Source: Candidatus Cloacimonadales bacterium | Lineage (GTDB): Bacteria; Cloacimonadota; Cloacimonadia; Cloacimonadales; JAIOQZ01 | Reading direction: 5' to 3' | Length of the DNA stretch: 64,000 nt | NCBI GenBank assembly: GCA_963665815.1 | Contig: OY762463.1 | Coordinates: 416,001-480,000 of the forward strand | Position numbers and translations under genes: made by a program | Notes under the pieces: generated by a model | What the model was told of the DNA's origin: nothing | What the model saw: only the letters and a program-made list of their open reading frames with translations | Database searches by the model: none | Shown here: piece by piece, positions 1-64,000 of the stretch | Layout: the number at the start of each line of letters is the position of its first letter | Numbering within the stretch: the first letter of the stretch is position 1

Positions 1-899
1 TCAAGTTCTTTCTGTCTCCAGGATGGTGAACCGGGTATGATTTTCGTAATTTTTATGTAACCGTCTTTTTCTGTTAGTGTAGCTCCAATACCTTCGAATT
101 TTCCAGTCATATCAATATCAAAGTCTTCTTTTTCCTTTGGAGGCATGTAAGTTGTATGAGGATCAACAGCATTGAGTATTGAGTTTACATAAATAGCAAA
201 GTTTTCCTCATCTGTTCTTTCATCAATTCTTCTGAAGTAGTTTTTGTAACGATTAGAAATTTTCTCTCTGGCTTCAGCTTCAATCTTACTGTCTATCTTC
301 CCGCCTTTAAGGTAATCTTCGGCACTGAGTTTTTTTGTGGAATCAGGATTATTCATTTCAATAATGTCAATATATCTGAGTGCAACCTGATATTTGAGAG
401 TCTTGCGCCACCTTTCTTTCAGATCTTCAAGTGACTTGCAGTATTCACTTTTTTCGGCATCTGACTGATATATTTCATTTTTTGAGAAATCAAAAGGTTT
501 TGAGAGAATTTCTTCGTATATACCTTTAAGATAGTTTATTCTTTTTTGATAGACTTTATTAACTTCAATGTAAAACTCGAATTTCCTGTTCAAATCTCCA
601 TTCATTAAATCATCAATTAAGTATTTATACTTTGCGAATTTATCTATATCTGACTGAATAAATGTTTTCTTGCTGTAATCCATTCTATGAAGGTATAAAT
701 GGTGTATTCTCACAGAAAGTGAATCATCAATATCATGCGGTTCATAATGGTTAGCCTTTAGTATACCCATGTTCTGAAGGTATGCCACTTTGTTTTTATC
801 ACTTACTTCAATTTTTTTAAGTGCACTTTCAGATACTGAAAATACAGTTTGAAATGCAATCAGTAATAATGCTATTGCGAATATTTTCTTGTTCTTCAT
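1..899 (-). CDS. prc: Carboxy-terminal processing (tail-specific) protease, S41 family; 3' part runs off the window
   Basis: Not in ORF track; my translation from ATG at 899: MKNKKIFAIALLLIAFQTVFS... (signal peptide), ...ERWRKTLKYQ...NSILNAVDPHTTYMPPKEKEDFDIDMTGKFEGIGATL...IIPGSPSWRQ, typical Prc/Tsp N-domain and PDZ start. Confidence 0.88.
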   Translation of the reverse strand, partial: MKNKKIFAIALLLIAFQTVFSVSESALKKIEVSDKNKVAYLQNMGILKANHYEPHDIDDSLSVRIHHLYLHRMDYSKKTFIQSDIDKFAKYKYLIDDLMNGDLNRKFEFYIEVNKVYQKRINYLKGIYEEILSKPFDFSKNEIYQSDAEKSEYCKSLEDLKERWRKTLKYQVALRYIDIIEMNNPDSTKKLSAEDYLKGGKIDSKIEAEAREKISNRYKNYFRRIDERTDEENFAIYVNSILNAVDPHTTYMPPKEKEDFDIDMTGKFEGIGATLTEKDGYIKITKIIPGSPSWRQKEL

Positions 900-912
900 C
901 GTTTGCTGTCCT

Positions 913-1557
913 TTATCTAAAAATTTTCGAATATCTTTTTTTAAGAGAATTTACAATGAAATCATGGATTTCTTCAATATTTTTTTCTGCATTTATAATT
1001 ATGCAACGATTTGATTCTGATTTTGCTACATCAAGAAATCCTTTTCTTACAGATTTATGAAAGTTGATATTTTCCTGTTCAAGTCTGTCCTTCTTTCGAG
1101 AAGCAATTCTTGACATTCCCTTTTCAACATCCATATCAAAAATGAATGTCACATCCGGTTTAATGTCAAATGCAGCAAACTTATTCAGCATTGCTATACG
1201 GGGAAGAGGTATGTCTCTTGCTGCCCCCTGATACGCAATGGTTGAATCTGTGTAGCGATCTGAAATCACGTGAATTCCATTTTCAAGATTAGGAATAATC
1301 CACTGACCTGTGTGTTGACTTCTGGAAGCCATGTATAACAATACTTCAGTTTCAGGAAGCATTGTATCATTAGAGGGATCCAGAAGCAGATGTCTGATCT
1401 TCTCGGAAATTTCCGGTCCTCCGGGTTCCCTTGTAAAAAAAGCCTTGATCCTATTTTTTTCAAACCAGTTTTTCAGAAGCTCTATCTGGGTTGATTTTCC
1501 ACAACCTTCAGTGCCTTCGAATGTTATAAAGATTCCTTTCATATTATATCCGTCCAA
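913..1557 (-). CDS. tmk: Thymidylate kinase (likely start ATG 1542)
   Basis: FITFEGTEGCGKSTQ P-loop, TREPGG, ISDRY..STIAYQG, DRLE motifs. Confidence 0.95.
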   Translation of the reverse strand: MDGYNMKGIFITFEGTEGCGKSTQIELLKNWFEKNRIKAFFTREPGGPEISEKIRHLLLDPSNDTMLPETEVLLYMASRSQHTGQWIIPNLENGIHVISDRYTDSTIAYQGAARDIPLPRIAMLNKFAAFDIKPDVTFIFDMDVEKGMSRIASRKKDRLEQENINFHKSVRKGFLDVAKSESNRCIIINAEKNIEEIHDFIVNSLKKRYSKIFR

Positions 1558-1699
1558 TTGATTTGTAAGATAGTTATTAAATCTTTCTTTTTTTGTAAAG
1601 ATTATTATAACAAATTATTAACACATAGCTATATTGAGAGCTTTTTTAATTAGAATTGCTGATGAAATTATCCAGTTAAATAGTATTTGATATTAGAGA

Positions 1700-1724
1700 A
1701 AGGGCTGATTTATGATCAGCCCTG
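1700..1724 (-). terminator. Hairpin, probable intrinsic terminator of the C25 peptidase gene
   Basis: agggctgat-ttatg-atcagccct inverted repeat just downstream of the 1760 stop; followed by TTCT on the minus strand. Confidence 0.55.
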
Positions 1725-1759
1725 AAGTACAAAGTTATCTCAGCATCACGCCTATGAAT

Positions 1760-4700
1760 TTATTTGAGAAGAATACATTTCTTAATATCCTGTTCTTTTT
1801 CCGTATTAAGTCTATAGAAATAAACTCCGGAGCATACATCATCTCCTCTGTCGTTTTTACCCTGCCAGATAACAGAATTTTTTCCTTTTGAAAGCCTTGC
1901 ATTAACAAGCGTTCTTACTTTCTGTCCCTTGATATTATAAATATCAATTCTGACATGTGAGTTTTCAGCAAGTTTGAAGTCTATTCGCGTTTCAGGATTG
2001 AATGGATTAGGGTAGTTACCGGTTAATCCTGTCTTGAATTGATTCACGTCCTCATTAGCGTTATCTACAAGAATCAGTTCAACAGTATCTGTCGGTAGAG
2101 ATTCATATCCATCTGAAACAGACACTACAAAGTACTTAAGATTCAGTTCGTCTGAATAATTCTGAGACCAGGTTGTAGTTAAGGTAGTATCTACGGGTGT
2201 GAATATCTCGTTATTCATGCTTCTGTAAATGATATACTCATCTATTTCTTCCGGAGTAGAGCATGTCCAGTTAAGAGTTAAGGATCCGGTGTTGTCAGTA
2301 AGAGAAAGATTCTCCGGGGCTACGATAGATTCCATTATGATATCAAAATTGTATATTTGATTTGCATCAAAATCATTAGCAGGGCTTGTGTAATCCTTAT
2401 AACCGGGACAACTTGCTGTGAACCAGCCACTCATCTGAGGTACAGCAAGGTAATAAGTATTATCTGAATTTACTACTCCGCTTGTAAAGAACGTTTCAAT
2501 GCTTAAATTATCTGATAACGGATCAATTCTGCTGTCGATATCTCCTTTAACAAATGCAAATCCCTGATAGTGATTAACAACGGATTTCAGATCATCAATA
2601 TAGATGGTCAAACCTCCTGAAGGAACTTCTGACTTGATTCTTACTTTCATTAACTTATCACCATAATCAACCGAACTTACAAGTTCATTTATTTCTGTAG
2701 AAGTATTCTCATTGAGTGTAAGTAAATTAAACCAGATATCATCAAAGCCTACTTGAAGCGTATGAGTACCTCCTGTAGAGGAAATATAATATTTCATTGA
2801 TAATCTTGTGCTTGAAGTATTTAAACTGTAATATCTTCCGAGTTCAAGATATGATACATATGGATATGTTTGAGAATCATGGGCAAATACAAGTTCTTCC
2901 GAGCTTCCACCGGCAAAGCTTGTGGAGTCCGAAATTCCAAATTGTCCATTTGATGCTTTTATTCCAGATAACTCATGAGAATTAAAGTCATTATAAAGCA
3001 GAATTTCTTTAGAATCAACTTTAATATTGAATTTGTAATTCCTGTTGAAGTCTTCATGAGATATCGTCATAGTACAATCAAAGATATCATTTGTCATACC
3101 GTTTTGATATTCCATAGGGAACAGAAGATACTTTAGTGCATTGCCTTCCCAGAAATATATGGTTTTACTGTTAGTACTGCTGTCAAAAATCCCACTTTCT
3201 GAATTAACTGTTACATCAACATTGTTGAAGTCGATAGGGCTATTATTGTTGATTTCAAAGCAGCACATGAGAGAATCTCCAGTATTGAATTCTCTGTTAT
3301 TATCAAAAGTGAAGTAATACCTTTGAAGATCGAAATTACTCTTTTGCACATTTAGATCGACTACACGGATAATATTTTTATCTCCATTATGAATTGTCAG
3401 CTTCAATCTCAAAGCATTTTCTTCTAAGTTATCGTTTATATGCAGTCTTAACTTATTGAATGACATTTCTGATTCACCTGAATCAATGGCAGGAAAATTA
3501 ATCTCGTTATTGTAGACAATTACATTTTCATTAAAAACCTGCATCTTAACATACATACCATCTATGGTATTCAATGAATTATTTCTGATTTTGAGACTTA
3601 TGTTTGCATCGTATCCTGCGATTAACTCAGCTTCACCGAACTCATTGATAATATTTATAGATTCAATATTAATATCTGAATCAACAAAGGTCATGTCTAA
3701 GGTTTTAAACATTATCGCTTTGCCATCTGATAATTCTGATGCCGATGCTGGATAAGTGTTATTGAATGTATATTCCAGCCCGGATGATGCATTATAGTTT
3801 TGGATTCCCACAGTGGCATAGTTTCCATGCTGAACAATTAAATCTCCGTATTGTCCGACGTTATCATTATTGATGTCATTGTACTGAATCTTGATCTTAC
3901 TGTCTCCACTTATTGTCGGATACTCCATACAATCAAAGATGATCATCTGGAATGTCTGGTTCGAAAGAGTGTAGTCACCTTTCATGTCTTTCCATTCTAT
4001 TATGAAATACTTGTTTACATCATCATATTCATAGTAGATATTTCCTGTGTTAAGATCATCCCAGAAAGCGGCAATAATTGGTTTAGGTCCGCATATTGAA
4101 GGCAGATGCCAGTTCATGAAATCTCTGAGATCAACAGAACCGGGAGAAACCCAGCCATTACTGGATATTGTCAGTCTATCGTGTGTCGAACCGTAGAATC
4201 TGAAATTCATTGGTATGTCAACATCTATTCTGTCTCCATTATCTCCGTCATCAAACATATAGGTGTTTGTTCCGGTGTTTTCAATTTCTATCCAGTTGTA
4301 TGCCAGATCAGGGTCCGCGACTTCATCATTTTCCTCAAGACACACATACCCATATGCATCCGGCCCGGTAATTGACGATTGCGTAACATTTCCAAAGCAA
4401 ATAGTTAAAGGAATCGTCTGCTGAAAATCAATGTTAGATATCTTCAGCAGGAACTGTTCTTCTCGACCGGTATAAAAGCTGCTGTTGAAATTGGCTGAGA
4501 ACGCATCAGTTAAATTCAATGGAGTATCTAAAGACAGGCTTGCTATTGATTCCGTACTGTCTGTTAATACTATATTATCTCTTATAGGGCGCAGTGTAAG
4601 AGTAGTATTAGTAATATCCTGAGATCCTTGATTAGTAATATCCATACTTATGTAGAACTGCGTTTCAGGTATATCCATCTCTATTGCAACTGCATTCGAA

Positions 4701-7066
4701 ATTGTAATATCCGGAGCAGAAGCGTAAAGGTAGAAAGTTTCCTGCCAGGTTTCATTGTTTACTGTATCAGTATAATGTATTGTTACCGGAACTCTCATTC
4801 CGTCTGAAAGTGTGTTAATAAAATCAATATTCACATTCTGATCCGCCTGATACACCTGATTTGAGGTAAGCGAAGGTAATTGTATATAGTTATTGTTTAC
4901 CAGAACAAGAAAATCCGGAATTTCAAGCGTTACATTGATTGGGTTTGAAGCCGTATTGCTGTGGTTTTCGAATGTAAGCGATAAGTCTATTGCATCGTTC
5001 GGATGAATAATCGGAGCAGAATTACTGTTTACAAAAGAAAAATTACTCATTCTTACTCTCAAGTTATTCGAATTTATTGTCTGGGTGCTAACATCAGGAA
5101 TAAAATTGTGATACTTGCATACAAGATCAAACTCGTTTTCAAGCTCATCTTTAACAGGGATAACACATGTTCCGTTCTCTGCAGTTCCCGAAAAATATAC
5201 TGTAGAATCTGAAACAACTATTACTTCAGCATTAACCGGGTTTCCTTCATTATCTGCAACTTCAACTCTGAAAGAATTCATTCCTTCTTCAAGATTATCC
5301 GGTAGAGAAACCTGAAGCTGTTCAGGTGTTCCTGTCCATAAATGTAAAGCAGGATCTCCCATCAGGTTGTTCCAGTAGGAAAACTTGCTGACAAAATCGT
5401 GAGGATTAGTCGGGAAATTTCTCCACATTTCGAATTTTGCCTTTGCCAGAGCAATACCGGGTGAAAACTGTTTCTCCACAAATATTGTGTGATATATACC
5501 GGCATCGACAATATTGTTAAAAACTGTGTGTGTATAAGAAGTTGCCAGAGCTATTGCTGCTATAGCACCTTTTGGCGAAGTAGGGGTTCCAAGTCTGAGG
5601 AGTTCTTCCGGTCTGGATGATTCATTGCTTGCAAAATTACCTACAGCACAAGTGAGGAATACTGCAAGAGGTAGTTTATTCGTGTTGTCAAGCTGTATGA
5701 TATCATCGACTGTCCATCCGCTCATCCCATGAAATCCCCTATAATTAAAGTATGAGACTCCGCTGTTGATTTCATGAGTCATTACATAATCAAAATTGGA
5801 TACATATTCCTCGGTGAATGAAAAATTGGGATTGTTATCCTGAATCATCTGTTTTACCTGTCTTTTAGTATCAACACATGATGGACCTGAATCATCAGGA
5901 TCTCCAACAAGCAAAACTTTATTATACCAGTCACTGTTTCCTGCAGGTAGAAGTCCGAACTCATACTTGTAAATCTTGTTTACTATAACAATCAGCTCTG
6001 AGATATTTTCAAATGACAATCTTCCTACAAAAGCATCTGCCAGAATATCGTTCCCATCAAGCAGAGAATAATAATGATCACCCTCTCCGGTTGCATACCT
6101 TTCCGTTGGAATATCATAAGCTGTTCCTAAGGCATCTCCGGCAAGACATATAAACTCCGGTGGATTCTCCCAGTTATTATATGCGTCTAATAAATATGTT
6201 TTTATGTTCGATTTAGTTGCTTCTGCGTCAGAGAATTCTGCAATTTTTACATCAAATCCAAGATGTGTTTTAATGTTTGCATATTCATTCATCAAATCAC
6301 GAATGTCATTGTTTTCTCTATGGATTACAAGGATTGAAGGCCTTTGAAAATCTCCCGATTCCAGATTATTGTAGTTTAACAATGTTGTAGAAAAAAGCTT
6401 ATCAAATACTCTTGATTTTTTAATTACAGCATTTACAGGATTTGTAGTCAGGGAATTGTCCATGGACAGTGTAATTTCTGCTTTTTTAATAATTTGCAAC
6501 TGTCTGTCACCAGGATTATACCTGAATGGATTGACCGTAATTGCACTTACTCTCTGGTTGCGAATTACTCCCGGTTCGGATGCAGTACAGGATTTTGACG
6601 GATACAGGATATTTTTGCTGTATAATCCGGAATCAATAATAAATTCTGAAGATTTTGGCTTGCTCTCTGACTGTAACTCCTGCTGTGGATACAGATCAAT
6701 ATTGTCGATTATCTCAGATTCGATAATCTTAAGGCTGACAATTGGATTTCCTTTGTCCGGTAAAGCAATGATTGTGCTGACAGTTGGAATTTCAGGTTTC
6801 CCAAAATCTACAATGAAGCCTTTGGTTGCATGTTCAATTCGTTTATAAGTAATTCCTTTTACATTAATATCTGAAAGTGAATATTCACCCAGATTAAAAA
6901 TAATCTCCTCATTGCCCAGACTGCCCGATTTAATCTCGAAATTAGTTTCTGATGCAGCTATATTAAGCATTACAGATAACATTAAAATTATACCAACTAA
7001 CTTGTACACTTTATCCTCCTTAATAGCGAAAATTATGCAAGATATGTTCCAAAACGAATCGAACAT
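1760..7066 (-). CDS. Secreted gingipain-like C25 peptidase with propeptide, Ig-like modules and C-terminal FlgD-Ig/sorting domain (likely start GTG 7009)
   Basis: GKPEIP propeptide, LAGD, D..Y..LDGND..AD..VGRL, NYRGFHG...TCAVGNF catalytic region, NLMGDP, TGPDAYGY, AAFWDDL, C-terminal NYPNPFNPET...IYNIKGQ...SGVYFY; AGGAGG RBS upstream of GTG 7009. Confidence 0.85.
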   Translation of the reverse strand: MFDSFWNISCIIFAIKEDKVYKLVGIILMLSVMLNIAASETNFEIKSGSLGNEEIIFNLGEYSLSDINVKGITYKRIEHATKGFIVDFGKPEIPTVSTIIALPDKGNPIVSLKIIESEIIDNIDLYPQQELQSESKPKSSEFIIDSGLYSKNILYPSKSCTASEPGVIRNQRVSAITVNPFRYNPGDRQLQIIKKAEITLSMDNSLTTNPVNAVIKKSRVFDKLFSTTLLNYNNLESGDFQRPSILVIHRENNDIRDLMNEYANIKTHLGFDVKIAEFSDAEATKSNIKTYLLDAYNNWENPPEFICLAGDALGTAYDIPTERYATGEGDHYYSLLDGNDILADAFVGRLSFENISELIVIVNKIYKYEFGLLPAGNSDWYNKVLLVGDPDDSGPSCVDTKRQVKQMIQDNNPNFSFTEEYVSNFDYVMTHEINSGVSYFNYRGFHGMSGWTVDDIIQLDNTNKLPLAVFLTCAVGNFASNESSRPEELLRLGTPTSPKGAIAAIALATSYTHTVFNNIVDAGIYHTIFVEKQFSPGIALAKAKFEMWRNFPTNPHDFVSKFSYWNNLMGDPALHLWTGTPEQLQVSLPDNLEEGMNSFRVEVADNEGNPVNAEVIVVSDSTVYFSGTAENGTCVIPVKDELENEFDLVCKYHNFIPDVSTQTINSNNLRVRMSNFSFVNSNSAPIIHPNDAIDLSLTFENHSNTASNPINVTLEIPDFLVLVNNNYIQLPSLTSNQVYQADQNVNIDFINTLSDGMRVPVTIHYTDTVNNETWQETFYLYASAPDITISNAVAIEMDIPETQFYISMDITNQGSQDITNTTLTLRPIRDNIVLTDSTESIASLSLDTPLNLTDAFSANFNSSFYTGREEQFLLKISNIDFQQTIPLTICFGNVTQSSITGPDAYGYVCLEENDEVADPDLAYNWIEIENTGTNTYMFDDGDNGDRIDVDIPMNFRFYGSTHDRLTISSNGWVSPGSVDLRDFMNWHLPSICGPKPIIAAFWDDLNTGNIYYEYDDVNKYFIIEWKDMKGDYTLSNQTFQMIIFDCMEYPTISGDSKIKIQYNDINNDNVGQYGDLIVQHGNYATVGIQNYNASSGLEYTFNNTYPASASELSDGKAIMFKTLDMTFVDSDINIESINIINEFGEAELIAGYDANISLKIRNNSLNTIDGMYVKMQVFNENVIVYNNEINFPAIDSGESEMSFNKLRLHINDNLEENALRLKLTIHNGDKNIIRVVDLNVQKSNFDLQRYYFTFDNNREFNTGDSLMCCFEINNNSPIDFNNVDVTVNSESGIFDSSTNSKTIYFWEGNALKYLLFPMEYQNGMTNDIFDCTMTISHEDFNRNYKFNIKVDSKEILLYNDFNSHELSGIKASNGQFGISDSTSFAGGSSEELVFAHDSQTYPYVSYLELGRYYSLNTSSTRLSMKYYISSTGGTHTLQVGFDDIWFNLLTLNENTSTEINELVSSVDYGDKLMKVRIKSEVPSGGLTIYIDDLKSVVNHYQGFAFVKGDIDSRIDPLSDNLSIETFFTSGVVNSDNTYYLAVPQMSGWFTASCPGYKDYTSPANDFDANQIYNFDIIMESIVAPENLSLTDNTGSLTLNWTCSTPEEIDEYIIYRSMNNEIFTPVDTTLTTTWSQNYSDELNLKYFVVSVSDGYESLPTDTVELILVDNANEDVNQFKTGLTGNYPNPFNPETRIDFKLAENSHVRIDIYNIKGQKVRTLVNARLSKGKNSVIWQGKNDRGDDVCSGVYFYRLNTEKEQDIKKCILLK

Positions 7067-7170
7067 TAAATATTAATAAAAAGGACTTCATGAAGCATAA
7101 AGTCCTGATTTATATTGCTTGTTACTTTTTCTTAGCTATGTTCAACAATACTGACAAAAGTCATTTTACA

Positions 7171-9102
7171 CTATTTCAACAACATACACTTTCTGAGCTT
7201 CTTTGATTTCCCATTAACCTTGAAGTTATAGAAGTATACTCCTGAAGCTACAGGATCGTTATTCTCGTTATCTCCATTCCAGACAATTACATGAAGACCT
7301 CTTGGGGTTAATCCTTCATCAATAGTTTTGACTTTCTGTCCTTTTACATTATAGATTTCAAGTGTTATCCGGGCAGGATCAGCGAGAGAATACTCAATTG
7401 ATGTGGTTGGATTAAACGGATTCGGGTAATTTCCGGATACTTCCAGGATTTCCGGTACTGAGAACCCAAAATCAGCATATTCATCTTCTCCTGAAATCGG
7501 ATTTACTGTTGTAGGAGGATTATTAACGAGATATGGATATCCGTTGTTGATATCCGGATTAATGTTCCAGATATCTTCATCAAGGGTATCATCAAAAGGA
7601 TTATATACAAAATCGAAAGGAGTGTCCAGAAAATCATTGCTGAGGTCAGTGTATGTGGAAATATTTGTCATTTGAGAATGGGTTAGTCCCAAATTATCTA
7701 TATCGGAATTATGTCTATACAAAAATGAAAATACATTGGACGAATCATTATCCCAGAAGATATTACTCACTACAGAATTGTCAATATCATCATAATAAAT
7801 AAAGATACAACTGCCTGTTTCCAATGAATCAAATCTTCCTGAAAATATGAAATTCCTGATGTGGGAATTACTATACTGAGTAGCTAATGCTGCGGCAACT
7901 GTATTAATATTAATTGTAGCTTTGACATATGAATTTTGTATTGTATCATTTAATGTTGAATTGATTAACCCTACACTGATCAATGAAGCGGAGAGTTTTC
8001 CGGAAGAATAACATTCACTGATAGTGGTTTCGCATGTTACATCAATCAATCCTGAAGTACGAATGGAGAATATCGAATCATTTCGGATACCTAAATCTCC
8101 CATTGTTGAGCAATTTGAAATTAATGACTCTGATGCATAATTTATCAATCCGGTAGTAATCTGTCCAGCAACGTTTCCTCTATTATGGTTCTTTAAAAAT
8201 TTAGTATTTGTACATACCATTGCTATGCCGGATGCATTGCCGTCAGATATAGTAATACTGTTAGAAACACAGTTTTCGATTTTTGATAAATAATATAATC
8301 CTGAGTAATAGTGCGATGACCATGAATCTAAAGCAATTCCTGCTGCTTGTTCTTCTCCGTAAATGAAACCGTTAGAAAAACAGTGTTTTATTGTGGATTC
8401 AAAGGAATTGTTTACAATTCCTGCTGCATGTTTAGCATCAATCTTACCCTTAAATGTACATCTTAAGATATATGATAATTCGATACTGTTGCATATTCCT
8501 CCAGCGGATCTTCCTGCACTGATTGATCCTTCAAATGTGCATTCTTCAAACCGTAAACCTCGATTCTTCAAACAGATGCCGCCGGCATCTTCTTCAGCAA
8601 AAAGCTCTGCATCTGAATAACATTGATATATTTTTAAGGGATTTGCCTCTCCACATACTGAAGCAGAATACTTACCTCTGATTTTGGCGTCTCTCATAAT
8701 AATATTTCTTATTGTACTGCCTTGGCAGTATTTAAACAATGCAGCGATTTCCAAAGGTCTGTTTATGTACAGATTAGATATATAATAGTTCTGCCCATTG
8801 TAACTTCCGGTAAAGGGATTTTCCTCTGTACCGACAGGTCTGAATCCTACTGTCGAATCCGGAGTATTGGGATTATTATCATGGTCTCTCAGTTCCCAGT
8901 TGATTGTTTCAGACATGTCTATATCAGCAGTTTGAATAAAATAACAGTTCCAGACATCTTCAGTTATTGTCAGCCATTGCAGGTGATCTACACAAGATAT
9001 CTCATATGGAGCTTCCTCTGTGCCATCTCCAATTATATCGGTGCCCGATAATATAGAAATCATACTCATTACAAATAAAATATAAACAATGTTTCTTCTC
9101 AT
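7171..9102 (-). CDS. Secreted GLUG/beta-helix-like protein with C-terminal FlgD-Ig/sorting domain
   Basis: Signal peptide; GDGTEEAPYEI...QTADIDM...F.G.YNGQNY.I.NL; repeated AGGI units; INNGYPYL; NYPNPFNPTT C-domain; GGAGG RBS. Confidence 0.75.
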   Translation of the reverse strand: MRRNIVYILFVMSMISILSGTDIIGDGTEEAPYEISCVDHLQWLTITEDVWNCYFIQTADIDMSETINWELRDHDNNPNTPDSTVGFRPVGTEENPFTGSYNGQNYYISNLYINRPLEIAALFKYCQGSTIRNIIMRDAKIRGKYSASVCGEANPLKIYQCYSDAELFAEEDAGGICLKNRGLRFEECTFEGSISAGRSAGGICNSIELSYILRCTFKGKIDAKHAAGIVNNSFESTIKHCFSNGFIYGEEQAAGIALDSWSSHYYSGLYYLSKIENCVSNSITISDGNASGIAMVCTNTKFLKNHNRGNVAGQITTGLINYASESLISNCSTMGDLGIRNDSIFSIRTSGLIDVTCETTISECYSSGKLSASLISVGLINSTLNDTIQNSYVKATININTVAAALATQYSNSHIRNFIFSGRFDSLETGSCIFIYYDDIDNSVVSNIFWDNDSSNVFSFLYRHNSDIDNLGLTHSQMTNISTYTDLSNDFLDTPFDFVYNPFDDTLDEDIWNINPDINNGYPYLVNNPPTTVNPISGEDEYADFGFSVPEILEVSGNYPNPFNPTTSIEYSLADPARITLEIYNVKGQKVKTIDEGLTPRGLHVIVWNGDNENNDPVASGVYFYNFKVNGKSKKLRKCMLLK

Positions 9103-9284
9103 AGTTCCTCCAAATTTATGTCTTCATTCAGATGAAATTGTTGTCAAATGATATTTTCATCTTAAGCAAAGAAAATATTGAGCATGATATTGAATTTTAC
9201 TACGAAAAACAGTGCCGAGGAATAATTGATTTGACATTTTCTTCTGTGCATCAAAAATCATATAAATACTCTAATTGGAGGATA

Positions 9285-9515
9285 ATGTTGCAAACAGAGA
9301 TTATTGTGCTTATACTATCAATTATATTTATATTTGGTTTTCGATATTTTTTCTATAGGAGAGTATCAATTATCTTCCCAATAGCTTTTTTTGCTTTGGA
9401 AGTTCTGGCTTATATTCTTCTTAAGAATATGGGACAGGTTTATTACATATTTGTTATAACTATAGCTTTTGTATCTGCAAAACCGATTTTTTCATCAATA
9501 AGAAATAGAAAATAA
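9285..9515 (+). CDS. Small membrane protein (ORF track extends to 9132)
   Basis: GGAGG RBS directly before ATG 9285; three hydrophobic segments. Confidence 0.6.
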   Translation: MLQTEIIVLILSIIFIFGFRYFFYRRVSIIFPIAFFALEVLAYILLKNMGQVYYIFVITIAFVSAKPIFSSIRNRK

Positions 9516-9531
9516 ATTCAAGGAGACAAAA

Positions 9532-10353
9532 ATGGTCGATTGGCAAAGCCTTTATAATAAAGGTATGGAAATGTTGGTTCAGTATGCCCCCAAAGTTCTT
9601 TTAGGGATTATTACCCTTATATTAGGGTTCTGGATTGTTAAAATTGTGGTAAAACTTACAAAAAAAGCAATGATCAAAGCAAAAGTAGAAGAATCTCTGG
9701 TGGATTTCATCTCGAACCTGGTTGGAATTCTTCTTAAGGTTATGGTTATTATCAGTGTAGCATCAATGCTTGGCGTGAAGATGACCTCTTTCATAGCAAT
9801 ACTTAGTGCTATGGCATTGGCTGTTGGTCTTGCTCTTCAGGGATCTTTAAGCAACTTCTCTGGTGGAGTACTGATTATCATACTTAAACCTTTCAAGCTT
9901 GGCGATTTCATCGAAGCTCAGGGATTTACGGGTATTGTTACATCAATTCAGATTTTCCATACAATCCTCAGAACACCTGATAATAAGACTATCATTATCC
10001 CTAACGGTCCTCTTTCCAATGGTAACATTATGAATTTCACAATGGAAGATAAACGTCGTGTTGATATTACATTCGGTATCGGCTATGATGATGATTTCAG
10101 AAAAGCAAAAGACATTATCATGGATGTAGTTAATAATCACGAAAAAGTTATTAAAGACCCTGCTCCATTTGCCAGAGTCGGTGAACTTGGAGACAGCTCT
10201 GTGAATATTAAAATGAGAATCTGGGCTAAAACTGCTGATTACTGGGATGTATATTTTGATGTAATGGAAACTGTGAAGCTGAAATTTGATGAAAACGATA
10301 TTACTATTCCATATCCTCAGAGAGATGTTCATATTTTCAATCAGAACCAATAA
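9532..10353 (+). CDS. mscS: Small-conductance mechanosensitive channel
   Basis: LAVGLALQGSLSNFSGGVLIIILKPFKLGDFI, IIIPNG, RRVDI, IPYPQRDVH. Confidence 0.93.
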   Translation: MVDWQSLYNKGMEMLVQYAPKVLLGIITLILGFWIVKIVVKLTKKAMIKAKVEESLVDFISNLVGILLKVMVIISVASMLGVKMTSFIAILSAMALAVGLALQGSLSNFSGGVLIIILKPFKLGDFIEAQGFTGIVTSIQIFHTILRTPDNKTIIIPNGPLSNGNIMNFTMEDKRRVDITFGIGYDDDFRKAKDIIMDVVNNHEKVIKDPAPFARVGELGDSSVNIKMRIWAKTADYWDVYFDVMETVKLKFDENDITIPYPQRDVHIFNQNQ

Positions 10354-10373
10354 ACTGTTATTTAGGAGAAATA

Positions 10374-11126
10374 ATGGCTGACGTAATAGATTATAAGATT
10401 TTTGGAAGCGAAATGCAGCTTGTCGAAATTGAACTTGATCCTGGAGAAGCTGTCAGAGCCGAAGCAGGTGCTATGATGTACATGGATAATTATATCGAAA
10501 TGCAGACCGGTGTTGACGGCGGAGTCTGGAAAGGTTTCAAAAGAATGTTTACAGGTGAGAGTTTCTTCATCACTACATTCTACAATCAGGGAAATACAAA
10601 ACAGAGCGTTGCATTTTCAGCACCTTATCCCGGAAAGATTATTCCGCTTGATTTATCCCGATATCATAATGAGTTTATCTGCCAGAAAGATTCGTTTCTC
10701 TGTGCTGCTAATGGGGTAGACCTTGACATAGCTTTCACCAGAAGACTGGGTGCCGGATTCTTTGGTGGAGAAGGATTTATCCTCCAGCGTCTGACAGGTA
10801 ACGGACTGGCTTTTATCCATGCCGGAGGTACAATCGTAGAACGAGAGTTAATGCCCGGTGAAACATTAAGGGTTGACACAGGATGCATTGTAGGTTTTGA
10901 GGCTTCAGTAAACTATGATATAAAATTCGTCAAAGGAATAACCAATGCACTCTTTGGCGGGGAAGGTCTGTTTTACGCTACTTTGTCCGGACCGGGAAAA
11001 GTATTCTTACAGAGCTTACCATTCTCAAGGCTTGCAGACAGAGTTATGGTTGCTGCTTCCGGCAGAAACAAAGGCGAACAAAAAGGTCTTGGCGGCTTAC
11101 TCGGTGATTTTATCAGCGGGGACTAA
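10374..11126 (+). CDS. TIGR00266/AIM24 family protein
   Basis: Q.VEIELDPGEAV.AEAGAMMYM, TGESFF, GFFGGEGFILQRL, VDTGC, GPGKVFLQSLPFSRLA. Confidence 0.9.
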   Translation: MADVIDYKIFGSEMQLVEIELDPGEAVRAEAGAMMYMDNYIEMQTGVDGGVWKGFKRMFTGESFFITTFYNQGNTKQSVAFSAPYPGKIIPLDLSRYHNEFICQKDSFLCAANGVDLDIAFTRRLGAGFFGGEGFILQRLTGNGLAFIHAGGTIVERELMPGETLRVDTGCIVGFEASVNYDIKFVKGITNALFGGEGLFYATLSGPGKVFLQSLPFSRLADRVMVAASGRNKGEQKGLGGLLGDFISGD

Positions 11127-11147
11127 GCGAAAAAATAAGGAGCTTTA

Positions 11148-13031
11148 ATGAAATTTCTATCTAAGGAAGAATTACAGAATCTTGAAAAAAAATCTTCCGA
11201 TTTACGTGGTGCTATAATAACTATGACAAGTCTTGCAGCTTCCGGTCATCCGGGAGGCTCAATGTCTTCTCTCGATATGATGCTTGTTGCCTATTCAATG
11301 GCTGACTGTCCGGCTGACGTTCACGAAAAAGGTGATTACGTAGTTGTCAGTAACGGTCACGTATCACCGGCTGTTTACAGTTGTCTCAGTGAAAAAGGTT
11401 TTTTCAACCTTGATGATGCTGTTTCTCAGTTCAGACTTGCAGGAAGTATCTTTGAAGGTCACATAGAACCTGACGTTCCCGGAGTATTACTTGCTTCCGG
11501 TAACCTAGGGCAAGGACTTTCCGCTGCTGTCGGTTTTGGAATCGGTTCCAGACTGCAGAAACAGGATAATCAGATATTTGTTTTCATGGGAGACGGAGAA
11601 CAGCAGAAAGGTCAGATTGGCGAAGCAAGAAGATTTGCAGCAAAATATGATCTCAAAAACATAACAGTATTTGTTGACTTCAATGAACTGCAGATTGGCG
11701 GAGATATCAAAAAGGTTATGCCTCAGAATATCAAAGCTAATTACGAAGCGGACGGATGGTATGTTATCGAAATTGACGGACATAACTACAACGAGATCCA
11801 TGAAGCGATCAAAACTGCAGTTGATATTGAGAAGCCGGTTATGGTGCTTGCCCATACTGTTATGGGTAAAGGTGTTTCCTTTATGGAGAACAAAGAGAAG
11901 TATCATGGTTCGACTCTATCAAGAGAACAGCTTATAGATGCGTTGAAAGAACTTGGTGCAGAAGATAACTGGGATAAGTACATGGAAATGCGTAATGCAT
12001 TTGTACCGGAACAACACAAAAAAACTGAGCATCCTGTTATAAAATTTACTGCGTCAGAACCACAGATTTATGATGCTAAAACAGATAACAGATCTGCCTG
12101 GGGGAATGCAATCAATAACATCGCTAAGGTTAATTGTGAAAACACTAAGTATGTTGTGTTCGATTGTGACCTGGCAGGATCAGTTAAAGTTGACAGCTTT
12201 GCAAAAACATGTCCTGAGAACTTCTTTGAAGCAGGAATTACCGAGCATTCAACAGCTACAATGGCAGGATCTCTGTCTAAAATGGGATTCCATGTTTATT
12301 TTGCAGATTTCGGTGTGTTCGGGGTTGATGAAACATTCAATCAGCATAGACTGAACGATATAAACAACACTAACCTTAAGATAATTACTACTCACGTTGG
12401 TCTGGATGTTGGTGAAGATGGTAAAACACACCAGTGTGTTGACTATCTTGGTCTGATGAGAAATCTCTATGGATTCAAGACTATTGTTCCGGCTGATCCT
12501 AACCAGACTGATCATATTATCAGATACATATCTTCTGTATATGGCAACTTCCTGGTCCCAATGGGAAGAAGCAAACTCCCTGTTGTTAAAAACGCTGAGG
12601 GAAACACTGCTTTTGATGAAAGATATAAGTTTGAGTATGGTAAAGCTGATTTACTTATGGATGGTAAAGATGCAGCTATGTTTGTTATGGGAACAGTTAC
12701 AGGCAGAGCTGTAGAAGCTTGCACAAAACTTGCCGAAGAAGGTATATCCGTACAATTATGGAATATTGCCTGCCCTGAAGATATCGATGTGGAAGCTCTG
12801 AAAAAAGCATCTGAAACAGGTATGATATTTACTTATGAAGATCATAATGTAAATACCGGACTTGGTGCAATTACCGCTGTAGAATTGATGAAGAACAGAT
12901 TGTATCCTGAGCTTCATTGCTTTGGAGTGGAAGGCTATGCACTTTCCGGAAAATCTGATGATGTGTTCAGATACTGCCGACTTGATGCGGAATCAGTTTA
13001 CACAAGAATGAAAGATTTAATAAAGAAATAA
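11148..13031 (+). CDS. tkt: Transketolase (fused N/C, single chain)
   Basis: SGHPGGSMS, GNLGQGLS, TPP motif GDGE..KGQ..E...N, GITEH, THVGLDVGEDGKTHQ. Confidence 0.9.
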   Translation: MKFLSKEELQNLEKKSSDLRGAIITMTSLAASGHPGGSMSSLDMMLVAYSMADCPADVHEKGDYVVVSNGHVSPAVYSCLSEKGFFNLDDAVSQFRLAGSIFEGHIEPDVPGVLLASGNLGQGLSAAVGFGIGSRLQKQDNQIFVFMGDGEQQKGQIGEARRFAAKYDLKNITVFVDFNELQIGGDIKKVMPQNIKANYEADGWYVIEIDGHNYNEIHEAIKTAVDIEKPVMVLAHTVMGKGVSFMENKEKYHGSTLSREQLIDALKELGAEDNWDKYMEMRNAFVPEQHKKTEHPVIKFTASEPQIYDAKTDNRSAWGNAINNIAKVNCENTKYVVFDCDLAGSVKVDSFAKTCPENFFEAGITEHSTATMAGSLSKMGFHVYFADFGVFGVDETFNQHRLNDINNTNLKIITTHVGLDVGEDGKTHQCVDYLGLMRNLYGFKTIVPADPNQTDHIIRYISSVYGNFLVPMGRSKLPVVKNAEGNTAFDERYKFEYGKADLLMDGKDAAMFVMGTVTGRAVEACTKLAEEGISVQLWNIACPEDIDVEALKKASETGMIFTYEDHNVNTGLGAITAVELMKNRLYPELHCFGVEGYALSGKSDDVFRYCRLDAESVYTRMKDLIKK

Positions 13032-13038
13032 TATGTTT

Positions 13039-13071
13039 AAGGCTGTTGGATAACTCTGACAGCCTTTTTTT
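13039..13071 (+). terminator. Intrinsic terminator after tkt
   Basis: aaggctgttgga-taac-tctgacagcctt followed by T-run. Confidence 0.75.
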
Positions 13072-13129
13072 AATGCGTATTGACGTCTGTCAACCAGCTT
13101 AACATATTGATATATAATGATATGAACGT

Positions 13130-13151
13130 TCCCTGAGCGAAGTCGAAGGGA
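13130..13151. repeat. REP-like short palindromic element
   Basis: tccctgagcgaagtcgaaggga; GC-rich island in AT-rich intergenic DNA, resembles the CCTGAGCGAAGTCGAAGG repeat family I recall from FCB/spirochaete genomes. Confidence 0.5.
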
Positions 13152-13197
13152 GAATTATTACCAGAAACTACCGAAAATTAAGAATTGGGGAGACATT

Positions 13198-13830
13198 ATG
13201 AAAGATATTGATAAGACTGAACTTAAAATAGTTGAAGATCCAAAAGACAATACAGATGAAGAACCGATTATTCTTGATGAAAGACTGGAAAGACCAACTT
13301 TCAAAAAGAGGAATCATATTTTGTTTTTGGCATCCCTCTTATGCGTAGTTTCATTGTTTTTCCCATATTTCAAACCGGAAGATACTGCCGGAGTAATGAC
13401 AATCAATTTATCTGTTATGAAGAAAGAAGTGCATGTAATTGATACACCTTCTTTGTTTGTTGTTCTCTGGAAAAACGCTACCGGAAAGGAAGTAGAGAAC
13501 TATCAGCCGAATCTACGTATTATGTTCAAGAGCGAGAATGATTTTCTGAGAGAATCATCCAAGCTGCTGCTGCATTTGTTTCCTCTGCTGATGCTTTACT
13601 ATTTCTTTCAGTTTCTGACTGATACTGTATTATTAAAGCGAATCCGCTTTCTCTTGCCGGAGCTGATCGCTTATTTCTTCACGACACTCTTTGCGTTAAA
13701 GATAAACTATGATAATGATTACTCTGTATTCGATATGTATGGAATCGGAAGTTATCTGGCTGGTGGGGCATTGGTACTGGCAATTATAGCCTATTTTGTG
13801 CATTCTAAAAAAGAAGAGAATCAGTATTAG
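13198..13830 (+). CDS. Hypothetical membrane protein
   Basis: 210-aa ORF with GGGAG RBS and about four hydrophobic helices. Confidence 0.7.
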   Translation: MKDIDKTELKIVEDPKDNTDEEPIILDERLERPTFKKRNHILFLASLLCVVSLFFPYFKPEDTAGVMTINLSVMKKEVHVIDTPSLFVVLWKNATGKEVENYQPNLRIMFKSENDFLRESSKLLLHLFPLLMLYYFFQFLTDTVLLKRIRFLLPELIAYFFTTLFALKINYDNDYSVFDMYGIGSYLAGGALVLAIIAYFVHSKKEENQY

Positions 13831-13909
13831 CTGATGCATGCATCAGCTCTACAGGTTTGTGCGAACAAGAGAAAGGTTTAACTGTAGAGACGTTGCATGC
13901 AGCGTCTAC
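13828..13909. repeat. REP doublet (REPIN-like), copy 1
   Basis: agctgatgcatgcatcagct+CTAC (13829-13852; GTAG-REP on minus strand) and GTAG+agacgttgcatgcagcgtct (13884-13909; plus strand), 31-bp spacer. Confidence 0.85.
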
Positions 13910-14002
13910 TAATGAGAAGTACACTATGTGCATCCTCATTAAGAAGAAATTAAACTAAGCATTGCATACAATGTTTTATGTAAAAAAATAAGGATTACAG
14001 GT

Positions 14003-14635
14003 GTGAAGGGAAAGAACACTTTTTACCGTTCTGATACTATCAGACATAAGCATTGGGATTACAGGTCAAATGGAGTCTACTTCATCACAATTTGTACACA
14101 ATGTAGGAAAAACTACTTTGGTAGGATAGATAATGGAGTAATGAATTTATCAAAAGTCGGTATCATTGTAGATTTATGTATCAATGAAGTTCCTTACCAC
14201 GCTAAAGATGTTATGGTTTCAAATTATATAGTGATGCCCAATCATATACATATGTTATTGCAGAAGTCTTCTAACAATGAAAAAATAGCTGATGCATGTA
14301 TCAGCTCTACAGACTTGCCTGAACAGGAAAGGTGTTCAAAAGATGTAGAGACGTTGCATGCAACGTCTACTAATGAACATGATTATAGGACTTTGGCTGT
14401 AGATGTCTATTCAAGAATCTCACCTAAATCAGGATCAATTTCCACAATTGTAAGATCTCTTAAATCAGCAGCATCGAGGCATTCAAACAGATTGGGATTG
14501 AGTTTGAAGTGGCAAAGTGGCTTTTATGACCATATTGTCAGAGACTTAAAAGAACTTGAGATGATCAATGAATATATTACGCAGAATCCTGTAAACTGGA
14601 GTAAAGATGATTATTATAAAGAATATGAAGTATGA
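14003..14635 (+). mobile_element. REP-associated tyrosine transposase (RAYT/TnpA-REP, IS200-like Y1 HUH)
   Basis: R..HWDY...GVYFITICT, VMPNHIH (HUH), STIVRSLKS, WQSGFYDHIVRD...EYITQNP.NW; GTAG-REPs adjacent. Confidence 0.9.
14286..14370. repeat. REP doublet copy 2, inside the RAYT coding sequence
   Basis: tagctgatgcatgtatcagctctac (14286-14310) and gtagagacgttgcatgcaacgtctac (14345-14370), each one mismatch from copy 1. Confidence 0.85.
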
Positions 14636-14699
14636 CTTTGGTGTGAGCCCTTATGAATGGTCCCGAGACATTCGCAATGTTGGACTTCCCATAACAAAA

Positions 14700-14823
14700 T
14701 GTCCGAACCTTGATTTAAAGGATTGAAGGATTTCATGATTCTTTACGTCGCATAAGCGACGTTTGTAGAAGCTAGTGAAAAATTCTCCTCCGATGGAGGA
14801 GTACGTCGAAGACGGGAGGTGGT
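14700..14823. repeat. Cluster of GC-rich hairpin elements between RAYT and NACHT-LRR genes
   Basis: acgtcgc-ataa-gcgacgt (14745-14762), ctcctcc-gat-ggaggag (14785-14801), cgtc-gaa-gacg (14804-14814), plus ggatt-type short repeats at 14710-14740. Confidence 0.55.
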
Positions 14824-14865
14824 GTTCCTTAATATTCTCCAAAACATTCTATTCTCGAACCAAAC

Positions 14866-17472
14866 CTAATTATAGTCAGATAAAATCGCTGTATTAGGCA
14901 TGTTTTCTTTTAACCAATCAATATGTGATTTTGGGATGGGGTTGATCTTTATGTCTAATACTCGAAGTTTCTTCAATTTAATGATAGTTTTAGGTAGTTC
15001 CTCTAATTTGTTTCCCATTAAATCAAGTAATTCCAGATTTAACAACCCACCAATTGATTCCGGGAGTTCTGTAAGTTGATTGTTATCTAACCTAAGTAGC
15101 TGAAGGTTAACTAATTTACCAAATGATTCCGGAAGTTCTGTAAGTTGACTATTATATAATAAAAGTTCTTGGAGATTAACTAAATTTCCAATTGATTCAG
15201 GAAGTTTAGTAAGTTGATTGTTATCTAACAAAAGTTCTTTGAGGTTAGCTAAATTTCCAATTGAGTCTGGAAGTTCTGTGAGTTCATTATGGCTTACTTC
15301 AAGTGCTTTCAGATTTATAAGTTTACCAATAATTTCAGGAAGAGTTCCAATTCTGTTAACGCTTAGATCAAGTTTTTCCAATTTCTGTAAATCGCCTATG
15401 GTTTCGGAAAGTAGCTCCAGATCAAAATTAAAAGCAAGATCTAAACCTGAAAGATTAGTGAGAGCAGAAATCCTGTCATCAAGTTTGTAAAACCGTCCTG
15501 AGAAAGTAGAATTCGAGAAATCTGCCCCTTCAAAATTAGTTTCAAGAATCTCATCTCTTACTACAATATTTTTCAAATTACAATTTCTTAAATCCAAACC
15601 ATTAAAATATTCATCACCAAGTAGTTGCAGTATCATTACCGCGTTTCCAGCCTGCCAGTAGTATTCTTCCGGACTGTCAATTTTCCCTTCTGTCGCTGTT
15701 TGCTTCAGTTTATCAATATCTTTTATCTGTTCGCTTATAAACTTAGCAATTTCCTTTGAGATCTGAGCCTTCCCGAAGTTCACAATATTTCCGGATTCAA
15801 TCTCTTTGGTAAAGCTTACTGCAACAAGGTAATCTCTGAAAGACTTGTGGGAGATTCTGAAGTGATTATCCTTCTCACGGGTCATGAAATCAAAGCAGAG
15901 AAATTTATCAAGGTCGTTTTCAATTTGTCCCTGAGTTTTACTCTTATAGTTTTCGTTGTTTTTCATGTGCTCGGAAATTTCTTTAACATCCATGGAAAGT
16001 CTGTCTTCGTTAATATAAAGTTCTACAGCAACTTGCTCTAATAAACTCCTTCTATCAAAGGAATCTGTTTCCAGATAACGATTTTTCTTTGCGACTCTTC
16101 TACATTCAGCATCAATCGCTTCTTTATATAAATCAGAAACTTTAAAATCTCCTGATTTCAATTTGTTTTTTATTTTCTTAAAATATTTACATACCAGATC
16201 AAGGAGAACCGGTCTCTCCATAGTATCTGAAAGCTTCTCTTTCAATTTTTCTGCTTCTTTGGGATTAATCCCGTGCGTAACAAGGAATTGATTAATCTGC
16301 TCATCATTGAATAGCTTTAAGTGCAATATATTTTCTTTGTACTTATCAAATACTTTTCTCAGTTCCTCATCTGTTCTGAAATATTCTTCACGAGTTGTAA
16401 GGATGAATTTAGATTTTTTGCAGTCCTCGACAATCTTCAATATTTTGCTGAAATTAATTCTTTTACTCTCGGTACTATTTCTGATTGCCATTTCATCAAA
16501 GCCATCAAAAACAACAGTAAATTCATCTTTTGCTGCTTTATCAGCAAATTGATCATAATCTAAAGATTTAAGACGCTTCCCTACAAGCTGAGCATTTATG
16601 TAATCTTCAATATCTTCTTCGCGGAACTTGCGGAGTGGAAAAATCATAGGAATTCTGTTATTATTATCCTCAACCTTTAGGTCACATTTCTTATCAAGCA
16701 GCTTACAGGTTAGATTATATTTTATGTAATCGCATAGTGTAGTTTTTCCTGTTCCATACTCACCCATAATAATCAGAAAGTTACTGCTGTTATTATTCAG
16801 CCAGTTGTTAATGTATTTGTAAACAGGGTCATAGTTGACTATATCGTATTTTTCTTCATCTTTTGCGTCAGGTTTCAGATCTACAAGGTTCTTTTTTGGT
16901 TTCATTGTCCTGGCGTTAAGGTCTATATATTTATTATCCTTAATGAATTTATTGTGGAATTTGGCATAATCTATTTCCAGTTTCTTTTCTATCTGATAGT
17001 CGAAGGATTTCTCTATAGAATCCTTTGTTAGTTGTATCATAAAATCATACTGCCGCATTTCAAGAGGAGTTGAAACTTTTGAAAGATAAAATTTGTACTG
17101 TGTATGTATTTCTTCTAATGCGGTAATTATTTCGTCATCTTTATTTTCTGAGTTGTATTCTATATACGTATCATGACATCTGACTGCTTTTAGAAAACTG
17201 GAATTGATTGGATTACTAATATAAGCCCTGACTTGTTCAACAATAAATGGTTCAATGAAAAAGCTTCTAAGAAACCCTGAATCCTGATTAATGCAAAATT
17301 TTATATAAGCATGAATGTATAAACTGTCGAAAGTATTTGATAGCATGTCTATACCTACATCATTTAAAACTTTGACTACTGCATGATTTTCAGATAAGCT
17401 TTTCTTCAGTTTCTTTATTGCCGGTTTTGCTATTAGTCCTGCAGCTGTTGAAAGTACTTTACTTAGTGCCAT
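14866..17472 (-). CDS. NACHT (STAND) NTPase with short pentapeptide segment and C-terminal leucine-rich repeats (NLR-like)
   Basis: Walker A IMGEYGTGKTT, Walker B VVFDGFDEM, FILTTR, RPVLL, FRISHKSFRDYLVA, NFEGADFSNSTF, about 8 LRRs of type LTELPESIGNLxNLxxLxLxxN. Confidence 0.88.
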   Translation of the reverse strand: MALSKVLSTAAGLIAKPAIKKLKKSLSENHAVVKVLNDVGIDMLSNTFDSLYIHAYIKFCINQDSGFLRSFFIEPFIVEQVRAYISNPINSSFLKAVRCHDTYIEYNSENKDDEIITALEEIHTQYKFYLSKVSTPLEMRQYDFMIQLTKDSIEKSFDYQIEKKLEIDYAKFHNKFIKDNKYIDLNARTMKPKKNLVDLKPDAKDEEKYDIVNYDPVYKYINNWLNNNSSNFLIIMGEYGTGKTTLCDYIKYNLTCKLLDKKCDLKVEDNNNRIPMIFPLRKFREEDIEDYINAQLVGKRLKSLDYDQFADKAAKDEFTVVFDGFDEMAIRNSTESKRINFSKILKIVEDCKKSKFILTTREEYFRTDEELRKVFDKYKENILHLKLFNDEQINQFLVTHGINPKEAEKLKEKLSDTMERPVLLDLVCKYFKKIKNKLKSGDFKVSDLYKEAIDAECRRVAKKNRYLETDSFDRRSLLEQVAVELYINEDRLSMDVKEISEHMKNNENYKSKTQGQIENDLDKFLCFDFMTREKDNHFRISHKSFRDYLVAVSFTKEIESGNIVNFGKAQISKEIAKFISEQIKDIDKLKQTATEGKIDSPEEYYWQAGNAVMILQLLGDEYFNGLDLRNCNLKNIVVRDEILETNFEGADFSNSTFSGRFYKLDDRISALTNLSGLDLAFNFDLELLSETIGDLQKLEKLDLSVNRIGTLPEIIGKLINLKALEVSHNELTELPDSIGNLANLKELLLDNNQLTKLPESIGNLVNLQELLLYNSQLTELPESFGKLVNLQLLRLDNNQLTELPESIGGLLNLELLDLMGNKLEELPKTIIKLKKLRVLDIKINPIPKSHIDWLKENMPNTAILSDYN

Positions 17473-17559
17473 TTGTCACTCCCATTTTATTATGGGCAAA
17501 GTACATATTGTTAATGAGATTATGTCAATGTAATAATTTTCATAGATAATGCAGGTGAT

Positions 17560-17690
17560 GATCTTAAACGGAACAATAATCATTGTTAACAACAAGAGAA
17601 TGCCATTCAGTTAAAATCTCCAAAACTGTTGTCATCAGTTATTCGTGGTTTTAAGATTCGATCAACAAAACTCATGAGAATGAACTGATA
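17560..17690 (+). pseudogene. Decayed second RAYT fragment with degenerate REP-like palindrome
   Basis: One frame reads ...QLKSPKLLSSVIRGFKIRSTKLMRMN*, matching the RAYT 'SP.K..SS.IRGFK...TK' helix; aacaataatcattgtt palindrome just upstream. Confidence 0.5.
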
Positions 17691-17724
17691 CCATGACTTC
17701 AGCAGGTTAAAATCATTTTATGTA

Positions 17725-18513
17725 TCACTCCCGCATCCAGTCTTTAAATGCTTTAACCTTACGTTTACTGACAATCACATCCTCTGTATACTCAGGTTGA
17801 ATTTTAAGAACAAGCCTGTTGCTGAAGTAAGGTTCTATTCTGCAGATACAATCAAAAGAAATAATCATTTGGCGGTTAATACGGAAGAATTTGTCCGGAT
17901 CAACTGATGATTCGATATCTGCTATTGTCATGTCAACCATATAGCTGTGTCCTTTTGCTGTCATTATATAGGAAAGCTGATTTTTTGAATAAAAATAAGC
18001 AATATTCTGTACCGGAACAGGACGCATCACAGTACCAATGCTGACAAGAAACCTTTCTTTATATCGTTTTCTTCTGTTTTTCATTGCGTCTATAACAGCT
18101 TTAAAATCTGCTGACAAATCAGATTCAGCAGGTTTGAACAATTTGTCATACTTATTCAGGCTATTCTGCAATTCTTTTTCATCAATTGGTTTAAGAAGAT
18201 AGTCTATACTGTTTACCTTGAAAGCCTGAATAGCATATTCATCAAAAGCGGTAGTAAAGATTATCGGAGAATTAATTTCGGCATGTTCAAAAATACTGAA
18301 ACTTAAGCCATCTGAAAGCTGTATATCGAGAAAAACAAGATCATAATTATCAACTGTATTGAAGAACTTAACGGCACTTTCCACAGAGTCAAGACTTGAA
18401 ATGATTTCTGAGTGGGGAAGAAGCTTGTCTATGATTTTCTTAAGTCTTTCAACTGCATAAAATTCATCTTCTACAATAACTATTCTCATATAATTATCCT
18501 TATTGTATTTCAT
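17725..18513 (-). CDS. LytTR-family response regulator
   Basis: IVIVEDE, FLDIQL.DG, FTTAFDEYAIQAF.VNSIDYLLKP, FFRINRQ, VIVSKRK...FKDW. Confidence 0.93.
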   Translation of the reverse strand: MKYNKDNYMRIVIVEDEFYAVERLKKIIDKLLPHSEIISSLDSVESAVKFFNTVDNYDLVFLDIQLSDGLSFSIFEHAEINSPIIFTTAFDEYAIQAFKVNSIDYLLKPIDEKELQNSLNKYDKLFKPAESDLSADFKAVIDAMKNRRKRYKERFLVSIGTVMRPVPVQNIAYFYSKNQLSYIMTAKGHSYMVDMTIADIESSVDPDKFFRINRQMIISFDCICRIEPYFSNRLVLKIQPEYTEDVIVSKRKVKAFKDWMRE

Positions 18514-20239
18514 CGATTAAAGGCAGAACAACAACAAAAGAATCTGAAGTTTCCCGGATATCAATCTGTCTGTCAGTGAAAAAAGATAGTCTCTTTCGGA
18601 GATTGTCCAACCCGATTTTCTCACTTCTATCTGAGTTCTGCTTTATCTGTAGATTATTCTCAACAATAATTGACTGATCATCTTTGGAGTAAACTTGTAT
18701 ATTCAAAGGGTGAGATTGAGAAACTACATTATGTTTTACAGCATTTTCTACAAGAAGCTGGATTGCTGCCGGAACAATATATTTACTTTCTGTTTCGGGA
18801 GATATATTAAACTCAATTGTAAGATTACCATGAAATCTCTGCTTCATAAGAAACATGTAAGATTCAACAAACTTCAGTTCTTCATCGATAGGAATAATAT
18901 CCTTCTTTTGAATCCTGAGTACATAATGATACACATTTGACAATTCCTGCACAAACTCTGAAGCAGTTTCCTTAGAAAAGTCTATTAGAGAAATCAAAGT
19001 ATTGAGACTGTTGAATAGAAAATGAGGATCTATCTGCCTTTTTAGAGAGTTTAATTCTGCTTCAATATTCTGGCGTTCTAATCCTACAATTTTCAATTTA
19101 TAATCAGTACGCTCTTTGTATACTTGCCTGTAGTGCTCAAACAAAAGGTAAACAAGACCAACAGCAATTAGATTAATTTCTGTTCCAAAAAGAGTGAAAT
19201 CGTCAAAAAAAACAACGATATCTGCTAAAGATAGGAGTGCAGAAAATCCAAATATTAATAAAATGACCCATTTTGCCCGTGTTGAAAACCTGTCTTGTTT
19301 GATTACTATAATAAAAACTTCAATCATTAGTATCAGATGCAGGATGGTAAAAAACTGTCGATTAACATAGGGAATTTTAAACATAAAGTTCAGGATAACT
19401 GCCAGAATTAGTATTGAGACAATATAAAAAATAAATCTTTTAGTATTAAGGTTAAAAAAAACTTTTATAAACAGGAACAGCAATGTAAAAATTGCTACAT
19501 ACCCGATCATGAACAGACTGTAATCTACAAGAGTAAATGGATTCAGGAAAATAGAAAGTGCTGATGTTCTATACTGAACAAGTCCGGAAAGAACTCCCAT
19601 CAGTCCAAAGAGTAAAAGAGCAAGGTTTGTTTTCTTCCTACCAAATACAAAGAAAACAATTAAAGCAATAAGCCCTATAATAAACAAAGATACAGCCTGG
19701 TAAAAGTAGAATTGATCATCTATAAGCTTGATTCTGTTTATTTCAAGTGCAAAATTGTAAATATCTTCTGCTTCTCCAATGTTAATATCCTCAACATCAA
19801 AAAATGGAATAGATTCATCAGCAAGTTTGATATATATACAGGAGGGTACTTCATTCAGGTAAATCAACACGGGACCGGATTCATAAGACTGCATATTGAG
19901 AATTTTGTGTTTTTCTGAGTAGCTGGAGTAAAGAAGAGAATCCTGAGTATAAATCTCAAACAGAGATGTTGTTGAAGCCATACAGAAGACTGGATTCTTG
20001 AGAGCTTTATATTCAAATTCAATCTTAAAGAACTTTACCCAGTCATGATATGAGCGTACGTATCCCTCATGCAAATCAGCAGATTTCATATCTTGCAAAT
20101 CAAAATAATTATCTTCGAAATACTCCTGATCCACCGGTGAATAGATTTTCTTTTTCAGGAAGTTTTCGTAATCATCATCTTCCATTCCGCACAAAATTGA
20201 TGATATTGAGATCAGAATTATCAAATATATAGTTTTCAT
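18500..20239 (-). CDS. LytS/YehU-type sensor histidine kinase (periplasmic domain + multiple TM)
   Basis: LKRQIDPHFLFNSLNTL, EEL, QLLVENAVKHN, KIGLDNL. Confidence 0.9.
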   Translation of the reverse strand: MKTIYLIILISISSILCGMEDDDYENFLKKKIYSPVDQEYFEDNYFDLQDMKSADLHEGYVRSYHDWVKFFKIEFEYKALKNPVFCMASTTSLFEIYTQDSLLYSSYSEKHKILNMQSYESGPVLIYLNEVPSCIYIKLADESIPFFDVEDINIGEAEDIYNFALEINRIKLIDDQFYFYQAVSLFIIGLIALIVFFVFGRKKTNLALLLFGLMGVLSGLVQYRTSALSIFLNPFTLVDYSLFMIGYVAIFTLLFLFIKVFFNLNTKRFIFYIVSILILAVILNFMFKIPYVNRQFFTILHLILMIEVFIIVIKQDRFSTRAKWVILLIFGFSALLSLADIVVFFDDFTLFGTEINLIAVGLVYLLFEHYRQVYKERTDYKLKIVGLERQNIEAELNSLKRQIDPHFLFNSLNTLISLIDFSKETASEFVQELSNVYHYVLRIQKKDIIPIDEELKFVESYMFLMKQRFHGNLTIEFNISPETESKYIVPAAIQLLVENAVKHNVVSQSHPLNIQVYSKDDQSIIVENNLQIKQNSDRSEKIGLDNLRKRLSFFTDRQIDIRETSDSFVVVLPLIDEIQ

Positions 20240-20309
20240 AAATTCTTCTTATTGTTTCAAAAAAATCTGTCAATACTTTCGTGTGTATATTCTGATTTTG
20301 GACAACGAA

Positions 20310-20348
20310 AACACCTTCCATGGAATAAATTTACAGGAAAGGTGCTTT
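20310..20348 (-). terminator. Hairpin downstream of RND permease
   Basis: aacaccttcc...ggaaaggtgctt imperfect inverted repeat. Confidence 0.45.
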
Positions 20349-20363
20349 CATTATAATTACATG

Positions 20364-23300
20364 CTATATGATTTCTTTAAAATCTGCATCTGAATTTGCC
20401 AGATTTTTCAGAGATTCTTCTAAACTAATGTGTTCTTTAAACCTTGTAAGGCCTATTTTACCAAAGAAAGAGTCAATAAGTGAATAAACTACAGGAACCG
20501 CAAACAATGTAAGAAATGTTGAAAAAGCCAGCCCAAATGCAATTGCAACTGCCATTGGCTTATAATCATTAGCTGCAGCTGTTGTTGAGATTATCATTGG
20601 CACAAATCCGGCAATTGTAGTAACCGATGTCATAACAATAGGTCTAAGTCTTACTTTTCCAGCTTCAATAAGTGATCTCCATCTGTCATGTCCCTCCCCT
20701 CGAGATTTGTTAACAAAGTCAACGAGAACAAGAGAGTCATTAACTACAATACCACAAAGAGTTACAAAAGCTATCATTGTCATAAGAGAGAAGGGTAGAT
20801 GTGTAATAGCCAGTCCAAAAATTACACCACAAATTGCGAATGGAATTGTCATCATAACAATTAACGGTTGTACATAGGATTTGAATTGTGTTCCAAGAAT
20901 TGCATATATGAGAAGCATTGCTATAACAAGCGAAATGTACAGAGAATCGAAAGTTTCTTCTTCCTCTTCAACCTCACCGCCAAATTCCAGAACGTAACCA
21001 GGATAATCTTCTATGATGTTATAAAGTGAACCTTTTGTTTTTTCGTCACCCATAAGCATATCATTCACAGTGTCAGATGATTGAGAATACTCCTTGCCGT
21101 CTTTAACATAATTTTTAACCCTTGCAATAATACTGAAGAATCTGTTTCTGTCATAGTGTTCAATAACAGAATAACCACTTGTGATAACAAAGTCTGCTAC
21201 TGCAGATAACTTAATTGAATTACCTGATTCTGTTGGAACAATCAGATTATAAATTTCCTCAAGCTTAATATCCTGTTTTTCATTTGATTCAAGCCTGATA
21301 TCAATTACCTTGTTGTCTACAGTATTGAAAGAACCAATATCCATACCATAAGATGCGATTCTAACTATGTTATGAATCGTTTCATCACTGATTCCATAAA
21401 GCTTAAGTTTCTCCCAGTCAGGATATATCCTTATTTCACTTTTCCCTCTTGCCAGGCTGCTTTGGATCTCAATGACTCCCGGTATATCTTCAAGGTGTTT
21501 TACCACTCTATCACTGATTTCTCTGAATACAGCCATATCCTTTCCACTGATTCTCAGCTCAATATCATCTCCAACCGGAGGTCCTTCTGTACCGCCAGCT
21601 CTGAATGTGAAGCTCTCAACATCGTCAATAGCCTTTACATAATCTCCTATTTTTGCCTTAAGGTGATCATGCGAATACTTCATAAACTCTTCTTCCACAA
21701 CATCAATTTTAATTTCAGCAAAATTGGAATTGGTTATAATTCGTTCATCTTCTTCTAATTGACCAATATTGGTTACAAGAGCAACGACATCATCATTCTG
21801 TTCCATGTGCATGATATGAGACTCAATATTATCAACAATTGATTCAGTATGAGTTATTGCAGTTCCGGGTTTCAGTTTCAAGTTCATGATAATAGTTGTA
21901 GAATATTGTTCAGGGAAAAATTCAATCAGTATTGCTCCTGATGTTAGAAGTAATACTGATAATGCCATTCCTGCAATCAACATCATTATTACAGATTTTC
22001 TATGTCGCAGAGCCCAGACGATTCCATGCTCATATTTTGACACTAGGAATTGTGTGAGTTTGTTTGCTCCTTTAGATGATTTAGCTTTCTTTGTTCCTCC
22101 AAGTTCTACAATATGACATGGAAGTATCAGAAGACACTCTAATAGTGATGCAGAAAGTGCAATAATAACAACAATCGGGAACATTTTGAGAAACTCTCCC
22201 ATATGTCCTTGCATTATAAGCAGAGGTAGAAAAGCAGAAATTGTTGTGGAAACGGCTGATATTACAGGCCACATAATCTCTTTTGTACCTTTTATTGTTG
22301 CATCCTTAACACTGTATCCTTTTTCCAGATACCTCTGTACATTCTCAATCACAATAATTGCATCATCAACAATCATCCCAAGAACCAGAATCAAAGCAAA
22401 AAAACTGAGATTGTTTATTGTTATACCATAAAACTGCATAATCACAAAAGTAAGAAGAAAACTGAAGGGAAGTCCCCATGCAGCAAACAAAGCATTCTTC
22501 CAACCTATAAACATCCACAATACAATAAAAACAAGTATTATACCATATATGGAATTCGATGCCAGAGTCTTTAAGCTTCTGTTAACAACAATAGTGTCAT
22601 CGTTTCGAATATCTACTTCCAGATCAGGAACAGTTTTATTAAAGTCAGCAATAACTTCTCTTACTTCTTCCATTACTGAAATGATGTTGCCTTCTTCACG
22701 CTTATATATAGTAAGGCTTACTCCGGTTTTCATATCAATCCTTGATATGGTCTTAGAATCTTCGAGAGTGTCAGAAACAACAGCTACATCTTTGATCCTT
22801 AAAGTGTTTCCTTCAATATCAGTCCTGATGACTGTTTGTGCAATCTCTTCAACATCATTATAAGTACCCATACTTCTGAGAAGATACTCCTCATTATTAT
22901 GTCTGACTCCACCACCGGCGACATTTCTGCTTCGACTCGCAATTATTGATTCAATTTCACTTAAGGATACATTATGATGTTCAAGCTTATCTGTATCGAC
23001 TTTTATTTTGATTTCTTTTTCTCTCGTTCCAGTAATATCGATTTTAGTTATATTTTCTACTCTGGATATTCTGTCTTTCAGATCATTGGCAATTTCACGT
23101 AATCCATTTTCGTTATATGGACCGGAGAAGCTAACCGAGCAAATTGGATTAACTTCAGCCATGTTAACGCGTTTTACATAGATATCAGATGCTTCTTCAG
23201 GAAGATCCTTAATTCTGTTAACTATCCTGAGAATTGCATCTTCGGTAGCATCAATATCTGCATAAGTGTCTGTTTCAACTTCAATAAATGCAAAACCTTC

Positions 23301-23555
23301 TTCTGCTACAGATTCCATACATCGTAAATTCTGCAGATCAGCTAACTCTTCTTCTATAGGAATCAGAACTTCTTTCTCAATTTGTTCAGGAGATACTCCG
23401 GGATAGGCAACAGAGATTTCGAATATTCCCAAATCAATGTTTGGCATTTCTTCCTTGGGGATTGTTGCGGTTGTGTAAAACCCTGCAACAAATACAATTA
23501 TCATGAATATGTTAACGAGAACAGGGTTCTTTACCGATAAATCAGCTAACGACAT
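20364..23555 (-). CDS. RND efflux permease (AcrB/SwrC-like)
   Basis: YPGVSPEQIE, LGMIVDDAIIVIEN, GIVVNDSLVLVD, RLRPIVMTSVTT, PMAVAIAFGL. Confidence 0.93.
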   Translation of the reverse strand: MSLADLSVKNPVLVNIFMIIVFVAGFYTTATIPKEEMPNIDLGIFEISVAYPGVSPEQIEKEVLIPIEEELADLQNLRCMESVAEEGFAFIEVETDTYADIDATEDAILRIVNRIKDLPEEASDIYVKRVNMAEVNPICSVSFSGPYNENGLREIANDLKDRISRVENITKIDITGTREKEIKIKVDTDKLEHHNVSLSEIESIIASRSRNVAGGGVRHNNEEYLLRSMGTYNDVEEIAQTVIRTDIEGNTLRIKDVAVVSDTLEDSKTISRIDMKTGVSLTIYKREEGNIISVMEEVREVIADFNKTVPDLEVDIRNDDTIVVNRSLKTLASNSIYGIILVFIVLWMFIGWKNALFAAWGLPFSFLLTFVIMQFYGITINNLSFFALILVLGMIVDDAIIVIENVQRYLEKGYSVKDATIKGTKEIMWPVISAVSTTISAFLPLLIMQGHMGEFLKMFPIVVIIALSASLLECLLILPCHIVELGGTKKAKSSKGANKLTQFLVSKYEHGIVWALRHRKSVIMMLIAGMALSVLLLTSGAILIEFFPEQYSTTIIMNLKLKPGTAITHTESIVDNIESHIMHMEQNDDVVALVTNIGQLEEDERIITNSNFAEIKIDVVEEEFMKYSHDHLKAKIGDYVKAIDDVESFTFRAGGTEGPPVGDDIELRISGKDMAVFREISDRVVKHLEDIPGVIEIQSSLARGKSEIRIYPDWEKLKLYGISDETIHNIVRIASYGMDIGSFNTVDNKVIDIRLESNEKQDIKLEEIYNLIVPTESGNSIKLSAVADFVITSGYSVIEHYDRNRFFSIIARVKNYVKDGKEYSQSSDTVNDMLMGDEKTKGSLYNIIEDYPGYVLEFGGEVEEEEETFDSLYISLVIAMLLIYAILGTQFKSYVQPLIVMMTIPFAICGVIFGLAITHLPFSLMTMIAFVTLCGIVVNDSLVLVDFVNKSRGEGHDRWRSLIEAGKVRLRPIVMTSVTTIAGFVPMIISTTAAANDYKPMAVAIAFGLAFSTFLTLFAVPVVYSLIDSFFGKIGLTRFKEHISLEESLKNLANSDADFKEII

Positions 23556-24670
23556 GTAACCTCCTTCGCAGTAATCTCAGAGTCCGAATTACTATTATTT
23601 TTTAAAGACATTCCAGACTTAATTTTACCGGAAGGTGAAAACACAACAACATCACCAAAATCGAGACCTGAGCTTATTTCAATTTTATTCTGAAACTTGA
23701 GTCCTATGCTTATCTCTCTTTTCTCAACAATGCCATACTTATTTATTACATATACAAAATCTCTGCTGTAAATAGTAGAAATGTACCTGACAGGAACTAC
23801 TTTCATATTGTTATACTCTTTTGAATCAATAAATCCTTCTACTACTTGCCCGGAAAACACTTTTTCTGGTTTATCCACTATTATCTCCACAGGATAGTTC
23901 ATGTTATCCTCATCAGGTTTAAAACCTATACCGGAAATTCTTCCTGTGATTTCAGTTCTATCGCTTTTAACAACAAGGGTTAGTTCTTTTCCAACCTCAA
24001 TCTGTGAAACCTGAGACTCAGGTACACCTGTTGATACCTTCATTTTACTATTATTCACAATGCTGCAAATTATTGTTCCCACAGATACGAAATCACCTTT
24101 TTCAATGTCAATTGATGCAACAACACCATTAAACGGAGCTATGAAGTTAGTTCTTTCGAGTTCCATTTTAATTGATTCCAGATCTGCTTTAGCACCTTCA
24201 CACTGAGCTTTTGCTTCATCATATTGTGCAATAGACAGCTTATTTTCCTTTTCAGAAATTGCGTTTAACTCAAAAAGTCTTTTATTGCTGTTTGCTATTA
24301 CTTCACGAGAATCAAGATTTGCTTCCGCAGCTTTAACAATTGCTTTTGCCTGTTTAATTTTTAAAACTATATCTTTATTGTCTATCGACGCAACTCTTTC
24401 ACCTTTAACAACTTTATCACCAAGCTTTTTATATATATTTACGATTTTTCCGTTCACTTCTGATATCATTTCAACATCATTTATCCCTTCCAGTACTCCT
24501 GTAACTCTGATTCTGGACTGAATAACTTCCGGTTTTATTTTCAGGAACTCTATATCACTTGTCTGTTCTCTACTGTATACGTTTGTTTTATCAACTTCTT
24601 CATCTTCACAACCTGTTAGTATGAACAGAATTGCAAGTATGAGTATTATGTATCCTGATGAATTTTTCAT
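23546..24670 (-). CDS. RND periplasmic adaptor (MFP) lipoprotein
   Basis: Lipobox ILTGC, SEVNGKI...GDKV.KG, IAPFNGVV, SGL..GD. Confidence 0.9.
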   Translation of the reverse strand: MKNSSGYIILILAILFILTGCEDEEVDKTNVYSREQTSDIEFLKIKPEVIQSRIRVTGVLEGINDVEMISEVNGKIVNIYKKLGDKVVKGERVASIDNKDIVLKIKQAKAIVKAAEANLDSREVIANSNKRLFELNAISEKENKLSIAQYDEAKAQCEGAKADLESIKMELERTNFIAPFNGVVASIDIEKGDFVSVGTIICSIVNNSKMKVSTGVPESQVSQIEVGKELTLVVKSDRTEITGRISGIGFKPDEDNMNYPVEIIVDKPEKVFSGQVVEGFIDSKEYNNMKVVPVRYISTIYSRDFVYVINKYGIVEKREISIGLKFQNKIEISSGLDFGDVVVFSPSGKIKSGMSLKNNSNSDSEITAKEVTCR

Positions 24671-24703
24671 TTTATCTCCTTATTGTAAATTTTTAGAAAA
24701 AGC

Positions 24704-25999
24704 CTACAGCTCTTTAAGGCTGAATGCAGGTACTAAGTAGTGTAATTTGGATTTCGTCATTAGAAAGTCGTAATAGCAGTTCTCATGTTTAATTTTTGCC
24801 TTATTAAATGCTATAGATGAATTAAGAAAATCCGTGGCTGAAATACTGTTCTCTTCAAGTTGTATTCTGGATTTATCAAGAAGTTCTTGAGCTCTTTCCA
24901 TTTCTATTCTCGCAGAAACAACACATTTGGCAATAGCAATCAAGTTATTGAACTCTCCGGAAATTTCAATACTCAAATTTCTTCGAAGCTTCTCCAGTTT
25001 ATTTTCTGCAATATATACATTTCTTTTGCTTTTAATAAGATCGCTTCCTTTACTTAATAAAGGAAATGCATCCATAGAAAGATTCAGAGCTATGTAATCA
25101 GATCTCTCATATGAGGATTGATTCTCATTTTTATCCCAATCTTTACCTCCGGAAATGTATATCGAGGGTAAGAAATCCAAATGTGCCTGTAATCTGCTTA
25201 GTTTAGCATTTTTCACATCAAGTTTTGAGTTAAGAATAGTTTGGTTTTGCTTTTCAGCAGCTTTAATCAACAGATTAATTCTATAAGTGATTTCTTTTTT
25301 ACTGAAATTTATACAACGATCTATTTCAAGATCGTATTTGCTGATATTCGGATCTTCCAGAACAAAGTCATTTAAATCTATTAAATACCCCAGTTCTTTA
25401 TGTACTTGATCATAGTCATTTCTATATTTTATAACATCGCTTTCTCTTTCTGAGAGATTTATTGAATAATTCAGGTATTCCGTTCTTGAAATTGCTCCTG
25501 TTTCAAATCTGATTTTGGCAATTTCTTCTTCCCTTTGTGCGTGTTCAAGACTTGTCTGAGCATATTCTAAAATTCTTTTCTTTAGTAATCCCTCATAAAA
25601 AAGGAACTCTATTGTGTACTTAATTGAGTTTATTGTCTGATCTTTACTATTTTTGAAAATCTTGCTATTATTTCCTGCTTCAAAAATTCCGCAATAGATT
25701 TTACCACCATCAAACAGATATTGTCGTCCTTCATACCCATATCCTCTTGACTCTATATCATTTTGAGCTCCCTTATTGTATTTAACTGATATTGATGGTA
25801 AAAGCTTTTCATATGCCTTGAGTTTTTCTGTTGCAGCATTTTTACTCATAATCTCAGCAATCTTTACATCATGGTTATTCTCAAGTCCCAGCTTGATTGC
25901 CTCATCCATTGTCAATGATGCAAGTACGAAACAGCTGAGTGATAGCATGAGTGTAATTATTAACCTGTTCATTTTGTCTCCTTTTAGTTTTTGATTCAA
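24704..25999 (-). CDS. TolC-family outer-membrane efflux protein (likely start 25972)
   Basis: AIKLGLENN, LLPSI / FLPSI repeats, LFDGG, RFETGAIS; position in RND operon. Confidence 0.85.
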   Translation of the reverse strand: MNQKLKGDKMNRLIITLMLSLSCFVLASLTMDEAIKLGLENNHDVKIAEIMSKNAATEKLKAYEKLLPSISVKYNKGAQNDIESRGYGYEGRQYLFDGGKIYCGIFEAGNNSKIFKNSKDQTINSIKYTIEFLFYEGLLKKRILEYAQTSLEHAQREEEIAKIRFETGAISRTEYLNYSINLSERESDVIKYRNDYDQVHKELGYLIDLNDFVLEDPNISKYDLEIDRCINFSKKEITYRINLLIKAAEKQNQTILNSKLDVKNAKLSRLQAHLDFLPSIYISGGKDWDKNENQSSYERSDYIALNLSMDAFPLLSKGSDLIKSKRNVYIAENKLEKLRRNLSIEISGEFNNLIAIAKCVVSARIEMERAQELLDKSRIQLEENSISATDFLNSSIAFNKAKIKHENCYYDFLMTKSKLHYLVPAFSLKEL

Positions 26000-26006
26000 A
26001 TTAATT

Positions 26007-26036
26007 GAGAAAGGGCAGAAGCCTGTCCTTTCTCAT
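26007..26036 (-). terminator. Intra-operon hairpin between 26042 ORF and tolC-like gene
   Basis: tgagaaagggcag-aagc-ctgtcctttctca inverted repeat. Confidence 0.55.
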
Positions 26037-26041
26037 TTCCG

Positions 26042-26689
26042 CTATTGAACAAGTTCAATTACTTCTTTTGGTGATCCCGGACCTTCTTCCGGAACAACTG
26101 ATTTGAGTAACATGCCGTCTGATTCTCTTACCCAGTATACTCCGCTCCATACAAAAGCAGGTACAAGATTGGATTTAAGAACCAGTTTTTGAGCTGCGAC
26201 TTTCTGGCCGTTGATGTTGATTGTATCTTTACCCTTCTTTACAAAAACCAATTTATGAGTCTCTAACCCTTCTTCAAAGTCTTCTTCATCGTCCATTTCT
26301 TCAATAAAGAACATTTCGATTTTTTTTTTATTGTTACTCAAAATATGTTTGAAATCAAATGACTGCTGCTGCCACATAACTCCGTCAGTTTCTGCATAAA
26401 ACTGCCTGTTGTCTGTCACAAAAATTTTACCATTTTCTTTGTGCATGGCAAATACAACACTGTTATCATTAATTACTACTTTTGAAATATTTCTATCATT
26501 ATTCATGGTATAGGTAGTAGTTTTTGTCCCCTGTACTTCTTTTAATATGTATTGGTTGTTATCGAAAATTCTTTCTACAAATATCTCTGATGTTCTATTT
26601 TTGCATGTAAGCTTGTATTTCAATATATTATCAGCGCTGATCAATGTTACTGAAATCAGTATTAGTATAAGTATTATTATGTTTTTCAT
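26042..26689 (-). CDS. Hypothetical secreted protein
   Basis: Signal peptide, beta-rich; GGAGAGG RBS. Confidence 0.7.
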   Translation of the reverse strand: MKNIIILILILISVTLISADNILKYKLTCKNRTSEIFVERIFDNNQYILKEVQGTKTTTYTMNNDRNISKVVINDNSVVFAMHKENGKIFVTDNRQFYAETDGVMWQQQSFDFKHILSNNKKKIEMFFIEEMDDEEDFEEGLETHKLVFVKKGKDTININGQKVAAQKLVLKSNLVPAFVWSGVYWVRESDGMLLKSVVPEEGPGSPKEVIELVQ

Positions 26690-26700
26690 TATCCTCTCCT

Positions 26701-27465
26701 TTAGTCCTCTTTATCCCATTTCCACGCACCAATCTCCACAGCCACATATGGTCCTTGACGTTTCATGCCAGGTCCACCTGTAATATCAATCGCATGGGTT
26801 TCCCAGTCTGTGGAGAAAAGATCATTCTCAGGTAAATCAATGCCGAATGTGTATCCTGCTCTTAGACCAAAAGCTAAACCTTCCAGTTCAAGCATGTTGA
26901 TATACTTGTTTCTCTTAAAGAAAGGTACTTTTACTAAATAATCGAACTGAACACCTATATCAATTGTGATTTCTTTCTTCTCAAAAGTTATTTCTCTTTT
27001 AGGGTCTGCCAGAGCATCATCAAAACTGATTTTATCCTTTTCTGTAACAGTCATCTCGAACTGGCTGTATCCACCGGATATCACCGGATAGAATTTAAAG
27101 TTGTCATTTTCATATAGGATACGACCATAACCTATCATGAGGTTCATTTCATTTTCATAATCAATTACAAATTTTTTGCCGTTTTTATTGGCTTTCGTTT
27201 CTTCGGAATAAGCAATTGAGAACTCTCCCGTGAAAACATTTTTTTCTTCAATTGTAGTTTGTCTGAAAAAGAACCCATTCACATTTTCATCAAATTTTTT
27301 GAACCCGTTTTTTTTCATTTTATTGTTCAGATTCTTATAATCAAGTTTCTGAACTGATGCACCACCGTAGTATATCACGAGTTTTTTGTCTTCACATTCA
27401 TTTTCTTCTGCGTTAAGTAGATATAATGCTCCCAGAATCATCATTATAATTATTATCCTCTTCAT
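26701..27465 (-). CDS. Hypothetical exported protein, possible outer-membrane beta-barrel
   Basis: Signal peptide; alternating strands IDIGVQFDY, FGLRAGYTF, GPYVAVEIG. Confidence 0.6.
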   Translation of the reverse strand: MKRIIIIMMILGALYLLNAEENECEDKKLVIYYGGASVQKLDYKNLNNKMKKNGFKKFDENVNGFFFRQTTIEEKNVFTGEFSIAYSEETKANKNGKKFVIDYENEMNLMIGYGRILYENDNFKFYPVISGGYSQFEMTVTEKDKISFDDALADPKREITFEKKEITIDIGVQFDYLVKVPFFKRNKYINMLELEGLAFGLRAGYTFGIDLPENDLFSTDWETHAIDITGGPGMKRQGPYVAVEIGAWKWDKED

Positions 27466-27638
27466 TTTTTTCTCCTCTTAATTGTTGCTTTTTTGCTGGT
27501 AAAAGAATTGTTAACATCCTCCTCAAGTGAGTGGGTGTTTACTGAGGACATGATTTCCCTTACAATAAAGAGACTTAATGTCTCGAGTATGATGTAAGTT
27601 ACTGAAATCAGTAAAAATATTGAGATAGCTATATTCAT
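27462..27638 (-). CDS. Small single-TM protein (58 aa), first gene of the efflux operon
   Basis: Not in ORF track; AAGGAG RBS, MNIAISIFLLISVTYIILETLSLFIVREIMSS...KKATIKRRKK*, TGA overlaps next ATG (ATGA). Confidence 0.6.
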   Translation of the reverse strand: MNIAISIFLLISVTYIILETLSLFIVREIMSSVNTHSLEEDVNNSFTSKKATIKRRKK

Positions 27639-27706
27639 TTATCACTCCTTAGTTTTCATTCGAGTGAATAATATGAAAATTGGTCCTAAGATTGGGGATT
27701 ATGAAA

Positions 27707-27757
27707 GCGAAAGGGGAGATGTGTATGCTGAATGGGAATAGCTTTAAGTTGAATGGG
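27707..27757 (-). promoter_or_regulatory. Putative LytTR binding site (three direct repeats, 21-bp period)
   Basis: gcGAAAGGG, ctGAATGGG, ttGAATGGG with G at 27709, 27730, 27751, upstream of operon ending in lytS/lytTR genes. Confidence 0.6.
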
Positions 27758-27872
27758 TAAAGAAAGTATGTTTTATAGTATTACATTTCTGGAGCTTGAT
27801 TGTGTTATGTTAGTTTTGTGTTTATAGGATATTAGAAACAGAATTATTACTTATAACTTCTAAATGTATAGT

Positions 27873-28510
27873 CTACTGAGTTATTTTAGTCTTCAACATC
27901 TCATAATCTATCTTGAAATTATGTCTTGGATCTCTTGTAACTTTTTTCATTACTATCAGTTTATCATAGGCAATTTTTATTGCAGATAGTTTTTCTTTCA
28001 AACTTGCCGTATCAAATATTCTCGATGTTTGTGCAACAAGGCAAATCTTGTACCTGACTTTAATGATCGTCCCGAATTCTATCTCAGGAATAATATCCAG
28101 TTTACATTCAACCTGAAAAGAAAATATATGTGTTCCATTATTGTTAATTATGGACTTGGTTCTACCAGTTAAATACAGATTTCCAAATGAATCAAGATAC
28201 TCGGAGTCTCCTGTCCTTTGAATTGCAACATCACCAATCTTATTATCTTCAAGTATCAGTTCAGATAATTCTTCCATATTATTTATTTTTATGGGTCATC
28301 AGTAATTGAAAGAATGCATACTTTGATGGAATCAACAGGTTTACAAACAAGCAAACCAGATGATTTCATCGGATTACTCTCAAGAAATTCATCGACAGAT
28401 ATAAAACTGACAGGTTCTGCTTCAGATGATCCGTACACTATTAAGGAATAGCAATCAGGGAATGCTTCCTAAAGTATTCTCGCAGGTGATGGAAAAACTG
28501 GAGTACAACC
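27873..28510 (-). pseudogene. OleC-like AMP-binding (adenylate-forming) enzyme, truncated and frameshifted
   Basis: Upstream frame GCTPVFPSPARIL*EAFP...VYGSSEAEPV...ITDDP*, then frameshift into ORF 27873-28277 with RTGD..YLD..GNLYLTGR and RDPRHN.KIDY; N-terminal half absent. Confidence 0.75.
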
Positions 28511-28559
28511 CTGAAACAACTACAGCCTGACAACCTATAAATTAAACACCGTTAAGACA
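28508..28559 (+). repeat. 52-bp array boundary repeat, copy 1
   Basis: accctgaaacaactacagcctgacaacctataaattaaacaccgttaagaca, identical at 29987, 31472, 32907. Confidence 0.95.
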
Positions 28560-28572
28560 ACAAATAATAATA

Positions 28573-28664
28573 TTGACATTTATCTGTACCTGTGATCTGT
28601 TATACTCGTGTGAAAATTTACATACCGAAAGCAATACTAACAAGGAAGATAAGGAGAGTAAACA
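28573..28664 (+). promoter_or_regulatory. Repeated promoter/RBS module (also about 30052-30143 and 31537-31628)
   Basis: TTGACA, then extended -10 TGtTATACT (TATGCT in copy 2) 22 bp later, AAGGAG RBS before ATG. Confidence 0.55.
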
Positions 28665-29897
28665 ATGAAAAGGGTTCTATTAATTGCCGCAATGATTATG
28701 GTAGGCGCTTTGTTGTTTGGGGAAATTGAGTATGACAGTGGATTTAACTATAATTCGTTTAAAAGCACACATGATTATACTATTATTAAGAAGAAGTATT
28801 TTAAGGAACCATTAGCAAATGAGTTTCTGGTCTCAAGTCCTACAGAAACAAGTGCAGGTGAACTTGTGCTGGAGCGTATATATGAAAAGGATCACAGAAA
28901 AACATTAGTATACTTTGATCAGAATCTGAACAGAGTTAACATGGGAACACACAAAAACTGGATCTACACAAAAGAAGGTAAATATATTTGGTATGCAGAC
29001 TGGATAAATGAAGCGATTAGTGATTATGAACAAAAATCAGTCACAACGGATTTTGGATTATACAAGAAGCAAACAAATGGTTACTCAAAAACTACTACAC
29101 AGGTTAATACGGAGGAATTCTTCAAAGTTTATGACAGTGGTTACATTTCATTATCAAGTGAGTATTTTGAAGAGGATGCCCATTACTATGAGAATGGCTT
29201 CTTAAATATGAAAACTAATGAAGAAATCAGTATAAACCTGTTAAGTGAGTATTCAAAACCTGGAGACGATTTTGAGTACAGTCTTGCATATATTGATGAA
29301 AGTAAAGTTGTATACACTTTTTTCTTATATTATTACAATGAGAAAATTGGGGGTGGGCCTTTTAATGGTAATGCAGGAATTGTTTATTACAATGTTGATG
29401 GGAGTATAAAAAAAATGATTGAGCTCCCTTACAAGTATGCTGGTTGTGTTAGTACATCACCCAATGGAGATGTTATAATTGTAGAAGAACTGACAGGAAG
29501 ATATTTCACCGATGGTCCCACAGGAAATAGAGCTCTCGTTTTCGAAGATGGCCGTATTGTTACAGGCAAGAGTATTGGATCAGAGCTTTGGTCATCTCGC
29601 TGGTCTGCAGATGGATCTATGCTTTTCTCCAGTGGATGCCTTATCGATGTACAAGCCGGTAAAAAAATAATGTCAATTAAAGGAGATGTTTATCCGTCTA
29701 ACAAAGTAGCTGGAAGAGTACTTGCAATTACAGATGATAGACTGAGAGTATTTGATATAGAAACGAAAGAATTGATAATGTCATATCCAATGAATACTGC
29801 AACAGGATACTATGGGATTTCAGGAGATGGGAATGAGATTATCGGTGTGTCCCAGACAAATTATGTGAAAATTAAAATTGGTGAGAGGAAGAAATGA
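28665..29897 (+). CDS. Secreted beta-propeller-like protein, array paralog 1
   Basis: Signal peptide; WD40/TolB-like turns STSPNGD, WSADGS, GISGDGNE, RVFDI.TKE. Confidence 0.8.
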   Translation: MKRVLLIAAMIMVGALLFGEIEYDSGFNYNSFKSTHDYTIIKKKYFKEPLANEFLVSSPTETSAGELVLERIYEKDHRKTLVYFDQNLNRVNMGTHKNWIYTKEGKYIWYADWINEAISDYEQKSVTTDFGLYKKQTNGYSKTTTQVNTEEFFKVYDSGYISLSSEYFEEDAHYYENGFLNMKTNEEISINLLSEYSKPGDDFEYSLAYIDESKVVYTFFLYYYNEKIGGGPFNGNAGIVYYNVDGSIKKMIELPYKYAGCVSTSPNGDVIIVEELTGRYFTDGPTGNRALVFEDGRIVTGKSIGSELWSSRWSADGSMLFSSGCLIDVQAGKKIMSIKGDVYPSNKVAGRVLAITDDRLRVFDIETKELIMSYPMNTATGYYGISGDGNEIIGVSQTNYVKIKIGERKK

Positions 29898-30143
29898 AAT
29901 CTCCTCTTAAATCGACGTGCAGCGTCAAACAATAATTATTGCACCGTAACACCACCACTCACACCCAAAACAACCTACATAAAACCACCCTGAAACAACT
30001 ACAGCCTGACAACCTATAAATTAAACACCGTTAAGACAACAAATAATAATATTGACATTTATCTGTACCTGTGATCTGTTATGCTCGTGTGAAAATTTAC
30101 ATACCGAAAGCAATATTAAAAAGGAAGATAAGGAGAGTAAACA
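29898..30143 (+). repeat. 246-bp inter-cassette spacer, copy B (52-bp core 29987-30038)
   Basis: Near-identical to 31383-31628. Confidence 0.95.
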
Positions 30144-31382
30144 ATGAAAAGGGTTCTATTAATTGCCGCAATGATTATGGTAGGCGCTTTGTTGTTTGGG
30201 GAAATTGAGTATGACAGTGGATTTAACTACAGAACTAAAGAGGGAACACATAATTATACTGTTGTAAAGCAAAAAACGTTTAAGAAACCGTTAGCTTATA
30301 AGTATGTACTATCTCCACCAACAGAAACAAGTGCGGGTGAACTCCTATTTGAGCATGATGTTAAAAAAATAAATGGAAAAACTACTTATATCCTGAATAG
30401 TTTTAACAGAAACTTGGATAGAGTGAGTATGGGGAGTAATGGTGTGTGGCTATGGACTAAGAACGGTAAGTATCTTAGAAACAGGGTATTTGGTTATGAA
30501 AGATTATCAAATAATCAGAGAAAGAGGGCTCTGCTGAAAGATGTAATATATAAGTATTCTAACAACACATATAAACCAATAAACTATATAAAACCTAAAC
30601 AGGAGATAACAGAAATTACTAATAACGGTTATTTCAAGATTACAGATTTATATGATGATTTAGGACCATATTGGCAAGGGGTCCAGAAGTTCAACATGGA
30701 TAAGGCAATAATATTTAATTTTGAGTATGATGCTGACAAGCCAAATTACAGCATAGAAAGAAGACTAGAGTACGTTGATGACTCAAAGATTGTTTTTTCA
30801 TTTTTCTCATATTATGCAAGTGAGGAATCAATGCACGAAATTTTGGATGCTCGAGCAGGTATAATCATATACAATCATGATAGAACATTACGGAGGAAAA
30901 TTGATTTACCCTTTAGAGGATTAGGGGAAGTTTACTCATCACCTGATGGAAGCGTTTTTGCATTAGTTGAAGGTGACCCTCATGGTATAATTAATGATAA
31001 AAATAGTGCACTTCTGTATGAAGATGGGCGTATAGTAACAAGTGAGTCAATAGGATGCAGCCTCTCACCTGATTTCTGGTCTGCAGACGGCTCTTTAATG
31101 ACAACAAACTGTGGGGATTTGATTGATGTTATGAAAGGGAAAAAATTAATGAGTATCAAAGAGGCTGGGCCTCCATCAAATGCTTCAGCAGGAAGAATAC
31201 TTGTTACCTATAAACATATGATAAAAGTATTTGATATAAAGACAAAAGAAATGATAGCTTCATTCTCCATTGGAAGTGGTGCACTTGGTTATAACTTTAG
31301 TATATCTGGTGATGGAACTGAAGTTCTTACCGTTACAGACATGAAGTATACTAAAATTAAAATTGGTGAGAGGAAGAAATGA
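30144..31382 (+). CDS. Secreted beta-propeller-like protein, array paralog 2 (divergent core)
   Basis: First 86 nt and last about 30 nt identical to paralog 1; interior diverged but keeps PTETSAGEL, EDGRIVT, WSADGS, ISGDG. Confidence 0.8.
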   Translation: MKRVLLIAAMIMVGALLFGEIEYDSGFNYRTKEGTHNYTVVKQKTFKKPLAYKYVLSPPTETSAGELLFEHDVKKINGKTTYILNSFNRNLDRVSMGSNGVWLWTKNGKYLRNRVFGYERLSNNQRKRALLKDVIYKYSNNTYKPINYIKPKQEITEITNNGYFKITDLYDDLGPYWQGVQKFNMDKAIIFNFEYDADKPNYSIERRLEYVDDSKIVFSFFSYYASEESMHEILDARAGIIIYNHDRTLRRKIDLPFRGLGEVYSSPDGSVFALVEGDPHGIINDKNSALLYEDGRIVTSESIGCSLSPDFWSADGSLMTTNCGDLIDVMKGKKLMSIKEAGPPSNASAGRILVTYKHMIKVFDIKTKEMIASFSIGSGALGYNFSISGDGTEVLTVTDMKYTKIKIGERKK

Positions 31383-31628
31383 AATCTCCTCTTAAATCGA
31401 CGTGCAGCGTCAAACAATAATTATTGCACCGTAACACCACCATCCCTACCCAAAACAACCTACATAAAACCACCCTGAAACAACTACAGCCTGACAACCT
31501 ATAAATTAAACACCGTTAAGACAACAAATAATAATATTGACATTTATCTGTACCTGTGATCTGTTATACTCGTGTGAAAATTTACATACCGAAAGCAATA
31601 CTAACAAGGAAGATAAGGAGAGTAAACA
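31383..31628 (+). repeat. 246-bp inter-cassette spacer, copy C (52-bp core 31472-31523)
   Basis: Near-identical to 29898-30143. Confidence 0.95.
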
Positions 31629-32861
31629 ATGAAAAGGATTCTATTAATTGCCGTAATAATTATGGCAGGTGTTTTAATGTATGGGGAAATTGAGTATGAC
31701 AGTGGATTTAACTATAATTCGTTTAAAAGCACACATGATTATACTATTATTAAGAAGAAGTATTTTAAGGAACCATTAGCAAACGAGTTTCTGGTCTCAA
31801 GTCCTACAGAAACAAGTGCAGGAGAACTTGTGCTGGAGCGCTTTTATGAAAAAGGAGACAGAAGAACCTTAGCATACTTTGATCAGAATCTGAACAGAGT
31901 TAACATGGGAACACACAAAAACTGGGTCTACACAAAAGAAGGTGAATACATTTGGTATGCCGACTGGACAACTGAAGTAACTAGTGATAATGAGCAAAAA
32001 TCAGTCACAACGGATTTTGGATTATACAAGAAGCAAACAAATGGTTACTCAAAAACTACTACACAGGTTAATACGGAGGAATTCTTCAAAGTTTATGACA
32101 GTGGTTACATTTCATTATCAAGTGAGTATTTTGAAGAGGATGCCCATTACTATGAGAATGGCTTCTTAAATATGAAAACTAATGAAGAAATCAGTATAAA
32201 CCTGTTAAGTGAGTATTCAAAACCTGGAGACGATTTTGAGTACAGTCTTGCATATATTGATGAAAGTAAAGTTGTATACACTTTTTTCTTATATTATTAC
32301 AATGAGAAAATTGGGGGTGGGCCTTTTAATGGTAATGCAGGAATTGTTTATTACAATGTTGATGGGAGTATAAAAAAAATGATTGAGCTCCCTTACAAGT
32401 ATGCTGGTTGTGTTAGTACATCACCCAATGGAGATGTTATAATTGTAGAAGAACTGACAGGAAGATATTTCACCGATGGTCCCACAGGAAATAGAGCTCT
32501 CGTTTTCGAAGATGGCCGTATTGTTACAGGCAAGAGTATTGGATCAGAGCTTTGGTCATCTCGCTGGTCTGCCGATGGATCTATGCTTTTCTCCAGTGGA
32601 TGCCTTATCGATGTACAAGCCGGTAAAAAAATAATGTCAATTGAAGGATCGGTTTATCCCTCAAATAAGTCAGCAAGTAGAGTTCTAGTAAAATATGGAA
32701 ATCGATTAAGAGTATTTGATATTAACACAAAAGAATTGATAATGTCTGTACAAGTAAATCCATATACAAGTCATTTTCGAATTTCTGGTGATGGAACCGA
32801 GATTATCGGTGTGTCCCAGACAAATTATGTGAAAATCAGGATTGATGGGAGAAAGAAATAA
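31629..32861 (+). CDS. Secreted beta-propeller-like protein, array paralog 3
   Basis: 31995-32642 matches paralog 1 29031-29678 with one synonymous difference; different signal peptide and C-terminal blade. Confidence 0.8.
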   Translation: MKRILLIAVIIMAGVLMYGEIEYDSGFNYNSFKSTHDYTIIKKKYFKEPLANEFLVSSPTETSAGELVLERFYEKGDRRTLAYFDQNLNRVNMGTHKNWVYTKEGEYIWYADWTTEVTSDNEQKSVTTDFGLYKKQTNGYSKTTTQVNTEEFFKVYDSGYISLSSEYFEEDAHYYENGFLNMKTNEEISINLLSEYSKPGDDFEYSLAYIDESKVVYTFFLYYYNEKIGGGPFNGNAGIVYYNVDGSIKKMIELPYKYAGCVSTSPNGDVIIVEELTGRYFTDGPTGNRALVFEDGRIVTGKSIGSELWSSRWSADGSMLFSSGCLIDVQAGKKIMSIEGSVYPSNKSASRVLVKYGNRLRVFDINTKELIMSVQVNPYTSHFRISGDGTEIIGVSQTNYVKIRIDGRKK

Positions 32862-32871
32862 CACAGAAAAC

Positions 32872-32958
32872 CCACCATCCCTACCCAAAACAACCTACAT
32901 AAAACCACCCTGAAACAACTACAGCCTGACAACCTATAAATTAAACACCGTTAAGACA
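32872..32958 (+). repeat. Terminal partial spacer, copy D (52-bp core 32907-32958)
   Basis: ccaccatccctacccaaaacaacctacataaaacc + 52-bp core, similarity stops right after gttaagaca. Confidence 0.92.
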
Positions 32959-32966
32959 TATCGAAA

Positions 32967-32996
32967 TGCTAATTACTTCAAGTGATTAGCAAAAAA
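32967..32996. terminator. Hairpin right after the array
   Basis: tgctaattactt-c-aagtgattagca followed by A-run. Confidence 0.4.
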
Positions 32997-33165
32997 TAGA
33001 TGAAATTTAGTAAAATCACTTTGCATTTAAAATTTATTCAGACTAATTATACCTTTTCATCCCTATATTTCAAAGTAAATCCAATAAAAAACATTTACAA
33101 AAAACACCAAATAATCTAATATTGATGAAAATAAATCTATTTAATATTTTGCAGAGGAATTATAC

Positions 33166-34746
33166 ATGGAAACTAAGAAACCACTGATACTTATAGTTGA
33201 TGATATACCAAGAAATTTACAGGTACTCGGTAACATTCTACAGAAATACGATTGCGAAATTGCTATAGCTGCTGGTGGAAAACAGGCTCTTAGCATTGTA
33301 AATAATATTATTCCTGATCTTATCCTGCTGGATGTAATGATGCCCGATATGAATGGTTTTGATGTCTGTATAAAGATTAAAGAGATGTACCCGAAAGAAG
33401 ACATTCCAATAATTTTCCTGACTGCAAAAACAGAAACAAAAGACGTAGTGCGTGGCTTCGAAATAGGTGCTGTAGACTACGTAACCAAACCTTTTAACGG
33501 TACAGAGTTAATCTCCAGAGTAGATACGCACATTTCTCTACGTAGAGCCAGAATGGAGCAGAAACGTATTAATAAAGAACTTGAAATAGAGATAAGCGAG
33601 AGAAAAAAAGCTGAAGAGAAGGTCACAAACCTTTACGAATCACTTCTCGAAGACCTAAAAACAGCATCAATTGTTCAGTCCTACCTCGTTCCTTCCGGTA
33701 TAGTTCATTACGACGGAGTGATGTTCAACTCCTTCTATTCTCCTTCCACAGACGTTGGAGGTGATTCTTTCGATATCATCAAAGTTGATGATAATAAATT
33801 CTATGTCTATATGGCTGATATTTCCGGACACGGGGTTCAGGCAGCACTTTTAATGACCGCAGTTAACTCTCTGCTCCGCATCATGATAGAACAGAATCAT
33901 AATGAGGGACCCTTATTTATTATGGAGCATTTTAATCAGATAGCCATGGAGAAGCTCTTCAACCACACACGTTCTTATATGACAATGATTCTTGGGGTTG
34001 TGGATATAAAGGAAAAAACTTTCAGCTATTGCAATGCAGGACATCCGCCTGTTATTGCAATTGACAAGGTTACAAAAAAGGTTGATACGATCATGGATAT
34101 GGAAGGTTCGATTCCGGTTGGCTGGAAAAACAACTATAAATACACTGAAGACAAACTTCATGTGGTTAATCTTAGTGCGGATAAATTCTACTTTATGTAT
34201 ACAGACGGTTTGACAGAATGCACCGATCCTGATGGAGATGAGCTGGATATTGATGGTCTGGAACGATATATTGAAGAACACTGCAAATCTGACAACAAGC
34301 TGATGATGCCGCAGAGATTGAAAACCATGCTTGTGGAAAGCGGTTACCAGACAGAGTCGGACGACTTCTCAATTATGACATTCTCCTTATATGATGAAGA
34401 GTTCTATAAGGATACTCTGATTCAGCAAATACCGCTTAATACATTTATCATAAAACCTTATGTGCTTGAACTGATGGAGTTCCTGGAAGAACAAAAATAT
34501 CCTCTTGCAAAGACCGAATCCATTATGCAGGTTTATAACAAAGTTGTGGATATGACTATGGATAGGAACAGGCATAGTGTTACAGATAAAAAAGTTACAG
34601 TACTTTGCGGAGCTGATACTGAAGGTAAGTTTTCTATCACTATTCTGGATTATGATGATTCTATTTCTGAAGCTCATCTGGCAAAATCCAAAGCTAAGTA
34701 TAAGCGATATGAAGATGTGAATGTAAGCCAGTGGGTGTTTGAGTAG
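33166..34746 (+). CDS. Response regulator receiver fused to SpoIIE/PP2C phosphatase (RsbU-like)
   Basis: ILIVDD, LLDVMMP, FLTA, DYVTKPF; VGGDSFD, MADISGHGVQAAL, CNAGHP, YTDGLTE, DD. Confidence 0.92.
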   Translation: METKKPLILIVDDIPRNLQVLGNILQKYDCEIAIAAGGKQALSIVNNIIPDLILLDVMMPDMNGFDVCIKIKEMYPKEDIPIIFLTAKTETKDVVRGFEIGAVDYVTKPFNGTELISRVDTHISLRRARMEQKRINKELEIEISERKKAEEKVTNLYESLLEDLKTASIVQSYLVPSGIVHYDGVMFNSFYSPSTDVGGDSFDIIKVDDNKFYVYMADISGHGVQAALLMTAVNSLLRIMIEQNHNEGPLFIMEHFNQIAMEKLFNHTRSYMTMILGVVDIKEKTFSYCNAGHPPVIAIDKVTKKVDTIMDMEGSIPVGWKNNYKYTEDKLHVVNLSADKFYFMYTDGLTECTDPDGDELDIDGLERYIEEHCKSDNKLMMPQRLKTMLVESGYQTESDDFSIMTFSLYDEEFYKDTLIQQIPLNTFIIKPYVLELMEFLEEQKYPLAKTESIMQVYNKVVDMTMDRNRHSVTDKKVTVLCGADTEGKFSITILDYDDSISEAHLAKSKAKYKRYEDVNVSQWVFE

Positions 34747-34852
34747 AGAAAACTACACCACTTTATCTTATTGTCAAATTCACAGCTTATAATATTTCTT
34801 CTCTCTATAAGAAACTGCTCCTTCAAATGCCAGTGATTTACTAAAACTACAT

Positions 34853-36259
34853 TTATGTCTTTGCAAGAATAAGTTTCTTGAGTTCCTTAAGGGTTATCTT
34901 CTCCTTTCCACTCAACACATATTCCAGAATCGGCAGCGTATACTGCAGGGTTCCTGTGTTAATAATTATCTTCCAAAGCCATTCGAATTTTTTCCAGGCT
35001 CCGGTGTATAAAAGCTGTCTGAATCTTCTTTCAGTTCCTTCAAGCTTGAGAGATGATCTGATAATATTGTTCCATTTGTAAAACTCATTATATGACCACC
35101 AATAGCCTTCCTCAAGTTCCTCCGGAGATAGTTTTACGGGCTGGAAGACTGTATTTCTGGTATTGTAAAGATCCCAGTTTTCGGTAATGATTCTTCCTGA
35201 AGCCTTCATTCTGCTGTGCAGTGGAGTACCCGGATATGGTGTCAGAATATGATATGTCGCTGTTGTCAGTGAATGTTCGATTCCCCAGTCAACAGTCCTT
35301 TTGAATACATCCTTGTCATCATTATCCATACCGAAAACGAAAGACCCGTTTATCATGATTCCCAGGCTTTGTAGTCTCCTGACAGCCGTCTCATACTCAT
35401 GATTAAGATTCTGAAGCTTGTTATTCTCACGGAGATTTTCAGGTGAGAAAGTCTCGAATCCAACAAAAACACTTTTCATTCCTGCATCAGCAGCTTTTTC
35501 AATCAGATCACCCTGGATTATGGATTTAACAGTTGCAGCACCTTGAAAGACTCTGTTCATTCCTTTCATCTCTCTGAAGAGATCAGACATCAGATTGTAG
35601 TCAGCAAATAAATGATCATCCAGAAAATAGAGGTGTTTCCCGGGAAGTCTGTCGATATCTGTCAGTATGTGATCAAGGGTTTTTGTATAGAAAGAGTTTC
35701 CACCTTTGAAGAAAGCGTCTTTGTAACAGAAATCACAGTGGTGAATACAGCCTCTTGAGACAATCATAGTATTGGGGACCAGATATTTCTGTCGTTTAAT
35801 CAGTTCACGCCTGATCGGGGGATGGTTCTTTATACATCTGAATTTTGGTGCTGCATATATTTTGCGAGGCTGCCTGTTTCTGAAATCATGAAGGAATTCG
35901 GGGAAAGTCTGTTCTCCCGGTCCTGAGAAGATAGAGTCTGCATGTTGCAATGCCTCTTCCGGACAGGATGTAACGTGTAATCCACCCATTGCAACATGGA
36001 CTCCCTTATTTCTGTATTTATCTGCTATTTTATAAGCCCTGTAGGCATTTGTTATATATACTTGGATTATGACCAGATCAGGTTGATCATCTGTGTTCAG
36101 CTTTTCTACATGCTGATCTATCAGCTCCACTTCGTCGTCTGCATTCAGATAGGCTGCCAGAGTAGCCAATCCCAGAGGTGGGAATAACGAATACTTTATT
36201 GCTCTGAATAGAGGATTGCCTGCTTCCATTATTGCAGGGAGTATCATTTTAACTTTCAT
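34853..36259 (-). CDS. B12-binding domain radical SAM protein
   Basis: PPLGLATLAA, GGLHVT, SRGCIHHCDFC (CxxxCxxC), FVGFE, GSFVFG.D.D, LTPYPGT. Confidence 0.92.
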   Translation of the reverse strand: MKVKMILPAIMEAGNPLFRAIKYSLFPPLGLATLAAYLNADDEVELIDQHVEKLNTDDQPDLVIIQVYITNAYRAYKIADKYRNKGVHVAMGGLHVTSCPEEALQHADSIFSGPGEQTFPEFLHDFRNRQPRKIYAAPKFRCIKNHPPIRRELIKRQKYLVPNTMIVSRGCIHHCDFCYKDAFFKGGNSFYTKTLDHILTDIDRLPGKHLYFLDDHLFADYNLMSDLFREMKGMNRVFQGAATVKSIIQGDLIEKAADAGMKSVFVGFETFSPENLRENNKLQNLNHEYETAVRRLQSLGIMINGSFVFGMDNDDKDVFKRTVDWGIEHSLTTATYHILTPYPGTPLHSRMKASGRIITENWDLYNTRNTVFQPVKLSPEELEEGYWWSYNEFYKWNNIIRSSLKLEGTERRFRQLLYTGAWKKFEWLWKIIINTGTLQYTLPILEYVLSGKEKITLKELKKLILAKT

Positions 36260-36562
36260 ATATACCTCATAGTAAATGGTGAGACTTTAGCATATTAGCA
36301 ATGATCTCAATGTTTTATAATTGTGAAGCTTCACATAGAGAACGAAGAGTAGTGAACATGTTACAATGAAAAATCACTTCCTGCAGCATTCCATAAACAT
36401 TAAAAATATCTATGTGGAAATCAATAGTATGATTAGCAATGTCGTACAGACCTGGAGCAATTCAACCTTAATTTATCTTGACTATATGTTGTATGTTTCT
36501 AATTTAAATCACAATAAATTTGATTATGACTTTAATTTTCAATTTGAACTTTTATAATTACT

Positions 36563-37486
36563 ATGAGGAATGAAATGAAGATATTGTTTATGCATGGAGT
36601 AAAAAACACTGATTGGTTTTCTGATTTTATAAGTAAGATGGCAAAAGACTATCATTTGATTGACTATAATAATATTCAACTTTTTTTAGAAGGGTCCAAA
36701 ACACATAAAAATGCTGTTCATCTTACATTTGATGATGGTGATCTTGATTTTTATCATAATATTTTTCCATTAATGAGAAAGAGAAAAATTCCATTTTCCA
36801 TTTTCGTTTCCCCCAATAGTGTAAAAAATGGAGATAACTTCTGGTTTCAGGAGATTACAAACTATGATAATAGCAAACTAAAGCAGGTAGTTTGTGATGT
36901 CTTAAATATTCAAAAGGAAGATTTGTCCGGATACAGTGTTAAATCTGCACTAAAGACACTCCCAATAGATACTATATGGGAAGTTATCAATATTTATAAA
37001 CAGAGATTTAAAGAGAATGATAAACCAAGAATGAATATGAATCTCTCAGAATTGAATATTGTAAAAGAATCAGGACTTGTAACTATCGGGGCTCATACTC
37101 AACGACATCCAATTCTCTCTAATGAGGATGATTCTTCCAGTAAAAAAGAAATTGTAAATTCTATTAATGAATTGTCAGAAATTCTTAACGAATCGGTAAA
37201 ATGTTTTGCATATCCCAATGGAGTTCCAGGACTTGATTTCAGTCAAAGAGAAATAGACATTCTAAGCACTACTTCCAGTGAAATATCTTTTTCTACTCTG
37301 GAGAATAAAGTGAAGGTGAATGATAACAAGCATGCAATTCCAAGATTCGGAGTTCCGGAAAGTAATATTAAGCTGCTCCCAATTAAGTTTTTACTTGGTC
37401 AGAATTGGTCATTGCTTAAATCAAAGCTTAAAGGTAAAGATGAAATGCAGCAGAGACTTGAAATTAAAGCAAAGTTTTTTAAATAA
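36563..37486 (+). CDS. Polysaccharide deacetylase (NodB/CE4)
   Basis: LTFDDG, IGAHTQRH, FAYPNG, IPR. Confidence 0.85.
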   Translation: MRNEMKILFMHGVKNTDWFSDFISKMAKDYHLIDYNNIQLFLEGSKTHKNAVHLTFDDGDLDFYHNIFPLMRKRKIPFSIFVSPNSVKNGDNFWFQEITNYDNSKLKQVVCDVLNIQKEDLSGYSVKSALKTLPIDTIWEVINIYKQRFKENDKPRMNMNLSELNIVKESGLVTIGAHTQRHPILSNEDDSSSKKEIVNSINELSEILNESVKCFAYPNGVPGLDFSQREIDILSTTSSEISFSTLENKVKVNDNKHAIPRFGVPESNIKLLPIKFLLGQNWSLLKSKLKGKDEMQQRLEIKAKFFK

Positions 37487-37506
37487 ATCATGAAGAAGGT
37501 TAATTA

Positions 37507-38595
37507 ATGGCAATTCAAACTTATACAATAAAAGATCTTCAACAAGAATTAAAGTCCGAAAATATTTGGAAAAACAGGAATATTGGTATTTCAAAAGATA
37601 TTGCATTTACTTTAGTTACCAACCCAAGAGCATCCTGTGATGATCCTGCTCTAATAATAGACAGGGTGGAAAATGGTGATATTGCAAGTGCTGTATGCTG
37701 CTTCAAAGATTTCTATTATGTTAACGGTGAGAAAAAGGTGATGTTTTGGGGGAACAATTGGTGGACAGATACTAGCAAAACTAAATCTCCGTCAGGTTTG
37801 TTTGTTGAAATGGAAGTTAATGCTGCAACAGGTAACACTCACTGTAGCAGCGGAGGCACAGAGGATGCAAGACGAATTCAGGACTTGTATGTAAAAAAAG
37901 GGTTTAAGCAAAGAGCTTTTTTTAGAAATAAATATGTTTTTTTTTCAGGCAAAATAGATTTATCTGAAAATGCAGGTCTGAAGAAGAAGATAGTAGCTAA
38001 TGCACTTTCAATAATGTCAATTAAAAAAGCTTTTGATAGGAAGAAAGTCATCTACTCAGATAAGAAATACTTTCTGGATTATATCCATAGAGTGGACAAT
38101 GAAACAGATAGTTTTATACGAAAATTGAACAAAAATACAATTAACAGAAGAGGTAAAGAAGAGCTTAACTGGATAGCTGAGAACACATTCAAGGGATGTA
38201 ATCTGATTAATTCACCATACCATGACTTTTTTATAAGGAAAAAAGGGAATATTCAACCCAGATCAGCCTTTTTTGTTAAGATTTATAATTCCAAGTACGA
38301 ACTTTGTGGATTCTGCATGTTTGTTTTAAGAGGAAGAGATTTGGCGTTAGCTTATGCTTATTATACAGATGTAAAACTTATAGCGGAGGTTATAGCTGAT
38401 CATTTTTTCACCTTGAATTCTACACGATTAAGTTTATGTGGCGATGAATTATTCAATGAACTGATTCGAAACAGAATGAAGAGATATCCAAGAGTCTGTA
38501 CTTCTCTATATGGATATGCTGATTCTGCAATATTCGAGGATTTAAAGGCCAAGAAAGAATTTCATTTTGGAGATGGGGAAGAAGCATTAATATAA
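37507..38595 (+). CDS. Hypothetical protein, possibly GNAT-like
   Basis: 362-aa ORF following the deacetylase; RRGKEELNW and C-terminal FGDGE resemble GNAT-like proteins in glycan loci (inference). Confidence 0.55.
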   Translation: MAIQTYTIKDLQQELKSENIWKNRNIGISKDIAFTLVTNPRASCDDPALIIDRVENGDIASAVCCFKDFYYVNGEKKVMFWGNNWWTDTSKTKSPSGLFVEMEVNAATGNTHCSSGGTEDARRIQDLYVKKGFKQRAFFRNKYVFFSGKIDLSENAGLKKKIVANALSIMSIKKAFDRKKVIYSDKKYFLDYIHRVDNETDSFIRKLNKNTINRRGKEELNWIAENTFKGCNLINSPYHDFFIRKKGNIQPRSAFFVKIYNSKYELCGFCMFVLRGRDLALAYAYYTDVKLIAEVIADHFFTLNSTRLSLCGDELFNELIRNRMKRYPRVCTSLYGYADSAIFEDLKAKKEFHFGDGEEALI

Positions 38596-38621
38596 AAAAA
38601 GCCGCATCACTGCGACTTTTA
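38596..38621. terminator. Bidirectional terminator between convergent genes
   Basis: aaaaagccgca-tcac-tgcgacttttt. Confidence 0.65.
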
Positions 38622-38649
38622 TAGTGTCAGGTATATTTGCTTTTCAGAT

Positions 38650-39054
38650 TTATTTAACACCTTTTGATAAAAGATATTCGGAATACTCCATGTCTGTCTG
38701 TTTAATGTGTTTTGTCAGCCATTTGCGAAGAAATGTCATGAGCTCAAGTGATACAATTGTTTTTTGTGAGCCCTTTGTTTTCATCCGATTCACTTCGTCA
38801 AAAATGAATTTGTGCTTACGCTTATGGGTTGCGGAATCTATATAGAAATACTTATCGAAGAGCTTTTCTTCATATGCAAAATGCTCATGTGTGTAATCAA
38901 TCAATTCCTTAAAAATACTATTCAATACTTCATCACTATTCCCATTCTGCAATGCTGCATGTAGTTCATTAATTATGCCAACTAGTTTTTTATGTTGTTC
39001 ATCGATGCTTGGGATTTTTACACTGAAACTGCTATCCCATGTGAATAATGCCAT
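38650..39054 (-). CDS. Bacteriohemerythrin
   Basis: W..SFSV.I.SID.QHKKL, HF..EE, H...H, WLTKHI..TD. Confidence 0.93.
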   Translation of the reverse strand: MALFTWDSSFSVKIPSIDEQHKKLVGIINELHAALQNGNSDEVLNSIFKELIDYTHEHFAYEEKLFDKYFYIDSATHKRKHKFIFDEVNRMKTKGSQKTIVSLELMTFLRKWLTKHIKQTDMEYSEYLLSKGVK

Positions 39055-39305
39055 TTTTACTTCCTTTTATGTCGTGAGATCTTTGCATAATTTGGATAGT
39101 TGACTTGATTTTGAAATTCAACAAATTCTGACTCAAAACAAGCTTCTTAATAATCTTTTTTTGATGAATTCAAAAATCACATCGATTCTTTTCAGCCCAA
39201 GAGGGACTGTCCAATTAAATTATCCTCAATCTCATCTATATTTTTTTAGTTTACTTAATTTATATCAAATCTGCTTGATTCTACTATTATGCAAGCTTCC
39301 GCTAT

Positions 39306-39710
39306 TTATCTCATACCATGAGAAATCATGAATTCAGAATATTCCTTATCTGTTCCCTTAATGTGTTTGGTCAGCCATTTTGTCAAAAACTGCATTAATT
39401 CAATAGATAACACAGTTCCCTGACCCTCTACTTTACTCATTCTGTCGATCTCATCAAAAATAAATCTGTGTTTTCTCTTATGCGCACCTCTATCGGGATA
39501 CTTGTACATTTCGAAATACTTTTCTTCAAAAGAAAAATGTTCATGTGTATAATCAATAAGCTCTTTAAATACTTTTTCGATAATATCACTCGTTTTTCCC
39601 ATTGTCATAGCATCATGAACACGATTAATGATATCCATTAACTTCTTGTGCTGAGTGTCTATACTGTCGATACCGACACTGAAACTGTTGTCCCATACGA
39701 ATAAAGCCAT
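39306..39710 (-). CDS. Bacteriohemerythrin (tandem paralog)
   Basis: Same di-iron ligand set; same length (134 aa). Confidence 0.93.
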   Translation of the reverse strand: MALFVWDNSFSVGIDSIDTQHKKLMDIINRVHDAMTMGKTSDIIEKVFKELIDYTHEHFSFEEKYFEMYKYPDRGAHKRKHRFIFDEIDRMSKVEGQGTVLSIELMQFLTKWLTKHIKGTDKEYSEFMISHGMR

Positions 39711-39937
39711 ATTTTTATCCTCTCAATGTTAATATTTGCTGTCTTACAAAGAAATATTAGACTTTTTGCAGCAAAATGCAAACTGATATTTTTTTTTGAA
39801 TATATCTTGATTGTTTAAATTCATAAAAAAAAATATTTAATATAAGATTTTACAACGCTTTACTTGACATTGTTAATACCTTAATTTAAATTGAATTATA
39901 TGTAAGTTCTGGTTTTAAAATAAAATATGGAGACCCA

Positions 39938-40423
39938 ATGAAAACTTTAATAGCATTTACTACAAAATACGGAAGCGTCGAAAAGACAGCGAATTTATTG
40001 AAGAATTTATTGAATGACCATGTTACGGTTAAAAATCTTAAAGACGAAAAAATTAAAACTCTGGAATTATATGACACTGTAATCCTGGGTGGTTCAATAT
40101 ACAGGGGAAAGGTTCAATCTGAGTTAACAGACTTTATAAACTCGAATATGTCTTTACTTATGAATAAAAGAATTGGTATTTTTGTTAATGCAGGAGAGAG
40201 CGATCCTGTGAAAAAGGATAAACAATTTGAAAATGCTTTTCCTGAGAAAATTTTCAGTCATGCTTTCTCAAGACATATCTTTGGTGATGAAATTGATTTT
40301 AAGAAGCTTACACTGATTGAGAAAACAATGTTATATCTTATTAAAAAAACAAAAGAAAGTTATTCAAACATAGATATTAACGAAATTAACAAGATGGCAA
40401 ACGAGATTAATAGCAACAAATAA
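39938..40423 (+). CDS. Flavodoxin-domain protein (HemG-like/Flavodoxin_5)
   Basis: TTKYGSVEK.A, YDTVILGGSIY.G. Confidence 0.85.
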   Translation: MKTLIAFTTKYGSVEKTANLLKNLLNDHVTVKNLKDEKIKTLELYDTVILGGSIYRGKVQSELTDFINSNMSLLMNKRIGIFVNAGESDPVKKDKQFENAFPEKIFSHAFSRHIFGDEIDFKKLTLIEKTMLYLIKKTKESYSNIDINEINKMANEINSNK

Positions 40424-40443
40424 TTTATAAACATATATCTATC

Positions 40444-40474
40444 AGCCTGCATGTTAACATATGCAGGTTTTTTT
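40444..40474 (+). terminator. Intrinsic terminator
   Basis: agcctgcatgt-taac-atatgcaggtt followed by T-run. Confidence 0.7.
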
Positions 40475-40572
40475 GCATTAAAAAATATAAAAGATGCCAT
40501 CAGTGATTTTAGCAGGATTATTATTGACAATTCACATACATGTATTGCAATTTATACTGTTAAGGAGGAATA

Positions 40573-42996
40573 ATGAAATTCGGAATAATTTTATCAGTAC
40601 TTTTGTTCTGCACAGCTTTGACGGCAGAAACAACAACGTTCTTATTTTATATAAATGGAGATAATTCACTTGAATCAGATGCAATTGCTCTGGTAAATCA
40701 TCTGGAAGAGGCTCAACAGTCTGACAGTATTACAATTATAGCTCAGATTGACAGAACTCCGGACTATGATGCAACTAATTCTGACTGGGTAAATACAAGA
40801 AGGTATCTTGTAACACAGGATACTGACACAAATGCTATAGGATCCCAATTTCTGGAAGATATTGGAGAAACTAATATGGCAGATCCTGATGAGCTGGAAA
40901 CCTTTCTTAACTGGGCAGAGACAAACTATTCTGCTGATAATTATCATCTTGTGATCTGGGATTATATGCACGCTTGGCAAAGAAATAATACTTCTGCTCA
41001 CAGAACAGCTCTTTATGATAGAACTAATAATTGTTATATGACTGTTCCGGGTATAGCAGAGGCTATTGAAGGATCTGGACTGGATATTAGTCTTCTAATT
41101 CTTGATATGGAATATAAAGGAACCGTTGAGACTGTTTTTGAGTTAAAAGATGCATCTGATTATTCTGTGGTTTCTCAGTTCGGCTTAGGGACAAAACGTT
41201 TTGGTTATGTTGATTTAGTAGAGTACATTGCTCAAAATAACAGTACCGGAACAGAAGATGCCGGACAGATGATTATAAATCAAACCGGAACTGAAAATAC
41301 TGCATCAGAGCATTGTGTATCTTTGATAAACAATAATAAAGTAGAAAACATGAAAAACCTCATCAACGATTTTGTGAACGCTTTTGATGAAAATCAGGAA
41401 TGGGATGTTGTAAATAGTTCAATCTCAATTGCTCAAACAGGACACCTCAAAAATTATATGGATTTTGCAGTTTTTGTTGAAGGGTTAGATAACTCATTTG
41501 GGTCTGTTGAAGTAAACACAAAAGTAACAGACATTATAGATTTTACTGATTCTCTAATAGTTGCAAATTCTTTCAATGGAACCGAAACAACAGGGAAGGG
41601 ACTGTCGATTTTTGTATATGACTATTATATTAATGACTGGTTAAAGTATAAGTATCCTTATTGTAACTTTGCAGCGAGATCCTACTGGAAATCATTTCTT
41701 GTTTCACGGCTTGCCAATACTTCATTTAAAAGCTTCAACTGTGGTTTTGAAGACGAAATGAATTCTTCATGGGAAATTAAAAACAGCAATGATGATGATT
41801 TTTTCTGGGAACTTGGTGCAGTTAATGGAGATTCACATAATGGTGATAGATGTGCAGTTCTGGATGCAACTTCGGGCAATGAAGATCATGATGACTGGCT
41901 TGTATTACCTAAAATATATGTTGAACCCGGAACAAGAATCCAATTCTGGGCAAGATCTGCAACAAATTCTCTTTCAGATATTATTGTCAGAGCTTCACAT
42001 GATGATGATATTAATTCGGATGATCCGCTAGTACTTATCATGAGTGATATTCCTACACAATGGAGTAGATATGTAATTGATAATACTAATCTGGTACAGT
42101 ATGAAGGATCAACAATAAAAATAGGCATTCATTGCGATGACTCACAGGGAGATGCTCTTCTTGTAGATGATGTTGATGTTGCTTACACAAATGATGAATC
42201 AATTATAATATCTGAAAATTTTGAGCATGGTGAATTTCCTCCTGCCGGCTGGACATTATCAATTACAAATGCTACACATACCTGGGAAGTAGGTCAAAAT
42301 GAGAATCATCCGTTCTCAGATATATTTCCTAACAGTCACAGATCAATTGTTTGTAACTGGGATGGTGAAAATGCTCAGGATGAATGGCTGATAACAAATT
42401 CATTCAATCTTGATGATGTACCGGCAACACTAATGTTCTGGGCAGGGCACAGTAGTGCCTATCTTGCTAATGCAACTCTTAGAGTACATGTGTCAGCAGA
42501 TAACGGAGTAAACTGGAATCAGGTCTATGAACTTGTTGATGATGGTTTAAGCTGGAGCTGGCATTATGTGAATATAGATTTAAGTGATTACAAGAATAAT
42601 TCAGATGTAAAACTTGCCTTTCAATATGTTGGAATGGACGGTGATCTGGTTGTAATTGACAATGTTGTTGTGTTTACTGAAACAACAGATATTGATGATG
42701 AAACAAACAGCTATAAAAATATTGTTACTTTGAAACAGAATACTCCAAATCCATTCAATCCTTCAACATCAATTTCATATAACCTACCCCAAAAGGCTGA
42801 TGTAAGTCTGAATATATATAACATTAAGGGGCAGCTTGTAAAAAAACTTGTTAAAGAAGTTCAGGAACAGGGTGATCACTCTGTTGTATGGCATGGTAAA
42901 GACTCTTCAGGAGATGATTGTGGATCCGGAGTGTATTTCTATAGGTTGATATCAGGAGAAAACTCAGTAATAAAGAAAATGGTGCTGCTGAAATAA
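40573..42996 (+). CDS. Secreted clostripain (C11)-like protein with two cleaved-adhesin-like domains and FlgD-Ig/sorting domain
   Basis: YINGDNSLE, QIDR, ETNMADP..L..F..W...NY.A..Y.LVIWD, GLSIF; DDWLVLP / DEWLIT; QNTPNPFNPST C-domain. Confidence 0.8.
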   Translation: MKFGIILSVLLFCTALTAETTTFLFYINGDNSLESDAIALVNHLEEAQQSDSITIIAQIDRTPDYDATNSDWVNTRRYLVTQDTDTNAIGSQFLEDIGETNMADPDELETFLNWAETNYSADNYHLVIWDYMHAWQRNNTSAHRTALYDRTNNCYMTVPGIAEAIEGSGLDISLLILDMEYKGTVETVFELKDASDYSVVSQFGLGTKRFGYVDLVEYIAQNNSTGTEDAGQMIINQTGTENTASEHCVSLINNNKVENMKNLINDFVNAFDENQEWDVVNSSISIAQTGHLKNYMDFAVFVEGLDNSFGSVEVNTKVTDIIDFTDSLIVANSFNGTETTGKGLSIFVYDYYINDWLKYKYPYCNFAARSYWKSFLVSRLANTSFKSFNCGFEDEMNSSWEIKNSNDDDFFWELGAVNGDSHNGDRCAVLDATSGNEDHDDWLVLPKIYVEPGTRIQFWARSATNSLSDIIVRASHDDDINSDDPLVLIMSDIPTQWSRYVIDNTNLVQYEGSTIKIGIHCDDSQGDALLVDDVDVAYTNDESIIISENFEHGEFPPAGWTLSITNATHTWEVGQNENHPFSDIFPNSHRSIVCNWDGENAQDEWLITNSFNLDDVPATLMFWAGHSSAYLANATLRVHVSADNGVNWNQVYELVDDGLSWSWHYVNIDLSDYKNNSDVKLAFQYVGMDGDLVVIDNVVVFTETTDIDDETNSYKNIVTLKQNTPNPFNPSTSISYNLPQKADVSLNIYNIKGQLVKKLVKEVQEQGDHSVVWHGKDSSGDDCGSGVYFYRLISGENSVIKKMVLLK

Positions 42997-42999
42997 TTT

Positions 43000-45939
43000 A
43001 TGACTCTGATTACAAAAGAGAATCTGTTTCAGAAGTATTTTGAAACAAATAACCTGTATCACGGCTTGATGAAAAGAAGGGTTAGAAATATCTTACTTGC
43101 AGCAAGTTACTATGATTCTTACATGCTTGAACGAGATGGTCGACTCTTTGAAGATGTGTATTCAGAATTCAGAGAATTAGATTTACTTTTATCTCCAACG
43201 ATCAAATCAGTGCTTTATGGTGACTCTTTAAAGAAAAATCTTTCAGGAAATCACTGGGATCTGCTTATTATAAATCTGAATGTATACAAAGAAGACTTGA
43301 GGGATATTCTGATCCACATTAACAATCAGTATCCCGATTTACCTGTATTAATGCTTGTTAACCAGAAAGTATACTCAAAAATTAACATGCACTTCGAAGA
43401 CATAGATTTGTATGTCAAAAATATGTTTCTCTGGAATGGAGATCCAAGACTTTTTTTTGCAATGATAAAATCCACTGAAGATTCATTAAATCTTGCTCAT
43501 GATGTTGGTTCAGGTATAACTAACATGATTCTTCTTGCTGAGAGCTCTATTCAGTTTTATTCAAATTATCTTTCGCTCATCTATTCAGAATTGATATCTC
43601 AGACAAAGCAACTTGTTAAGGAAGAATCCGATGATGATAATAAACATTTGAGGATGAGAGCAAGACCAAAGCTGATTCTGGTCAGGGATTATGAAGAAGC
43701 AATAAAATACTGGGACTTATATAGCGAGAATTGTATTGGGATAATCACTTGTAGTAACTTGCGCAAAAAAGGCTATAATTCTGCTGATTCCGGTATAGAT
43801 TTTGTGCGGGAAGTACGGAAAAGAAGTTCATCTGTTCCTGTGATTATGCAATCTGTTGACGACTATTACAAGAATTTCTCAAGTGATCTAAATATCAGAT
43901 TCATCAATAAGAATACAAAAAATTATATTCTTCATTTCAGGACATTTATTAAAGAATACTTCGGACTTGGTGACTTTGTCTTCAGAGACTCCGGAGATAG
44001 AGTTATTAGACGGGTCAGCAGTTTTGTCGATTTTGAAAGTGTACTTGAATTTATTCCAGAGGAATCGTTAATATATCATGCATCTAATGATCACTTTTCA
44101 GCCTGGCTTTATGCTCATGGAGAGATAGAAATTGCTCGAGATGTTCAGCCAAGAAAGATAAGTGATTTTGCAACAATCAAGAACATAAGAGATTACTTGA
44201 AAGACAAGATTGCAGAAGCTCGATCAAAGAAGAACAAAGGTAAGATAGTCAATTTCGAGTTTTCAGATAAATATTTTAACGACAGAATATATTTAATCTC
44301 CGATGGATCACTGGGAGGAAAGGGAAGAGGATTGGCCTTTTTTTGCTCATTGATAAACATTCTGGATATGGAAAAACATCACAAGAGCATTAATGTTGGA
44401 ATACCTGTAACCTTTGTTATTGGTACAGATGAATTCTCTTATATTTCAAGCAGTATAGATTACAACAAAGTAACACATATGAACGATGAGCAAATCCGAT
44501 CTGAAATTGATTCTCTCGATTTGTCCGATAAGGTTATGACAAGATTGCGTCATCTTATCAGAGTAATAAAAAAGCCGCTTGCCGTTAGATCTTCCGGTTT
44601 ACTTGAGGACTCTCAGGCACAACCGTTTGCGGGGATCTATCAAACATATATGATACCCAATAACCACTATGATGAGGAAGTAAGGCTGAATCAGCTTGCA
44701 TCTGCTGTTAAACAGGTATTTGCTTCTCCTTTTTTAGCTCAGGCGAGAGCTTATGTCAACAGCATAAATTACCGCATTGAAGAAGAGATGATTGCTGTGG
44801 TCATACAAGAGATTGTTGGAGATGAATTCATTAAGGACTGCTATTTTCCGATGATGTCAGGTGTTGCTCAATCATACAATTTCTATCCGGCTTTTTTTGA
44901 TAACTCCGATGGGGTTGTAGATCTTGCCCTCGGGATGGGTAAAGCTGTTGTTGATGGAGAGTTGACATACAGATACATACCTGAACATCCAACTTCTCCT
45001 CTTGAACTTCCCGAAGATGTTGTAAGGAACAATCAAAGAAGTTTCTATGCACTTGACCTGAGTAGCCGCGAATACAATGTTGTGTCAGATGAAGATGTCA
45101 CAATGAAGAAACTCAGGATAACCAACAAACATAAAGATGAAATATTCAAGCCATTCACTTCGATATGGGATCATGAAAGACTTAGCTTTATTGATTCGTC
45201 TTATGCAAAAGGTCCCAGAGTTTTCACTTTCAGGAATATTACTCATTATGGTTTGAAAGCTGTTAACGATGTTATTCGAGAAGTTCTTGATCTTTGTGAA
45301 TCCGCTACGGGAGTACCAGTTGAAATTGAGTTTGCAGTAAATGCACTTCCGGGAAAAACCACGTTCACAATGCTTCAGATGAGACCAATGATAATGCATT
45401 CTGAGGATGTTGAAATAGATCTAAAAACGATTGATTATAATAACCTCATTCTTACATCAACAAATAGTCTCGGGAATGGGGAAATTGATGAGATATTTAA
45501 TATTATCTATGTGAGCCCTGAAAAGTTTGATGTAACAAAGACTTTGGAAATCAGAATGGAGATTGAACAACTGAATGCCAGGTTAAAGCAGAATGGGGAA
45601 CACTACATACTAATTGGACCGGGAAGATGGGGATCTCATGACAGATTTCTGGGTGTTCCTGTAATGTGGTCAAACATTGATATGGCACAGGTTATAGTAG
45701 AAATTGCAACTAAAGAATTTCAGATGGATCCTTCTTCAGGGTCTCATTTTATGCACAATATTGCAGCTTTGAATATTGGCTACTTTCATTCAAAAATGAC
45801 TGATTACTTTTCATATGAGTGGTTGGAATTACAAATGCCTGCTGAGATTAAGAATTATTGCAGATTATATACATTTCAGAAACCTTGCCTTGTTAAAATG
45901 AACGGATTAGATAATACTGCTGTAATATATAAACCATAA
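43000..45939 (+). CDS. Receiver-like + PEP/pyruvate-binding (PPDK_N ATP-grasp) domain protein
   Basis: GSLGGKGRGLAF, PLAVRSSGLLEDS..QPFAGIY.T, GLGKAVV-like LGMGKAVVDG, VEIEFA, QMRP, LIGPGRWGS. Confidence 0.85.
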   Translation: MTLITKENLFQKYFETNNLYHGLMKRRVRNILLAASYYDSYMLERDGRLFEDVYSEFRELDLLLSPTIKSVLYGDSLKKNLSGNHWDLLIINLNVYKEDLRDILIHINNQYPDLPVLMLVNQKVYSKINMHFEDIDLYVKNMFLWNGDPRLFFAMIKSTEDSLNLAHDVGSGITNMILLAESSIQFYSNYLSLIYSELISQTKQLVKEESDDDNKHLRMRARPKLILVRDYEEAIKYWDLYSENCIGIITCSNLRKKGYNSADSGIDFVREVRKRSSSVPVIMQSVDDYYKNFSSDLNIRFINKNTKNYILHFRTFIKEYFGLGDFVFRDSGDRVIRRVSSFVDFESVLEFIPEESLIYHASNDHFSAWLYAHGEIEIARDVQPRKISDFATIKNIRDYLKDKIAEARSKKNKGKIVNFEFSDKYFNDRIYLISDGSLGGKGRGLAFFCSLINILDMEKHHKSINVGIPVTFVIGTDEFSYISSSIDYNKVTHMNDEQIRSEIDSLDLSDKVMTRLRHLIRVIKKPLAVRSSGLLEDSQAQPFAGIYQTYMIPNNHYDEEVRLNQLASAVKQVFASPFLAQARAYVNSINYRIEEEMIAVVIQEIVGDEFIKDCYFPMMSGVAQSYNFYPAFFDNSDGVVDLALGMGKAVVDGELTYRYIPEHPTSPLELPEDVVRNNQRSFYALDLSSREYNVVSDEDVTMKKLRITNKHKDEIFKPFTSIWDHERLSFIDSSYAKGPRVFTFRNITHYGLKAVNDVIREVLDLCESATGVPVEIEFAVNALPGKTTFTMLQMRPMIMHSEDVEIDLKTIDYNNLILTSTNSLGNGEIDEIFNIIYVSPEKFDVTKTLEIRMEIEQLNARLKQNGEHYILIGPGRWGSHDRFLGVPVMWSNIDMAQVIVEIATKEFQMDPSSGSHFMHNIAALNIGYFHSKMTDYFSYEWLELQMPAEIKNYCRLYTFQKPCLVKMNGLDNTAVIYKP

Positions 45940-46119
45940 TTTTTTAAAATCAAATTCATTTTCGATATATATATTTATTATATAAAAAAATTTAAGTAAA
46001 AATATTAACAAAGACATTTAGTATTTTTTTATTGACATTTTTTCTATTAGACTTCTTACATAGTCATGTTGTGCGATTGAATTTTAGTATTGCTTGCAAA
46101 TGTTGAAGAATGAGGTAAG

Positions 46120-46719
46120 ATGGAAGGACATACTGATAACATTCTTAAAATCAAGAATAAAGTATTAAAAGCATCTATAAAACTCTTTATTGAAAAAGGT
46201 TATGATGCAACTACTCTGACTATGATAGAAGAAGAAAGTCAGGTTGATCTCGAAGGAATAAGTCTTTTTTTCAAAACGAAACGCCAGATACTTGGTGAGA
46301 TGTTCGATCTTTATTTCAAGAATTATGGTGAACTGATGGGAGAGTGTCTTAATAAGGAACCGGCTCCAATGGAAAAATTAAAACTATTGATTCAGTACAT
46401 TCTCCTAATAGAAGAAAAAGATAAATTCATGAAATGCATGAATGATTTTATAGCTTATAAGTTTCAGGTAACATCAGATACAACAGATATTTTTAAAAAA
46501 TATATTAATCTCAGACGGAAACAGAATGAAGTCCTGCTGAAGCTTATTGAAGAATGCAAAGAAAAGAACGTTATAAATACGAGTAATCCCATGAAATTAA
46601 TGCTTTCTATTACATCTTTTCTGGATGATATTTCTAATTACTATGCATTTAGATATGGAACTCAAATCGAGAAAAGTGTAAATGATATCTTTGAAGCAAT
46701 CGTAGGAAAGCTCGGATAA
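46120..46719 (+). CDS. TetR/AcrR-family regulator
   Basis: LF.EKGY.ATT...I......... .F.TK N-terminal HTH pattern. Confidence 0.75.
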   Translation: MEGHTDNILKIKNKVLKASIKLFIEKGYDATTLTMIEEESQVDLEGISLFFKTKRQILGEMFDLYFKNYGELMGECLNKEPAPMEKLKLLIQYILLIEEKDKFMKCMNDFIAYKFQVTSDTTDIFKKYINLRRKQNEVLLKLIEECKEKNVINTSNPMKLMLSITSFLDDISNYYAFRYGTQIEKSVNDIFEAIVGKLG

Positions 46720-46792
46720 AAAACTTTAAAACATAAACTGAATATTATAAATTGGTTAACTGTTCATTGTAACATCAATCTGATGTTAGGGC

Positions 46793-47662
46793 TTGACATC
46801 ATTACTATCACTCTTCTTTTTAACAATTATGATTAATAGTAACAGTATAAGATATTATGGAAATAAACCATACTCAATTGCAGTGGTTCATGGTGGACCC
46901 GGTGCACCGGGAAGTGTTTCGGATATTGCAGAGAATCTATCTAAAAACTATGGAGTTATTGAACCATTACAGACTGAACAAAGTCTCAGAGGACAAATTG
47001 AAGAGCTGAGAACTCAAATTGTGGAAAATGCGGATTATCCTGTTACTCTGATTGGTCATTCCTGGGGAGCATTTCTGTCTTTCTTCCTTACCGTAAACTA
47101 TCCTGAACTTGTTAACAAGCTGATACTATTATCTTCAGGTCCATTCGATACTTCTTATGTTGAAGAAATTCATAGAAGACGACTGATGAACTTCAATGAT
47201 GAAGAAGCAGAAAGATTTGATTTTCTTCTTAGTGAACTACAGAAAAGAAACGAGGATAATAATACACATTGGTATGAACTGGGAGCTCTGGTCGAAAAAT
47301 CAGACAATTTTGATACTTATGATGAGATATTCGATAAACATATTGATGTTGAGGGGGATCCGTTTTCCGGTGTGTGGTACGAAGCGGCCAAAGTCCGGTC
47401 AACAGGAAAGCTTCTTTCTATGGCAGAACTAATTGCTTGCCCGGTTATCTGTATTCATGGAGATTATGATCCCCATCCTTACGAAGGAGTTATTGAGCCT
47501 CTGAAAGAAAAGATTTCTGATTTCAGTAGTTATATTTTCAAGAATTGTGGTCACTATATCTGGAGAGAAAAAGCTGGAAGAAAGAAATTCTATAGCTTAC
47601 TGAATGAAATTGTTACTAATCAGAATACTTGTGATCCAGATGAACAAAAAGAAGGTGAATGA
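46793..47662 (+). CDS. Alpha/beta hydrolase (likely start ATG 46829)
   Basis: VHGGPG, GHSWG nucleophile, IHGDYDP, CGHY. Confidence 0.88.
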   Translation: MTSLLSLFFLTIMINSNSIRYYGNKPYSIAVVHGGPGAPGSVSDIAENLSKNYGVIEPLQTEQSLRGQIEELRTQIVENADYPVTLIGHSWGAFLSFFLTVNYPELVNKLILLSSGPFDTSYVEEIHRRRLMNFNDEEAERFDFLLSELQKRNEDNNTHWYELGALVEKSDNFDTYDEIFDKHIDVEGDPFSGVWYEAAKVRSTGKLLSMAELIACPVICIHGDYDPHPYEGVIEPLKEKISDFSSYIFKNCGHYIWREKAGRKKFYSLLNEIVTNQNTCDPDEQKEGE

Positions 47663-48383
47663 CTACCTGAAAGATAAAAGCTGTTAATACAATTACAACA
47701 AGATAGAAAAACATTTCATTCATATTAAAGAAAATTTTCGCATCATTTAGCAACTTACCTATTCCATTTTCAGATCCGAGAAATTCTCCGAGTACAATAA
47801 TCTTTAATGCAAGTCCTGAACCGATAATCAGATTACTTTTTATTGCAGGAAGTATAGCCGGGATCCAGACATTTGAAAATATATCGTAATTGTTACCACC
47901 AAAGACTTTCACAACATCTTCAAGATTATGGTTTATTGCTGAAAGTGCATTAAGGTTGTTTATAGTCAAAGCAGGCGTTACCATAACAACAATAAGCATT
48001 ATAGGTGTTGAGTTTCCTACTCCAAAGATAATGATAAATATAATCCCCAATACAATTCCCGGGATGACCTGAAAAAGTGATAATGTATTCTCTAACAGTA
48101 TTCTGAACTTGAAATAATGAGCGCAGATACTGATAAATAATGCCGAAAGGAATGATATAACAAAACCAATAAGCAGTCTCGTGATTGTGGCAACGTAGTT
48201 TGAGAAAAAAAATGTAGTGATGAAATCTTCAGAATTACTGATGATATCAATGGGGGATGGGACAATATTTGATTTCACAAAAATGGACACAAATGTCCAG
48301 ATTATACAGAAAATCAGGAAGGCGTACGTATTATTTTTCAGCGATAATAACGAAGCTTTCTTGCGGGGCAAAATTGTCTCCAA
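47616..48383 (-). CDS. ABC transporter permease, NitT/TauT/SsuC-like
   Basis: VPSP, T..RL..G, PAILP, LKII..GEFLG...GIG. Confidence 0.85.
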   Translation of the reverse strand: METILPRKKASLLSLKNNTYAFLIFCIIWTFVSIFVKSNIVPSPIDIISNSEDFITTFFFSNYVATITRLLIGFVISFLSALFISICAHYFKFRILLENTLSLFQVIPGIVLGIIFIIIFGVGNSTPIMLIVVMVTPALTINNLNALSAINHNLEDVVKVFGGNNYDIFSNVWIPAILPAIKSNLIIGSGLALKIIVLGEFLGSENGIGKLLNDAKIFFNMNEMFFYLVVIVLTAFIFQVVIHLLFVHLDHKYSD

Positions 48384-49245
48384 TAATTTTATGATATTCT
48401 ATAAGGTTCTCAGTAAGCTCTGATCCCATTAAGCATTGATAACCAATTCTGCTAGTGCTGTTCATGAGAATTTGTTTGCTGAATGCAAGATCATTTAATG
48501 CGGAATCAACAGCTTTCGCTTGATTTTCAAGAATGTATTCAGACGATTCATCAACTTGATCCAACAGTAACTTTATAGCCCTTTTGTCTATAGAGGATTT
48601 TGTAAACAATGCAAGCTGTGGAGCTTGAACATTATATTGATCTTGGAATCTTTTCTGAAGACTGATATAAGACTTTATCTTGTTCTGAGCAAGAAGAACC
48701 GAAACAAATGGCTCAGGAAGAACTGCATTTTCGATTTCTCCACGTTTGAGAAGTTCAATTGTTGAAGGAAAAGCAAGATAATGTCTTTTGTATTCATCAG
48801 TACTTGACTTGTCTTCTGCTATGATAATAGAATCAAGCAGCAATTCAATTGGACTGCCTTTAAACGGAAGATTGACTTCCTTTGTTTTAAGCTTGAAAAC
48901 AGAATCAACATTTGTCTGATTAGATACTAAATAGGATAACTCACCGACAAGTGAACTGAGTATTCTGACATTTTTGTTATTTTTTCTGAAATTTACTCCC
49001 ACATTATATCCTGTTGCAATGAATTCTGCATCACCACGAAGAAATGAAGCGTGAGCTTTTGTATGATTTGTAAAAAGTTTAATCTCAAAAATATCCAGTT
49101 TCCTGCAGGCAAGAATCAATGGTATGGATGCTGGAGATGCAGGAGCAAGAATTGTATACTTTTGAGGATTATCATCTTTTTTCCCTGTGCAGGATACATT
49201 TAGCAGTACTGCAAATAGTAGTGACAGCATTATCAATTTTCTCAT
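48331..49245 (-). CDS. ABC substrate-binding lipoprotein, NitT/TauT-like
   Basis: Lipobox NVSC, P.KGSP, AVLPEPFVS. Confidence 0.75.
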   Translation of the reverse strand: MRKLIMLSLLFAVLLNVSCTGKKDDNPQKYTILAPASPASIPLILACRKLDIFEIKLFTNHTKAHASFLRGDAEFIATGYNVGVNFRKNNKNVRILSSLVGELSYLVSNQTNVDSVFKLKTKEVNLPFKGSPIELLLDSIIIAEDKSSTDEYKRHYLAFPSTIELLKRGEIENAVLPEPFVSVLLAQNKIKSYISLQKRFQDQYNVQAPQLALFTKSSIDKRAIKLLLDQVDESSEYILENQAKAVDSALNDLAFSKQILMNSTSRIGYQCLMGSELTENLIEYHKIIGDNFAPQESFVIIAEK

Positions 49246-49661
49246 CAGAATTTTCTCCTGATCATTGTTCTGTAGTGTTCGAGCGGTCCGAATCCATATT
49301 TTCTGTATAAATGAACAGCAGACTGGTTTTGCTCGTCAACTTCAAGTTTCATCTGCATCTGTTTTTCTGAAGCTACCTTGCAGGCTTCATTCATAAGGGT
49401 ATTCCCATAGCCTTTGTTCTGATATTCAGGCAGAACAGCCATGTGATGTAAATACAATCTTCGGTGATCGGATGTTATCCAGCATGTTCCAACACATTTA
49501 TCATTATCATATACTGTCAGAATAACTCCATCATGTTTAAGTGTCCTTATTACCTGTTGATAATCATCACCTCTTTCCGGTTTACCAACTCCTGTAACAG
49601 TCCATATATTACATATATCATCGAAGATATTTCTATCAAAATCTCTTAATGCTTTAATCAT
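49245..49661 (-). CDS. GNAT acetyltransferase
   Basis: MAVLPEYQNKGYG..L, N..A..LY.K.GF. Confidence 0.9.
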   Translation of the reverse strand: MIKALRDFDRNIFDDICNIWTVTGVGKPERGDDYQQVIRTLKHDGVILTVYDNDKCVGTCWITSDHRRLYLHHMAVLPEYQNKGYGNTLMNEACKVASEKQMQMKLEVDEQNQSAVHLYRKYGFGPLEHYRTMIRRKF

Positions 49662-50197
49662 TGCTCTCTCCGGAGGTCTGAAACGAGAAAAGGTTTGTTG
49701 TCTTCAGTAATCCATGCTTTTGTTACTTCACCTGTGAAAATTGTGTGATCTCCTGATTTTAACTGGGATATTACTTTGCATTCAAAACAGGCCGTACTTT
49801 CATGCAGAATAGGTAATCCTGTTACTGAACTCTTGAACCAGGGATCTTTCAGCTTTGCAAATTTATCTATATTTCTACCGGACTTAAATCCGCTGAGTGA
49901 CACAAAATCATGTTGGTGTTGTGCCGGGAAAATAAGATTAAAAAATCTGAAGTTCATCAAGCATTCGTAACTGTACCGGGATTGAGCAACTGAAATAGCA
50001 AACATTGGTGGTTCAATTGCTGTTCTCATAAACCATTCAAGAGCTATTGAGTTAAATTTTCCTTCAGGGCTTTTTGTTATCGCACAGGCAATTTTAGCCG
50101 GATTTTTAATGTGTTTTATTGCATCTGAAATTTCTATTTTCTTCATAAAACAACAAAAAAAAAGCAAAATATTAATGCAAGTTTTTAAACCGGTCAT
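49658..50197 (-). CDS. Flavin reductase-like protein (likely start ATG 50146)
   Basis: PPMFAISV, SGR..DKF, FECKV, GDHTIF.GEV. Confidence 0.88.
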   Translation of the reverse strand: MTGLKTCINILLFFCCFMKKIEISDAIKHIKNPAKIACAITKSPEGKFNSIALEWFMRTAIEPPMFAISVAQSRYSYECLMNFRFFNLIFPAQHQHDFVSLSGFKSGRNIDKFAKLKDPWFKSSVTGLPILHESTACFECKVISQLKSGDHTIFTGEVTKAWITEDNKPFLVSDLRREQ

Positions 50198-50358
50198 TAT
50201 TAGAAATTCAGTCCAATCTGTTTTTTTTATGTTGAACTCAGTAACATACTCGTTTTATTTAACCCAAAAAATAGGATTGAGTTAACTTCTGTATAAAAAT
50301 TAATTGACTGATGAAATGGATTTTGTAGTTTGCCAGTGAATACATTCAAGGAGATATT

Positions 50359-51633
50359 GTGATAAAGAAAATATTTCTATTATTTACTCTGACGCTGATG
50401 CTTATATCATGTTCAGGAGGAGAAAAGAAAGCAGATAATGTTCAGGAAGTTCTCTTCTGGCATGCAATGGGGGGACCTCTTGGGGAAGCTCTCATAAGTC
50501 TGGTTGATGAATTTAACGATACTCATCCGGATATACATATTAAAGCGGTTAATATGGGTAATTATGGAGCTTTATCCACAAAACTTATGGCGAGTATGCA
50601 GACTGATGAAAATCCTGATATTGCTCAGGCTTTTGAATCCTGGACAGCTAATCTTGTTGAGGGTAATAAATTGTGTGATCTTAACAGATTCATAGACTCT
50701 GATCCTGAATACAAGAAAGACTTAATGGAAGATATGTTTCCAGTTATGCTTGAAAGCAATAAGGTAGACGGTAAATTCTGGTCATTCGCATTCAACAAAA
50801 GTGTTCGCTGTTTGTACTACAACAAAGATATGCTTTTTAAATACGGATATGATCCGAATAAACCACCAAAGACCTGGGATGAATTCAGGGATTTTTGCAA
50901 GAAGTTAACAATTCGCGATAAAGACGGAAATACGGAGGTATTCGGGACGACTTTCCCTGTAAGTGCATGGCAGTTTGAAAATCTGCTGTTACAGGCTGGG
51001 GGAGAGATTATGACTCCTGACTATACAACTCCATTATTTGCCAGTGAAGAAGGAATTGAGGCACTTAATTTTCTTGAAGCACTTCTGAATGTTGATAAAA
51101 GTGCTTATCTGTCAACTGGCTATGAAGGTCAAAGTGATTTTCAGGCAGGCAAGGTTGCAATGGTTGAAGGATCGAGTGTTTCAAAATCCTATATGGATTT
51201 GTCTGAATACGATTTCTTTATGGGAATATCAGCTATTCCTTATTATAAAACAAAGAAAAACATAATATCCGGTTCAAATGTAGTCATTTTCAAGAATGAG
51301 GATGAGAAAAAAGAAAGAGCAGCCTGGGAATTTGTAAGATGGTTTACAGATTCGAAACAGACAGCAAGATGGTCACAAATGACTTACTACATGCCGGTAA
51401 GAAAAAGTGCTTTTGAGCAGCCTGCACTAAAAGAGAGACTTGAGAGTAATCCTGAGATTGCCTCTGTATACGATCAGCTTAATTATGCTACTTTTGAGCC
51501 TCCAATAAGTCAATGGTATGCAACCAGAAAATTTCTGGAAGAGCAGGTTATAGAGAAAGTGCTCAGAAAAACAATAACCCCTGAAAAGGCATTGAAGAAT
51601 GCTGAGAGGGAATTAAAAAGAAATTTGAAATAG
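50359..51633 (+). CDS. Carbohydrate/G3P ABC substrate-binding lipoprotein (UgpB-like)
   Basis: Lipobox LISC, FWHAMGG, PDIAQ, LYYNKDM, PPKTWDE, AAWEFVRW, YMPVRKSA. Confidence 0.88.
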   Translation: MIKKIFLLFTLTLMLISCSGGEKKADNVQEVLFWHAMGGPLGEALISLVDEFNDTHPDIHIKAVNMGNYGALSTKLMASMQTDENPDIAQAFESWTANLVEGNKLCDLNRFIDSDPEYKKDLMEDMFPVMLESNKVDGKFWSFAFNKSVRCLYYNKDMLFKYGYDPNKPPKTWDEFRDFCKKLTIRDKDGNTEVFGTTFPVSAWQFENLLLQAGGEIMTPDYTTPLFASEEGIEALNFLEALLNVDKSAYLSTGYEGQSDFQAGKVAMVEGSSVSKSYMDLSEYDFFMGISAIPYYKTKKNIISGSNVVIFKNEDEKKERAAWEFVRWFTDSKQTARWSQMTYYMPVRKSAFEQPALKERLESNPEIASVYDQLNYATFEPPISQWYATRKFLEEQVIEKVLRKTITPEKALKNAERELKRNLK

Positions 51634-51650
51634 AAAATAAAGAGGAAATT

Positions 51651-53558
51651 ATGAAAATTAATATTACTTTTCCTGATGGTTCTGTAAAGGAATATGATAA
51701 AGGTATATGTCCTCAGGAAATTGCAGAAAACATTAGTCATAATCTTGCTCTCAGAGCAATTGCAGCAGAAGTAAATGGAAAACTGACAGATATAGATCAG
51801 CCGATCGAAGAAGATGCTGAGTTAATCCTTCATACATTCGATACTGAAATAGGTAAAGAAGTTTACTGGCATAGTACAGCTCACCTTATGGCTCAAGCGG
51901 TTAAACAATTGTATCCCGATGTAAAAGTAACTATCGGACCTGCTATTGAATATGGTTTTTACTATGACTTTGACAGAGAAAAATCATTCTCAGATGAAGA
52001 ATTGAAAGAAATCGAAAAAAGAATGAAAGAGCTGGCAAAAAAGAAACTCAAATATGAGCGTCAGGAAATGCCAAGAAACGAAGCATACAAGAAGTTCGAA
52101 GAAATGGGCGAGACCTATAAACTTGAGATTCTTGATGAAATCCCGGAAAATGAAACTATTTCCCTTTATACTCAGGGAGATTTTGTTGATCTGTGCCGTG
52201 GTCCACACATTATCCATACAGGTAAAATTAAGGCTGTAAAACTTCTTAAAACTTCCGGAGCATACTGGCGTGGTGATGAAAACAAGAAGATGCTTAAAAG
52301 AATATATGGTATATCATTCCCTACAAAAAAGGAAATGAAAGAATATATTGATTTCATTGAAGAAGCTAAGAAAAGAGATCATAGAAAACTCGGTAAAGAA
52401 CTAGATCTTTTCTCATTCTCAGATGAAGTTGGTCCGGGACTCATGTTATGGCATCCTAATGGTGCAATGACAAGATCAATCATTGAGCAATACTGGAAGA
52501 AAAGGCATTTTGAAGATGATTATAAAATTGTATATACTCCGCATATAGGTAAATCTGTTCTTTGGGAAACCAGTGGACATCTGGATTTCTATAAAGAAGG
52601 TATGTATAATGCAATGGATGTTGATGGTCAGGATTATTACATCAAACCAATGAACTGTCCATTCCATATTGAAATATATAAGTCATCCAAGAGATCTTAT
52701 AGAGAACTGCCTCTTAAGTACGCAGAGCTTGGTACAGTATACAGATATGAACCTTCAGGAACACTTAATGGGCTTAAGAGAGTTCGAGGTTTTACTCAGG
52801 ATGATGCTCACTTGATTTGTACTCCTGATCAGCTTAAAAAAGAAGTTGAAAAGCTTATTCAGTTTTCAATGAGTATGCTCAGGGATTTTGGATTTGAAGA
52901 TTTTACAGTTAAACTTGCTACAAGACCTGAAAAAGCTGTTGGTGAAGAAGAAAGATGGAATCAGGCTATTGATTCTCTTAGATCTGCTCTTGTCAGCCAG
53001 AATATTGACTATGTTATGGATGATGGTGGCGGTGCTTTCTACGGTCCTAAGATAGACATCCATATTAAGGATTCACTTAACAGATCATGGCAGCTGTCAA
53101 CAATCCAGTTTGACTTCAATCTTCCTGAAAGATTTGATATGGAATATGTTGGTGCAGATAATAATCCTCATAGACCTTACATGCTTCACAGAGCTCTGTT
53201 AGGTTCAATCGAGAGATTCTTCGGAATCCTTATAGAACATTATGCAGGTAATTTCCCAAGCTGGCTGGCTCCTGTTCAGGTAATGGTAATTCCGGTATCA
53301 GAAAACTTTGAGCATTATGCTGAAAGAGAATATAAAAGACTTCGTAAATTTGGATTCAGAGCTGAAATCGATTTAAGAAACGAAAAAATCGGTTACAGAA
53401 TCAGGGATGCTGAAATGAAGAAAATTCCTTTCATGATGATTATTGGACAGAGAGAAGAAGATACTAATACTGTATCTCTCAGAGAGCATACAAAAGGTGA
53501 TATTGGTTCATTCTCTCTTGATGAAGCAATGAAGATAATTAAGAAAGATAACAAATAG
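51651..53558 (+). CDS. thrS: Threonine--tRNA ligase
   Basis: TGS domain, WHSTAHLMAQA, DLCRGPH, RDHRKLG, KPMNCP, RVRGFTQDDAH, GAFYGPKID. Confidence 0.98.
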   Translation: MKINITFPDGSVKEYDKGICPQEIAENISHNLALRAIAAEVNGKLTDIDQPIEEDAELILHTFDTEIGKEVYWHSTAHLMAQAVKQLYPDVKVTIGPAIEYGFYYDFDREKSFSDEELKEIEKRMKELAKKKLKYERQEMPRNEAYKKFEEMGETYKLEILDEIPENETISLYTQGDFVDLCRGPHIIHTGKIKAVKLLKTSGAYWRGDENKKMLKRIYGISFPTKKEMKEYIDFIEEAKKRDHRKLGKELDLFSFSDEVGPGLMLWHPNGAMTRSIIEQYWKKRHFEDDYKIVYTPHIGKSVLWETSGHLDFYKEGMYNAMDVDGQDYYIKPMNCPFHIEIYKSSKRSYRELPLKYAELGTVYRYEPSGTLNGLKRVRGFTQDDAHLICTPDQLKKEVEKLIQFSMSMLRDFGFEDFTVKLATRPEKAVGEEERWNQAIDSLRSALVSQNIDYVMDDGGGAFYGPKIDIHIKDSLNRSWQLSTIQFDFNLPERFDMEYVGADNNPHRPYMLHRALLGSIERFFGILIEHYAGNFPSWLAPVQVMVIPVSENFEHYAEREYKRLRKFGFRAEIDLRNEKIGYRIRDAEMKKIPFMMIIGQREEDTNTVSLREHTKGDIGSFSLDEAMKIIKKDNK

Positions 53559-53570
53559 TAAATATATATT

Positions 53571-53608
53571 ACACAGACTGCTGTCATAAGTGGTCTGTGT
53601 TTTCTTTT
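53571..53608 (+). terminator. Hairpin/terminator after thrS
   Basis: acacagactgct-gtcata-agtggtctgtgt followed by tttctttt. Confidence 0.65.
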
Positions 53609-53620
53609 CAGGGATGAACA

Positions 53621-54586
53621 ATGGATGTTTTAGAAATAGCAAAATATGAATTAGAGTTGGTTAAGAAAGCTGTAGATTTTTCACTTTCCAATATTGGAGG
53701 AGAATTCGAAGAAGCAGTAAATTTGCTGAATGAATGTAAGGGGAAAGTTGTTGTAACCGGTCTGGGTAAAACCGGTATAATTGGTAGAAAACTTGCAGCA
53801 ACTCTCACAAGTACCGGTACAACTGCAATTTTTCTTCATGCTGCAGAAGGTGTTCATGGAGATCTTGGAATGCTTAGTAAAGATGATGTTGTTATCGCAA
53901 TTTCAAGTAGTGGTAATTCAGGTGAACTTGTGTCGATTCTGCCATTCTTTAAATTTTTGAAAGTCCCTGTAATTGCAATGACTGCTAACATGAATTCTAA
54001 ACTGGCAATGAATTCTGATATTGTTATTGATTGCTCTGTTCCTCAAAACTCAGAACCTTTCGGACTTGTCCCTACAATAACAACAACGATTACTCTGATT
54101 CTTGCGGATGCTGTTGCGGTTGCTTTGCTTAAGAAAAAGGATTTTCAGATTCAGGATTTTGCCAGAGTGCATCCGGGTGGAACAATCGGAAGAAAACTTT
54201 TACTTCGTGTAGAAGATTTAATGCATTCCGGTGAAAGCAATCCTATGTCTTCTGTTCATGATTCAATGAAGAAAGTTATCATGACTATGACAACTAAGGG
54301 GCTTGGATGTTCAAATATAATCGGTGATGATGGAAAGCTAAAAGGTATAATCACAGATGGTGACTTGAGACGTCTGTTATCTTCAGAAGATTTTAATCTT
54401 GATAAAACAGCAGAAGAATGCATGGTTCGAAATCCGAGAACTGTCACAAGAAAAACACTTGCTGTCAAAGCATTGACCTTGATGGAAGATATGAAAATAA
54501 CAATGCTTCCGGTTGTTGATGAAGAAAACAGTCCTGAAGGTATGCTGCATATGCATGATCTCATTCAGGCAGGTGTTGTAGGATAA
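53621..54586 (+). CDS. kdsD: Arabinose-5-phosphate isomerase (KpsF/GutQ, SIS+CBS)
   Basis: GKVVVTG.GK.G.I..K.AAT..STGT, HGDLG, HPGG..G, GIITDGDLRR. Confidence 0.92.
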   Translation: MDVLEIAKYELELVKKAVDFSLSNIGGEFEEAVNLLNECKGKVVVTGLGKTGIIGRKLAATLTSTGTTAIFLHAAEGVHGDLGMLSKDDVVIAISSSGNSGELVSILPFFKFLKVPVIAMTANMNSKLAMNSDIVIDCSVPQNSEPFGLVPTITTTITLILADAVAVALLKKKDFQIQDFARVHPGGTIGRKLLLRVEDLMHSGESNPMSSVHDSMKKVIMTMTTKGLGCSNIIGDDGKLKGIITDGDLRRLLSSEDFNLDKTAEECMVRNPRTVTRKTLAVKALTLMEDMKITMLPVVDEENSPEGMLHMHDLIQAGVVG

Positions 54587-54985
54587 TTAAAGATTGTTAA
54601 CGCATTCTATTAGTTTCTCCTTACTGAAAGGTTTAATAAGTGTTTTATTTGCTCCCAACAAATGTGCAGATTTGAGAAAGTCCCTGTGAAAGCGTCCGAT
54701 AACGCCGGTCATTGCAATAATCTTAGCTTTGGGATATTCTTTTTTCAGGTTCACAATTGTTTCTATTCCATCCATTTCAGGCATAAATAGATCAGTTATA
54801 ATAATGTCAAATGAGTTGGTTGCATGTAATTCGATTCCTTCATAACCATTTACAGCAGTCATAACCTCAAAAGACTCTTGCTCGAGCATGTGTTTTAAAA
54901 CTGTCCGCACAGTTCTTTCGTCGTCTATCACCAGTATTTTTTTCATTATACTCTCCAATATTAATCCTATATTAAATATAATCAA
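54587..54985 (-). CDS. Single-domain response regulator (likely start ATG 54947)
   Basis: ILVIDDE, ITDLFMPEMDG, IIAMTG, KPF. Confidence 0.88.
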   Translation of the reverse strand: MIIFNIGLILESIMKKILVIDDERTVRTVLKHMLEQESFEVMTAVNGYEGIELHATNSFDIIITDLFMPEMDGIETIVNLKKEYPKAKIIAMTGVIGRFHRDFLKSAHLLGANKTLIKPFSKEKLIECVNNL

Positions 54986-55073
54986 TATGACTGCATAAAC
55001 AAGATATATTAAGGATATTTATGATTTATATGTTGACTTAAATACATTGATAATACATATTCTATTATACTGA

Positions 55074-56432
55074 ATGCAAAATCATAATTCATTGGAAAGG
55101 ATAATCATGAATACACATTTCTTTAATGCTGTGACAATTATACCAGACAGCAATAATCATACGTTATCAGTTTCAAAAGAAGATATATATGTTAATGATG
55201 GCATAATTGGTGATAAACTTGAGAACAGCGATTATACAGATATTGACTTACATCATGCTCTGATTCTTCCGGGAATGGTTAATTCTCACCATCATATATA
55301 CTCTTATTTTGCAAAAGCACTCTCGTTTTCGGGCAAATTCAACACATTTGAAAATATACTTCAGAATATCTGGTGGAAACTTGATAGAGTTTTAACAGAG
55401 GAAACTGTAAAGATTTCATCAGAACTGACTGCTCAAGAATGTATTGCTCATGGAGTGACTACAGTTTTCGATCATCACTCCTCCCCTTATTACATAAGAG
55501 GGTCGCTTGATATCATCGGAAATACTTTATCGGAATATTCTCTGAATGGTGTGCTCTGCCATGAAATATCTGATAGAAATGGCATTAATGTAATGGAGGA
55601 AACACTCGAAGAAAACATTGACTTTGCCCATAGTGACAGGTTTGATAACATTCAGGGAATTATTGGTTTACATGCTTTGTTCACATTGTCTGATAAAAGC
55701 TTGAAGAGAATCGCCGGAAATTCCGGATATATTCCGATTCATCTGCATATTGCTGAAGGCAAAGTAGATGGCAGGCAAAGCAGAATGAAACATGGGAAAA
55801 GACTGGCTGAAAGATTAAATGAATTTAACTTGATTAGAGAAAATTCAATTTTTGTACATGGTAATTATCTCACCCCAGAAGATATAGAAATTCTGAGTGC
55901 AGGCAGGAATGTTTTTTTTTCGCAATGTGTTGATTCAAATATGAATAACAATCAGGATATACTCAATTTGTTGTTTGCTGATGCAGGAAACCTGATTTAC
56001 ACTGCCGGTACAGACGGAATGACATCGGATATTCTGAAAAGTATTAAGAGTTCTATTTTGCTGAATAAATACAATTTTTCTACATCTCCTGTCTTGAGTG
56101 AAGTCTCCCCGGATAGTTATCCAACTAAAATTTTCAGCAATCTGTTCCTGAATCAATACAGGCTTAAAAATGCTTATGGGTATGATCTTGGACTTAATAA
56201 AGGCGATATGGCCGATTTTGCTGTTGTTGAATATCCTTTTGCTGAGTTGATAAATGAAAGCAATTTCTTCAATCATTTCTTGTATGGAATAACAGAGTCC
56301 AGGGTTAAGCACGTTTTTAAGAATAATAATTTCTTAATGAAAGATTTTGTCGTACAAAATAAAAAAGATACTGAAATTAAACGAATGCAGAATATTATTG
56401 CTGACGTGACAGACAGGCTCGGAAAAATATGA
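55074..56432 (+). CDS. SsnA-like amidohydrolase
   Basis: LPGMVNSHHHIYS, WWKLD, GVTTVFDHHSSP, GLHA.FT, HIAEG, VHGN, GTDG. Confidence 0.85.
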   Translation: MQNHNSLERIIMNTHFFNAVTIIPDSNNHTLSVSKEDIYVNDGIIGDKLENSDYTDIDLHHALILPGMVNSHHHIYSYFAKALSFSGKFNTFENILQNIWWKLDRVLTEETVKISSELTAQECIAHGVTTVFDHHSSPYYIRGSLDIIGNTLSEYSLNGVLCHEISDRNGINVMEETLEENIDFAHSDRFDNIQGIIGLHALFTLSDKSLKRIAGNSGYIPIHLHIAEGKVDGRQSRMKHGKRLAERLNEFNLIRENSIFVHGNYLTPEDIEILSAGRNVFFSQCVDSNMNNNQDILNLLFADAGNLIYTAGTDGMTSDILKSIKSSILLNKYNFSTSPVLSEVSPDSYPTKIFSNLFLNQYRLKNAYGYDLGLNKGDMADFAVVEYPFAELINESNFFNHFLYGITESRVKHVFKNNNFLMKDFVVQNKKDTEIKRMQNIIADVTDRLGKI

Positions 56433-57052
56433 AAATTAAGTGTATTCTAATTTCAGTTTTGATACTATTTCTTCTTCAGATAATCATAGTATCTGTAAGT
56501 ATTCCTTTTTTAGGTAAATTTCTTGCTAAAAATGATCCTGTAAATGGGCAGGTGCTGATTGTGGAGGGATGGATCCCTACTTATATGTACATGGAAGTAA
56601 AGAAAATAATTGATAATGCTGATTATGGGAAAGTTATATGTGTTGGAGCCGAATTTCCTGAAGTTAAGACATATAGACACAGTGAATCAGCGTCAGAGTA
56701 TTCGGCTTATTATCTCAGATATCTGGGAGTTCCGGATTCATTGTTGGAAGTTGTTACAACGCCATATTATGCGAAGGAAAGAACATATAACTCAGCTAAT
56801 GCAGCAATCAGGTTACTAAATACTGAACATGGAAATGTCAGGTCTTTTGATGTTGTAACAAGTGGAGTGCACTCCAGAAGATCATGGATTCTTTTCAACA
56901 AAGCAGCTAAAAAAAAATTCGATATTGGAGTAATATCACTTACACCAGAAGACTATCTTATCGAAAAATGGTGGACTAACAGTGTGGGATTCAGGACAGT
57001 AATTAATGAATATTTGGCATATATATATGTTAAAGTAATATTTAGACCATAG
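56429..57052 (+). CDS. DUF218/YdcF (ElyC/SanA-like) protein
   Basis: N-terminal TM, L.VEGW, RTY.SA, VVTSGVHSRRS, WW, EY. Confidence 0.8.
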   Translation: MKIKCILISVLILFLLQIIIVSVSIPFLGKFLAKNDPVNGQVLIVEGWIPTYMYMEVKKIIDNADYGKVICVGAEFPEVKTYRHSESASEYSAYYLRYLGVPDSLLEVVTTPYYAKERTYNSANAAIRLLNTEHGNVRSFDVVTSGVHSRRSWILFNKAAKKKFDIGVISLTPEDYLIEKWWTNSVGFRTVINEYLAYIYVKVIFRP

Positions 57053-57060
57053 AGGTAAAT

Positions 57061-60000
57061 ATGATTGGAAAAAAAATTAAAAGAGTTGATGGAAAATCAA
57101 AAGTAAATGGTAGTGCTTTGTATGGTCAGGACGAAAGCAATGTGAATATGCTTTATGCGGCATGTAAGTATCCTGACATTGCCTGTGGTAATATTCTCGC
57201 TATTGATTTTACTGGAATAGAAGAGGTTGATGAAGATATTCATCTTATTACTATACTGGATGTTCCGGGTAAGAAGAGAATAGGACCAATCAGAAAAGAC
57301 CAGTATCCAATTGTCGATAAAAGCATCTTTTATGAGGGAGATGTAATTGCTGTTGTTGCTGCTGATACTCCCGAAATGGCAAGAGAGGCAGTTGATAAAA
57401 TAAAAGTAGAGTATATTGAGAAAGAAGGTGTGTTTAATGTTAAGGATGCATTTGACAGAAGGCAGATTGTCCATGAAGAATACCCGGACAACATTGTAGT
57501 ACACTATCCTTTACGCAAAGGTAATGTAAAAGATGCTTTTGAAGTTTCTGATTTTGTTATTGAAAGAGAATTTGACACAGGTTTTCATGAACACGCATAT
57601 ATTGAGCCTGAAAGTGTAACTGTCATACCTGATTTTCATACAAACGGATTTGTTGTTAAAGGTTCAATTCAGAATCCATTTACTACGAGAAAGGCTGTAG
57701 CTGAATATCTTGGTATAAACATGAATAAAGTAAATGTTATACCCTCGGTAATGGGTGGTTCTTTTGGTGGTAAAGACGATACGGTAAACATGATGGCGTG
57801 CAGAGCTGCTCTGATGAGTCTTAAGACAGGTCGACCTGTTCAGTTGACACTTAACAGAGAAGAATCGTTAAAAGAAAGTTACAAGAGACATCCTTACAAC
57901 ATGGTTTACAAAGCCGGATTTAATCAGGATGGGAAAATTAATGCCTTAAAAATCTTGATCCTCGCAGATAGTGGAGCTTATTCATCACAGACATTCTTTG
58001 TAACCTGGAGATCTGTAGTTCAGGCAACAGGACCTTATTCAATACCAAATGTTGAAACTGATGTTTACGGAGTATACACAAATAATGTTTATACCGGTGC
58101 TTATAGAGGTTTTGGTACTCCACAGGTCATATTTGCACAGGAATCTCTTATGAATGAAATTGCAGAGATATGCAATATTTCTCCGGTTGAAATCAGATGG
58201 ATAAATGGTTTCAAACAAAACAGCATAACTGCTTCCGGACAGAAACTCGAAGACCATAGAGTGTCATTGATTCAAGTTATGAATAAGGCATTAAAGGAAT
58301 CTGACTATGAGAGTCAGGTTGAGATTCTCAAACAGCAGAATACGGATAGATATAAGCATGGAATTGGCTTTGCCGTAAGTTACAGAGGTTGTTCTCTCGG
58401 GGCAGAAGGTGTTGATGCAACATCTGCAATGGTTTCGATTCAGGCAGATGGTTCGGTTATTTTGACAACTGCACTGCATGAAAATGGCCAGGGATTGAGA
58501 ACAACTTTTTCTATGATCGTTGCAGAACAGTTCGGAATTGATATAAAGGATATTGTATTCATTAATCCGTCAACTTCACACATTGGTGATGGTGGACCAA
58601 CAGTTGCATCAAGATCTACACTTCTGGGTGGTCAGGCAATAATTAATGCCTGTACAAAGCTTAAAAAAAGGTTGGTAGGTGTGATTGACTGTAATTCTGA
58701 GCAGGTAGACAGTGAATATGAGTGGAAGAATGGAAGTATAGTATGCAAGAACAATAACAAGAAACAATTCAGTTTTTTAGATACTGTTCAATCTGCAATT
58801 GGAAAAGGAATCAGTCTTTCTGAATATGGCTGGTATAAAGGTCCCGATGCCACTTGGAACGAAGAAACCGGACAGGGGAATGCTTATTTTACATATGTTT
58901 ATGGTTGCCATGTAGCAAAGATAACTGTGGATGTTTTAACGGGAAAGATCGATGTTAACAAGATAACTGCTGTTCATGATGTCGGAAAGGTAATAAATCT
59001 TCTGGGAGCAGAAGGACAGGTTTACGGTGGAGTGCTACAGGGAATGGGCTATGGTGTTCTTGAAGAATATCAACAGACAAAGGGAAGAACCAGGACTGCA
59101 AACTTTGATGAATATCTTATTCCTACAATAAAGGATATGCCGGAAATTGATGCTTTCTTTGTGGAAAATCCGGATCCATTTGGTCCTTATGGGGCTAAAT
59201 CTCTTGGAGAACCGACCCTTGAACTTACGGCTGCAGCAATTAACAATGCGTTTGCAAACGCCACTCACAAGCATAATTACAGATTACCATTATCTTTAGA
59301 ACAGGTACTTCTTGGATATAATCCTGTGAAGCCGGCGAGAAGCAGCGAAACACAATCATGTAAGACAAGCAGTATAAAGATTGATAGCTGTATGAATGTT
59401 ATAGTACCTCAGAATTTGGAAGAAGCACTTAAAATGAAAAAAGAAAGTGGTTTTGATCTTTATGCAGGTGGTACTGACAAAGTAATTGAAATCTCTAAAG
59501 GTAAAAAAACAGAAGGACTCATTTACATAGCTAACCTTGATAAACTAAAAGGTGTTACTAAGAATGATAATCTGATAAGAATTGCAGCCTGTAGTACATT
59601 TACAGAAATTCTATCCAATTTATACGTAAGGGAATATCTGCCTCTGTTAACAAAAGCATGTGCTCTTATAGGATCTACACAGGTTAGGAACACTGCGACA
59701 ATAGGTGGAAATATCTGCAATGCAGCTTCCTGTGCCGACTCTGTGCCTCCTTTACTGGCATACGAGGCGGAGCTTGAACTGCAATCTACAGAAGGTACAC
59801 GAGTTGTTAAACTATCTGATTTCATTACAGGTAGTTATAAAACAATTATCAATGATAATGAAATACTCACAGCTGTACTTGTACCGTCAGACAAAGGTAA
59901 GCTTGTGAGTTACTATGAACAGCTTGGAAGAAGAAATGCAGTAAATATTACAAGAATGAGTTTATCAATCCTGACCGATATAAAAGAAGGAAAGATTAAT

Positions 60001-60234
60001 GATATCGCTATTAGTGCAGGCTCTCTGATTTACAAACCTGCAAGATTAAGCTTTCTTGAGGAATTCCTTGAGGGGAAAGCTTTTTCAGAAGATCTGATCA
60101 ATGATTCTGTAGAAATACTGAATGAAGAGCTTAATAAACAGATTGGAAAGAGATGGTCGGCAAAGTATAAAATACCTGTGTTCAAGTCCATGTTCAGACA
60201 TGCATTAAAAAAGTTATGGAGAGAAGAAAAATGA
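57061..60234 (+). CDS. Xanthine-dehydrogenase-family molybdopterin subunit fused to FAD-binding subunit
   Basis: RVDG..KV.G, HAYIEPE, GGSFGGK, AYRGFG.PQ, GQG, GPTVASR, GQVYGG..QG.G, GAKSLGEP; then AGGTD, IGSTQVRNTATIGGNICNAAS.ADS. Confidence 0.9.
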   Translation: MIGKKIKRVDGKSKVNGSALYGQDESNVNMLYAACKYPDIACGNILAIDFTGIEEVDEDIHLITILDVPGKKRIGPIRKDQYPIVDKSIFYEGDVIAVVAADTPEMAREAVDKIKVEYIEKEGVFNVKDAFDRRQIVHEEYPDNIVVHYPLRKGNVKDAFEVSDFVIEREFDTGFHEHAYIEPESVTVIPDFHTNGFVVKGSIQNPFTTRKAVAEYLGINMNKVNVIPSVMGGSFGGKDDTVNMMACRAALMSLKTGRPVQLTLNREESLKESYKRHPYNMVYKAGFNQDGKINALKILILADSGAYSSQTFFVTWRSVVQATGPYSIPNVETDVYGVYTNNVYTGAYRGFGTPQVIFAQESLMNEIAEICNISPVEIRWINGFKQNSITASGQKLEDHRVSLIQVMNKALKESDYESQVEILKQQNTDRYKHGIGFAVSYRGCSLGAEGVDATSAMVSIQADGSVILTTALHENGQGLRTTFSMIVAEQFGIDIKDIVFINPSTSHIGDGGPTVASRSTLLGGQAIINACTKLKKRLVGVIDCNSEQVDSEYEWKNGSIVCKNNNKKQFSFLDTVQSAIGKGISLSEYGWYKGPDATWNEETGQGNAYFTYVYGCHVAKITVDVLTGKIDVNKITAVHDVGKVINLLGAEGQVYGGVLQGMGYGVLEEYQQTKGRTRTANFDEYLIPTIKDMPEIDAFFVENPDPFGPYGAKSLGEPTLELTAAAINNAFANATHKHNYRLPLSLEQVLLGYNPVKPARSSETQSCKTSSIKIDSCMNVIVPQNLEEALKMKKESGFDLYAGGTDKVIEISKGKKTEGLIYIANLDKLKGVTKNDNLIRIAACSTFTEILSNLYVREYLPLLTKACALIGSTQVRNTATIGGNICNAASCADSVPPLLAYEAELELQSTEGTRVVKLSDFITGSYKTIINDNEILTAVLVPSDKGKLVSYYEQLGRRNAVNITRMSLSILTDIKEGKINDIAISAGSLIYKPARLSFLEEFLEGKAFSEDLINDSVEILNEELNKQIGKRWSAKYKIPVFKSMFRHALKKLWREEK

Positions 60235-60719
60235 CTCTGAAAATAAATATAAATGGAAAAGATGTAACACTGGATGTTAATCCTAATGAAAGGATGTTGG
60301 ATATTCTGAGAAACAGACTGCATCTGACTGGGACAAAGGAAGGTTGTTCAATAGGTGAATGTGGTGCCTGCACGGTAATACTTAATGGGAAAGCTGTAAA
60401 TTCATGTATGATACTTGCTTTTCAGATCCAGAACGGGATTATTGAGACTATTGAGAATGTTAACGAAAATGTTGTCTTGAATATTCTGAAAGATAAGTTT
60501 CTGGAGAACGGAGCTGTTCAATGTGGATTCTGCACGCCGGGTATGATAATGAGTGCAAAAGCATTACTGGATAAAAACTCAAAACCATCAATTGAGGATA
60601 TTAAGACTGCATTAGAGGGAAATTTATGTAGGTGCACAGGCTATAAACCAATATTGGATGCTGTAAAAGACACTGTGAGGGTGCTGAATAATGAAACTGA
60701 TAAAAAACGCTTTGATTGA
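60216..60719 (+). CDS. (2Fe-2S)-binding subunit, CoxS/XdhC-like (likely start 60231)
   Basis: GTKEGCSIGECGACTV...SC, QCGFCTPG, GNLCRCTGY. Confidence 0.93.
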   Translation: MERRKMTLKININGKDVTLDVNPNERMLDILRNRLHLTGTKEGCSIGECGACTVILNGKAVNSCMILAFQIQNGIIETIENVNENVVLNILKDKFLENGAVQCGFCTPGMIMSAKALLDKNSKPSIEDIKTALEGNLCRCTGYKPILDAVKDTVRVLNNETDKKRFD

Positions 60720-62052
60720 TCCTGATTTACCACTTCAGGACATTTTATTTGATGAATGTATTTATGCTGTTCAGGAGCACATAGAATGCTCAGAAAAGTA
60801 TGAAGAAGTAACAGAAATAATTGATGCTGAAGGAAATCTGCTTATTCCGGGCGGTATAGATCCGCATGTTCATTTCAATGATCCCGGATTTGAAACCAGG
60901 GAAGACTTTCTGACAGGAACAGCCTCTGCATGTGCCGGAGGTATAACAACAGTAATTGATATGCCTTGTACATCAATCCCACCGGTCACTGATGTAAAAT
61001 CATTGAAACACAAGATTGATAAAATAAAAGACAAAGCTTATGTTGATTTTGCCTTATGGGGTGGAATAAGAAATATCGGTGACAATTATTCCGGTGACAT
61101 TAGAGCATTGTGGAATGAAGGTATTGCAGGCTTCAAGATATATACTATCTCCGGAATGGAAACATTCAAAGCCTTACCTTATGAAAAAATATCGAGAGTA
61201 CTGAAAGAATATCCTGATGTTCTATTTGCGTTTCATGCAGAAGACGAGGATGTAATAAATGATGCTGTTTCATCGTTCAGTTCAGATGAACTCGCAGATT
61301 TTCATTCTTATGTGAAATGCAGACCGATAGAAGCAGAATTCACTGCTGTTTCGAAGATTCTTGAATTGATGAAACCGGAAAGCAGATGTCATTTTGTTCA
61401 TATCAGTTCCAGAAAGGCTGCTGAACTGCTAATCAACTCTAAGAAGGAGTATCATTATCTGAGTCTGGAAACATGTCCTCACTATCTTGAGTTTACCAGT
61501 GAAGATTATGGTGAGTTAAGAGGACGTCTTAAAACTGCTCCTCCGGTGAAGTATGAAAATGATCGCATATACTTAAGAACATGTTTGAAACATGCTGATA
61601 TTGATTTTATTGCATCTGATCATGCAGGTTGTATATATGAGACTGAGAAAAACTTCGATGATTTTTCAAAGATTTATAACGGAATTCCCGGGACGCAATT
61701 CATGATTCCTTATATTGTCTCTGAGTTCCTGTGCAAAGGAAAGATTACTGTAAAGACTTTCGTTGATTTAGTATCGGCTAATGCTGCAAAGAGATATGGA
61801 CTTTATCCGACTAAAGGATCAATTAAGGTAGGTTCTGATGCTGATTTTGCGCTAATCAGTTTAACAGAGAGCACTCAAATTAACGAGAAGGATTTGTTTT
61901 CAAAAGGTAAGTATTCACCATTTCATGGAAACGAATTTAAAGGGAGAATATTAAAAACAATATTGAGAGGACAAATAGTTTTCGATAATGGAAATTTACT
62001 GGACAGAAAACCAATAGGTAAAATGATTAGATGTTTTCATAATAACAGTTAA
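60691..62052 (+). CDS. Cyclic amidohydrolase, allantoinase/dihydroorotase family (AllB-like)
   Basis: PGGIDPHVHFNDPG, AGGITTVIDMP, GFK, FHAED, HFVHIS, ETCPHYL, ASDH. Confidence 0.85.
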   Translation: MKLIKNALIDPDLPLQDILFDECIYAVQEHIECSEKYEEVTEIIDAEGNLLIPGGIDPHVHFNDPGFETREDFLTGTASACAGGITTVIDMPCTSIPPVTDVKSLKHKIDKIKDKAYVDFALWGGIRNIGDNYSGDIRALWNEGIAGFKIYTISGMETFKALPYEKISRVLKEYPDVLFAFHAEDEDVINDAVSSFSSDELADFHSYVKCRPIEAEFTAVSKILELMKPESRCHFVHISSRKAAELLINSKKEYHYLSLETCPHYLEFTSEDYGELRGRLKTAPPVKYENDRIYLRTCLKHADIDFIASDHAGCIYETEKNFDDFSKIYNGIPGTQFMIPYIVSEFLCKGKITVKTFVDLVSANAAKRYGLYPTKGSIKVGSDADFALISLTESTQINEKDLFSKGKYSPFHGNEFKGRILKTILRGQIVFDNGNLLDRKPIGKMIRCFHNNS

Positions 62053-62062
62053 GGGAGATATA

Positions 62063-63274
62063 ATGCAATTTGATTTGAATTCATTTCTTGCTTCAATTAC
62101 AATGGCTCTGGATTTCGTTGAGAATGAAGCACTTGATGTAACTCCGAATCACTCAAAAAGAGTAACCTATCTGGCTTTGAAGATGGGTAAGCAATTGAAT
62201 TTTACTGATAAAGAACTATATGAATTGTGTACACTTTCTTTAATGCATGATAATGGGCTTTCAGAAGATATACTTAACACGAAATATGCGAAAGAACTGA
62301 TTCCGGAATCTGAAAGATTATCATTTCTTTCAGAACATAGTGTCATCGGAGAAAAGAATATTAAGAATATTCTACAGTCTGATGAGCATCAGAATGTACT
62401 TAAATATCACCATGAGCAGTTTAATGGTAAAGGTTATTATGGGCTTGCAGGTAATGATATACCTATTTATTCTCAGATTATTGGTTTAGCAGATCATATT
62501 GATTCAAAATTTCATCTGGAAAATCCTGATATTGCTAATCAATTTAATGTTACTGATTATGTAAAAGCCAACAAAAATGTATTGTATTCAAACAATATTG
62601 TTAATCTGTTCTGTGAAGTAAGTAGAAATTCAAGTTTTTGGATGGATATGCAGAATCTTTTTATTGATCAGGCTTTAAATGAAATTCTCCCTGTAAATTA
62701 TAGTGAAATAACTTTTAAGAATGTATTCGAAAAATTAAATTTCTTTTCAATAATTATCGACTCAAAATCAAAATATACAAAGAATCATACTTCCGGATTA
62801 ATTAAAAAAATGGATACTGTTACAGATAACTTAAGGGTTAATGAGTCCACAAAGTATAAGCTGATGCTTGCGGCTAATCTTCATGATATTGGAAAACTTG
62901 CTATTCCTGCCAGTATTCTGGATGATACAAAGAGTCTTAATGAAGAGCAGCACAAATTAATTCAGTATCACACTTATCTGACCGGGGCAATGCTTGGAAA
63001 TCTGAAGGATTTCAGCGATGTCAGAACCTGGGCAGCTAATCATCATGAAAAATTGAATGGTAAGGGTTACCCTTATGGCAAGAAAGCAAAAGATCTTGAT
63101 TTTGAATCACGCTTAATGACTTGTCTTGATATATATCAAGCTTTAACTGAAGAGCGACCATACAGAAAATCTGCAGAACATTCACATGCAATCAAAATTA
63201 TGAATAATATGGCGTTGAATTATTACATTGATGGTGATATTGTAGATATTATTGAAAAGACGTTCAGGGACTAA
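62063..63274 (+). CDS. Tandem HD-GYP domain phosphodiesterase
   Basis: MHDNG...HHEQFNGKGYYG and LHDIGK...HHEKLNGKGYPYG...RPYRK. Confidence 0.9.
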   Translation: MQFDLNSFLASITMALDFVENEALDVTPNHSKRVTYLALKMGKQLNFTDKELYELCTLSLMHDNGLSEDILNTKYAKELIPESERLSFLSEHSVIGEKNIKNILQSDEHQNVLKYHHEQFNGKGYYGLAGNDIPIYSQIIGLADHIDSKFHLENPDIANQFNVTDYVKANKNVLYSNNIVNLFCEVSRNSSFWMDMQNLFIDQALNEILPVNYSEITFKNVFEKLNFFSIIIDSKSKYTKNHTSGLIKKMDTVTDNLRVNESTKYKLMLAANLHDIGKLAIPASILDDTKSLNEEQHKLIQYHTYLTGAMLGNLKDFSDVRTWAANHHEKLNGKGYPYGKKAKDLDFESRLMTCLDIYQALTEERPYRKSAEHSHAIKIMNNMALNYYIDGDIVDIIEKTFRD

Positions 63275-64000
63275 TACTCAATAGATTTAATAATATCTTC
63301 GATATTAAATTCTTTCGAGATAAAATTAACTTCATCTCTCTTTAAGCTTGTATTGTATTCAGTAACAGCTTTCGCAGATCCTGAAGCAGAACCGAAATAC
63401 CAGCCAGAGCCAAACAGACATATTGCTCCACCAGTAATATAGTTTTCGTTGCTGAACAATTCATATGCTGAGAATATTATAAGACCATTTACAATAAAAC
63501 TGGCAATACCTGTACTTTTGCGTTCAGCATAAATATAGCCTGATCCGGGAATTACATATCCGGAGTATTTTGCTAACCCCGGGCTTTTCAGCTTCAAATT
63601 ACTGAGATTCTGAATTTGCTCAATAGTAATATCATACTTTTGCATGATAGTTCTATAATAGTCCTGATTATTCAGAATTTCAAAGTAATCGAAGTTTTTG
63701 AGATTAGCGAAGAAAAGAATTATCTTCATCTGCAGGTTGTTGTCTATATATTCCGAACCTGAAGATAGTAGTTTACCTATTGCCATTTCATAGTTCTCGT
63801 GGAAGTACAATTTAGCGGAAAGTAAAACAATAAGTTTCTGCATATATTCATCATCATCATGGAAAAGATCTTCAAAATGGATAGCATAAACATAGAATGA
63901 TCCGACATCAAGTCCCTGGAAACCTGTCTTCAAAAACTCGAGAGAAATATGCTTACGCATCGAATCATTTTTACATTCATAAAAGCTTTGAATCCTTGTT
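63271..64000 (-). CDS. Hypothetical membrane-associated protein, 5' end outside the window
   Basis: Frame stays open to base 64000; KSP.LA...VIPGSGY.Y motif with two TM segments. Confidence 0.65.
   Translation of the reverse strand, partial: TRIQSFYECKNDSMRKHISLEFLKTGFQGLDVGSFYVYAIHFEDLFHDDDEYMQKLIVLLSAKLYFHENYEMAIGKLLSSGSEYIDNNLQMKIILFFANLKNFDYFEILNNQDYYRTIMQKYDITIEQIQNLSNLKLKSPGLAKYSGYVIPGSGYIYAERKSTGIASFIVNGLIIFSAYELFSNENYITGGAICLFGSGWYFGSASGSAKAVTEYNTSLKRDEVNFISKEFNIEDIIKSIEY

Follow-up and report, generated by a model that had tools for sequence, protein, structure and literature searches.

A predicted single-gene relative of animal NLR immune receptors, with a diverged NNH5 domain, in a Candidatus Cloacimonadales genome

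Results

An intact open reading frame with an NLR-like layout

The window, meaning the whole stretch of DNA that was analysed, comprises 64,000 nucleotides of a Candidatus Cloacimonadales genome (contig OY762463.1, positions 416,001 to 480,000; genome G000). An intact ORF lies at 14866..17472 on the minus strand of the window, stop codon included. It encodes P0001, a protein of 868 aa with no internal stops, annotated here as an NLR-related STAND NTPase. The start codon is backed by homologues whose N-termini also begin MAL. From N to C terminus, the layout is a helical NNH5-like domain, a NACHT module, a short pentapeptide stretch and eight leucine-rich repeats (LRRs). The full-length AF2 model has a pLDDT of 80.4, and its best PDB matches are NLRC4 (4kxf, E 7.3e-15), NOD2 and NLRP3, at E values of 7e-15 to 1e-12. 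An earlier reading made from the sequence alone had described a bacterial NLR-like protein with NACHT, pentapeptide and LRR parts, and this description is borne out, for the pentapeptide part only in part. As judged from sequence and model, P0001 is an intact bacterial protein related to the NLR immune receptors of animals and encoded by a lone gene; the anatomy is demonstrated, and the function we infer.

The gene is monocistronic, present in single copy in G000, and preceded by its own spacer of 252 nt. A GC hairpin that resembles a terminator, with a T-run behind it, is found at 14785..14801 (minus strand), 65 nt past the stop codon; the site is suggestive only, because the number of such sites equals the shuffle expectation. 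The promoter scan was uninformative, since the 14 sigma-70-like sites found are close to the 14.1 expected, and Bacteroidota promoters lie outside the models of the tool. No partner gene was found to be conserved across 12 homologue loci. The spacer, the hairpin and the missing partner bear out the view of P0001 as a stand-alone gene.

The locus is accessory

Comparison with a same-genus genome (G001) delimited a segment at 14537..17724, consisting of the gene and both spacers, for which G001 has no counterpart. The flanks of this segment are conserved in G001 at 93-96% nucleotide identity and lie 53 kb apart there. The P0001 gene is thus missing exactly at a synteny breakpoint, in line with the accessory status assigned to it earlier. 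When 40 other genomes were searched, 6 matched P0001, solely via LRR residues 664-855. The part upstream of the repeats (aa 1-620) was matched in 6 of 232 sampled related genomes; one of these is G000, and the other five all come from a single different family, with 34-43% identity. The distribution is patchy. GC content of the gene is 32.9%, against 36.0 +/- 2.3% for the genome. As to sequencing runs, the segment was present in the source sample only, and no RNA run is listed as containing it. Upstream lies a LytTR two-component system, co-directional with the P0001 gene and conserved in G001 without it.

Downstream there are REP-like palindromes, in two pairs, and one IS200/Y1-like ORF, so that the 'repeat-rich' character ascribed to the spot has a basis in these elements and is true just mildly. 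The 10-nt sequence TCTCCAAAAC occurs as a direct repeat, with copies at 14836-14845 and 17617-17626. It was considered as an insertion scar and dismissed as uninformative, because by estimate about 4 chance matches are expected in 5 kb and both copies fall inside the G000-specific segment.

The N-terminal domain is probably a diverged NNH5

The first 178 residues (16939..17472, minus strand) are predicted to form an all-alpha domain, a diverged member of NNH5 (PF22736, NACHT N-terminal Helical domain 5), which occupies the slot where relatives carry effectors. With hmmscan on aa 1-220 the NNH5 profile scored 25.9 bits (E 1.1e-5; cut-off 27), and in the six-frame search of the genome it reached 27.3 bits on P0001 against the same cut-off of 27. 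The match spans profile positions 8-98 of 134 only, and a whole-protein Pfam scan of P0001 returned no NNH5 match at E <= 0.1. A phmmer search with aa 1-225 against 1.84 billion representatives gave 21 matches at E <= 1e-3, P0001 itself and P0013 included; of the other 19, scanned with Pfam, 17 have NNH5 at 27-85 bits. In P0001 the domain lies directly N-terminal of the NACHT module, and the AF2 model of the domain (pLDDT 87.4) consists of 11 helices, all-alpha as the family name requires. The sequence-only reading had seen a terminus with no known motif and a possible new domain. It is instead a borderline match to a named family, which is present in 15 of the 17 full-length homologues. The Pfam family stems from the survey of bacterial NACHT proteins by Kibby et al. 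(10.1101/2022.07.19.500537), and our literature search found no paper on NNH5 itself.

The profile and structure searches that had been proposed for the N-terminus yielded a family and, in the PDB, no structural relative. Foldseek against the PDB gave a best E of 0.94, with no solved relative. VIA-align compared the domain with 48,161 chains and reached a Z of 4.6 at most; its tied top rows (P450, stressosome, others) are helical and unrelated. The lack of a PDB relative does not show that the predicted fold is new. In the ESM Atlas the best scores for aa 1-180 (0.88, 0.87 and 0.85) fell on NNH3/NNH1-type clusters, a likeness taken as a lead only, because all scores are below 0.9. The domain has no recognisable catalytic motif and no TM segment (maximum Kyte-Doolittle 19-mer 1.23), and P0001 has no Pfam match to CARD, PYD or BIR. 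Amphipathicity is moderate, with a maximum hydrophobic moment of 0.44, the same as in internal helices. A membrane-active N-terminal helix gains no support from the moment or from the lack of a TM-like segment, which do not dispose of the idea either. A four-copy complex prediction of NNH5 (aa 1-180) scored 0.01 against a mark of 0.42 and has no bearing either way.

The N-domain core (aa 61-150) shares 7-15% identity with that of P0029, the closest relative, against 90-93% for aa 181-270. This contrast in sequence identity fits conflict-type diversification of the N-domain, or its replacement by recombination.

The NACHT module retains its invariant residues

A linker with two predicted beta strands and one helix (aa 179-228; 16789..16938, minus strand), 86-93% identical to that of P0029, leads into the NACHT/nSTAND3 P-loop NTPase domain (aa 229-400; 16273..16788, minus strand), which was placed by profile matches. 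Over the whole protein nSTAND3 (PF20720) scored 31.4 bits against a cut-off of 27.2 in Pfam. NACHT (PF05729) fell just below its cut-off of 26.7 in hmmscan, at 26.0 bits, and above it in the six-frame search, at 29.9 bits. Walker A, GEYGTGKT (aa 237-244; 16741..16764, minus strand), is invariant in all 18 aligned family members, P0001 being one of the 18. In Walker B, VVFDGFDE (aa 319-327; 16492..16518, minus strand), D323, G324, F325, D326 and E327 are invariant. Further motifs of the module are R361 in LTTREEYF and RPVLL at 420-424.

Secondary structure in the model places helical domain 1, a winged-helix domain and helical domain 2 at aa 401-618 (15619..16272, minus strand). This part includes the motif FRISHKSFRDYL with the winged-helix histidine H542 (codon 15847..15849, minus strand), an invariant alignment column; we take H542 to be the equivalent of H443 of NLRC4. 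The 18-sequence alignment has 52 invariant columns, and P0001 keeps every one of them, Walker A/B, R361 and H542 included. The NACHT module with intact Walker motifs and winged-helix motif read earlier from the translation is indeed in place, its key residues invariant in the 18 sequences. Walker motifs, profile scores and the modelled NBD-HD1-WHD(-HD2) fold mark P0001 as a predicted NACHT-clade STAND NTPase. A phmmer search of aa 200-620 against PDB sequences gave no matches at E <= 1, and a profile search of the PDB with the family alignment was dominated by LRR proteins.

Pentapeptide stretch and LRRs

Next, at aa 623-661 (15490..15606, minus strand), comes a short run of about 7 degenerate pentapeptide repeats, recognised by alignment to the pentapeptide regions of homologues. 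The Pfam score (PF00805) is 16.4 bits, below the cut-off of 20.2; the corresponding regions of homologues pass it, for example in P0004 at 31.7 bits. The stretch is modelled as short beta strands at pLDDT 62-74. The pentapeptide part claimed earlier is borne out in part, by its units, its alignment to passing homologues and its strands, and falls short on the profile score. In the linker that follows (aa 662-692), the model is of low confidence.

The presumed sensor, made up of eight LRRs and a cap helix at the C terminus, occupies aa 674-858 (14899..15453, minus strand). The repeats have a 23-aa period and are of the LxxLxLxxNxLxxLPxxIGxL type; they begin at aa 674 (an irregular unit), 698, 721, 744, 767, 790, 813 and 836. 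The Pfam profiles are LRR_14 (E 1.7e-25, 90 bits), LRR_8 (E 4.4e-17, 62 bits) and LRR_4 (55 bits). In the DNA, a matching 69-nt periodicity is seen at 15025-15300, with 72-75% identity. About eight repeats of 23 residues had been counted before, with the variable strings DLSVN, EVSHN, LLDNN, LLYNS, RLDNN, DLMGN and DIKIN, all of which are present.

The closest solved LRR is Leptospira LIC12234 (4tzh), at 40% identity, TMt 0.90 and rmsd 2.5. This likeness, and scores of 79-98 bits for the LRR part on the NCBIfam models XopAC, XopAE, XopL and LIC_11051, would suit an LRR protein of host-interaction type that is secreted or displayed on the surface, as are the Xanthomonas Xop effectors, Leptospira LRR proteins and internalins. 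The scores cover the LRRs alone and are far under the curated cut-offs of 450-1000. P0001 has no hydrophobic N-terminal segment and, unlike neighbouring cargo proteins, no T9SS C-terminal sorting domain, and a cytosolic-type NNH5-NACHT module takes up 620 of its 868 residues. A secreted protein is hardly credible on these grounds.

The borderline or sub-threshold scores of the NACHT, NNH5 and pentapeptide parts, together with the poorly modelled linker, could also be read as signs of a decaying, non-functional remnant of a horizontally acquired gene. Such a remnant seems quite improbable for an uninterrupted frame of 868 codons that has lost none of the invariant family residues and retains its own spacer and terminator-like site.

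P0001 belongs to a catalogued family

Seventeen full-length homologues were found (E 3.6e-110 to 1.3e-55, 28-33% identity), mostly from Bacteroidota and Cloacimonadota MAGs. Precomputed Pfam lists give NACHT in 17/17, an LRR family in 16/17, NNH5 in 15/17 and a pentapeptide family in 10/17. Because 15 of the 17 have NNH5 with NACHT and nearly all have LRRs, the combination of the three is an already known architecture. The family to which P0001 is assigned by sequence is catalogued. Members such as P0002-P0017, from Bacteroidota, Cloacimonadota and Aminicenantes MAGs, are collinear with P0001 over 86-97% of its length and share its invariant NACHT motifs, domain order and single-gene organisation. 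P0001 differs from them in its more diverged NNH5 and pentapeptide parts, with borderline Pfam scores, and in its repeats: those of P0001 are of the 23-residue 'LPxxIGxL' kind, whereas most relatives have 22-residue 'NxIxDISPL' repeats that best match internalin, SDS22 and Roco LRRs. Our literature search found no experimental test of any family member.

More distant relatives of the NACHT and pentapeptide core (23-27% identity) carry a restriction-endonuclease family (PF04471) in P0022 and P0024. Another distant relative of the same core, P0021, carries a caspase family (PF00656).

Defence context of P0001 and its homologues

A PADLOC search of P0001, suggested as a check by the sequence-only reading, gave mad8 alone (E 7e-4, aa 222-435), with no Avs or other defence model; a match to a curated defence model is thus absent. 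The NCBIfam antiphage NACHT model EruA scored 33 bits against a cut-off of 1000. On 26 ORFs of the window PADLOC gave weak, distant matches only, and no defence gene adjoins P0001. In raw counts, conflict or mobile-element neighbours were seen in 5 of the 12 homologue loci (a WYL-HTH regulator, a pentapeptide-TIR protein, caspase-WD40, DUF4062-kinase-FGE-sulfatase, and integrases), and 7 of the 12 have housekeeping neighbours only. A six-frame search of G000 revealed no second NNH5-bearing ORF.

Discussion

Bacterial NACHT proteins have been studied as defence genes by Kibby et al. (10.1101/2022.07.19.500537), who tested 27 representatives and found that members of different clades protect against phages. 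As far as the Fig. S3 legend of that paper goes, which names NNH1 only, none of the proteins tested is of the NNH5 type. LRR and pentapeptide repeats are classed there as 'antigen-receptor type' sensors, so that the pairing of bacterial NACHT with LRRs, called less common in the sequence-only reading, had already been described. The bNACHT proteins of that study, especially the LRR-bearing bNACHT16, resemble P0001 in their tripartite plan of N-domain, NACHT and repeat sensor, in being usually solo genes with their own promoter, and in the conserved winged-helix histidine. Mutation of this histidine hyperactivates bNACHT16 and bNACHT25, and the His mutants of bNACHT16 are toxic (10.1101/2022.07.19.500537). 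NNH, Pp and LRR all belong to the domain vocabulary of Kibby et al., and the comparison of P0001 with the bNACHTs is one of layout.

Taking these precedents with the anatomy described above, it is reasonably probable that P0001 acts as a stand-alone phage sensor of the bNACHT type, in which a ligand bound at the LRRs would set off ATP-driven oligomerisation, clustering of NNH5, and growth arrest or death. At rest, by analogy with NLRC4, the LRR/pentapeptide arm would keep the NACHT module closed and ADP-bound, with H542 touching the nucleotide. The trigger may be a phage protein, or a host protein perturbed by the phage, that binds the variable surface of the LRRs. The Walker A/B site, which is intact, would then exchange its nucleotide and so allow the protein to oligomerise into a wheel, a step demonstrated by experiment for bNACHT11. 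The output, the least certain step, would be abortive infection, the clustered NNH5 stopping growth or killing the infected cell by non-enzymatic means.

For an N-domain that works by non-enzymatic means, the best precedent in mechanism is bNACHT11 (clade 14), which, like P0001, is a NACHT protein with no enzymatic effector. According to the study of that protein (10.1101/2024.12.17.629029), binding of an activator leads to heptamers, and death is brought about through a short non-enzymatic N-terminus. The two differ in that bNACHT11 has an N-terminal extension of about 45 aa that carries an MDPIT motif, and its sensor is SNaCT; P0001 has a helical NNH5 of 178 aa starting MALSK, and its sensor is the LRRs. 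A bolder proposal, put forward tentatively, is that NNH5 is a new non-enzymatic death effector, a helical domain of about 180 residues that would be toxic only once clustered by NACHT. Under pressure from phage inhibitors, the core of the domain (aa 61-150) would diversify fast, as may be supposed because the two closest relatives are 7-15% identical there and 90-93% identical in the NTPase segment next to it. With the LRRs, NNH5 would make the family a compact bacterial counterpart of NLRs that have helical effectors, such as plant CC-NLRs.

A defence receptor could alternatively use NNH5 as an adaptor only, recruiting a separately encoded host effector after oligomerisation. Kibby et al. (10.1101/2022.07.19.500537, section 12) allow that an 'adaptor' class of non-catalytic N-domains may recruit endogenous effectors. 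Such recruitment is unlikely here, in view of the 12 loci that share no partner gene and the genome that holds no other NNH5 ORF. A somewhat less unlikely alternative is that P0001 works outside defence, as a STAND switch of the NLR type whose LRRs would sense an endogenous or environmental ligand and regulate a cellular process, NNH5 serving as a protein-protein adaptor. The lack of a defence island around P0001, the housekeeping surroundings of 7 of the 12 homologues and the absence of an enzymatic signature in NNH5 are compatible with it, as is a census in which 198 of 589 STAND clades are given as defence-associated and 391 as unclassified (10.64898/2026.01.04.697583). Against it, a patchy accessory gene that is absent from a sister species is atypical of a housekeeping regulator, and the genome offers no second NNH5 protein to pair with. 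Relatives of the same NACHT core bear restriction-endonuclease or caspase domains, and the upstream LytTR system persists in G001 where the gene does not occur.

If the phage sensor proposed for P0001 is functional, it adds a branch with NNH5 and LRRs to the NLR-related defence repertoire of bacteria, and this branch would fall in an environmental Bacteroidota lineage in which few defence systems have been studied. P0001 also offers a small, clean, single-gene test case for the role of NNH5: its motifs are intact, its N-domain is modelled with confidence and the hyperactivating His position is known.

The Avs (antiviral STAND) proteins and other STANDs in PADLOC are, like P0001, solo STAND NTPases that combine a sensor made of repeats with an output domain at the N terminus; P0001 belongs to the NACHT clade, not to that of Avs. 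Animal NLRs (NLRC4, NOD2, NLRP3), the top structural matches, have the same order of NACHT, then LRR. They are 12-15% identical to P0001, with a whole-chain TM of about 0.3, and P0001 lacks their CARD or PYD. In P0001, unlike in them, a pentapeptide spacer separates the NACHT module from the LRRs, and the LRR subtype is nearest to that of Leptospira LIC12234. For annotation, NNH5 is an existing family name for the seemingly unknown N-terminus, and a NACHT-LRR pairing is on record for bacteria; in NCBI, family members from Saprospiraceae are named 'leucine-rich repeat domain-containing protein'.

The gene and its NACHT module

The gene for the 868-aa NLR-like protein P0001 lies at 14866..17472 (-) and reads as 868 codons in a single frame with no interruption. 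Translation places the Walker A motif GEYGTGKT at aa 237-244, the NACHT-style Walker B VVFDGFDE at aa 319-327, LTTREEYF with R361 thereafter, RPVLL at aa 420-424, and the winged-helix motif FRISHKSFRDYL with its histidine H542. All of these are in invariant columns of the family alignment (n=18). A dead remnant is very unlikely. With Pfam the whole protein scored 31.4 bits for nSTAND3 (cut-off 27.2) and 26.0 bits for NACHT against a cut-off of 26.7; in a six-frame genome search NACHT reached 29.9 bits at this place, above the cut-off. The sequence-only reading, which had described a NACHT module with Walker A/B and winged-helix motifs, was accurate in its overall description, and the gene is real.

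The full-length model (pLDDT 80.4, pTM 0.60) has an NLR-like fold; only aa 20-26, 196-203 and 662-692 are of low confidence. The best PDB match was NLRC4 (4kxf, E 7.3e-15), with NOD2 (5irm) and NLRP3 also among the best, at 12-15% identity.

The N-terminal domain

The N-terminus had been taken for an unrecognised, possibly new domain. When aa 1-220 were scanned alone, a borderline match to PF22736, "NNH5, NACHT N-terminal Helical domain 5", was obtained (E 1.1e-5, 25.9 bits, cut-off 27), and the six-frame search gave 27.3 bits at P0001, the sole NNH5 match in the 3.96-Mb genome. A phmmer search of 1.84 billion representative proteins with aa 1-225 retrieved only 21 proteins at E <= 1e-3, counting the query and its homologue P0013. 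The other 19 were scanned with Pfam; NNH5 was found in 17 (27-85 bits) and NACHT behind the N-domain in every one of sufficient length. By these matches the domain is not new; it reads as a diverged NNH5.

The AlphaFold2 model of aa 1-225 (34-row alignment) was all-alpha and confident (pLDDT 87.4, pTM 0.73), with eleven helices across aa 2-177 followed by two short strands. Foldseek gave no PDB match better than E 0.94, and VIA-align against 48,161 chains reached a top Z of only 4.6, the best rows being tied, helical and unrelated. These searches are no evidence of a new fold, and they yielded no relative of solved structure whose function could be transferred. Most conserved positions hold aromatic or hydrophobic residues; Y52, H54 and Q160, the last invariant, are conserved as well. 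No catalytic motif was recognised. The N-domain has no TM-like segment, and its N-terminal helix is not more amphipathic than the internal helices.

The closest relative of P0001 is P0029, a 447-aa, probably truncated entry that is 53% identical overall. Identity is 45% at aa 1-60, 7-15% at aa 61-150, 90-93% at aa 181-270 and 58% at aa 291-448. From this one sequence pair, the NNH5 core would either have been recombined in or be evolving far faster than the NTPase domain. Kibby et al., surveying NACHT proteins of bacteria, ascribe N-domain volatility of this kind to an arms race against phage inhibitors (10.1101/2022.07.19.500537). What interest remains lies in what NNH5 does and in its hypervariable core.

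In the source genome a second NACHT ORF (C1:3310599-3311093 (+), locus L082, outside the window; 1137-aa open frame, 35.8 bits) and a weaker third candidate (C1:2742090, 1393-aa frame, 22.9 bits) were also seen; NNH5 matched neither.

Family and published architecture

A search of 5.8 billion proteins, restricted to those of at least 477 aa and hence without P0029, yielded 17 full-length homologues (E 3.6e-110 to 1.3e-55, 26-34% identity, 63-97% coverage). According to precomputed Pfam lists, three of them re-scanned, NACHT is present in all 17, an LRR family in 16, NNH5 in 15 and a pentapeptide family in 10. Relatives occur across Bacteroidota, Cloacimonadota and Aminicenantes MAGs.

The NNH name originates with Kibby et al. 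(bioRxiv 10.1101/2022.07.19.500537). Their domain key lists NNH, LRR and Pp (pentapeptide), both kinds of repeat being classed as "antigen-receptor type" sensors, and mutation of the winged-helix histidine makes the LRR-bearing bNACHT16 toxic. The architecture of P0001 was therefore already catalogued, and the NACHT-LRR pairing, earlier noted as less common, is not unusual and had been described for bacteria. P0001 is a somewhat divergent addition to a known, experimentally uncharacterised family.

The sensor arm

LRR_14 (E 1.7e-25) and LRR_8 (E 4.4e-17) matched in the Pfam scan of whole P0001. Eight units of 23-residue period start at aa 674, 698, 721, 744, 767, 790, 813 and 836, holding exactly the strings quoted when about eight such repeats were proposed; a 69-nt periodicity at 15025-15300 is their counterpart in the DNA. 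The proposed pentapeptide element was borne out in part: the short stretch at aa 623-661 has ~7 units and aligns to above-threshold pentapeptide regions of homologues, and its profile score is sub-threshold (16.4 bits vs 20.2).

The LRR arm alone is nearest to Leptospira LRR proteins (LIC12234, 4tzh: 40% identity, TMt 0.90, rmsd 2.5). That P0001 itself is a secreted LRR protein is hardly credible beside its NACHT module. In most family members the LRRs are instead of the 22-residue "NxIxDISPL" type, and their matches are the LRRs of internalin, SDS22 and Roco. The sensor subtype is therefore exchangeable within the family.

Locus and distribution

A 252-nt spacer of its own precedes the gene, and a terminator-like hairpin follows 65 nt past the stop codon. 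Upstream, in the same direction, are a LytTR/histidine-kinase pair and an RND efflux operon; downstream and convergent are an IS200/Y1-like ORF, a 210-aa ORF and a transketolase-like gene. Twelve family loci were extracted, their ORFs called and 98 neighbours scanned with Pfam. No neighbour was conserved across them, which supports a single-gene system and agrees with the stand-alone gene first described.

P0001 is single-copy in the source genome (G000). In G001, a 100% complete genome of the same genus, the LytTR gene (96% nt identity) and the transketolase gene with two ~210-aa ORFs (93-94%) are kept. There 53 kb separate the two flanks, and the intervening DNA maps elsewhere in G000. The segment from 14537 to 17724, which holds the gene and both spacers, has no counterpart in G001. 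When 40 other genomes were searched with P0001, 6 matched, solely via LRR residues 664-855. In a wider sample, 6 of 232 genomes, G000 counted, proved to encode a homologue of aa 1-620 (E <= 1e-20); the five others are all of one different family (34-43% identity), and none of the 7 genomes from the gene's own family matched. The gene has a GC content of 32.9% against 36.0 +/- 2.3% in 2.6-kb windows (7.7th percentile). Thus the gene is accessory and patchily distributed, as its location had suggested.

Proposed function and alternatives

P0001 is best regarded as a putative stand-alone NLR-type sensor, judging by analogy. At rest, the ADP-bound NACHT module would be kept inactive by the LRR/pentapeptide arm until a phage-derived or phage-perturbed ligand releases it; the released protein would oligomerise in an ATP-dependent manner and cluster NNH5, which may give a non-enzymatic growth-arrest or death signal. 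A precedent for such an output is bNACHT11, in which activator binding leads to heptamer formation and clustering of a short non-catalytic N-terminus, with plasmolysis as the result (10.1101/2024.12.17.629029). For P0001 the sequence and model establish the anatomy, family membership, NLR-like fold and accessory status, while ligand, oligomerisation and output are inferred. That NNH5 acts as an adaptor rather than an effector within defence is unlikely.

Conflict or mobile-element hallmarks were seen at 5 of the 12 family loci: XisI and DUF4062-kinase-FGE-sulfatase (L020); a pentapeptide-TIR protein and integrase (L022); a DUF4276 + AAA_21 pair, an SF1 helicase and, as the immediate upstream neighbour, a WYL-HTH regulator (L023); caspase-WD40 and DUF4384 (L025); an integrase on the upstream side and, on the downstream side, a TPR protein that overlaps (L030). 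The other 7 were housekeeping. As a raw count, this link to conflict is suggestive only. Against a phage-sensor reading, PADLOC on the 26 ORFs of the surrounding window found no defence gene or island, only weak, distant matches (PDC-M51B/VakA at 913-1557, PDC-M51A at 34853-36259), and no curated defence model matched P0001. Going by a figure legend, the set tested by Kibby et al. apparently includes no NNH5 protein. A signalling STAND with a non-defence role is possible, if doubtful, and the phage-sensor reading is preferred.

At L030, from a Bacteroidota MAG, a longer NLR-like ORF (1254 aa, 1679-5443) directly follows a tyrosine integrase and overlaps a 953-aa TPR protein (5430-8288); the pair may represent a two-gene variant carried by a mobile element.

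Other features of the window

Gene order near the P0001 locus is heavily rearranged between G000 and G001, and its flanks are 93-96% identical in nucleotides compared with only 72-86% in other matched blocks. The IS200/Y1-transposase-like ORF (14003-14635 (+)), possibly RAYT-like, matches Y1_Tnp in its C-terminal half only (aa 141-195, E 1e-5) and is kept in G001 at 93% nt identity. Of two pairs of REP-like palindromes (13828-13915, 14286-14376), one is just upstream of this ORF and the other inside it at ~aa 95-125 (AGCTGATGCATG(C/T)ATCAGCT, AGACGTTGCATGCA(G/A)CGTCT); the second palindrome has ~13-18 genome-wide copies at <= 2-3 mismatches.

Three tandem ~410-aa paralogues (28665-29897, 30144-31382, 31629-32861, all (+)) gave no Pfam or PADLOC match. 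The first two share an identical, signal-peptide-like 29-residue N-terminus and only 44% identity overall. Related DNA adjoins the LytTR gene in G001 (locus L017, 2775-4013) and occurs in G000 at ~1237641; these paralogues may be repeats that took part in rearranging the two genomes. A gingipain-like Peptidase_C25 protein of 1768 aa (1760-7066 (-)) has a propeptide and a T9SS C-terminal sorting domain, and its gene adjoins that of a second T9SS cargo protein (7171-9102 (-)); the two point to a Bacteroidota host that has type IX secretion.

Follow-up and report, generated by a model that had tools for sequence, protein, structure and literature searches.

A tandem array of predicted propeller-protein paralogs in a Cloacimonadales genome and the probable origin of its cassette-like pattern

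Comparison with described gene arrays

The Staphylococcus aureus lpl lipoprotein cluster and the Helicobacter pylori babA/babB genes encode exported paralogs with conserved ends and a variable middle. In the vsp/vlp/vsa loci of Mycoplasma, every gene carries a conserved 5' non-coding region and a signal peptide, the mature parts are repetitive lipoproteins, and switching occurs by site-specific inversion or promoter slippage. The array studied here lies in a window of 64,000 nucleotides (the whole stretch of DNA that was analyzed) from the genome of a Candidatus Cloacimonadales bacterium (G000). Similar to lpl and babA/babB, it consists of head-to-tail, co-oriented paralogs with conserved 5' and 3' ends, a divergent middle and mosaic blocks, its copy number varies between relatives, and it has no dedicated recombinase. 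However, it belongs to a different protein family (a propeller without a Pfam model) and a different phylum (Cloacimonadota), and homogenization extends beyond the coding ends to its whole 246-nt upstream region. With the Mycoplasma loci it shares a clustered family, a conserved 5' non-coding region plus signal peptide and divergent mature parts, whereas here all genes are co-oriented, the array proteins have no lipobox cysteine, and there is no recombinase or notable slippage tract.

A 52-bp sequence is present in four exact copies starting at positions 28508, 29987, 31472 and 32907 of the window (spacings of 1479, 1485 and 1435 nt by repeat search), which reproduces the repeats and three units reported in the initial annotation. 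When the single-contig genome of 3,963,599 bp was queried with a 51-mer at ≤3 mismatches, the same four sites were the only ones found on the forward strand, and the reverse strand gave no match. The associated open reading frames (ORFs) are three in number, intact, co-oriented and arranged head-to-tail, and encode 410, 412 and 410 amino acids. The features of the locus are as follows.

27766-33076, no strand: segment comprising the entire array and the ligase remnant; sister species G001 has about 93 bp in its place (cross-species alignment)
27873-28468, reverse strand: 3' remnant of a gene for a fatty-acid CoA ligase, frameshifted and truncated by the left array edge (NF006754 match)
28508-28664, forward strand: upstream region of gene 1, left-truncated, opening with 52-mer copy 1 (28508-28559)
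28665-29897, forward strand: gene 1 (P0001, 410 aa), N-terminal hydrophobic helix followed by predicted propeller (ORF, mosaic comparison)
29898-30143, forward strand: upstream region of gene 2, full 246 nt, 52-mer copy 2 at 29987-30038 (97% identical to the third copy)
30144-31382, forward strand: gene 2 (P0002, 412 aa), divergent paralog (ORF, amino acid comparison)
31383-31628, forward strand: upstream region of gene 3, full 246 nt, 52-mer copy 3 at 31472-31523
31629-32861, forward strand: gene 3 (P0003, 410 aa) (ORF, amino acid comparison)
32862-32958, forward strand: remnant of a fourth unit, 97 nt of upstream region with 52-mer copy 4 (32907-32958) at its end

The three paralogs share 46-90% amino acid identity (gene 2 versus gene 1, 46%; gene 3 versus gene 1, 90%), and the GC content of the array segment (0.33-0.36) equals that of its flanks. 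Each unit had been described as the repeat, a promoter-like box, a ribosome-binding site and one signal-peptide gene. A separate upstream region and ribosome-binding site are indeed found for every gene (for gene 1, AGGAG lies 8 nt 5' of the ATG). The promoter part of that description fared less well: a perfect TTGACA is present at 28572 and at its counterparts in the other units, but a sigma-70 consensus scan, which listed 26 sites versus 24.0 expected from shuffles, contained no site using it. A terminator scan returned 3 terminator-like sites versus 2.6 expected. A pair formed by a LytS-type kinase and a LytTR regulator lies adjacent in both species, which led to LytTR-type regulator sites being considered in the upstream region; a motif there may resemble them, but no convincing second half-site was seen by eye, and no claim is made.

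Feature by feature, the array matches neither the integron nor the CRISPR nor the DGR definition, as had been stated before. Like an integron, it has repeats between co-oriented genes. However, intI, which in integrons is adjacent and comes with attI and Pc, is absent, with no integrase or recombinase family in the 48 window ORFs scanned (15 of ≥134 aa and 33 of ≥127 aa), the 52-mer lacks an attC-like imperfect palindrome or hairpin, and the genes are paralogs, each with a long upstream region, whereas integron cassettes are unrelated and mostly promoterless. CRISPR repeats of ~25-50 nt alternate with unique spacers of similar length, usually beside cas genes; here, a spacing of 1435-1485 nt holds whole genes, no cas family was detected in the scanned window ORFs, and Rfam returned no CRISPR match. 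A DGR has a reverse transcriptase and a template/variable repeat pair with adenine-specific differences; here, the scanned window ORFs contain no reverse transcriptase family, and the units differ as block-wise mosaics that do not appear adenine-specific. The Pfam scan of the 48 ORFs yielded no recombinase, transposase or reverse-transcriptase domain, in agreement with the earlier statement that the window encodes no recombinase or reverse transcriptase.

In recombinase-associated acquired interbacterial defense (rAID) arrays, conserved intergenic motifs are part of the definition (PMC12247911). Shared with these are co-oriented genes, conserved intergenic sequence (97-100% identity) and content varying between relatives; in the present array, the conserved intergenic sequence is explained by the upstream region of the gene itself having been duplicated and converted. 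In rAID arrays, a predicted tyrosine recombinase stands at the array head and the genes are assorted immunity genes of ~100-300 codons. Here the scanned window ORFs include no such recombinase, the gene on the left is the CoA-ligase remnant, and the genes are one-family paralogs of 410-412 codons with no immunity match in Pfam, NCBIfam or PADLOC (an undescribed immunity family being possible) and no type VI context seen.

The 52-bp repeat and the array borders

The truncated upstream regions define the repeat. The gene 1 region matches positions 87-246 of the 246-nt region at 99% identity, and the fourth-unit remnant matches positions 55-141 at 100%, with unrelated sequence beyond. Since copies 2 to 4 share 97 nt and copies 1 to 3 about 300 nt, only 28508-28559 and its counterparts are common to all four, as the initial annotation had stated.

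The 246-nt intergenic regions are 97-100% identical within G000, which exceeds the 86% identity to the one homolog in G001. That homolog, 235 nt long, continuous and covering query positions 12-246, stands 5' of the first G001 paralog. The upstream region thus occurs four times in G000 and once in G001; the other 149 of 151 genomes of the order lack it, the only match there being one of 27 nt (E 2.2e-4), which is taken as chance. It is also missing from the other family loci of G000. In the alignment, homology to G001 continues past the 52-mer on both sides, and interspecies divergence is higher in the 52-mer than in the promoter-proximal part (7 mismatches in its 52 nt versus about 6% over the 108 nt downstream, counted from the alignment). 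No fold was predicted for either strand of the 52-mer or of the surrounding 114 nt (-0.1 to -0.8 kcal/mol; z +0.5 to +0.7 versus shuffles), and the whole upstream region folds no better than shuffles (z -0.11). Apart from two short, A/T-rich overlapping palindromes of 12-13 nt (77-83%), there are no inverted repeats around the 52-mer, and Rfam gave no match within 27500-33500 (E up to 1).

At the borders, positions 17725-27765 of the window match 837010-826971 of G001 contig C8, and 33077-34748 with 826878-825207. The intervals 27766-28507 and 32959-33076 have no match in the 140 kb of G001 examined. On the left, two frames of the ligase remnant match NF006754 at positions 412-546 (E 1.6e-11) and 317-373 (E 2e-8) of 555, next to weak matches to CoA ligases in the PDB. 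Because it cuts through this pseudogene, the left edge is better read as an illegitimate breakpoint than as a site of recombination.

The proposal that the 52-mer marks unit boundaries does not hold up against the single G001 homolog, embedded in a continuous upstream region with homology across both edges, the lack of secondary structure and the left array edge in a CoA-ligase pseudogene. Judged from these alignments, the 52-mer is probably not a discrete element and appears to be the overlap of the left-truncated upstream region of the first unit and the right-truncated one of the fourth, both truncations representing putative rearrangement breakpoints.

It is therefore very unlikely that the locus is a site-specific cassette array, integron- or rAID-like and possibly comprising orphan immunity genes, in which the 52-mer serves as the site of a recombinase encoded elsewhere and units are taken up or leave as circles. 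In its favor, each gene is bracketed by exact 52-mer copies, the segment is absent from the sister species, whose own gene pair sits across a 10-kb efflux/two-component block, and the rAID definition partly relies on conserved intergenic motifs (PMC12247911). Against it stand the scanned window ORFs without a recombinase, the lack of hairpins and inverted repeats both within the 52-mer and next to it, the single G001 sequence not delimited at the 52-mer edges, a broken gene as left edge, and a cargo of paralogs of one family instead of unrelated genes. This cargo matches no immunity, defense or effector family, and nothing effector-like lies beside nine other loci of the family. On the evidence of two genomes, an ancestral single gene flanked by a pre-existing 52-bp direct repeat (R-X-R becoming R-X-R-X-R) may also have been the starting point, since it would give the same anatomy.

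Mosaic identity, selection and copy number

There are three genes in G000 and two different ones at another position in G001, the two genomes of the genus available for comparison, in keeping with the expandable locus proposed in the initial annotation; G001 is a 20-contig metagenome-assembled genome (MAG), in which a collapsed repeat is possible. Within G000, the identity between units (u) changes block by block. The upstream region and signal peptide are the same in u1 and u2, the gene body in u1 and u3, and the 3' tail again in u1 and u2. Exact runs between u1 and u2 cover 28508-28603, 28642-28750 and 29868-29957; u1 equals u3 over 28508-28673 and, with 1 difference, over 29031-29678; all three differ over 29679-29860. 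Gene 3 differs from gene 1 in its signal peptide and last ~70 codons. The 556 informative sites (472 grouping units 1+3, 51 grouping 1+2 and 33 grouping 2+3) form 79 runs, a number as low as which was reached in 0 of 5000 permutations (minimum 132), and no single tree fits such block-wise identity across the whole unit. As originally noted, conservation is higher in the non-coding part than in the core of paralog 2, with 96-100% identity in 50-nt upstream bins versus 36-74% (unit 2 versus unit 1 between 28731 and 29860).

The mosaic is the likely signature of unequal crossing-over plus gene conversion, and the identity pattern once read as that of cassettes is that of a gene-conversion mosaic. 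The features of concerted evolution are found together: head-to-tail units on one strand with their own flanks, a mosaic, a homogenized flank, and differing copy number and content. Most likely, the locus is what is left of four or more tandem paralogous units, in which an undescribed family recombines in the ordinary way. Each unit consists of a 246-nt upstream region followed by a gene of ~410 codons, whose product is a predicted exported WD40-like propeller. Growth and shrinkage may proceed via unequal crossing-over of homologous sequence, namely the long upstream and 5' coding stretches that are identical, while short gene-conversion tracts would hold the unit ends identical within the genome and leave the cores anciently diverged. 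Part of the upstream identity could come from purifying selection on a regulatory element, not from conversion alone.

The closest relative of gene 2 is the 412-aa gene of G001 (56% amino acid identity). Their identity is 78-100% over the flanks (residues 1-70 and 291-412) and drops to 38% in the core (71-290). Synonymous differences in the core bins are saturated (pS 0.76-0.94), while neighboring orthologs of the two species show pS of 0.10-0.68 and 74-95% amino acid identity. In every bin with estimable dS, dN/dS is 0.13-0.81 (gene 1/gene 3 and gene 2/G001 comparisons), indicating that the genes are functional and not visibly under positive selection. The array genes are under purifying selection wherever this is measurable; positive selection was not detected by dN/dS, which has no power in most core bins because dS is saturated.

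Conserved ends around a core of deep divergence, a pattern seen among the paralogs as well as in the closest genes of the two species, would also suit programmed variation of the pilE/pilS or msp2 type, with the 5' and 3' ends as recombination handles for swapping propeller cores with broken copies. Broken or partial family copies do exist in G000 (1237637-1238515 and 3824976-3825584). The former has a shorter middle than gene 2, flanked by runs of 67 and 31 nt that are exactly the same in both, and its N-terminal half is closer to the 412-aa gene of G001 than gene 2 is. However, complete upstream regions in front of all three genes leave no single site of expression, the two broken copies were the only ones found and do not amount to a donor library, other loci lack the upstream region, dN/dS is below 1 wherever measurable, and no variant letters appear across the array in contigs from one sample. 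We consider programmed variation quite unlikely. That the conserved upstream and signal-peptide end and the C-terminal blades act as handles exchanging cores between the expressed array and broken chromosomal copies is likewise unlikely. If true, an uncultivated, non-pathogenic anaerobe would possess a repertoire for a secreted binding protein that works by gene conversion, and we know of no such repertoire described for an organism of this kind.

Near-identical repeats of 650 and 250 nt are hard to resolve, and the genome comes from a metagenome-type sample; the array could thus be a collapsed or expanded repeat or a strain chimera. Logan contigs were available from three runs of one sample, possibly the source of the genome (run X4 gave no cover). 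In all three runs, unitig depth indicates two A-type units per B-type unit: the unitigs common to units 1 and 3 reach 2.2x (144 nt) and 1.85-1.98x (648 nt) the depth of the unit-2-specific unitig, which supports the copy number independently of repeat resolution by the assembler. Both flank contigs enter the first and last 52-mer, stopping 30 nt inside. The genome itself is a single 3.96-Mb contig, 98.66% complete. An assembly artifact is thus extremely unlikely. A contig joint from 30268 to 31020 traces back to the broken paralog at 1.238 Mb and is not a deletion variant; the junction of a one-unit circle would be identical to a tandem junction.

The propeller family and its distribution

An AlphaFold2 (AF2) model (pLDDT 72.9, pTM 0.74), built on six sequences and weak at residues 150-232 (pLDDT <50 in stretches), contains a helix at 2-17 and strands from residue 36 to 410. 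Foldseek matched it to G-beta/RACK1 with probability 1.0 (TM 0.3-0.47), and VIA gave Z scores of 10-13.5 to eIF2A, DPP4 and BamB propellers over residues ~35-411, at 6-14% sequence identity. The C-terminal third (residues ~290-410) matches WD40/PD40 repeat proteins by HMMER with the family profile only. With moderate confidence, these models support a WD40-like beta-propeller spanning the mature protein, as the initial annotation had proposed, and the hydrophobic N terminus suggests export. A single predicted propeller over the mature protein is shared with BamB, the TolB C-domain and the DPP4 N-domain (VIA Z of 10-13 for bacterial DPP4/BamB). However, the identity is low, no family in Pfam or NCBIfam is at threshold, and no partner or function is transferable. 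Pfam assigned no family to P0001-P0003 at E up to 0.01, the gathering thresholds of WD40 (PF00400) and PD40 (PF07676) remaining unreached; NCBIfam and PADLOC likewise gave no usable match for the paralogs.

Of the 151 genomes of the order, 17 have members of the wider family, a patchy distribution in which tandem arrangements are frequent, and clusters in G003, G006, G084 and G112 also share blocks of 74-94% identity. Close family members were found only in this genus. A homolog search with P0002 returned itself and the G001 gene, but its word index missed the window's own 45%-identical paralogs and is no gauge of rarity. In the ESM Atlas, the nearest clusters are unnamed hypothetical proteins of ~390-417 aa, followed by BamB/PQQ/WD40/PD40; with a recognition of 1894, below the guide value of 2300, these are leads only. 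Distant ~400-aa relatives include P0013, P0017, P0020 and P0023. Metagenome contigs gave no match to the protein pattern or the 31-nt promoter pattern, and no literature on beta-propellers in Cloacimonadota was found.

The nine other family loci have no recurrent partner. Their neighbors encode an ABC ATPase, a T9SS-tailed protein, TPR proteins, a TetR regulator, a sulfur transporter, thiamin pyrophosphokinase, adenylosuccinate synthetase, an epimerase and an RND pump. With no PADLOC or Pfam match and no effector-like neighbor at the family loci examined, nothing speaks for the earlier idea of orphan immunity. A variable binding-protein repertoire, the other function suggested, is plausible but unproven; our best guess is a binding protein of the periplasm or surface that has diversified, with middle blades differing from paralog to paralog.

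The main value of the result is negative. The suspected new cassette system is a normal duplicated gene family recombining ordinarily, its cassette- or integron-like pattern a by-product of tandem duplication, truncation and gene conversion, and the array should not be counted among new mobile or defense architectures. For the Cloacimonadales, the analysis points to an undescribed, patchy family of ~400-aa propellers, predicted to be exported and tending to form recombining tandem clusters. If their cores are ligand- or partner-specific, this family could report what these syntrophic anaerobes sense or bind.

Organization and copy number of the array

The tandem array with four repeats proposed in the initial annotation is real, and its coordinates, spacings, and three open reading frames (ORFs) were reproduced. 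In a 97-nt register, a repeat search placed the four copies at 28463, 29942, 31427, and 32862, at spacings of 1479, 1485, and 1435. Copies 2 to 4 are 96 to 100% identical across the full 97 nt. Copy 1 matches the others over the final 52 nt only (28508 to 28559). The similarity extends rightward for ~300 nt in copies 1 to 3 and not at all in copy 4. The exact 52-bp repeat (52-mer) is, as annotated, precisely what all four copies have in common, with its left limit set by copy 1 and its right limit by copy 4. When the genome was queried (51-mer, ≤3 mismatches), only the four array sites were found in its single 3,963,599-bp contig. Three genes lie between the repeats.

Genes of the array
28665-29897, + strand: gene 1, intact ORF between repeats, co-oriented with genes 2 and 3
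30144-31382, + strand: gene 2, intact ORF between repeats, co-oriented with genes 1 and 3
31629-32861, + strand: gene 3, intact ORF between repeats, co-oriented with genes 1 and 2

At the protein level, gene 1 is 90% identical to gene 3 and 46% identical to gene 2, giving a unit order A-B-A'. The claim that the noncoding part is more conserved than the core of the second paralog holds in 50-nt bins: the upstream noncoding part is 96 to 100% identical in all three units, versus 36 to 74% between units 2 and 1 over 28731 to 29860. The third period is shorter (1435) because ~44 nt are missing 3' of the gene 3 stop codon.

In each unit, the hexamer TTGACA occurs without mismatch, and AGGAG lies 8 nt 5' of the ATG. 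None of the sites listed by a sigma-70 scan uses this hexamer, so that self-promotion of the units from a candidate promoter is no more than plausible. Approximately 85 nt of the upstream region (31427 to 31510 and its counterparts), including most of the 52-mer, is nearly pure C and A on the + strand and, owing to this composition, unable to fold. This tract may serve to bind a protein, or may form a leader or trailer without structure.

The annotation had also raised the doubt of an assembly collapse. Contigs from three public runs of one sample, possibly the genome's own source, contained 93 to 94% of the region's sampled words and were aligned over 27000 to 34000. They are independent of the assembler's repeat resolution, though not of the organism. 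Of the two flank unitigs, the left stops at 28537 and the right begins at 32929, each 30 nt into the outermost 52-mer. Relative to the 829-nt unitig specific for unit 2, the 648-nt unitig covering sequence identical between genes 1 and 3 reaches depths of 1.85, 1.91, and 1.98×, and the 144-nt unitig common to units 1 and 3 only (28530 to 28673) has a depth of ~2.2×. These depths fit the assembled A-B-A' order and, together with the flank unitigs, contradict a collapse at the level of contigs. A contig joint from 30268 to 31020 was rejected as a variant, since its source is the broken paralog at 1.238 Mb, in which two runs, of 67 nt and 31 nt, match gene 2 exactly.

The upstream region and the array edges

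The 246-nt spacer from stop to start codon (31383 to 31628) is 97% identical to the second spacer, 99% identical to the region 5' of gene 1 from spacer position 87 on, and 100% identical to the stretch 3' of gene 3 over spacer positions 55 to 141. Across the source genome, it matches nothing above chance besides itself and its array counterparts. Among 151 genomes of the order, it was found in the source genome and as a single copy (86%, positions 12 to 246) in the same-genus sister species (G001). The sole further match, 27 nt in one other genome (G025; E = 2.2e-4), we take as chance. The G001 copy lies directly 5' of the leading gene of a tandem paralog pair and is immediately preceded by a hairpin and a T-run, which we read as a putative terminator of the preceding gene.

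In a five-way alignment, G001 homology crosses both edges of the 52-mer unbroken, with 7 mismatches to the source genome in its 52 nt versus roughly 6% (hand count) in the 108 nt from the 52-mer to the ATG. The 52-mer is therefore neither delimited nor specially conserved in G001 in this comparison of two genomes. This speaks against the repeat as a unit-boundary mark, since its homolog occurs once and continues through both edges. The 52-mer in the source genome is simply the overlap surviving in a left-truncated first and a right-truncated fourth copy of the upstream region, and what is left of at least four units is the best description of the array. A possible ancestral arrangement, with a true 52-bp repeat on both sides of one gene, would give the same picture, but that too would involve homologous and not site-specific recombination.

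Just left of the first 52-mer lie the remnants of a CoA ligase, matching NF006754, a fatty-acid CoA ligase model of 555 positions.

Features at the left edge of the array
27873-28295, - strand: CoA-ligase remnant, frame 1 (NF006754 positions 412-546 of 555, E = 1.6e-11)
28289-28468, - strand: CoA-ligase remnant, frame 2 (NF006754 positions 317-373 of 555, E = 2e-8)

CoA ligases in the PDB lend this assignment weak support. The remnant is a frameshifted 3' piece, with the first ~316 codons gone exactly at the array start. The array edges are breakpoints. Outside them, 17725 to 27765 (LytTR regulator, LytS-type kinase, AcrB, HlyD, OEP, and two small genes) and 33077 to 34748 (response regulator with a SpoIIE phosphatase domain) are collinear with G001, where ~93 bp takes the place of 27766 to 33076 (5.3 kb). 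G001 has its paralog pair beyond the LytTR gene, at the other end of the 10-kb block (17725 to 27765). This synteny, together with an array GC content (0.33 to 0.36) equal to that of the flanks, indicates that the locus was rearranged within the lineage. The G001 comparison revealed no clean insertion boundaries or target duplications.

Across the collinear block (17725 to 27465; 44 to 9011 of the G001 stretch L018), the proportion of synonymous differences (pS) is uneven: 0.10 to 0.12 in the LytTR regulator and LytS-type kinase, 0.27 in a 215-aa gene, 0.51 in AcrB, and 0.68 in HlyD, which has an amino acid identity of just 74%. Such unevenness suggests that the two lineages recombined with each other within the efflux and two-component block.

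The search for site-specific machinery was negative. As single-stranded DNA, the 52-mer and the surrounding 114 nt have essentially no fold on either strand (-0.1 to -0.8 kcal/mol; z, +0.5 to +0.7), and the 246-nt region folds no better as RNA than its shuffles (z, -0.11). Only two palindromes, short and A/T-rich, occur in or around the 52-mer, and Rfam matched nothing in the array region. Pfam scans of 48 window ORFs (15 + 33) detected no integrase, transposase, reverse transcriptase, Cas, or toxin domain, in agreement with the annotated lack of recombinase, reverse transcriptase, and toxin genes.

The propeller family and its surroundings

No family in Pfam, NCBIfam, or PADLOC matches the array proteins. 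The AlphaFold2 model of the gene 2 product (six-sequence alignment; pLDDT, 72.9; pTM, 0.74) predicts a helix at residues 2 to 17, followed by beta strands from 36 to 410, with low confidence at 150 to 232. Foldseek matched it to G-beta and RACK1 at a probability of 1.0, with TM scores of just 0.3 to 0.47, and an independent structure aligner gave Z scores of 10 to 13.5 to eIF2A, bacterial DPP4, BamB, and other propellers over residues ~35 to 411. The model and both sets of matches support the annotated beta-propeller as the predicted fold. The proteins had also been called secreted; they may be exported, a hydrophobic N terminus being the sole basis for this, and they have no lipobox cysteine.

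When 1.84 billion representative proteins were searched with a profile, 224 matched (E ≤ 1e-3). The seven with E ≤ 1e-30 all derive from the source genome and G001, as whole genes or as pieces of genes. Full-length relatives of ~400 aa (E, 1e-19 to 1e-6) belong to no Pfam family, and the remainder are mostly large WD40/PD40 proteins aligned at residues ~290 to 410. Two scans of metagenome contigs, one with a protein pattern and one with a 31-nt promoter pattern, gave no match. Within the order, the family was matched in 17 of 151 genomes (E ≤ 1e-5; 14 of 119 high-quality genomes). In four (G003, G006, G084, and G112), several matches lie close together, and these clusters also hold blocks of 74 to 94% identity. 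The source genome contains further copies outside the array.

Family copies outside the array in the source genome
625367-626554: intact distant paralog
3823115-3824362: intact distant paralog
1237637-1238515 (contig C1), - strand: broken copy with an internal deletion, adjoining an RND pump gene
3824976-3825584: C-terminal fragment beside a 102-aa ORF

The 102-aa ORF is presumably the end of an IS3-type transposase (region 3824425 to 3825584), and a 137-aa ORF is duplicated near both this region and the broken copy. At nine other family loci, no partner recurs among the neighboring genes, and none of these genes is effector-like. An RND pump adjoins family genes at two source-genome loci and in G001, which may be a coincidence.

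The paralog genes finish in ...AAGAAATGA, with an ATG overlapping the stop codon (29894 to 29935 and 31379 to 31420). In G001, an ORF of 101 aa, rich in cysteine and hydrophobic at the N terminus (L018 9046 to 9351, - strand), has a start that overlaps the stop of the second paralog. The source-genome counterpart of this ATG opens just a 13-codon frame, and the fragment at 3824976 to 3825584 reads on into a similar hydrophobic, Cys-containing tail. The overlapping frame may be the vestige of a coupled small partner gene.

Elsewhere in the window, an 868-aa ORF (14866 to 17472, - strand) combines a NACHT/nSTAND3 NTPase with C-terminal leucine-rich repeats and weakly matches PADLOC mad8 (E = 7e-4). 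The stretch containing it (14537 to 17724) matches nothing in the 140 kb of G001 used for comparison, and the ORF is possibly a STAND-type defense gene in a variable spot. Two hemerythrin-domain genes of 134 aa each form a tandem pair (38650 to 39054 and 39306 to 39710, - strand), and two adjacent ORFs of exactly 210 aa, without a Pfam family (13198 to 13830 and 14003 to 14635, + strand), are possibly another. Large exported proteases and other proteins with FlgD-Ig/T9SS C-terminal sorting domains are encoded at 1760 to 7066 (-), 7171 to 9102 (-), and 40573 to 42996 (+), including a 1,768-aa gingipain-like C25 peptidase and an 807-aa clostripain-family protein; these sorting domains indicate that the organism uses type IX secretion. 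The propeller paralogs lack such a tail.

Mosaic units and the proposed recombination mechanism

Units 1 and 2 are identical over 28508 to 28603 and 28642 to 28750 (upstream region, signal peptide, and first mature residues) and again over 29868 to 29957 (last codons and trailer). Units 1 and 3 are identical over 28508 to 28673 and, with one difference, over 29031 to 29678, while 29679 to 29860 differs by 30 to 45% among all three. The 556 three-way informative sites (472 grouping units 1 and 3, 51 units 1 and 2, and 33 units 2 and 3) fall into 79 runs, against a minimum of 132 across 5,000 permutations. By this pattern, the units are recombination mosaics.

Gene 2 and the 412-aa gene of G001 share 78 to 100% amino acid identity at residues 1 to 70 and 291 to 412 versus 38% at residues 71 to 290. 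The core bins are saturated (pS, 0.76 to 0.94), compared with a pS of 0.10 to 0.68 and 74 to 95% amino acid identity for orthologous flanking genes of the two genomes. The cores are thus much older than the species split, and the ends have been exchanged or homogenized. In all bins with estimable dS (gene 1/gene 3 and gene 2/G001), dN/dS is 0.13 to 0.81, pointing to purifying selection, with no signal of positive selection; the saturated cores give dN/dS no power.

In the mechanism we propose, unequal crossing-over of the RecA type both built the array and continues to alter it, pairing units at their identical upstream and 5' coding stretches, where the longest exact runs between units, 96 to 166 nt, suffice for homologous recombination. 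Gene-conversion tracts would hold the ends uniform, keeping shared regulation and an export signal in all copies, and the diverged middle blades would give each paralog a different binding specificity. We regard this joint account as likely. A repertoire in which gene conversion shuffles old cores via the conserved ends seems improbable.

The cassette interpretation is not upheld, given a 52-mer undelimited in G001, a broken left edge, mosaic units, an unstructured repeat, and no recombinase domain in the window ORFs scanned. The annotation was right that the locus is neither integron, CRISPR, nor DGR, as the array lacks the defining features of all three; in contrast to integrons, it has no intI and no attC fold, and its cargo consists of paralogs. 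By the definition applied here, rAIDs have a tyrosine recombinase, short assorted immunity genes, and conserved intergenic motifs (PMC12247911); of these, the array has only the motifs, which are explained otherwise. It resembles tandem paralog clusters of exported proteins, with concerted evolution at the ends. What this Cloacimonadales genome carries is an ordinary tandem array that recombines, built from a propeller family not previously described.
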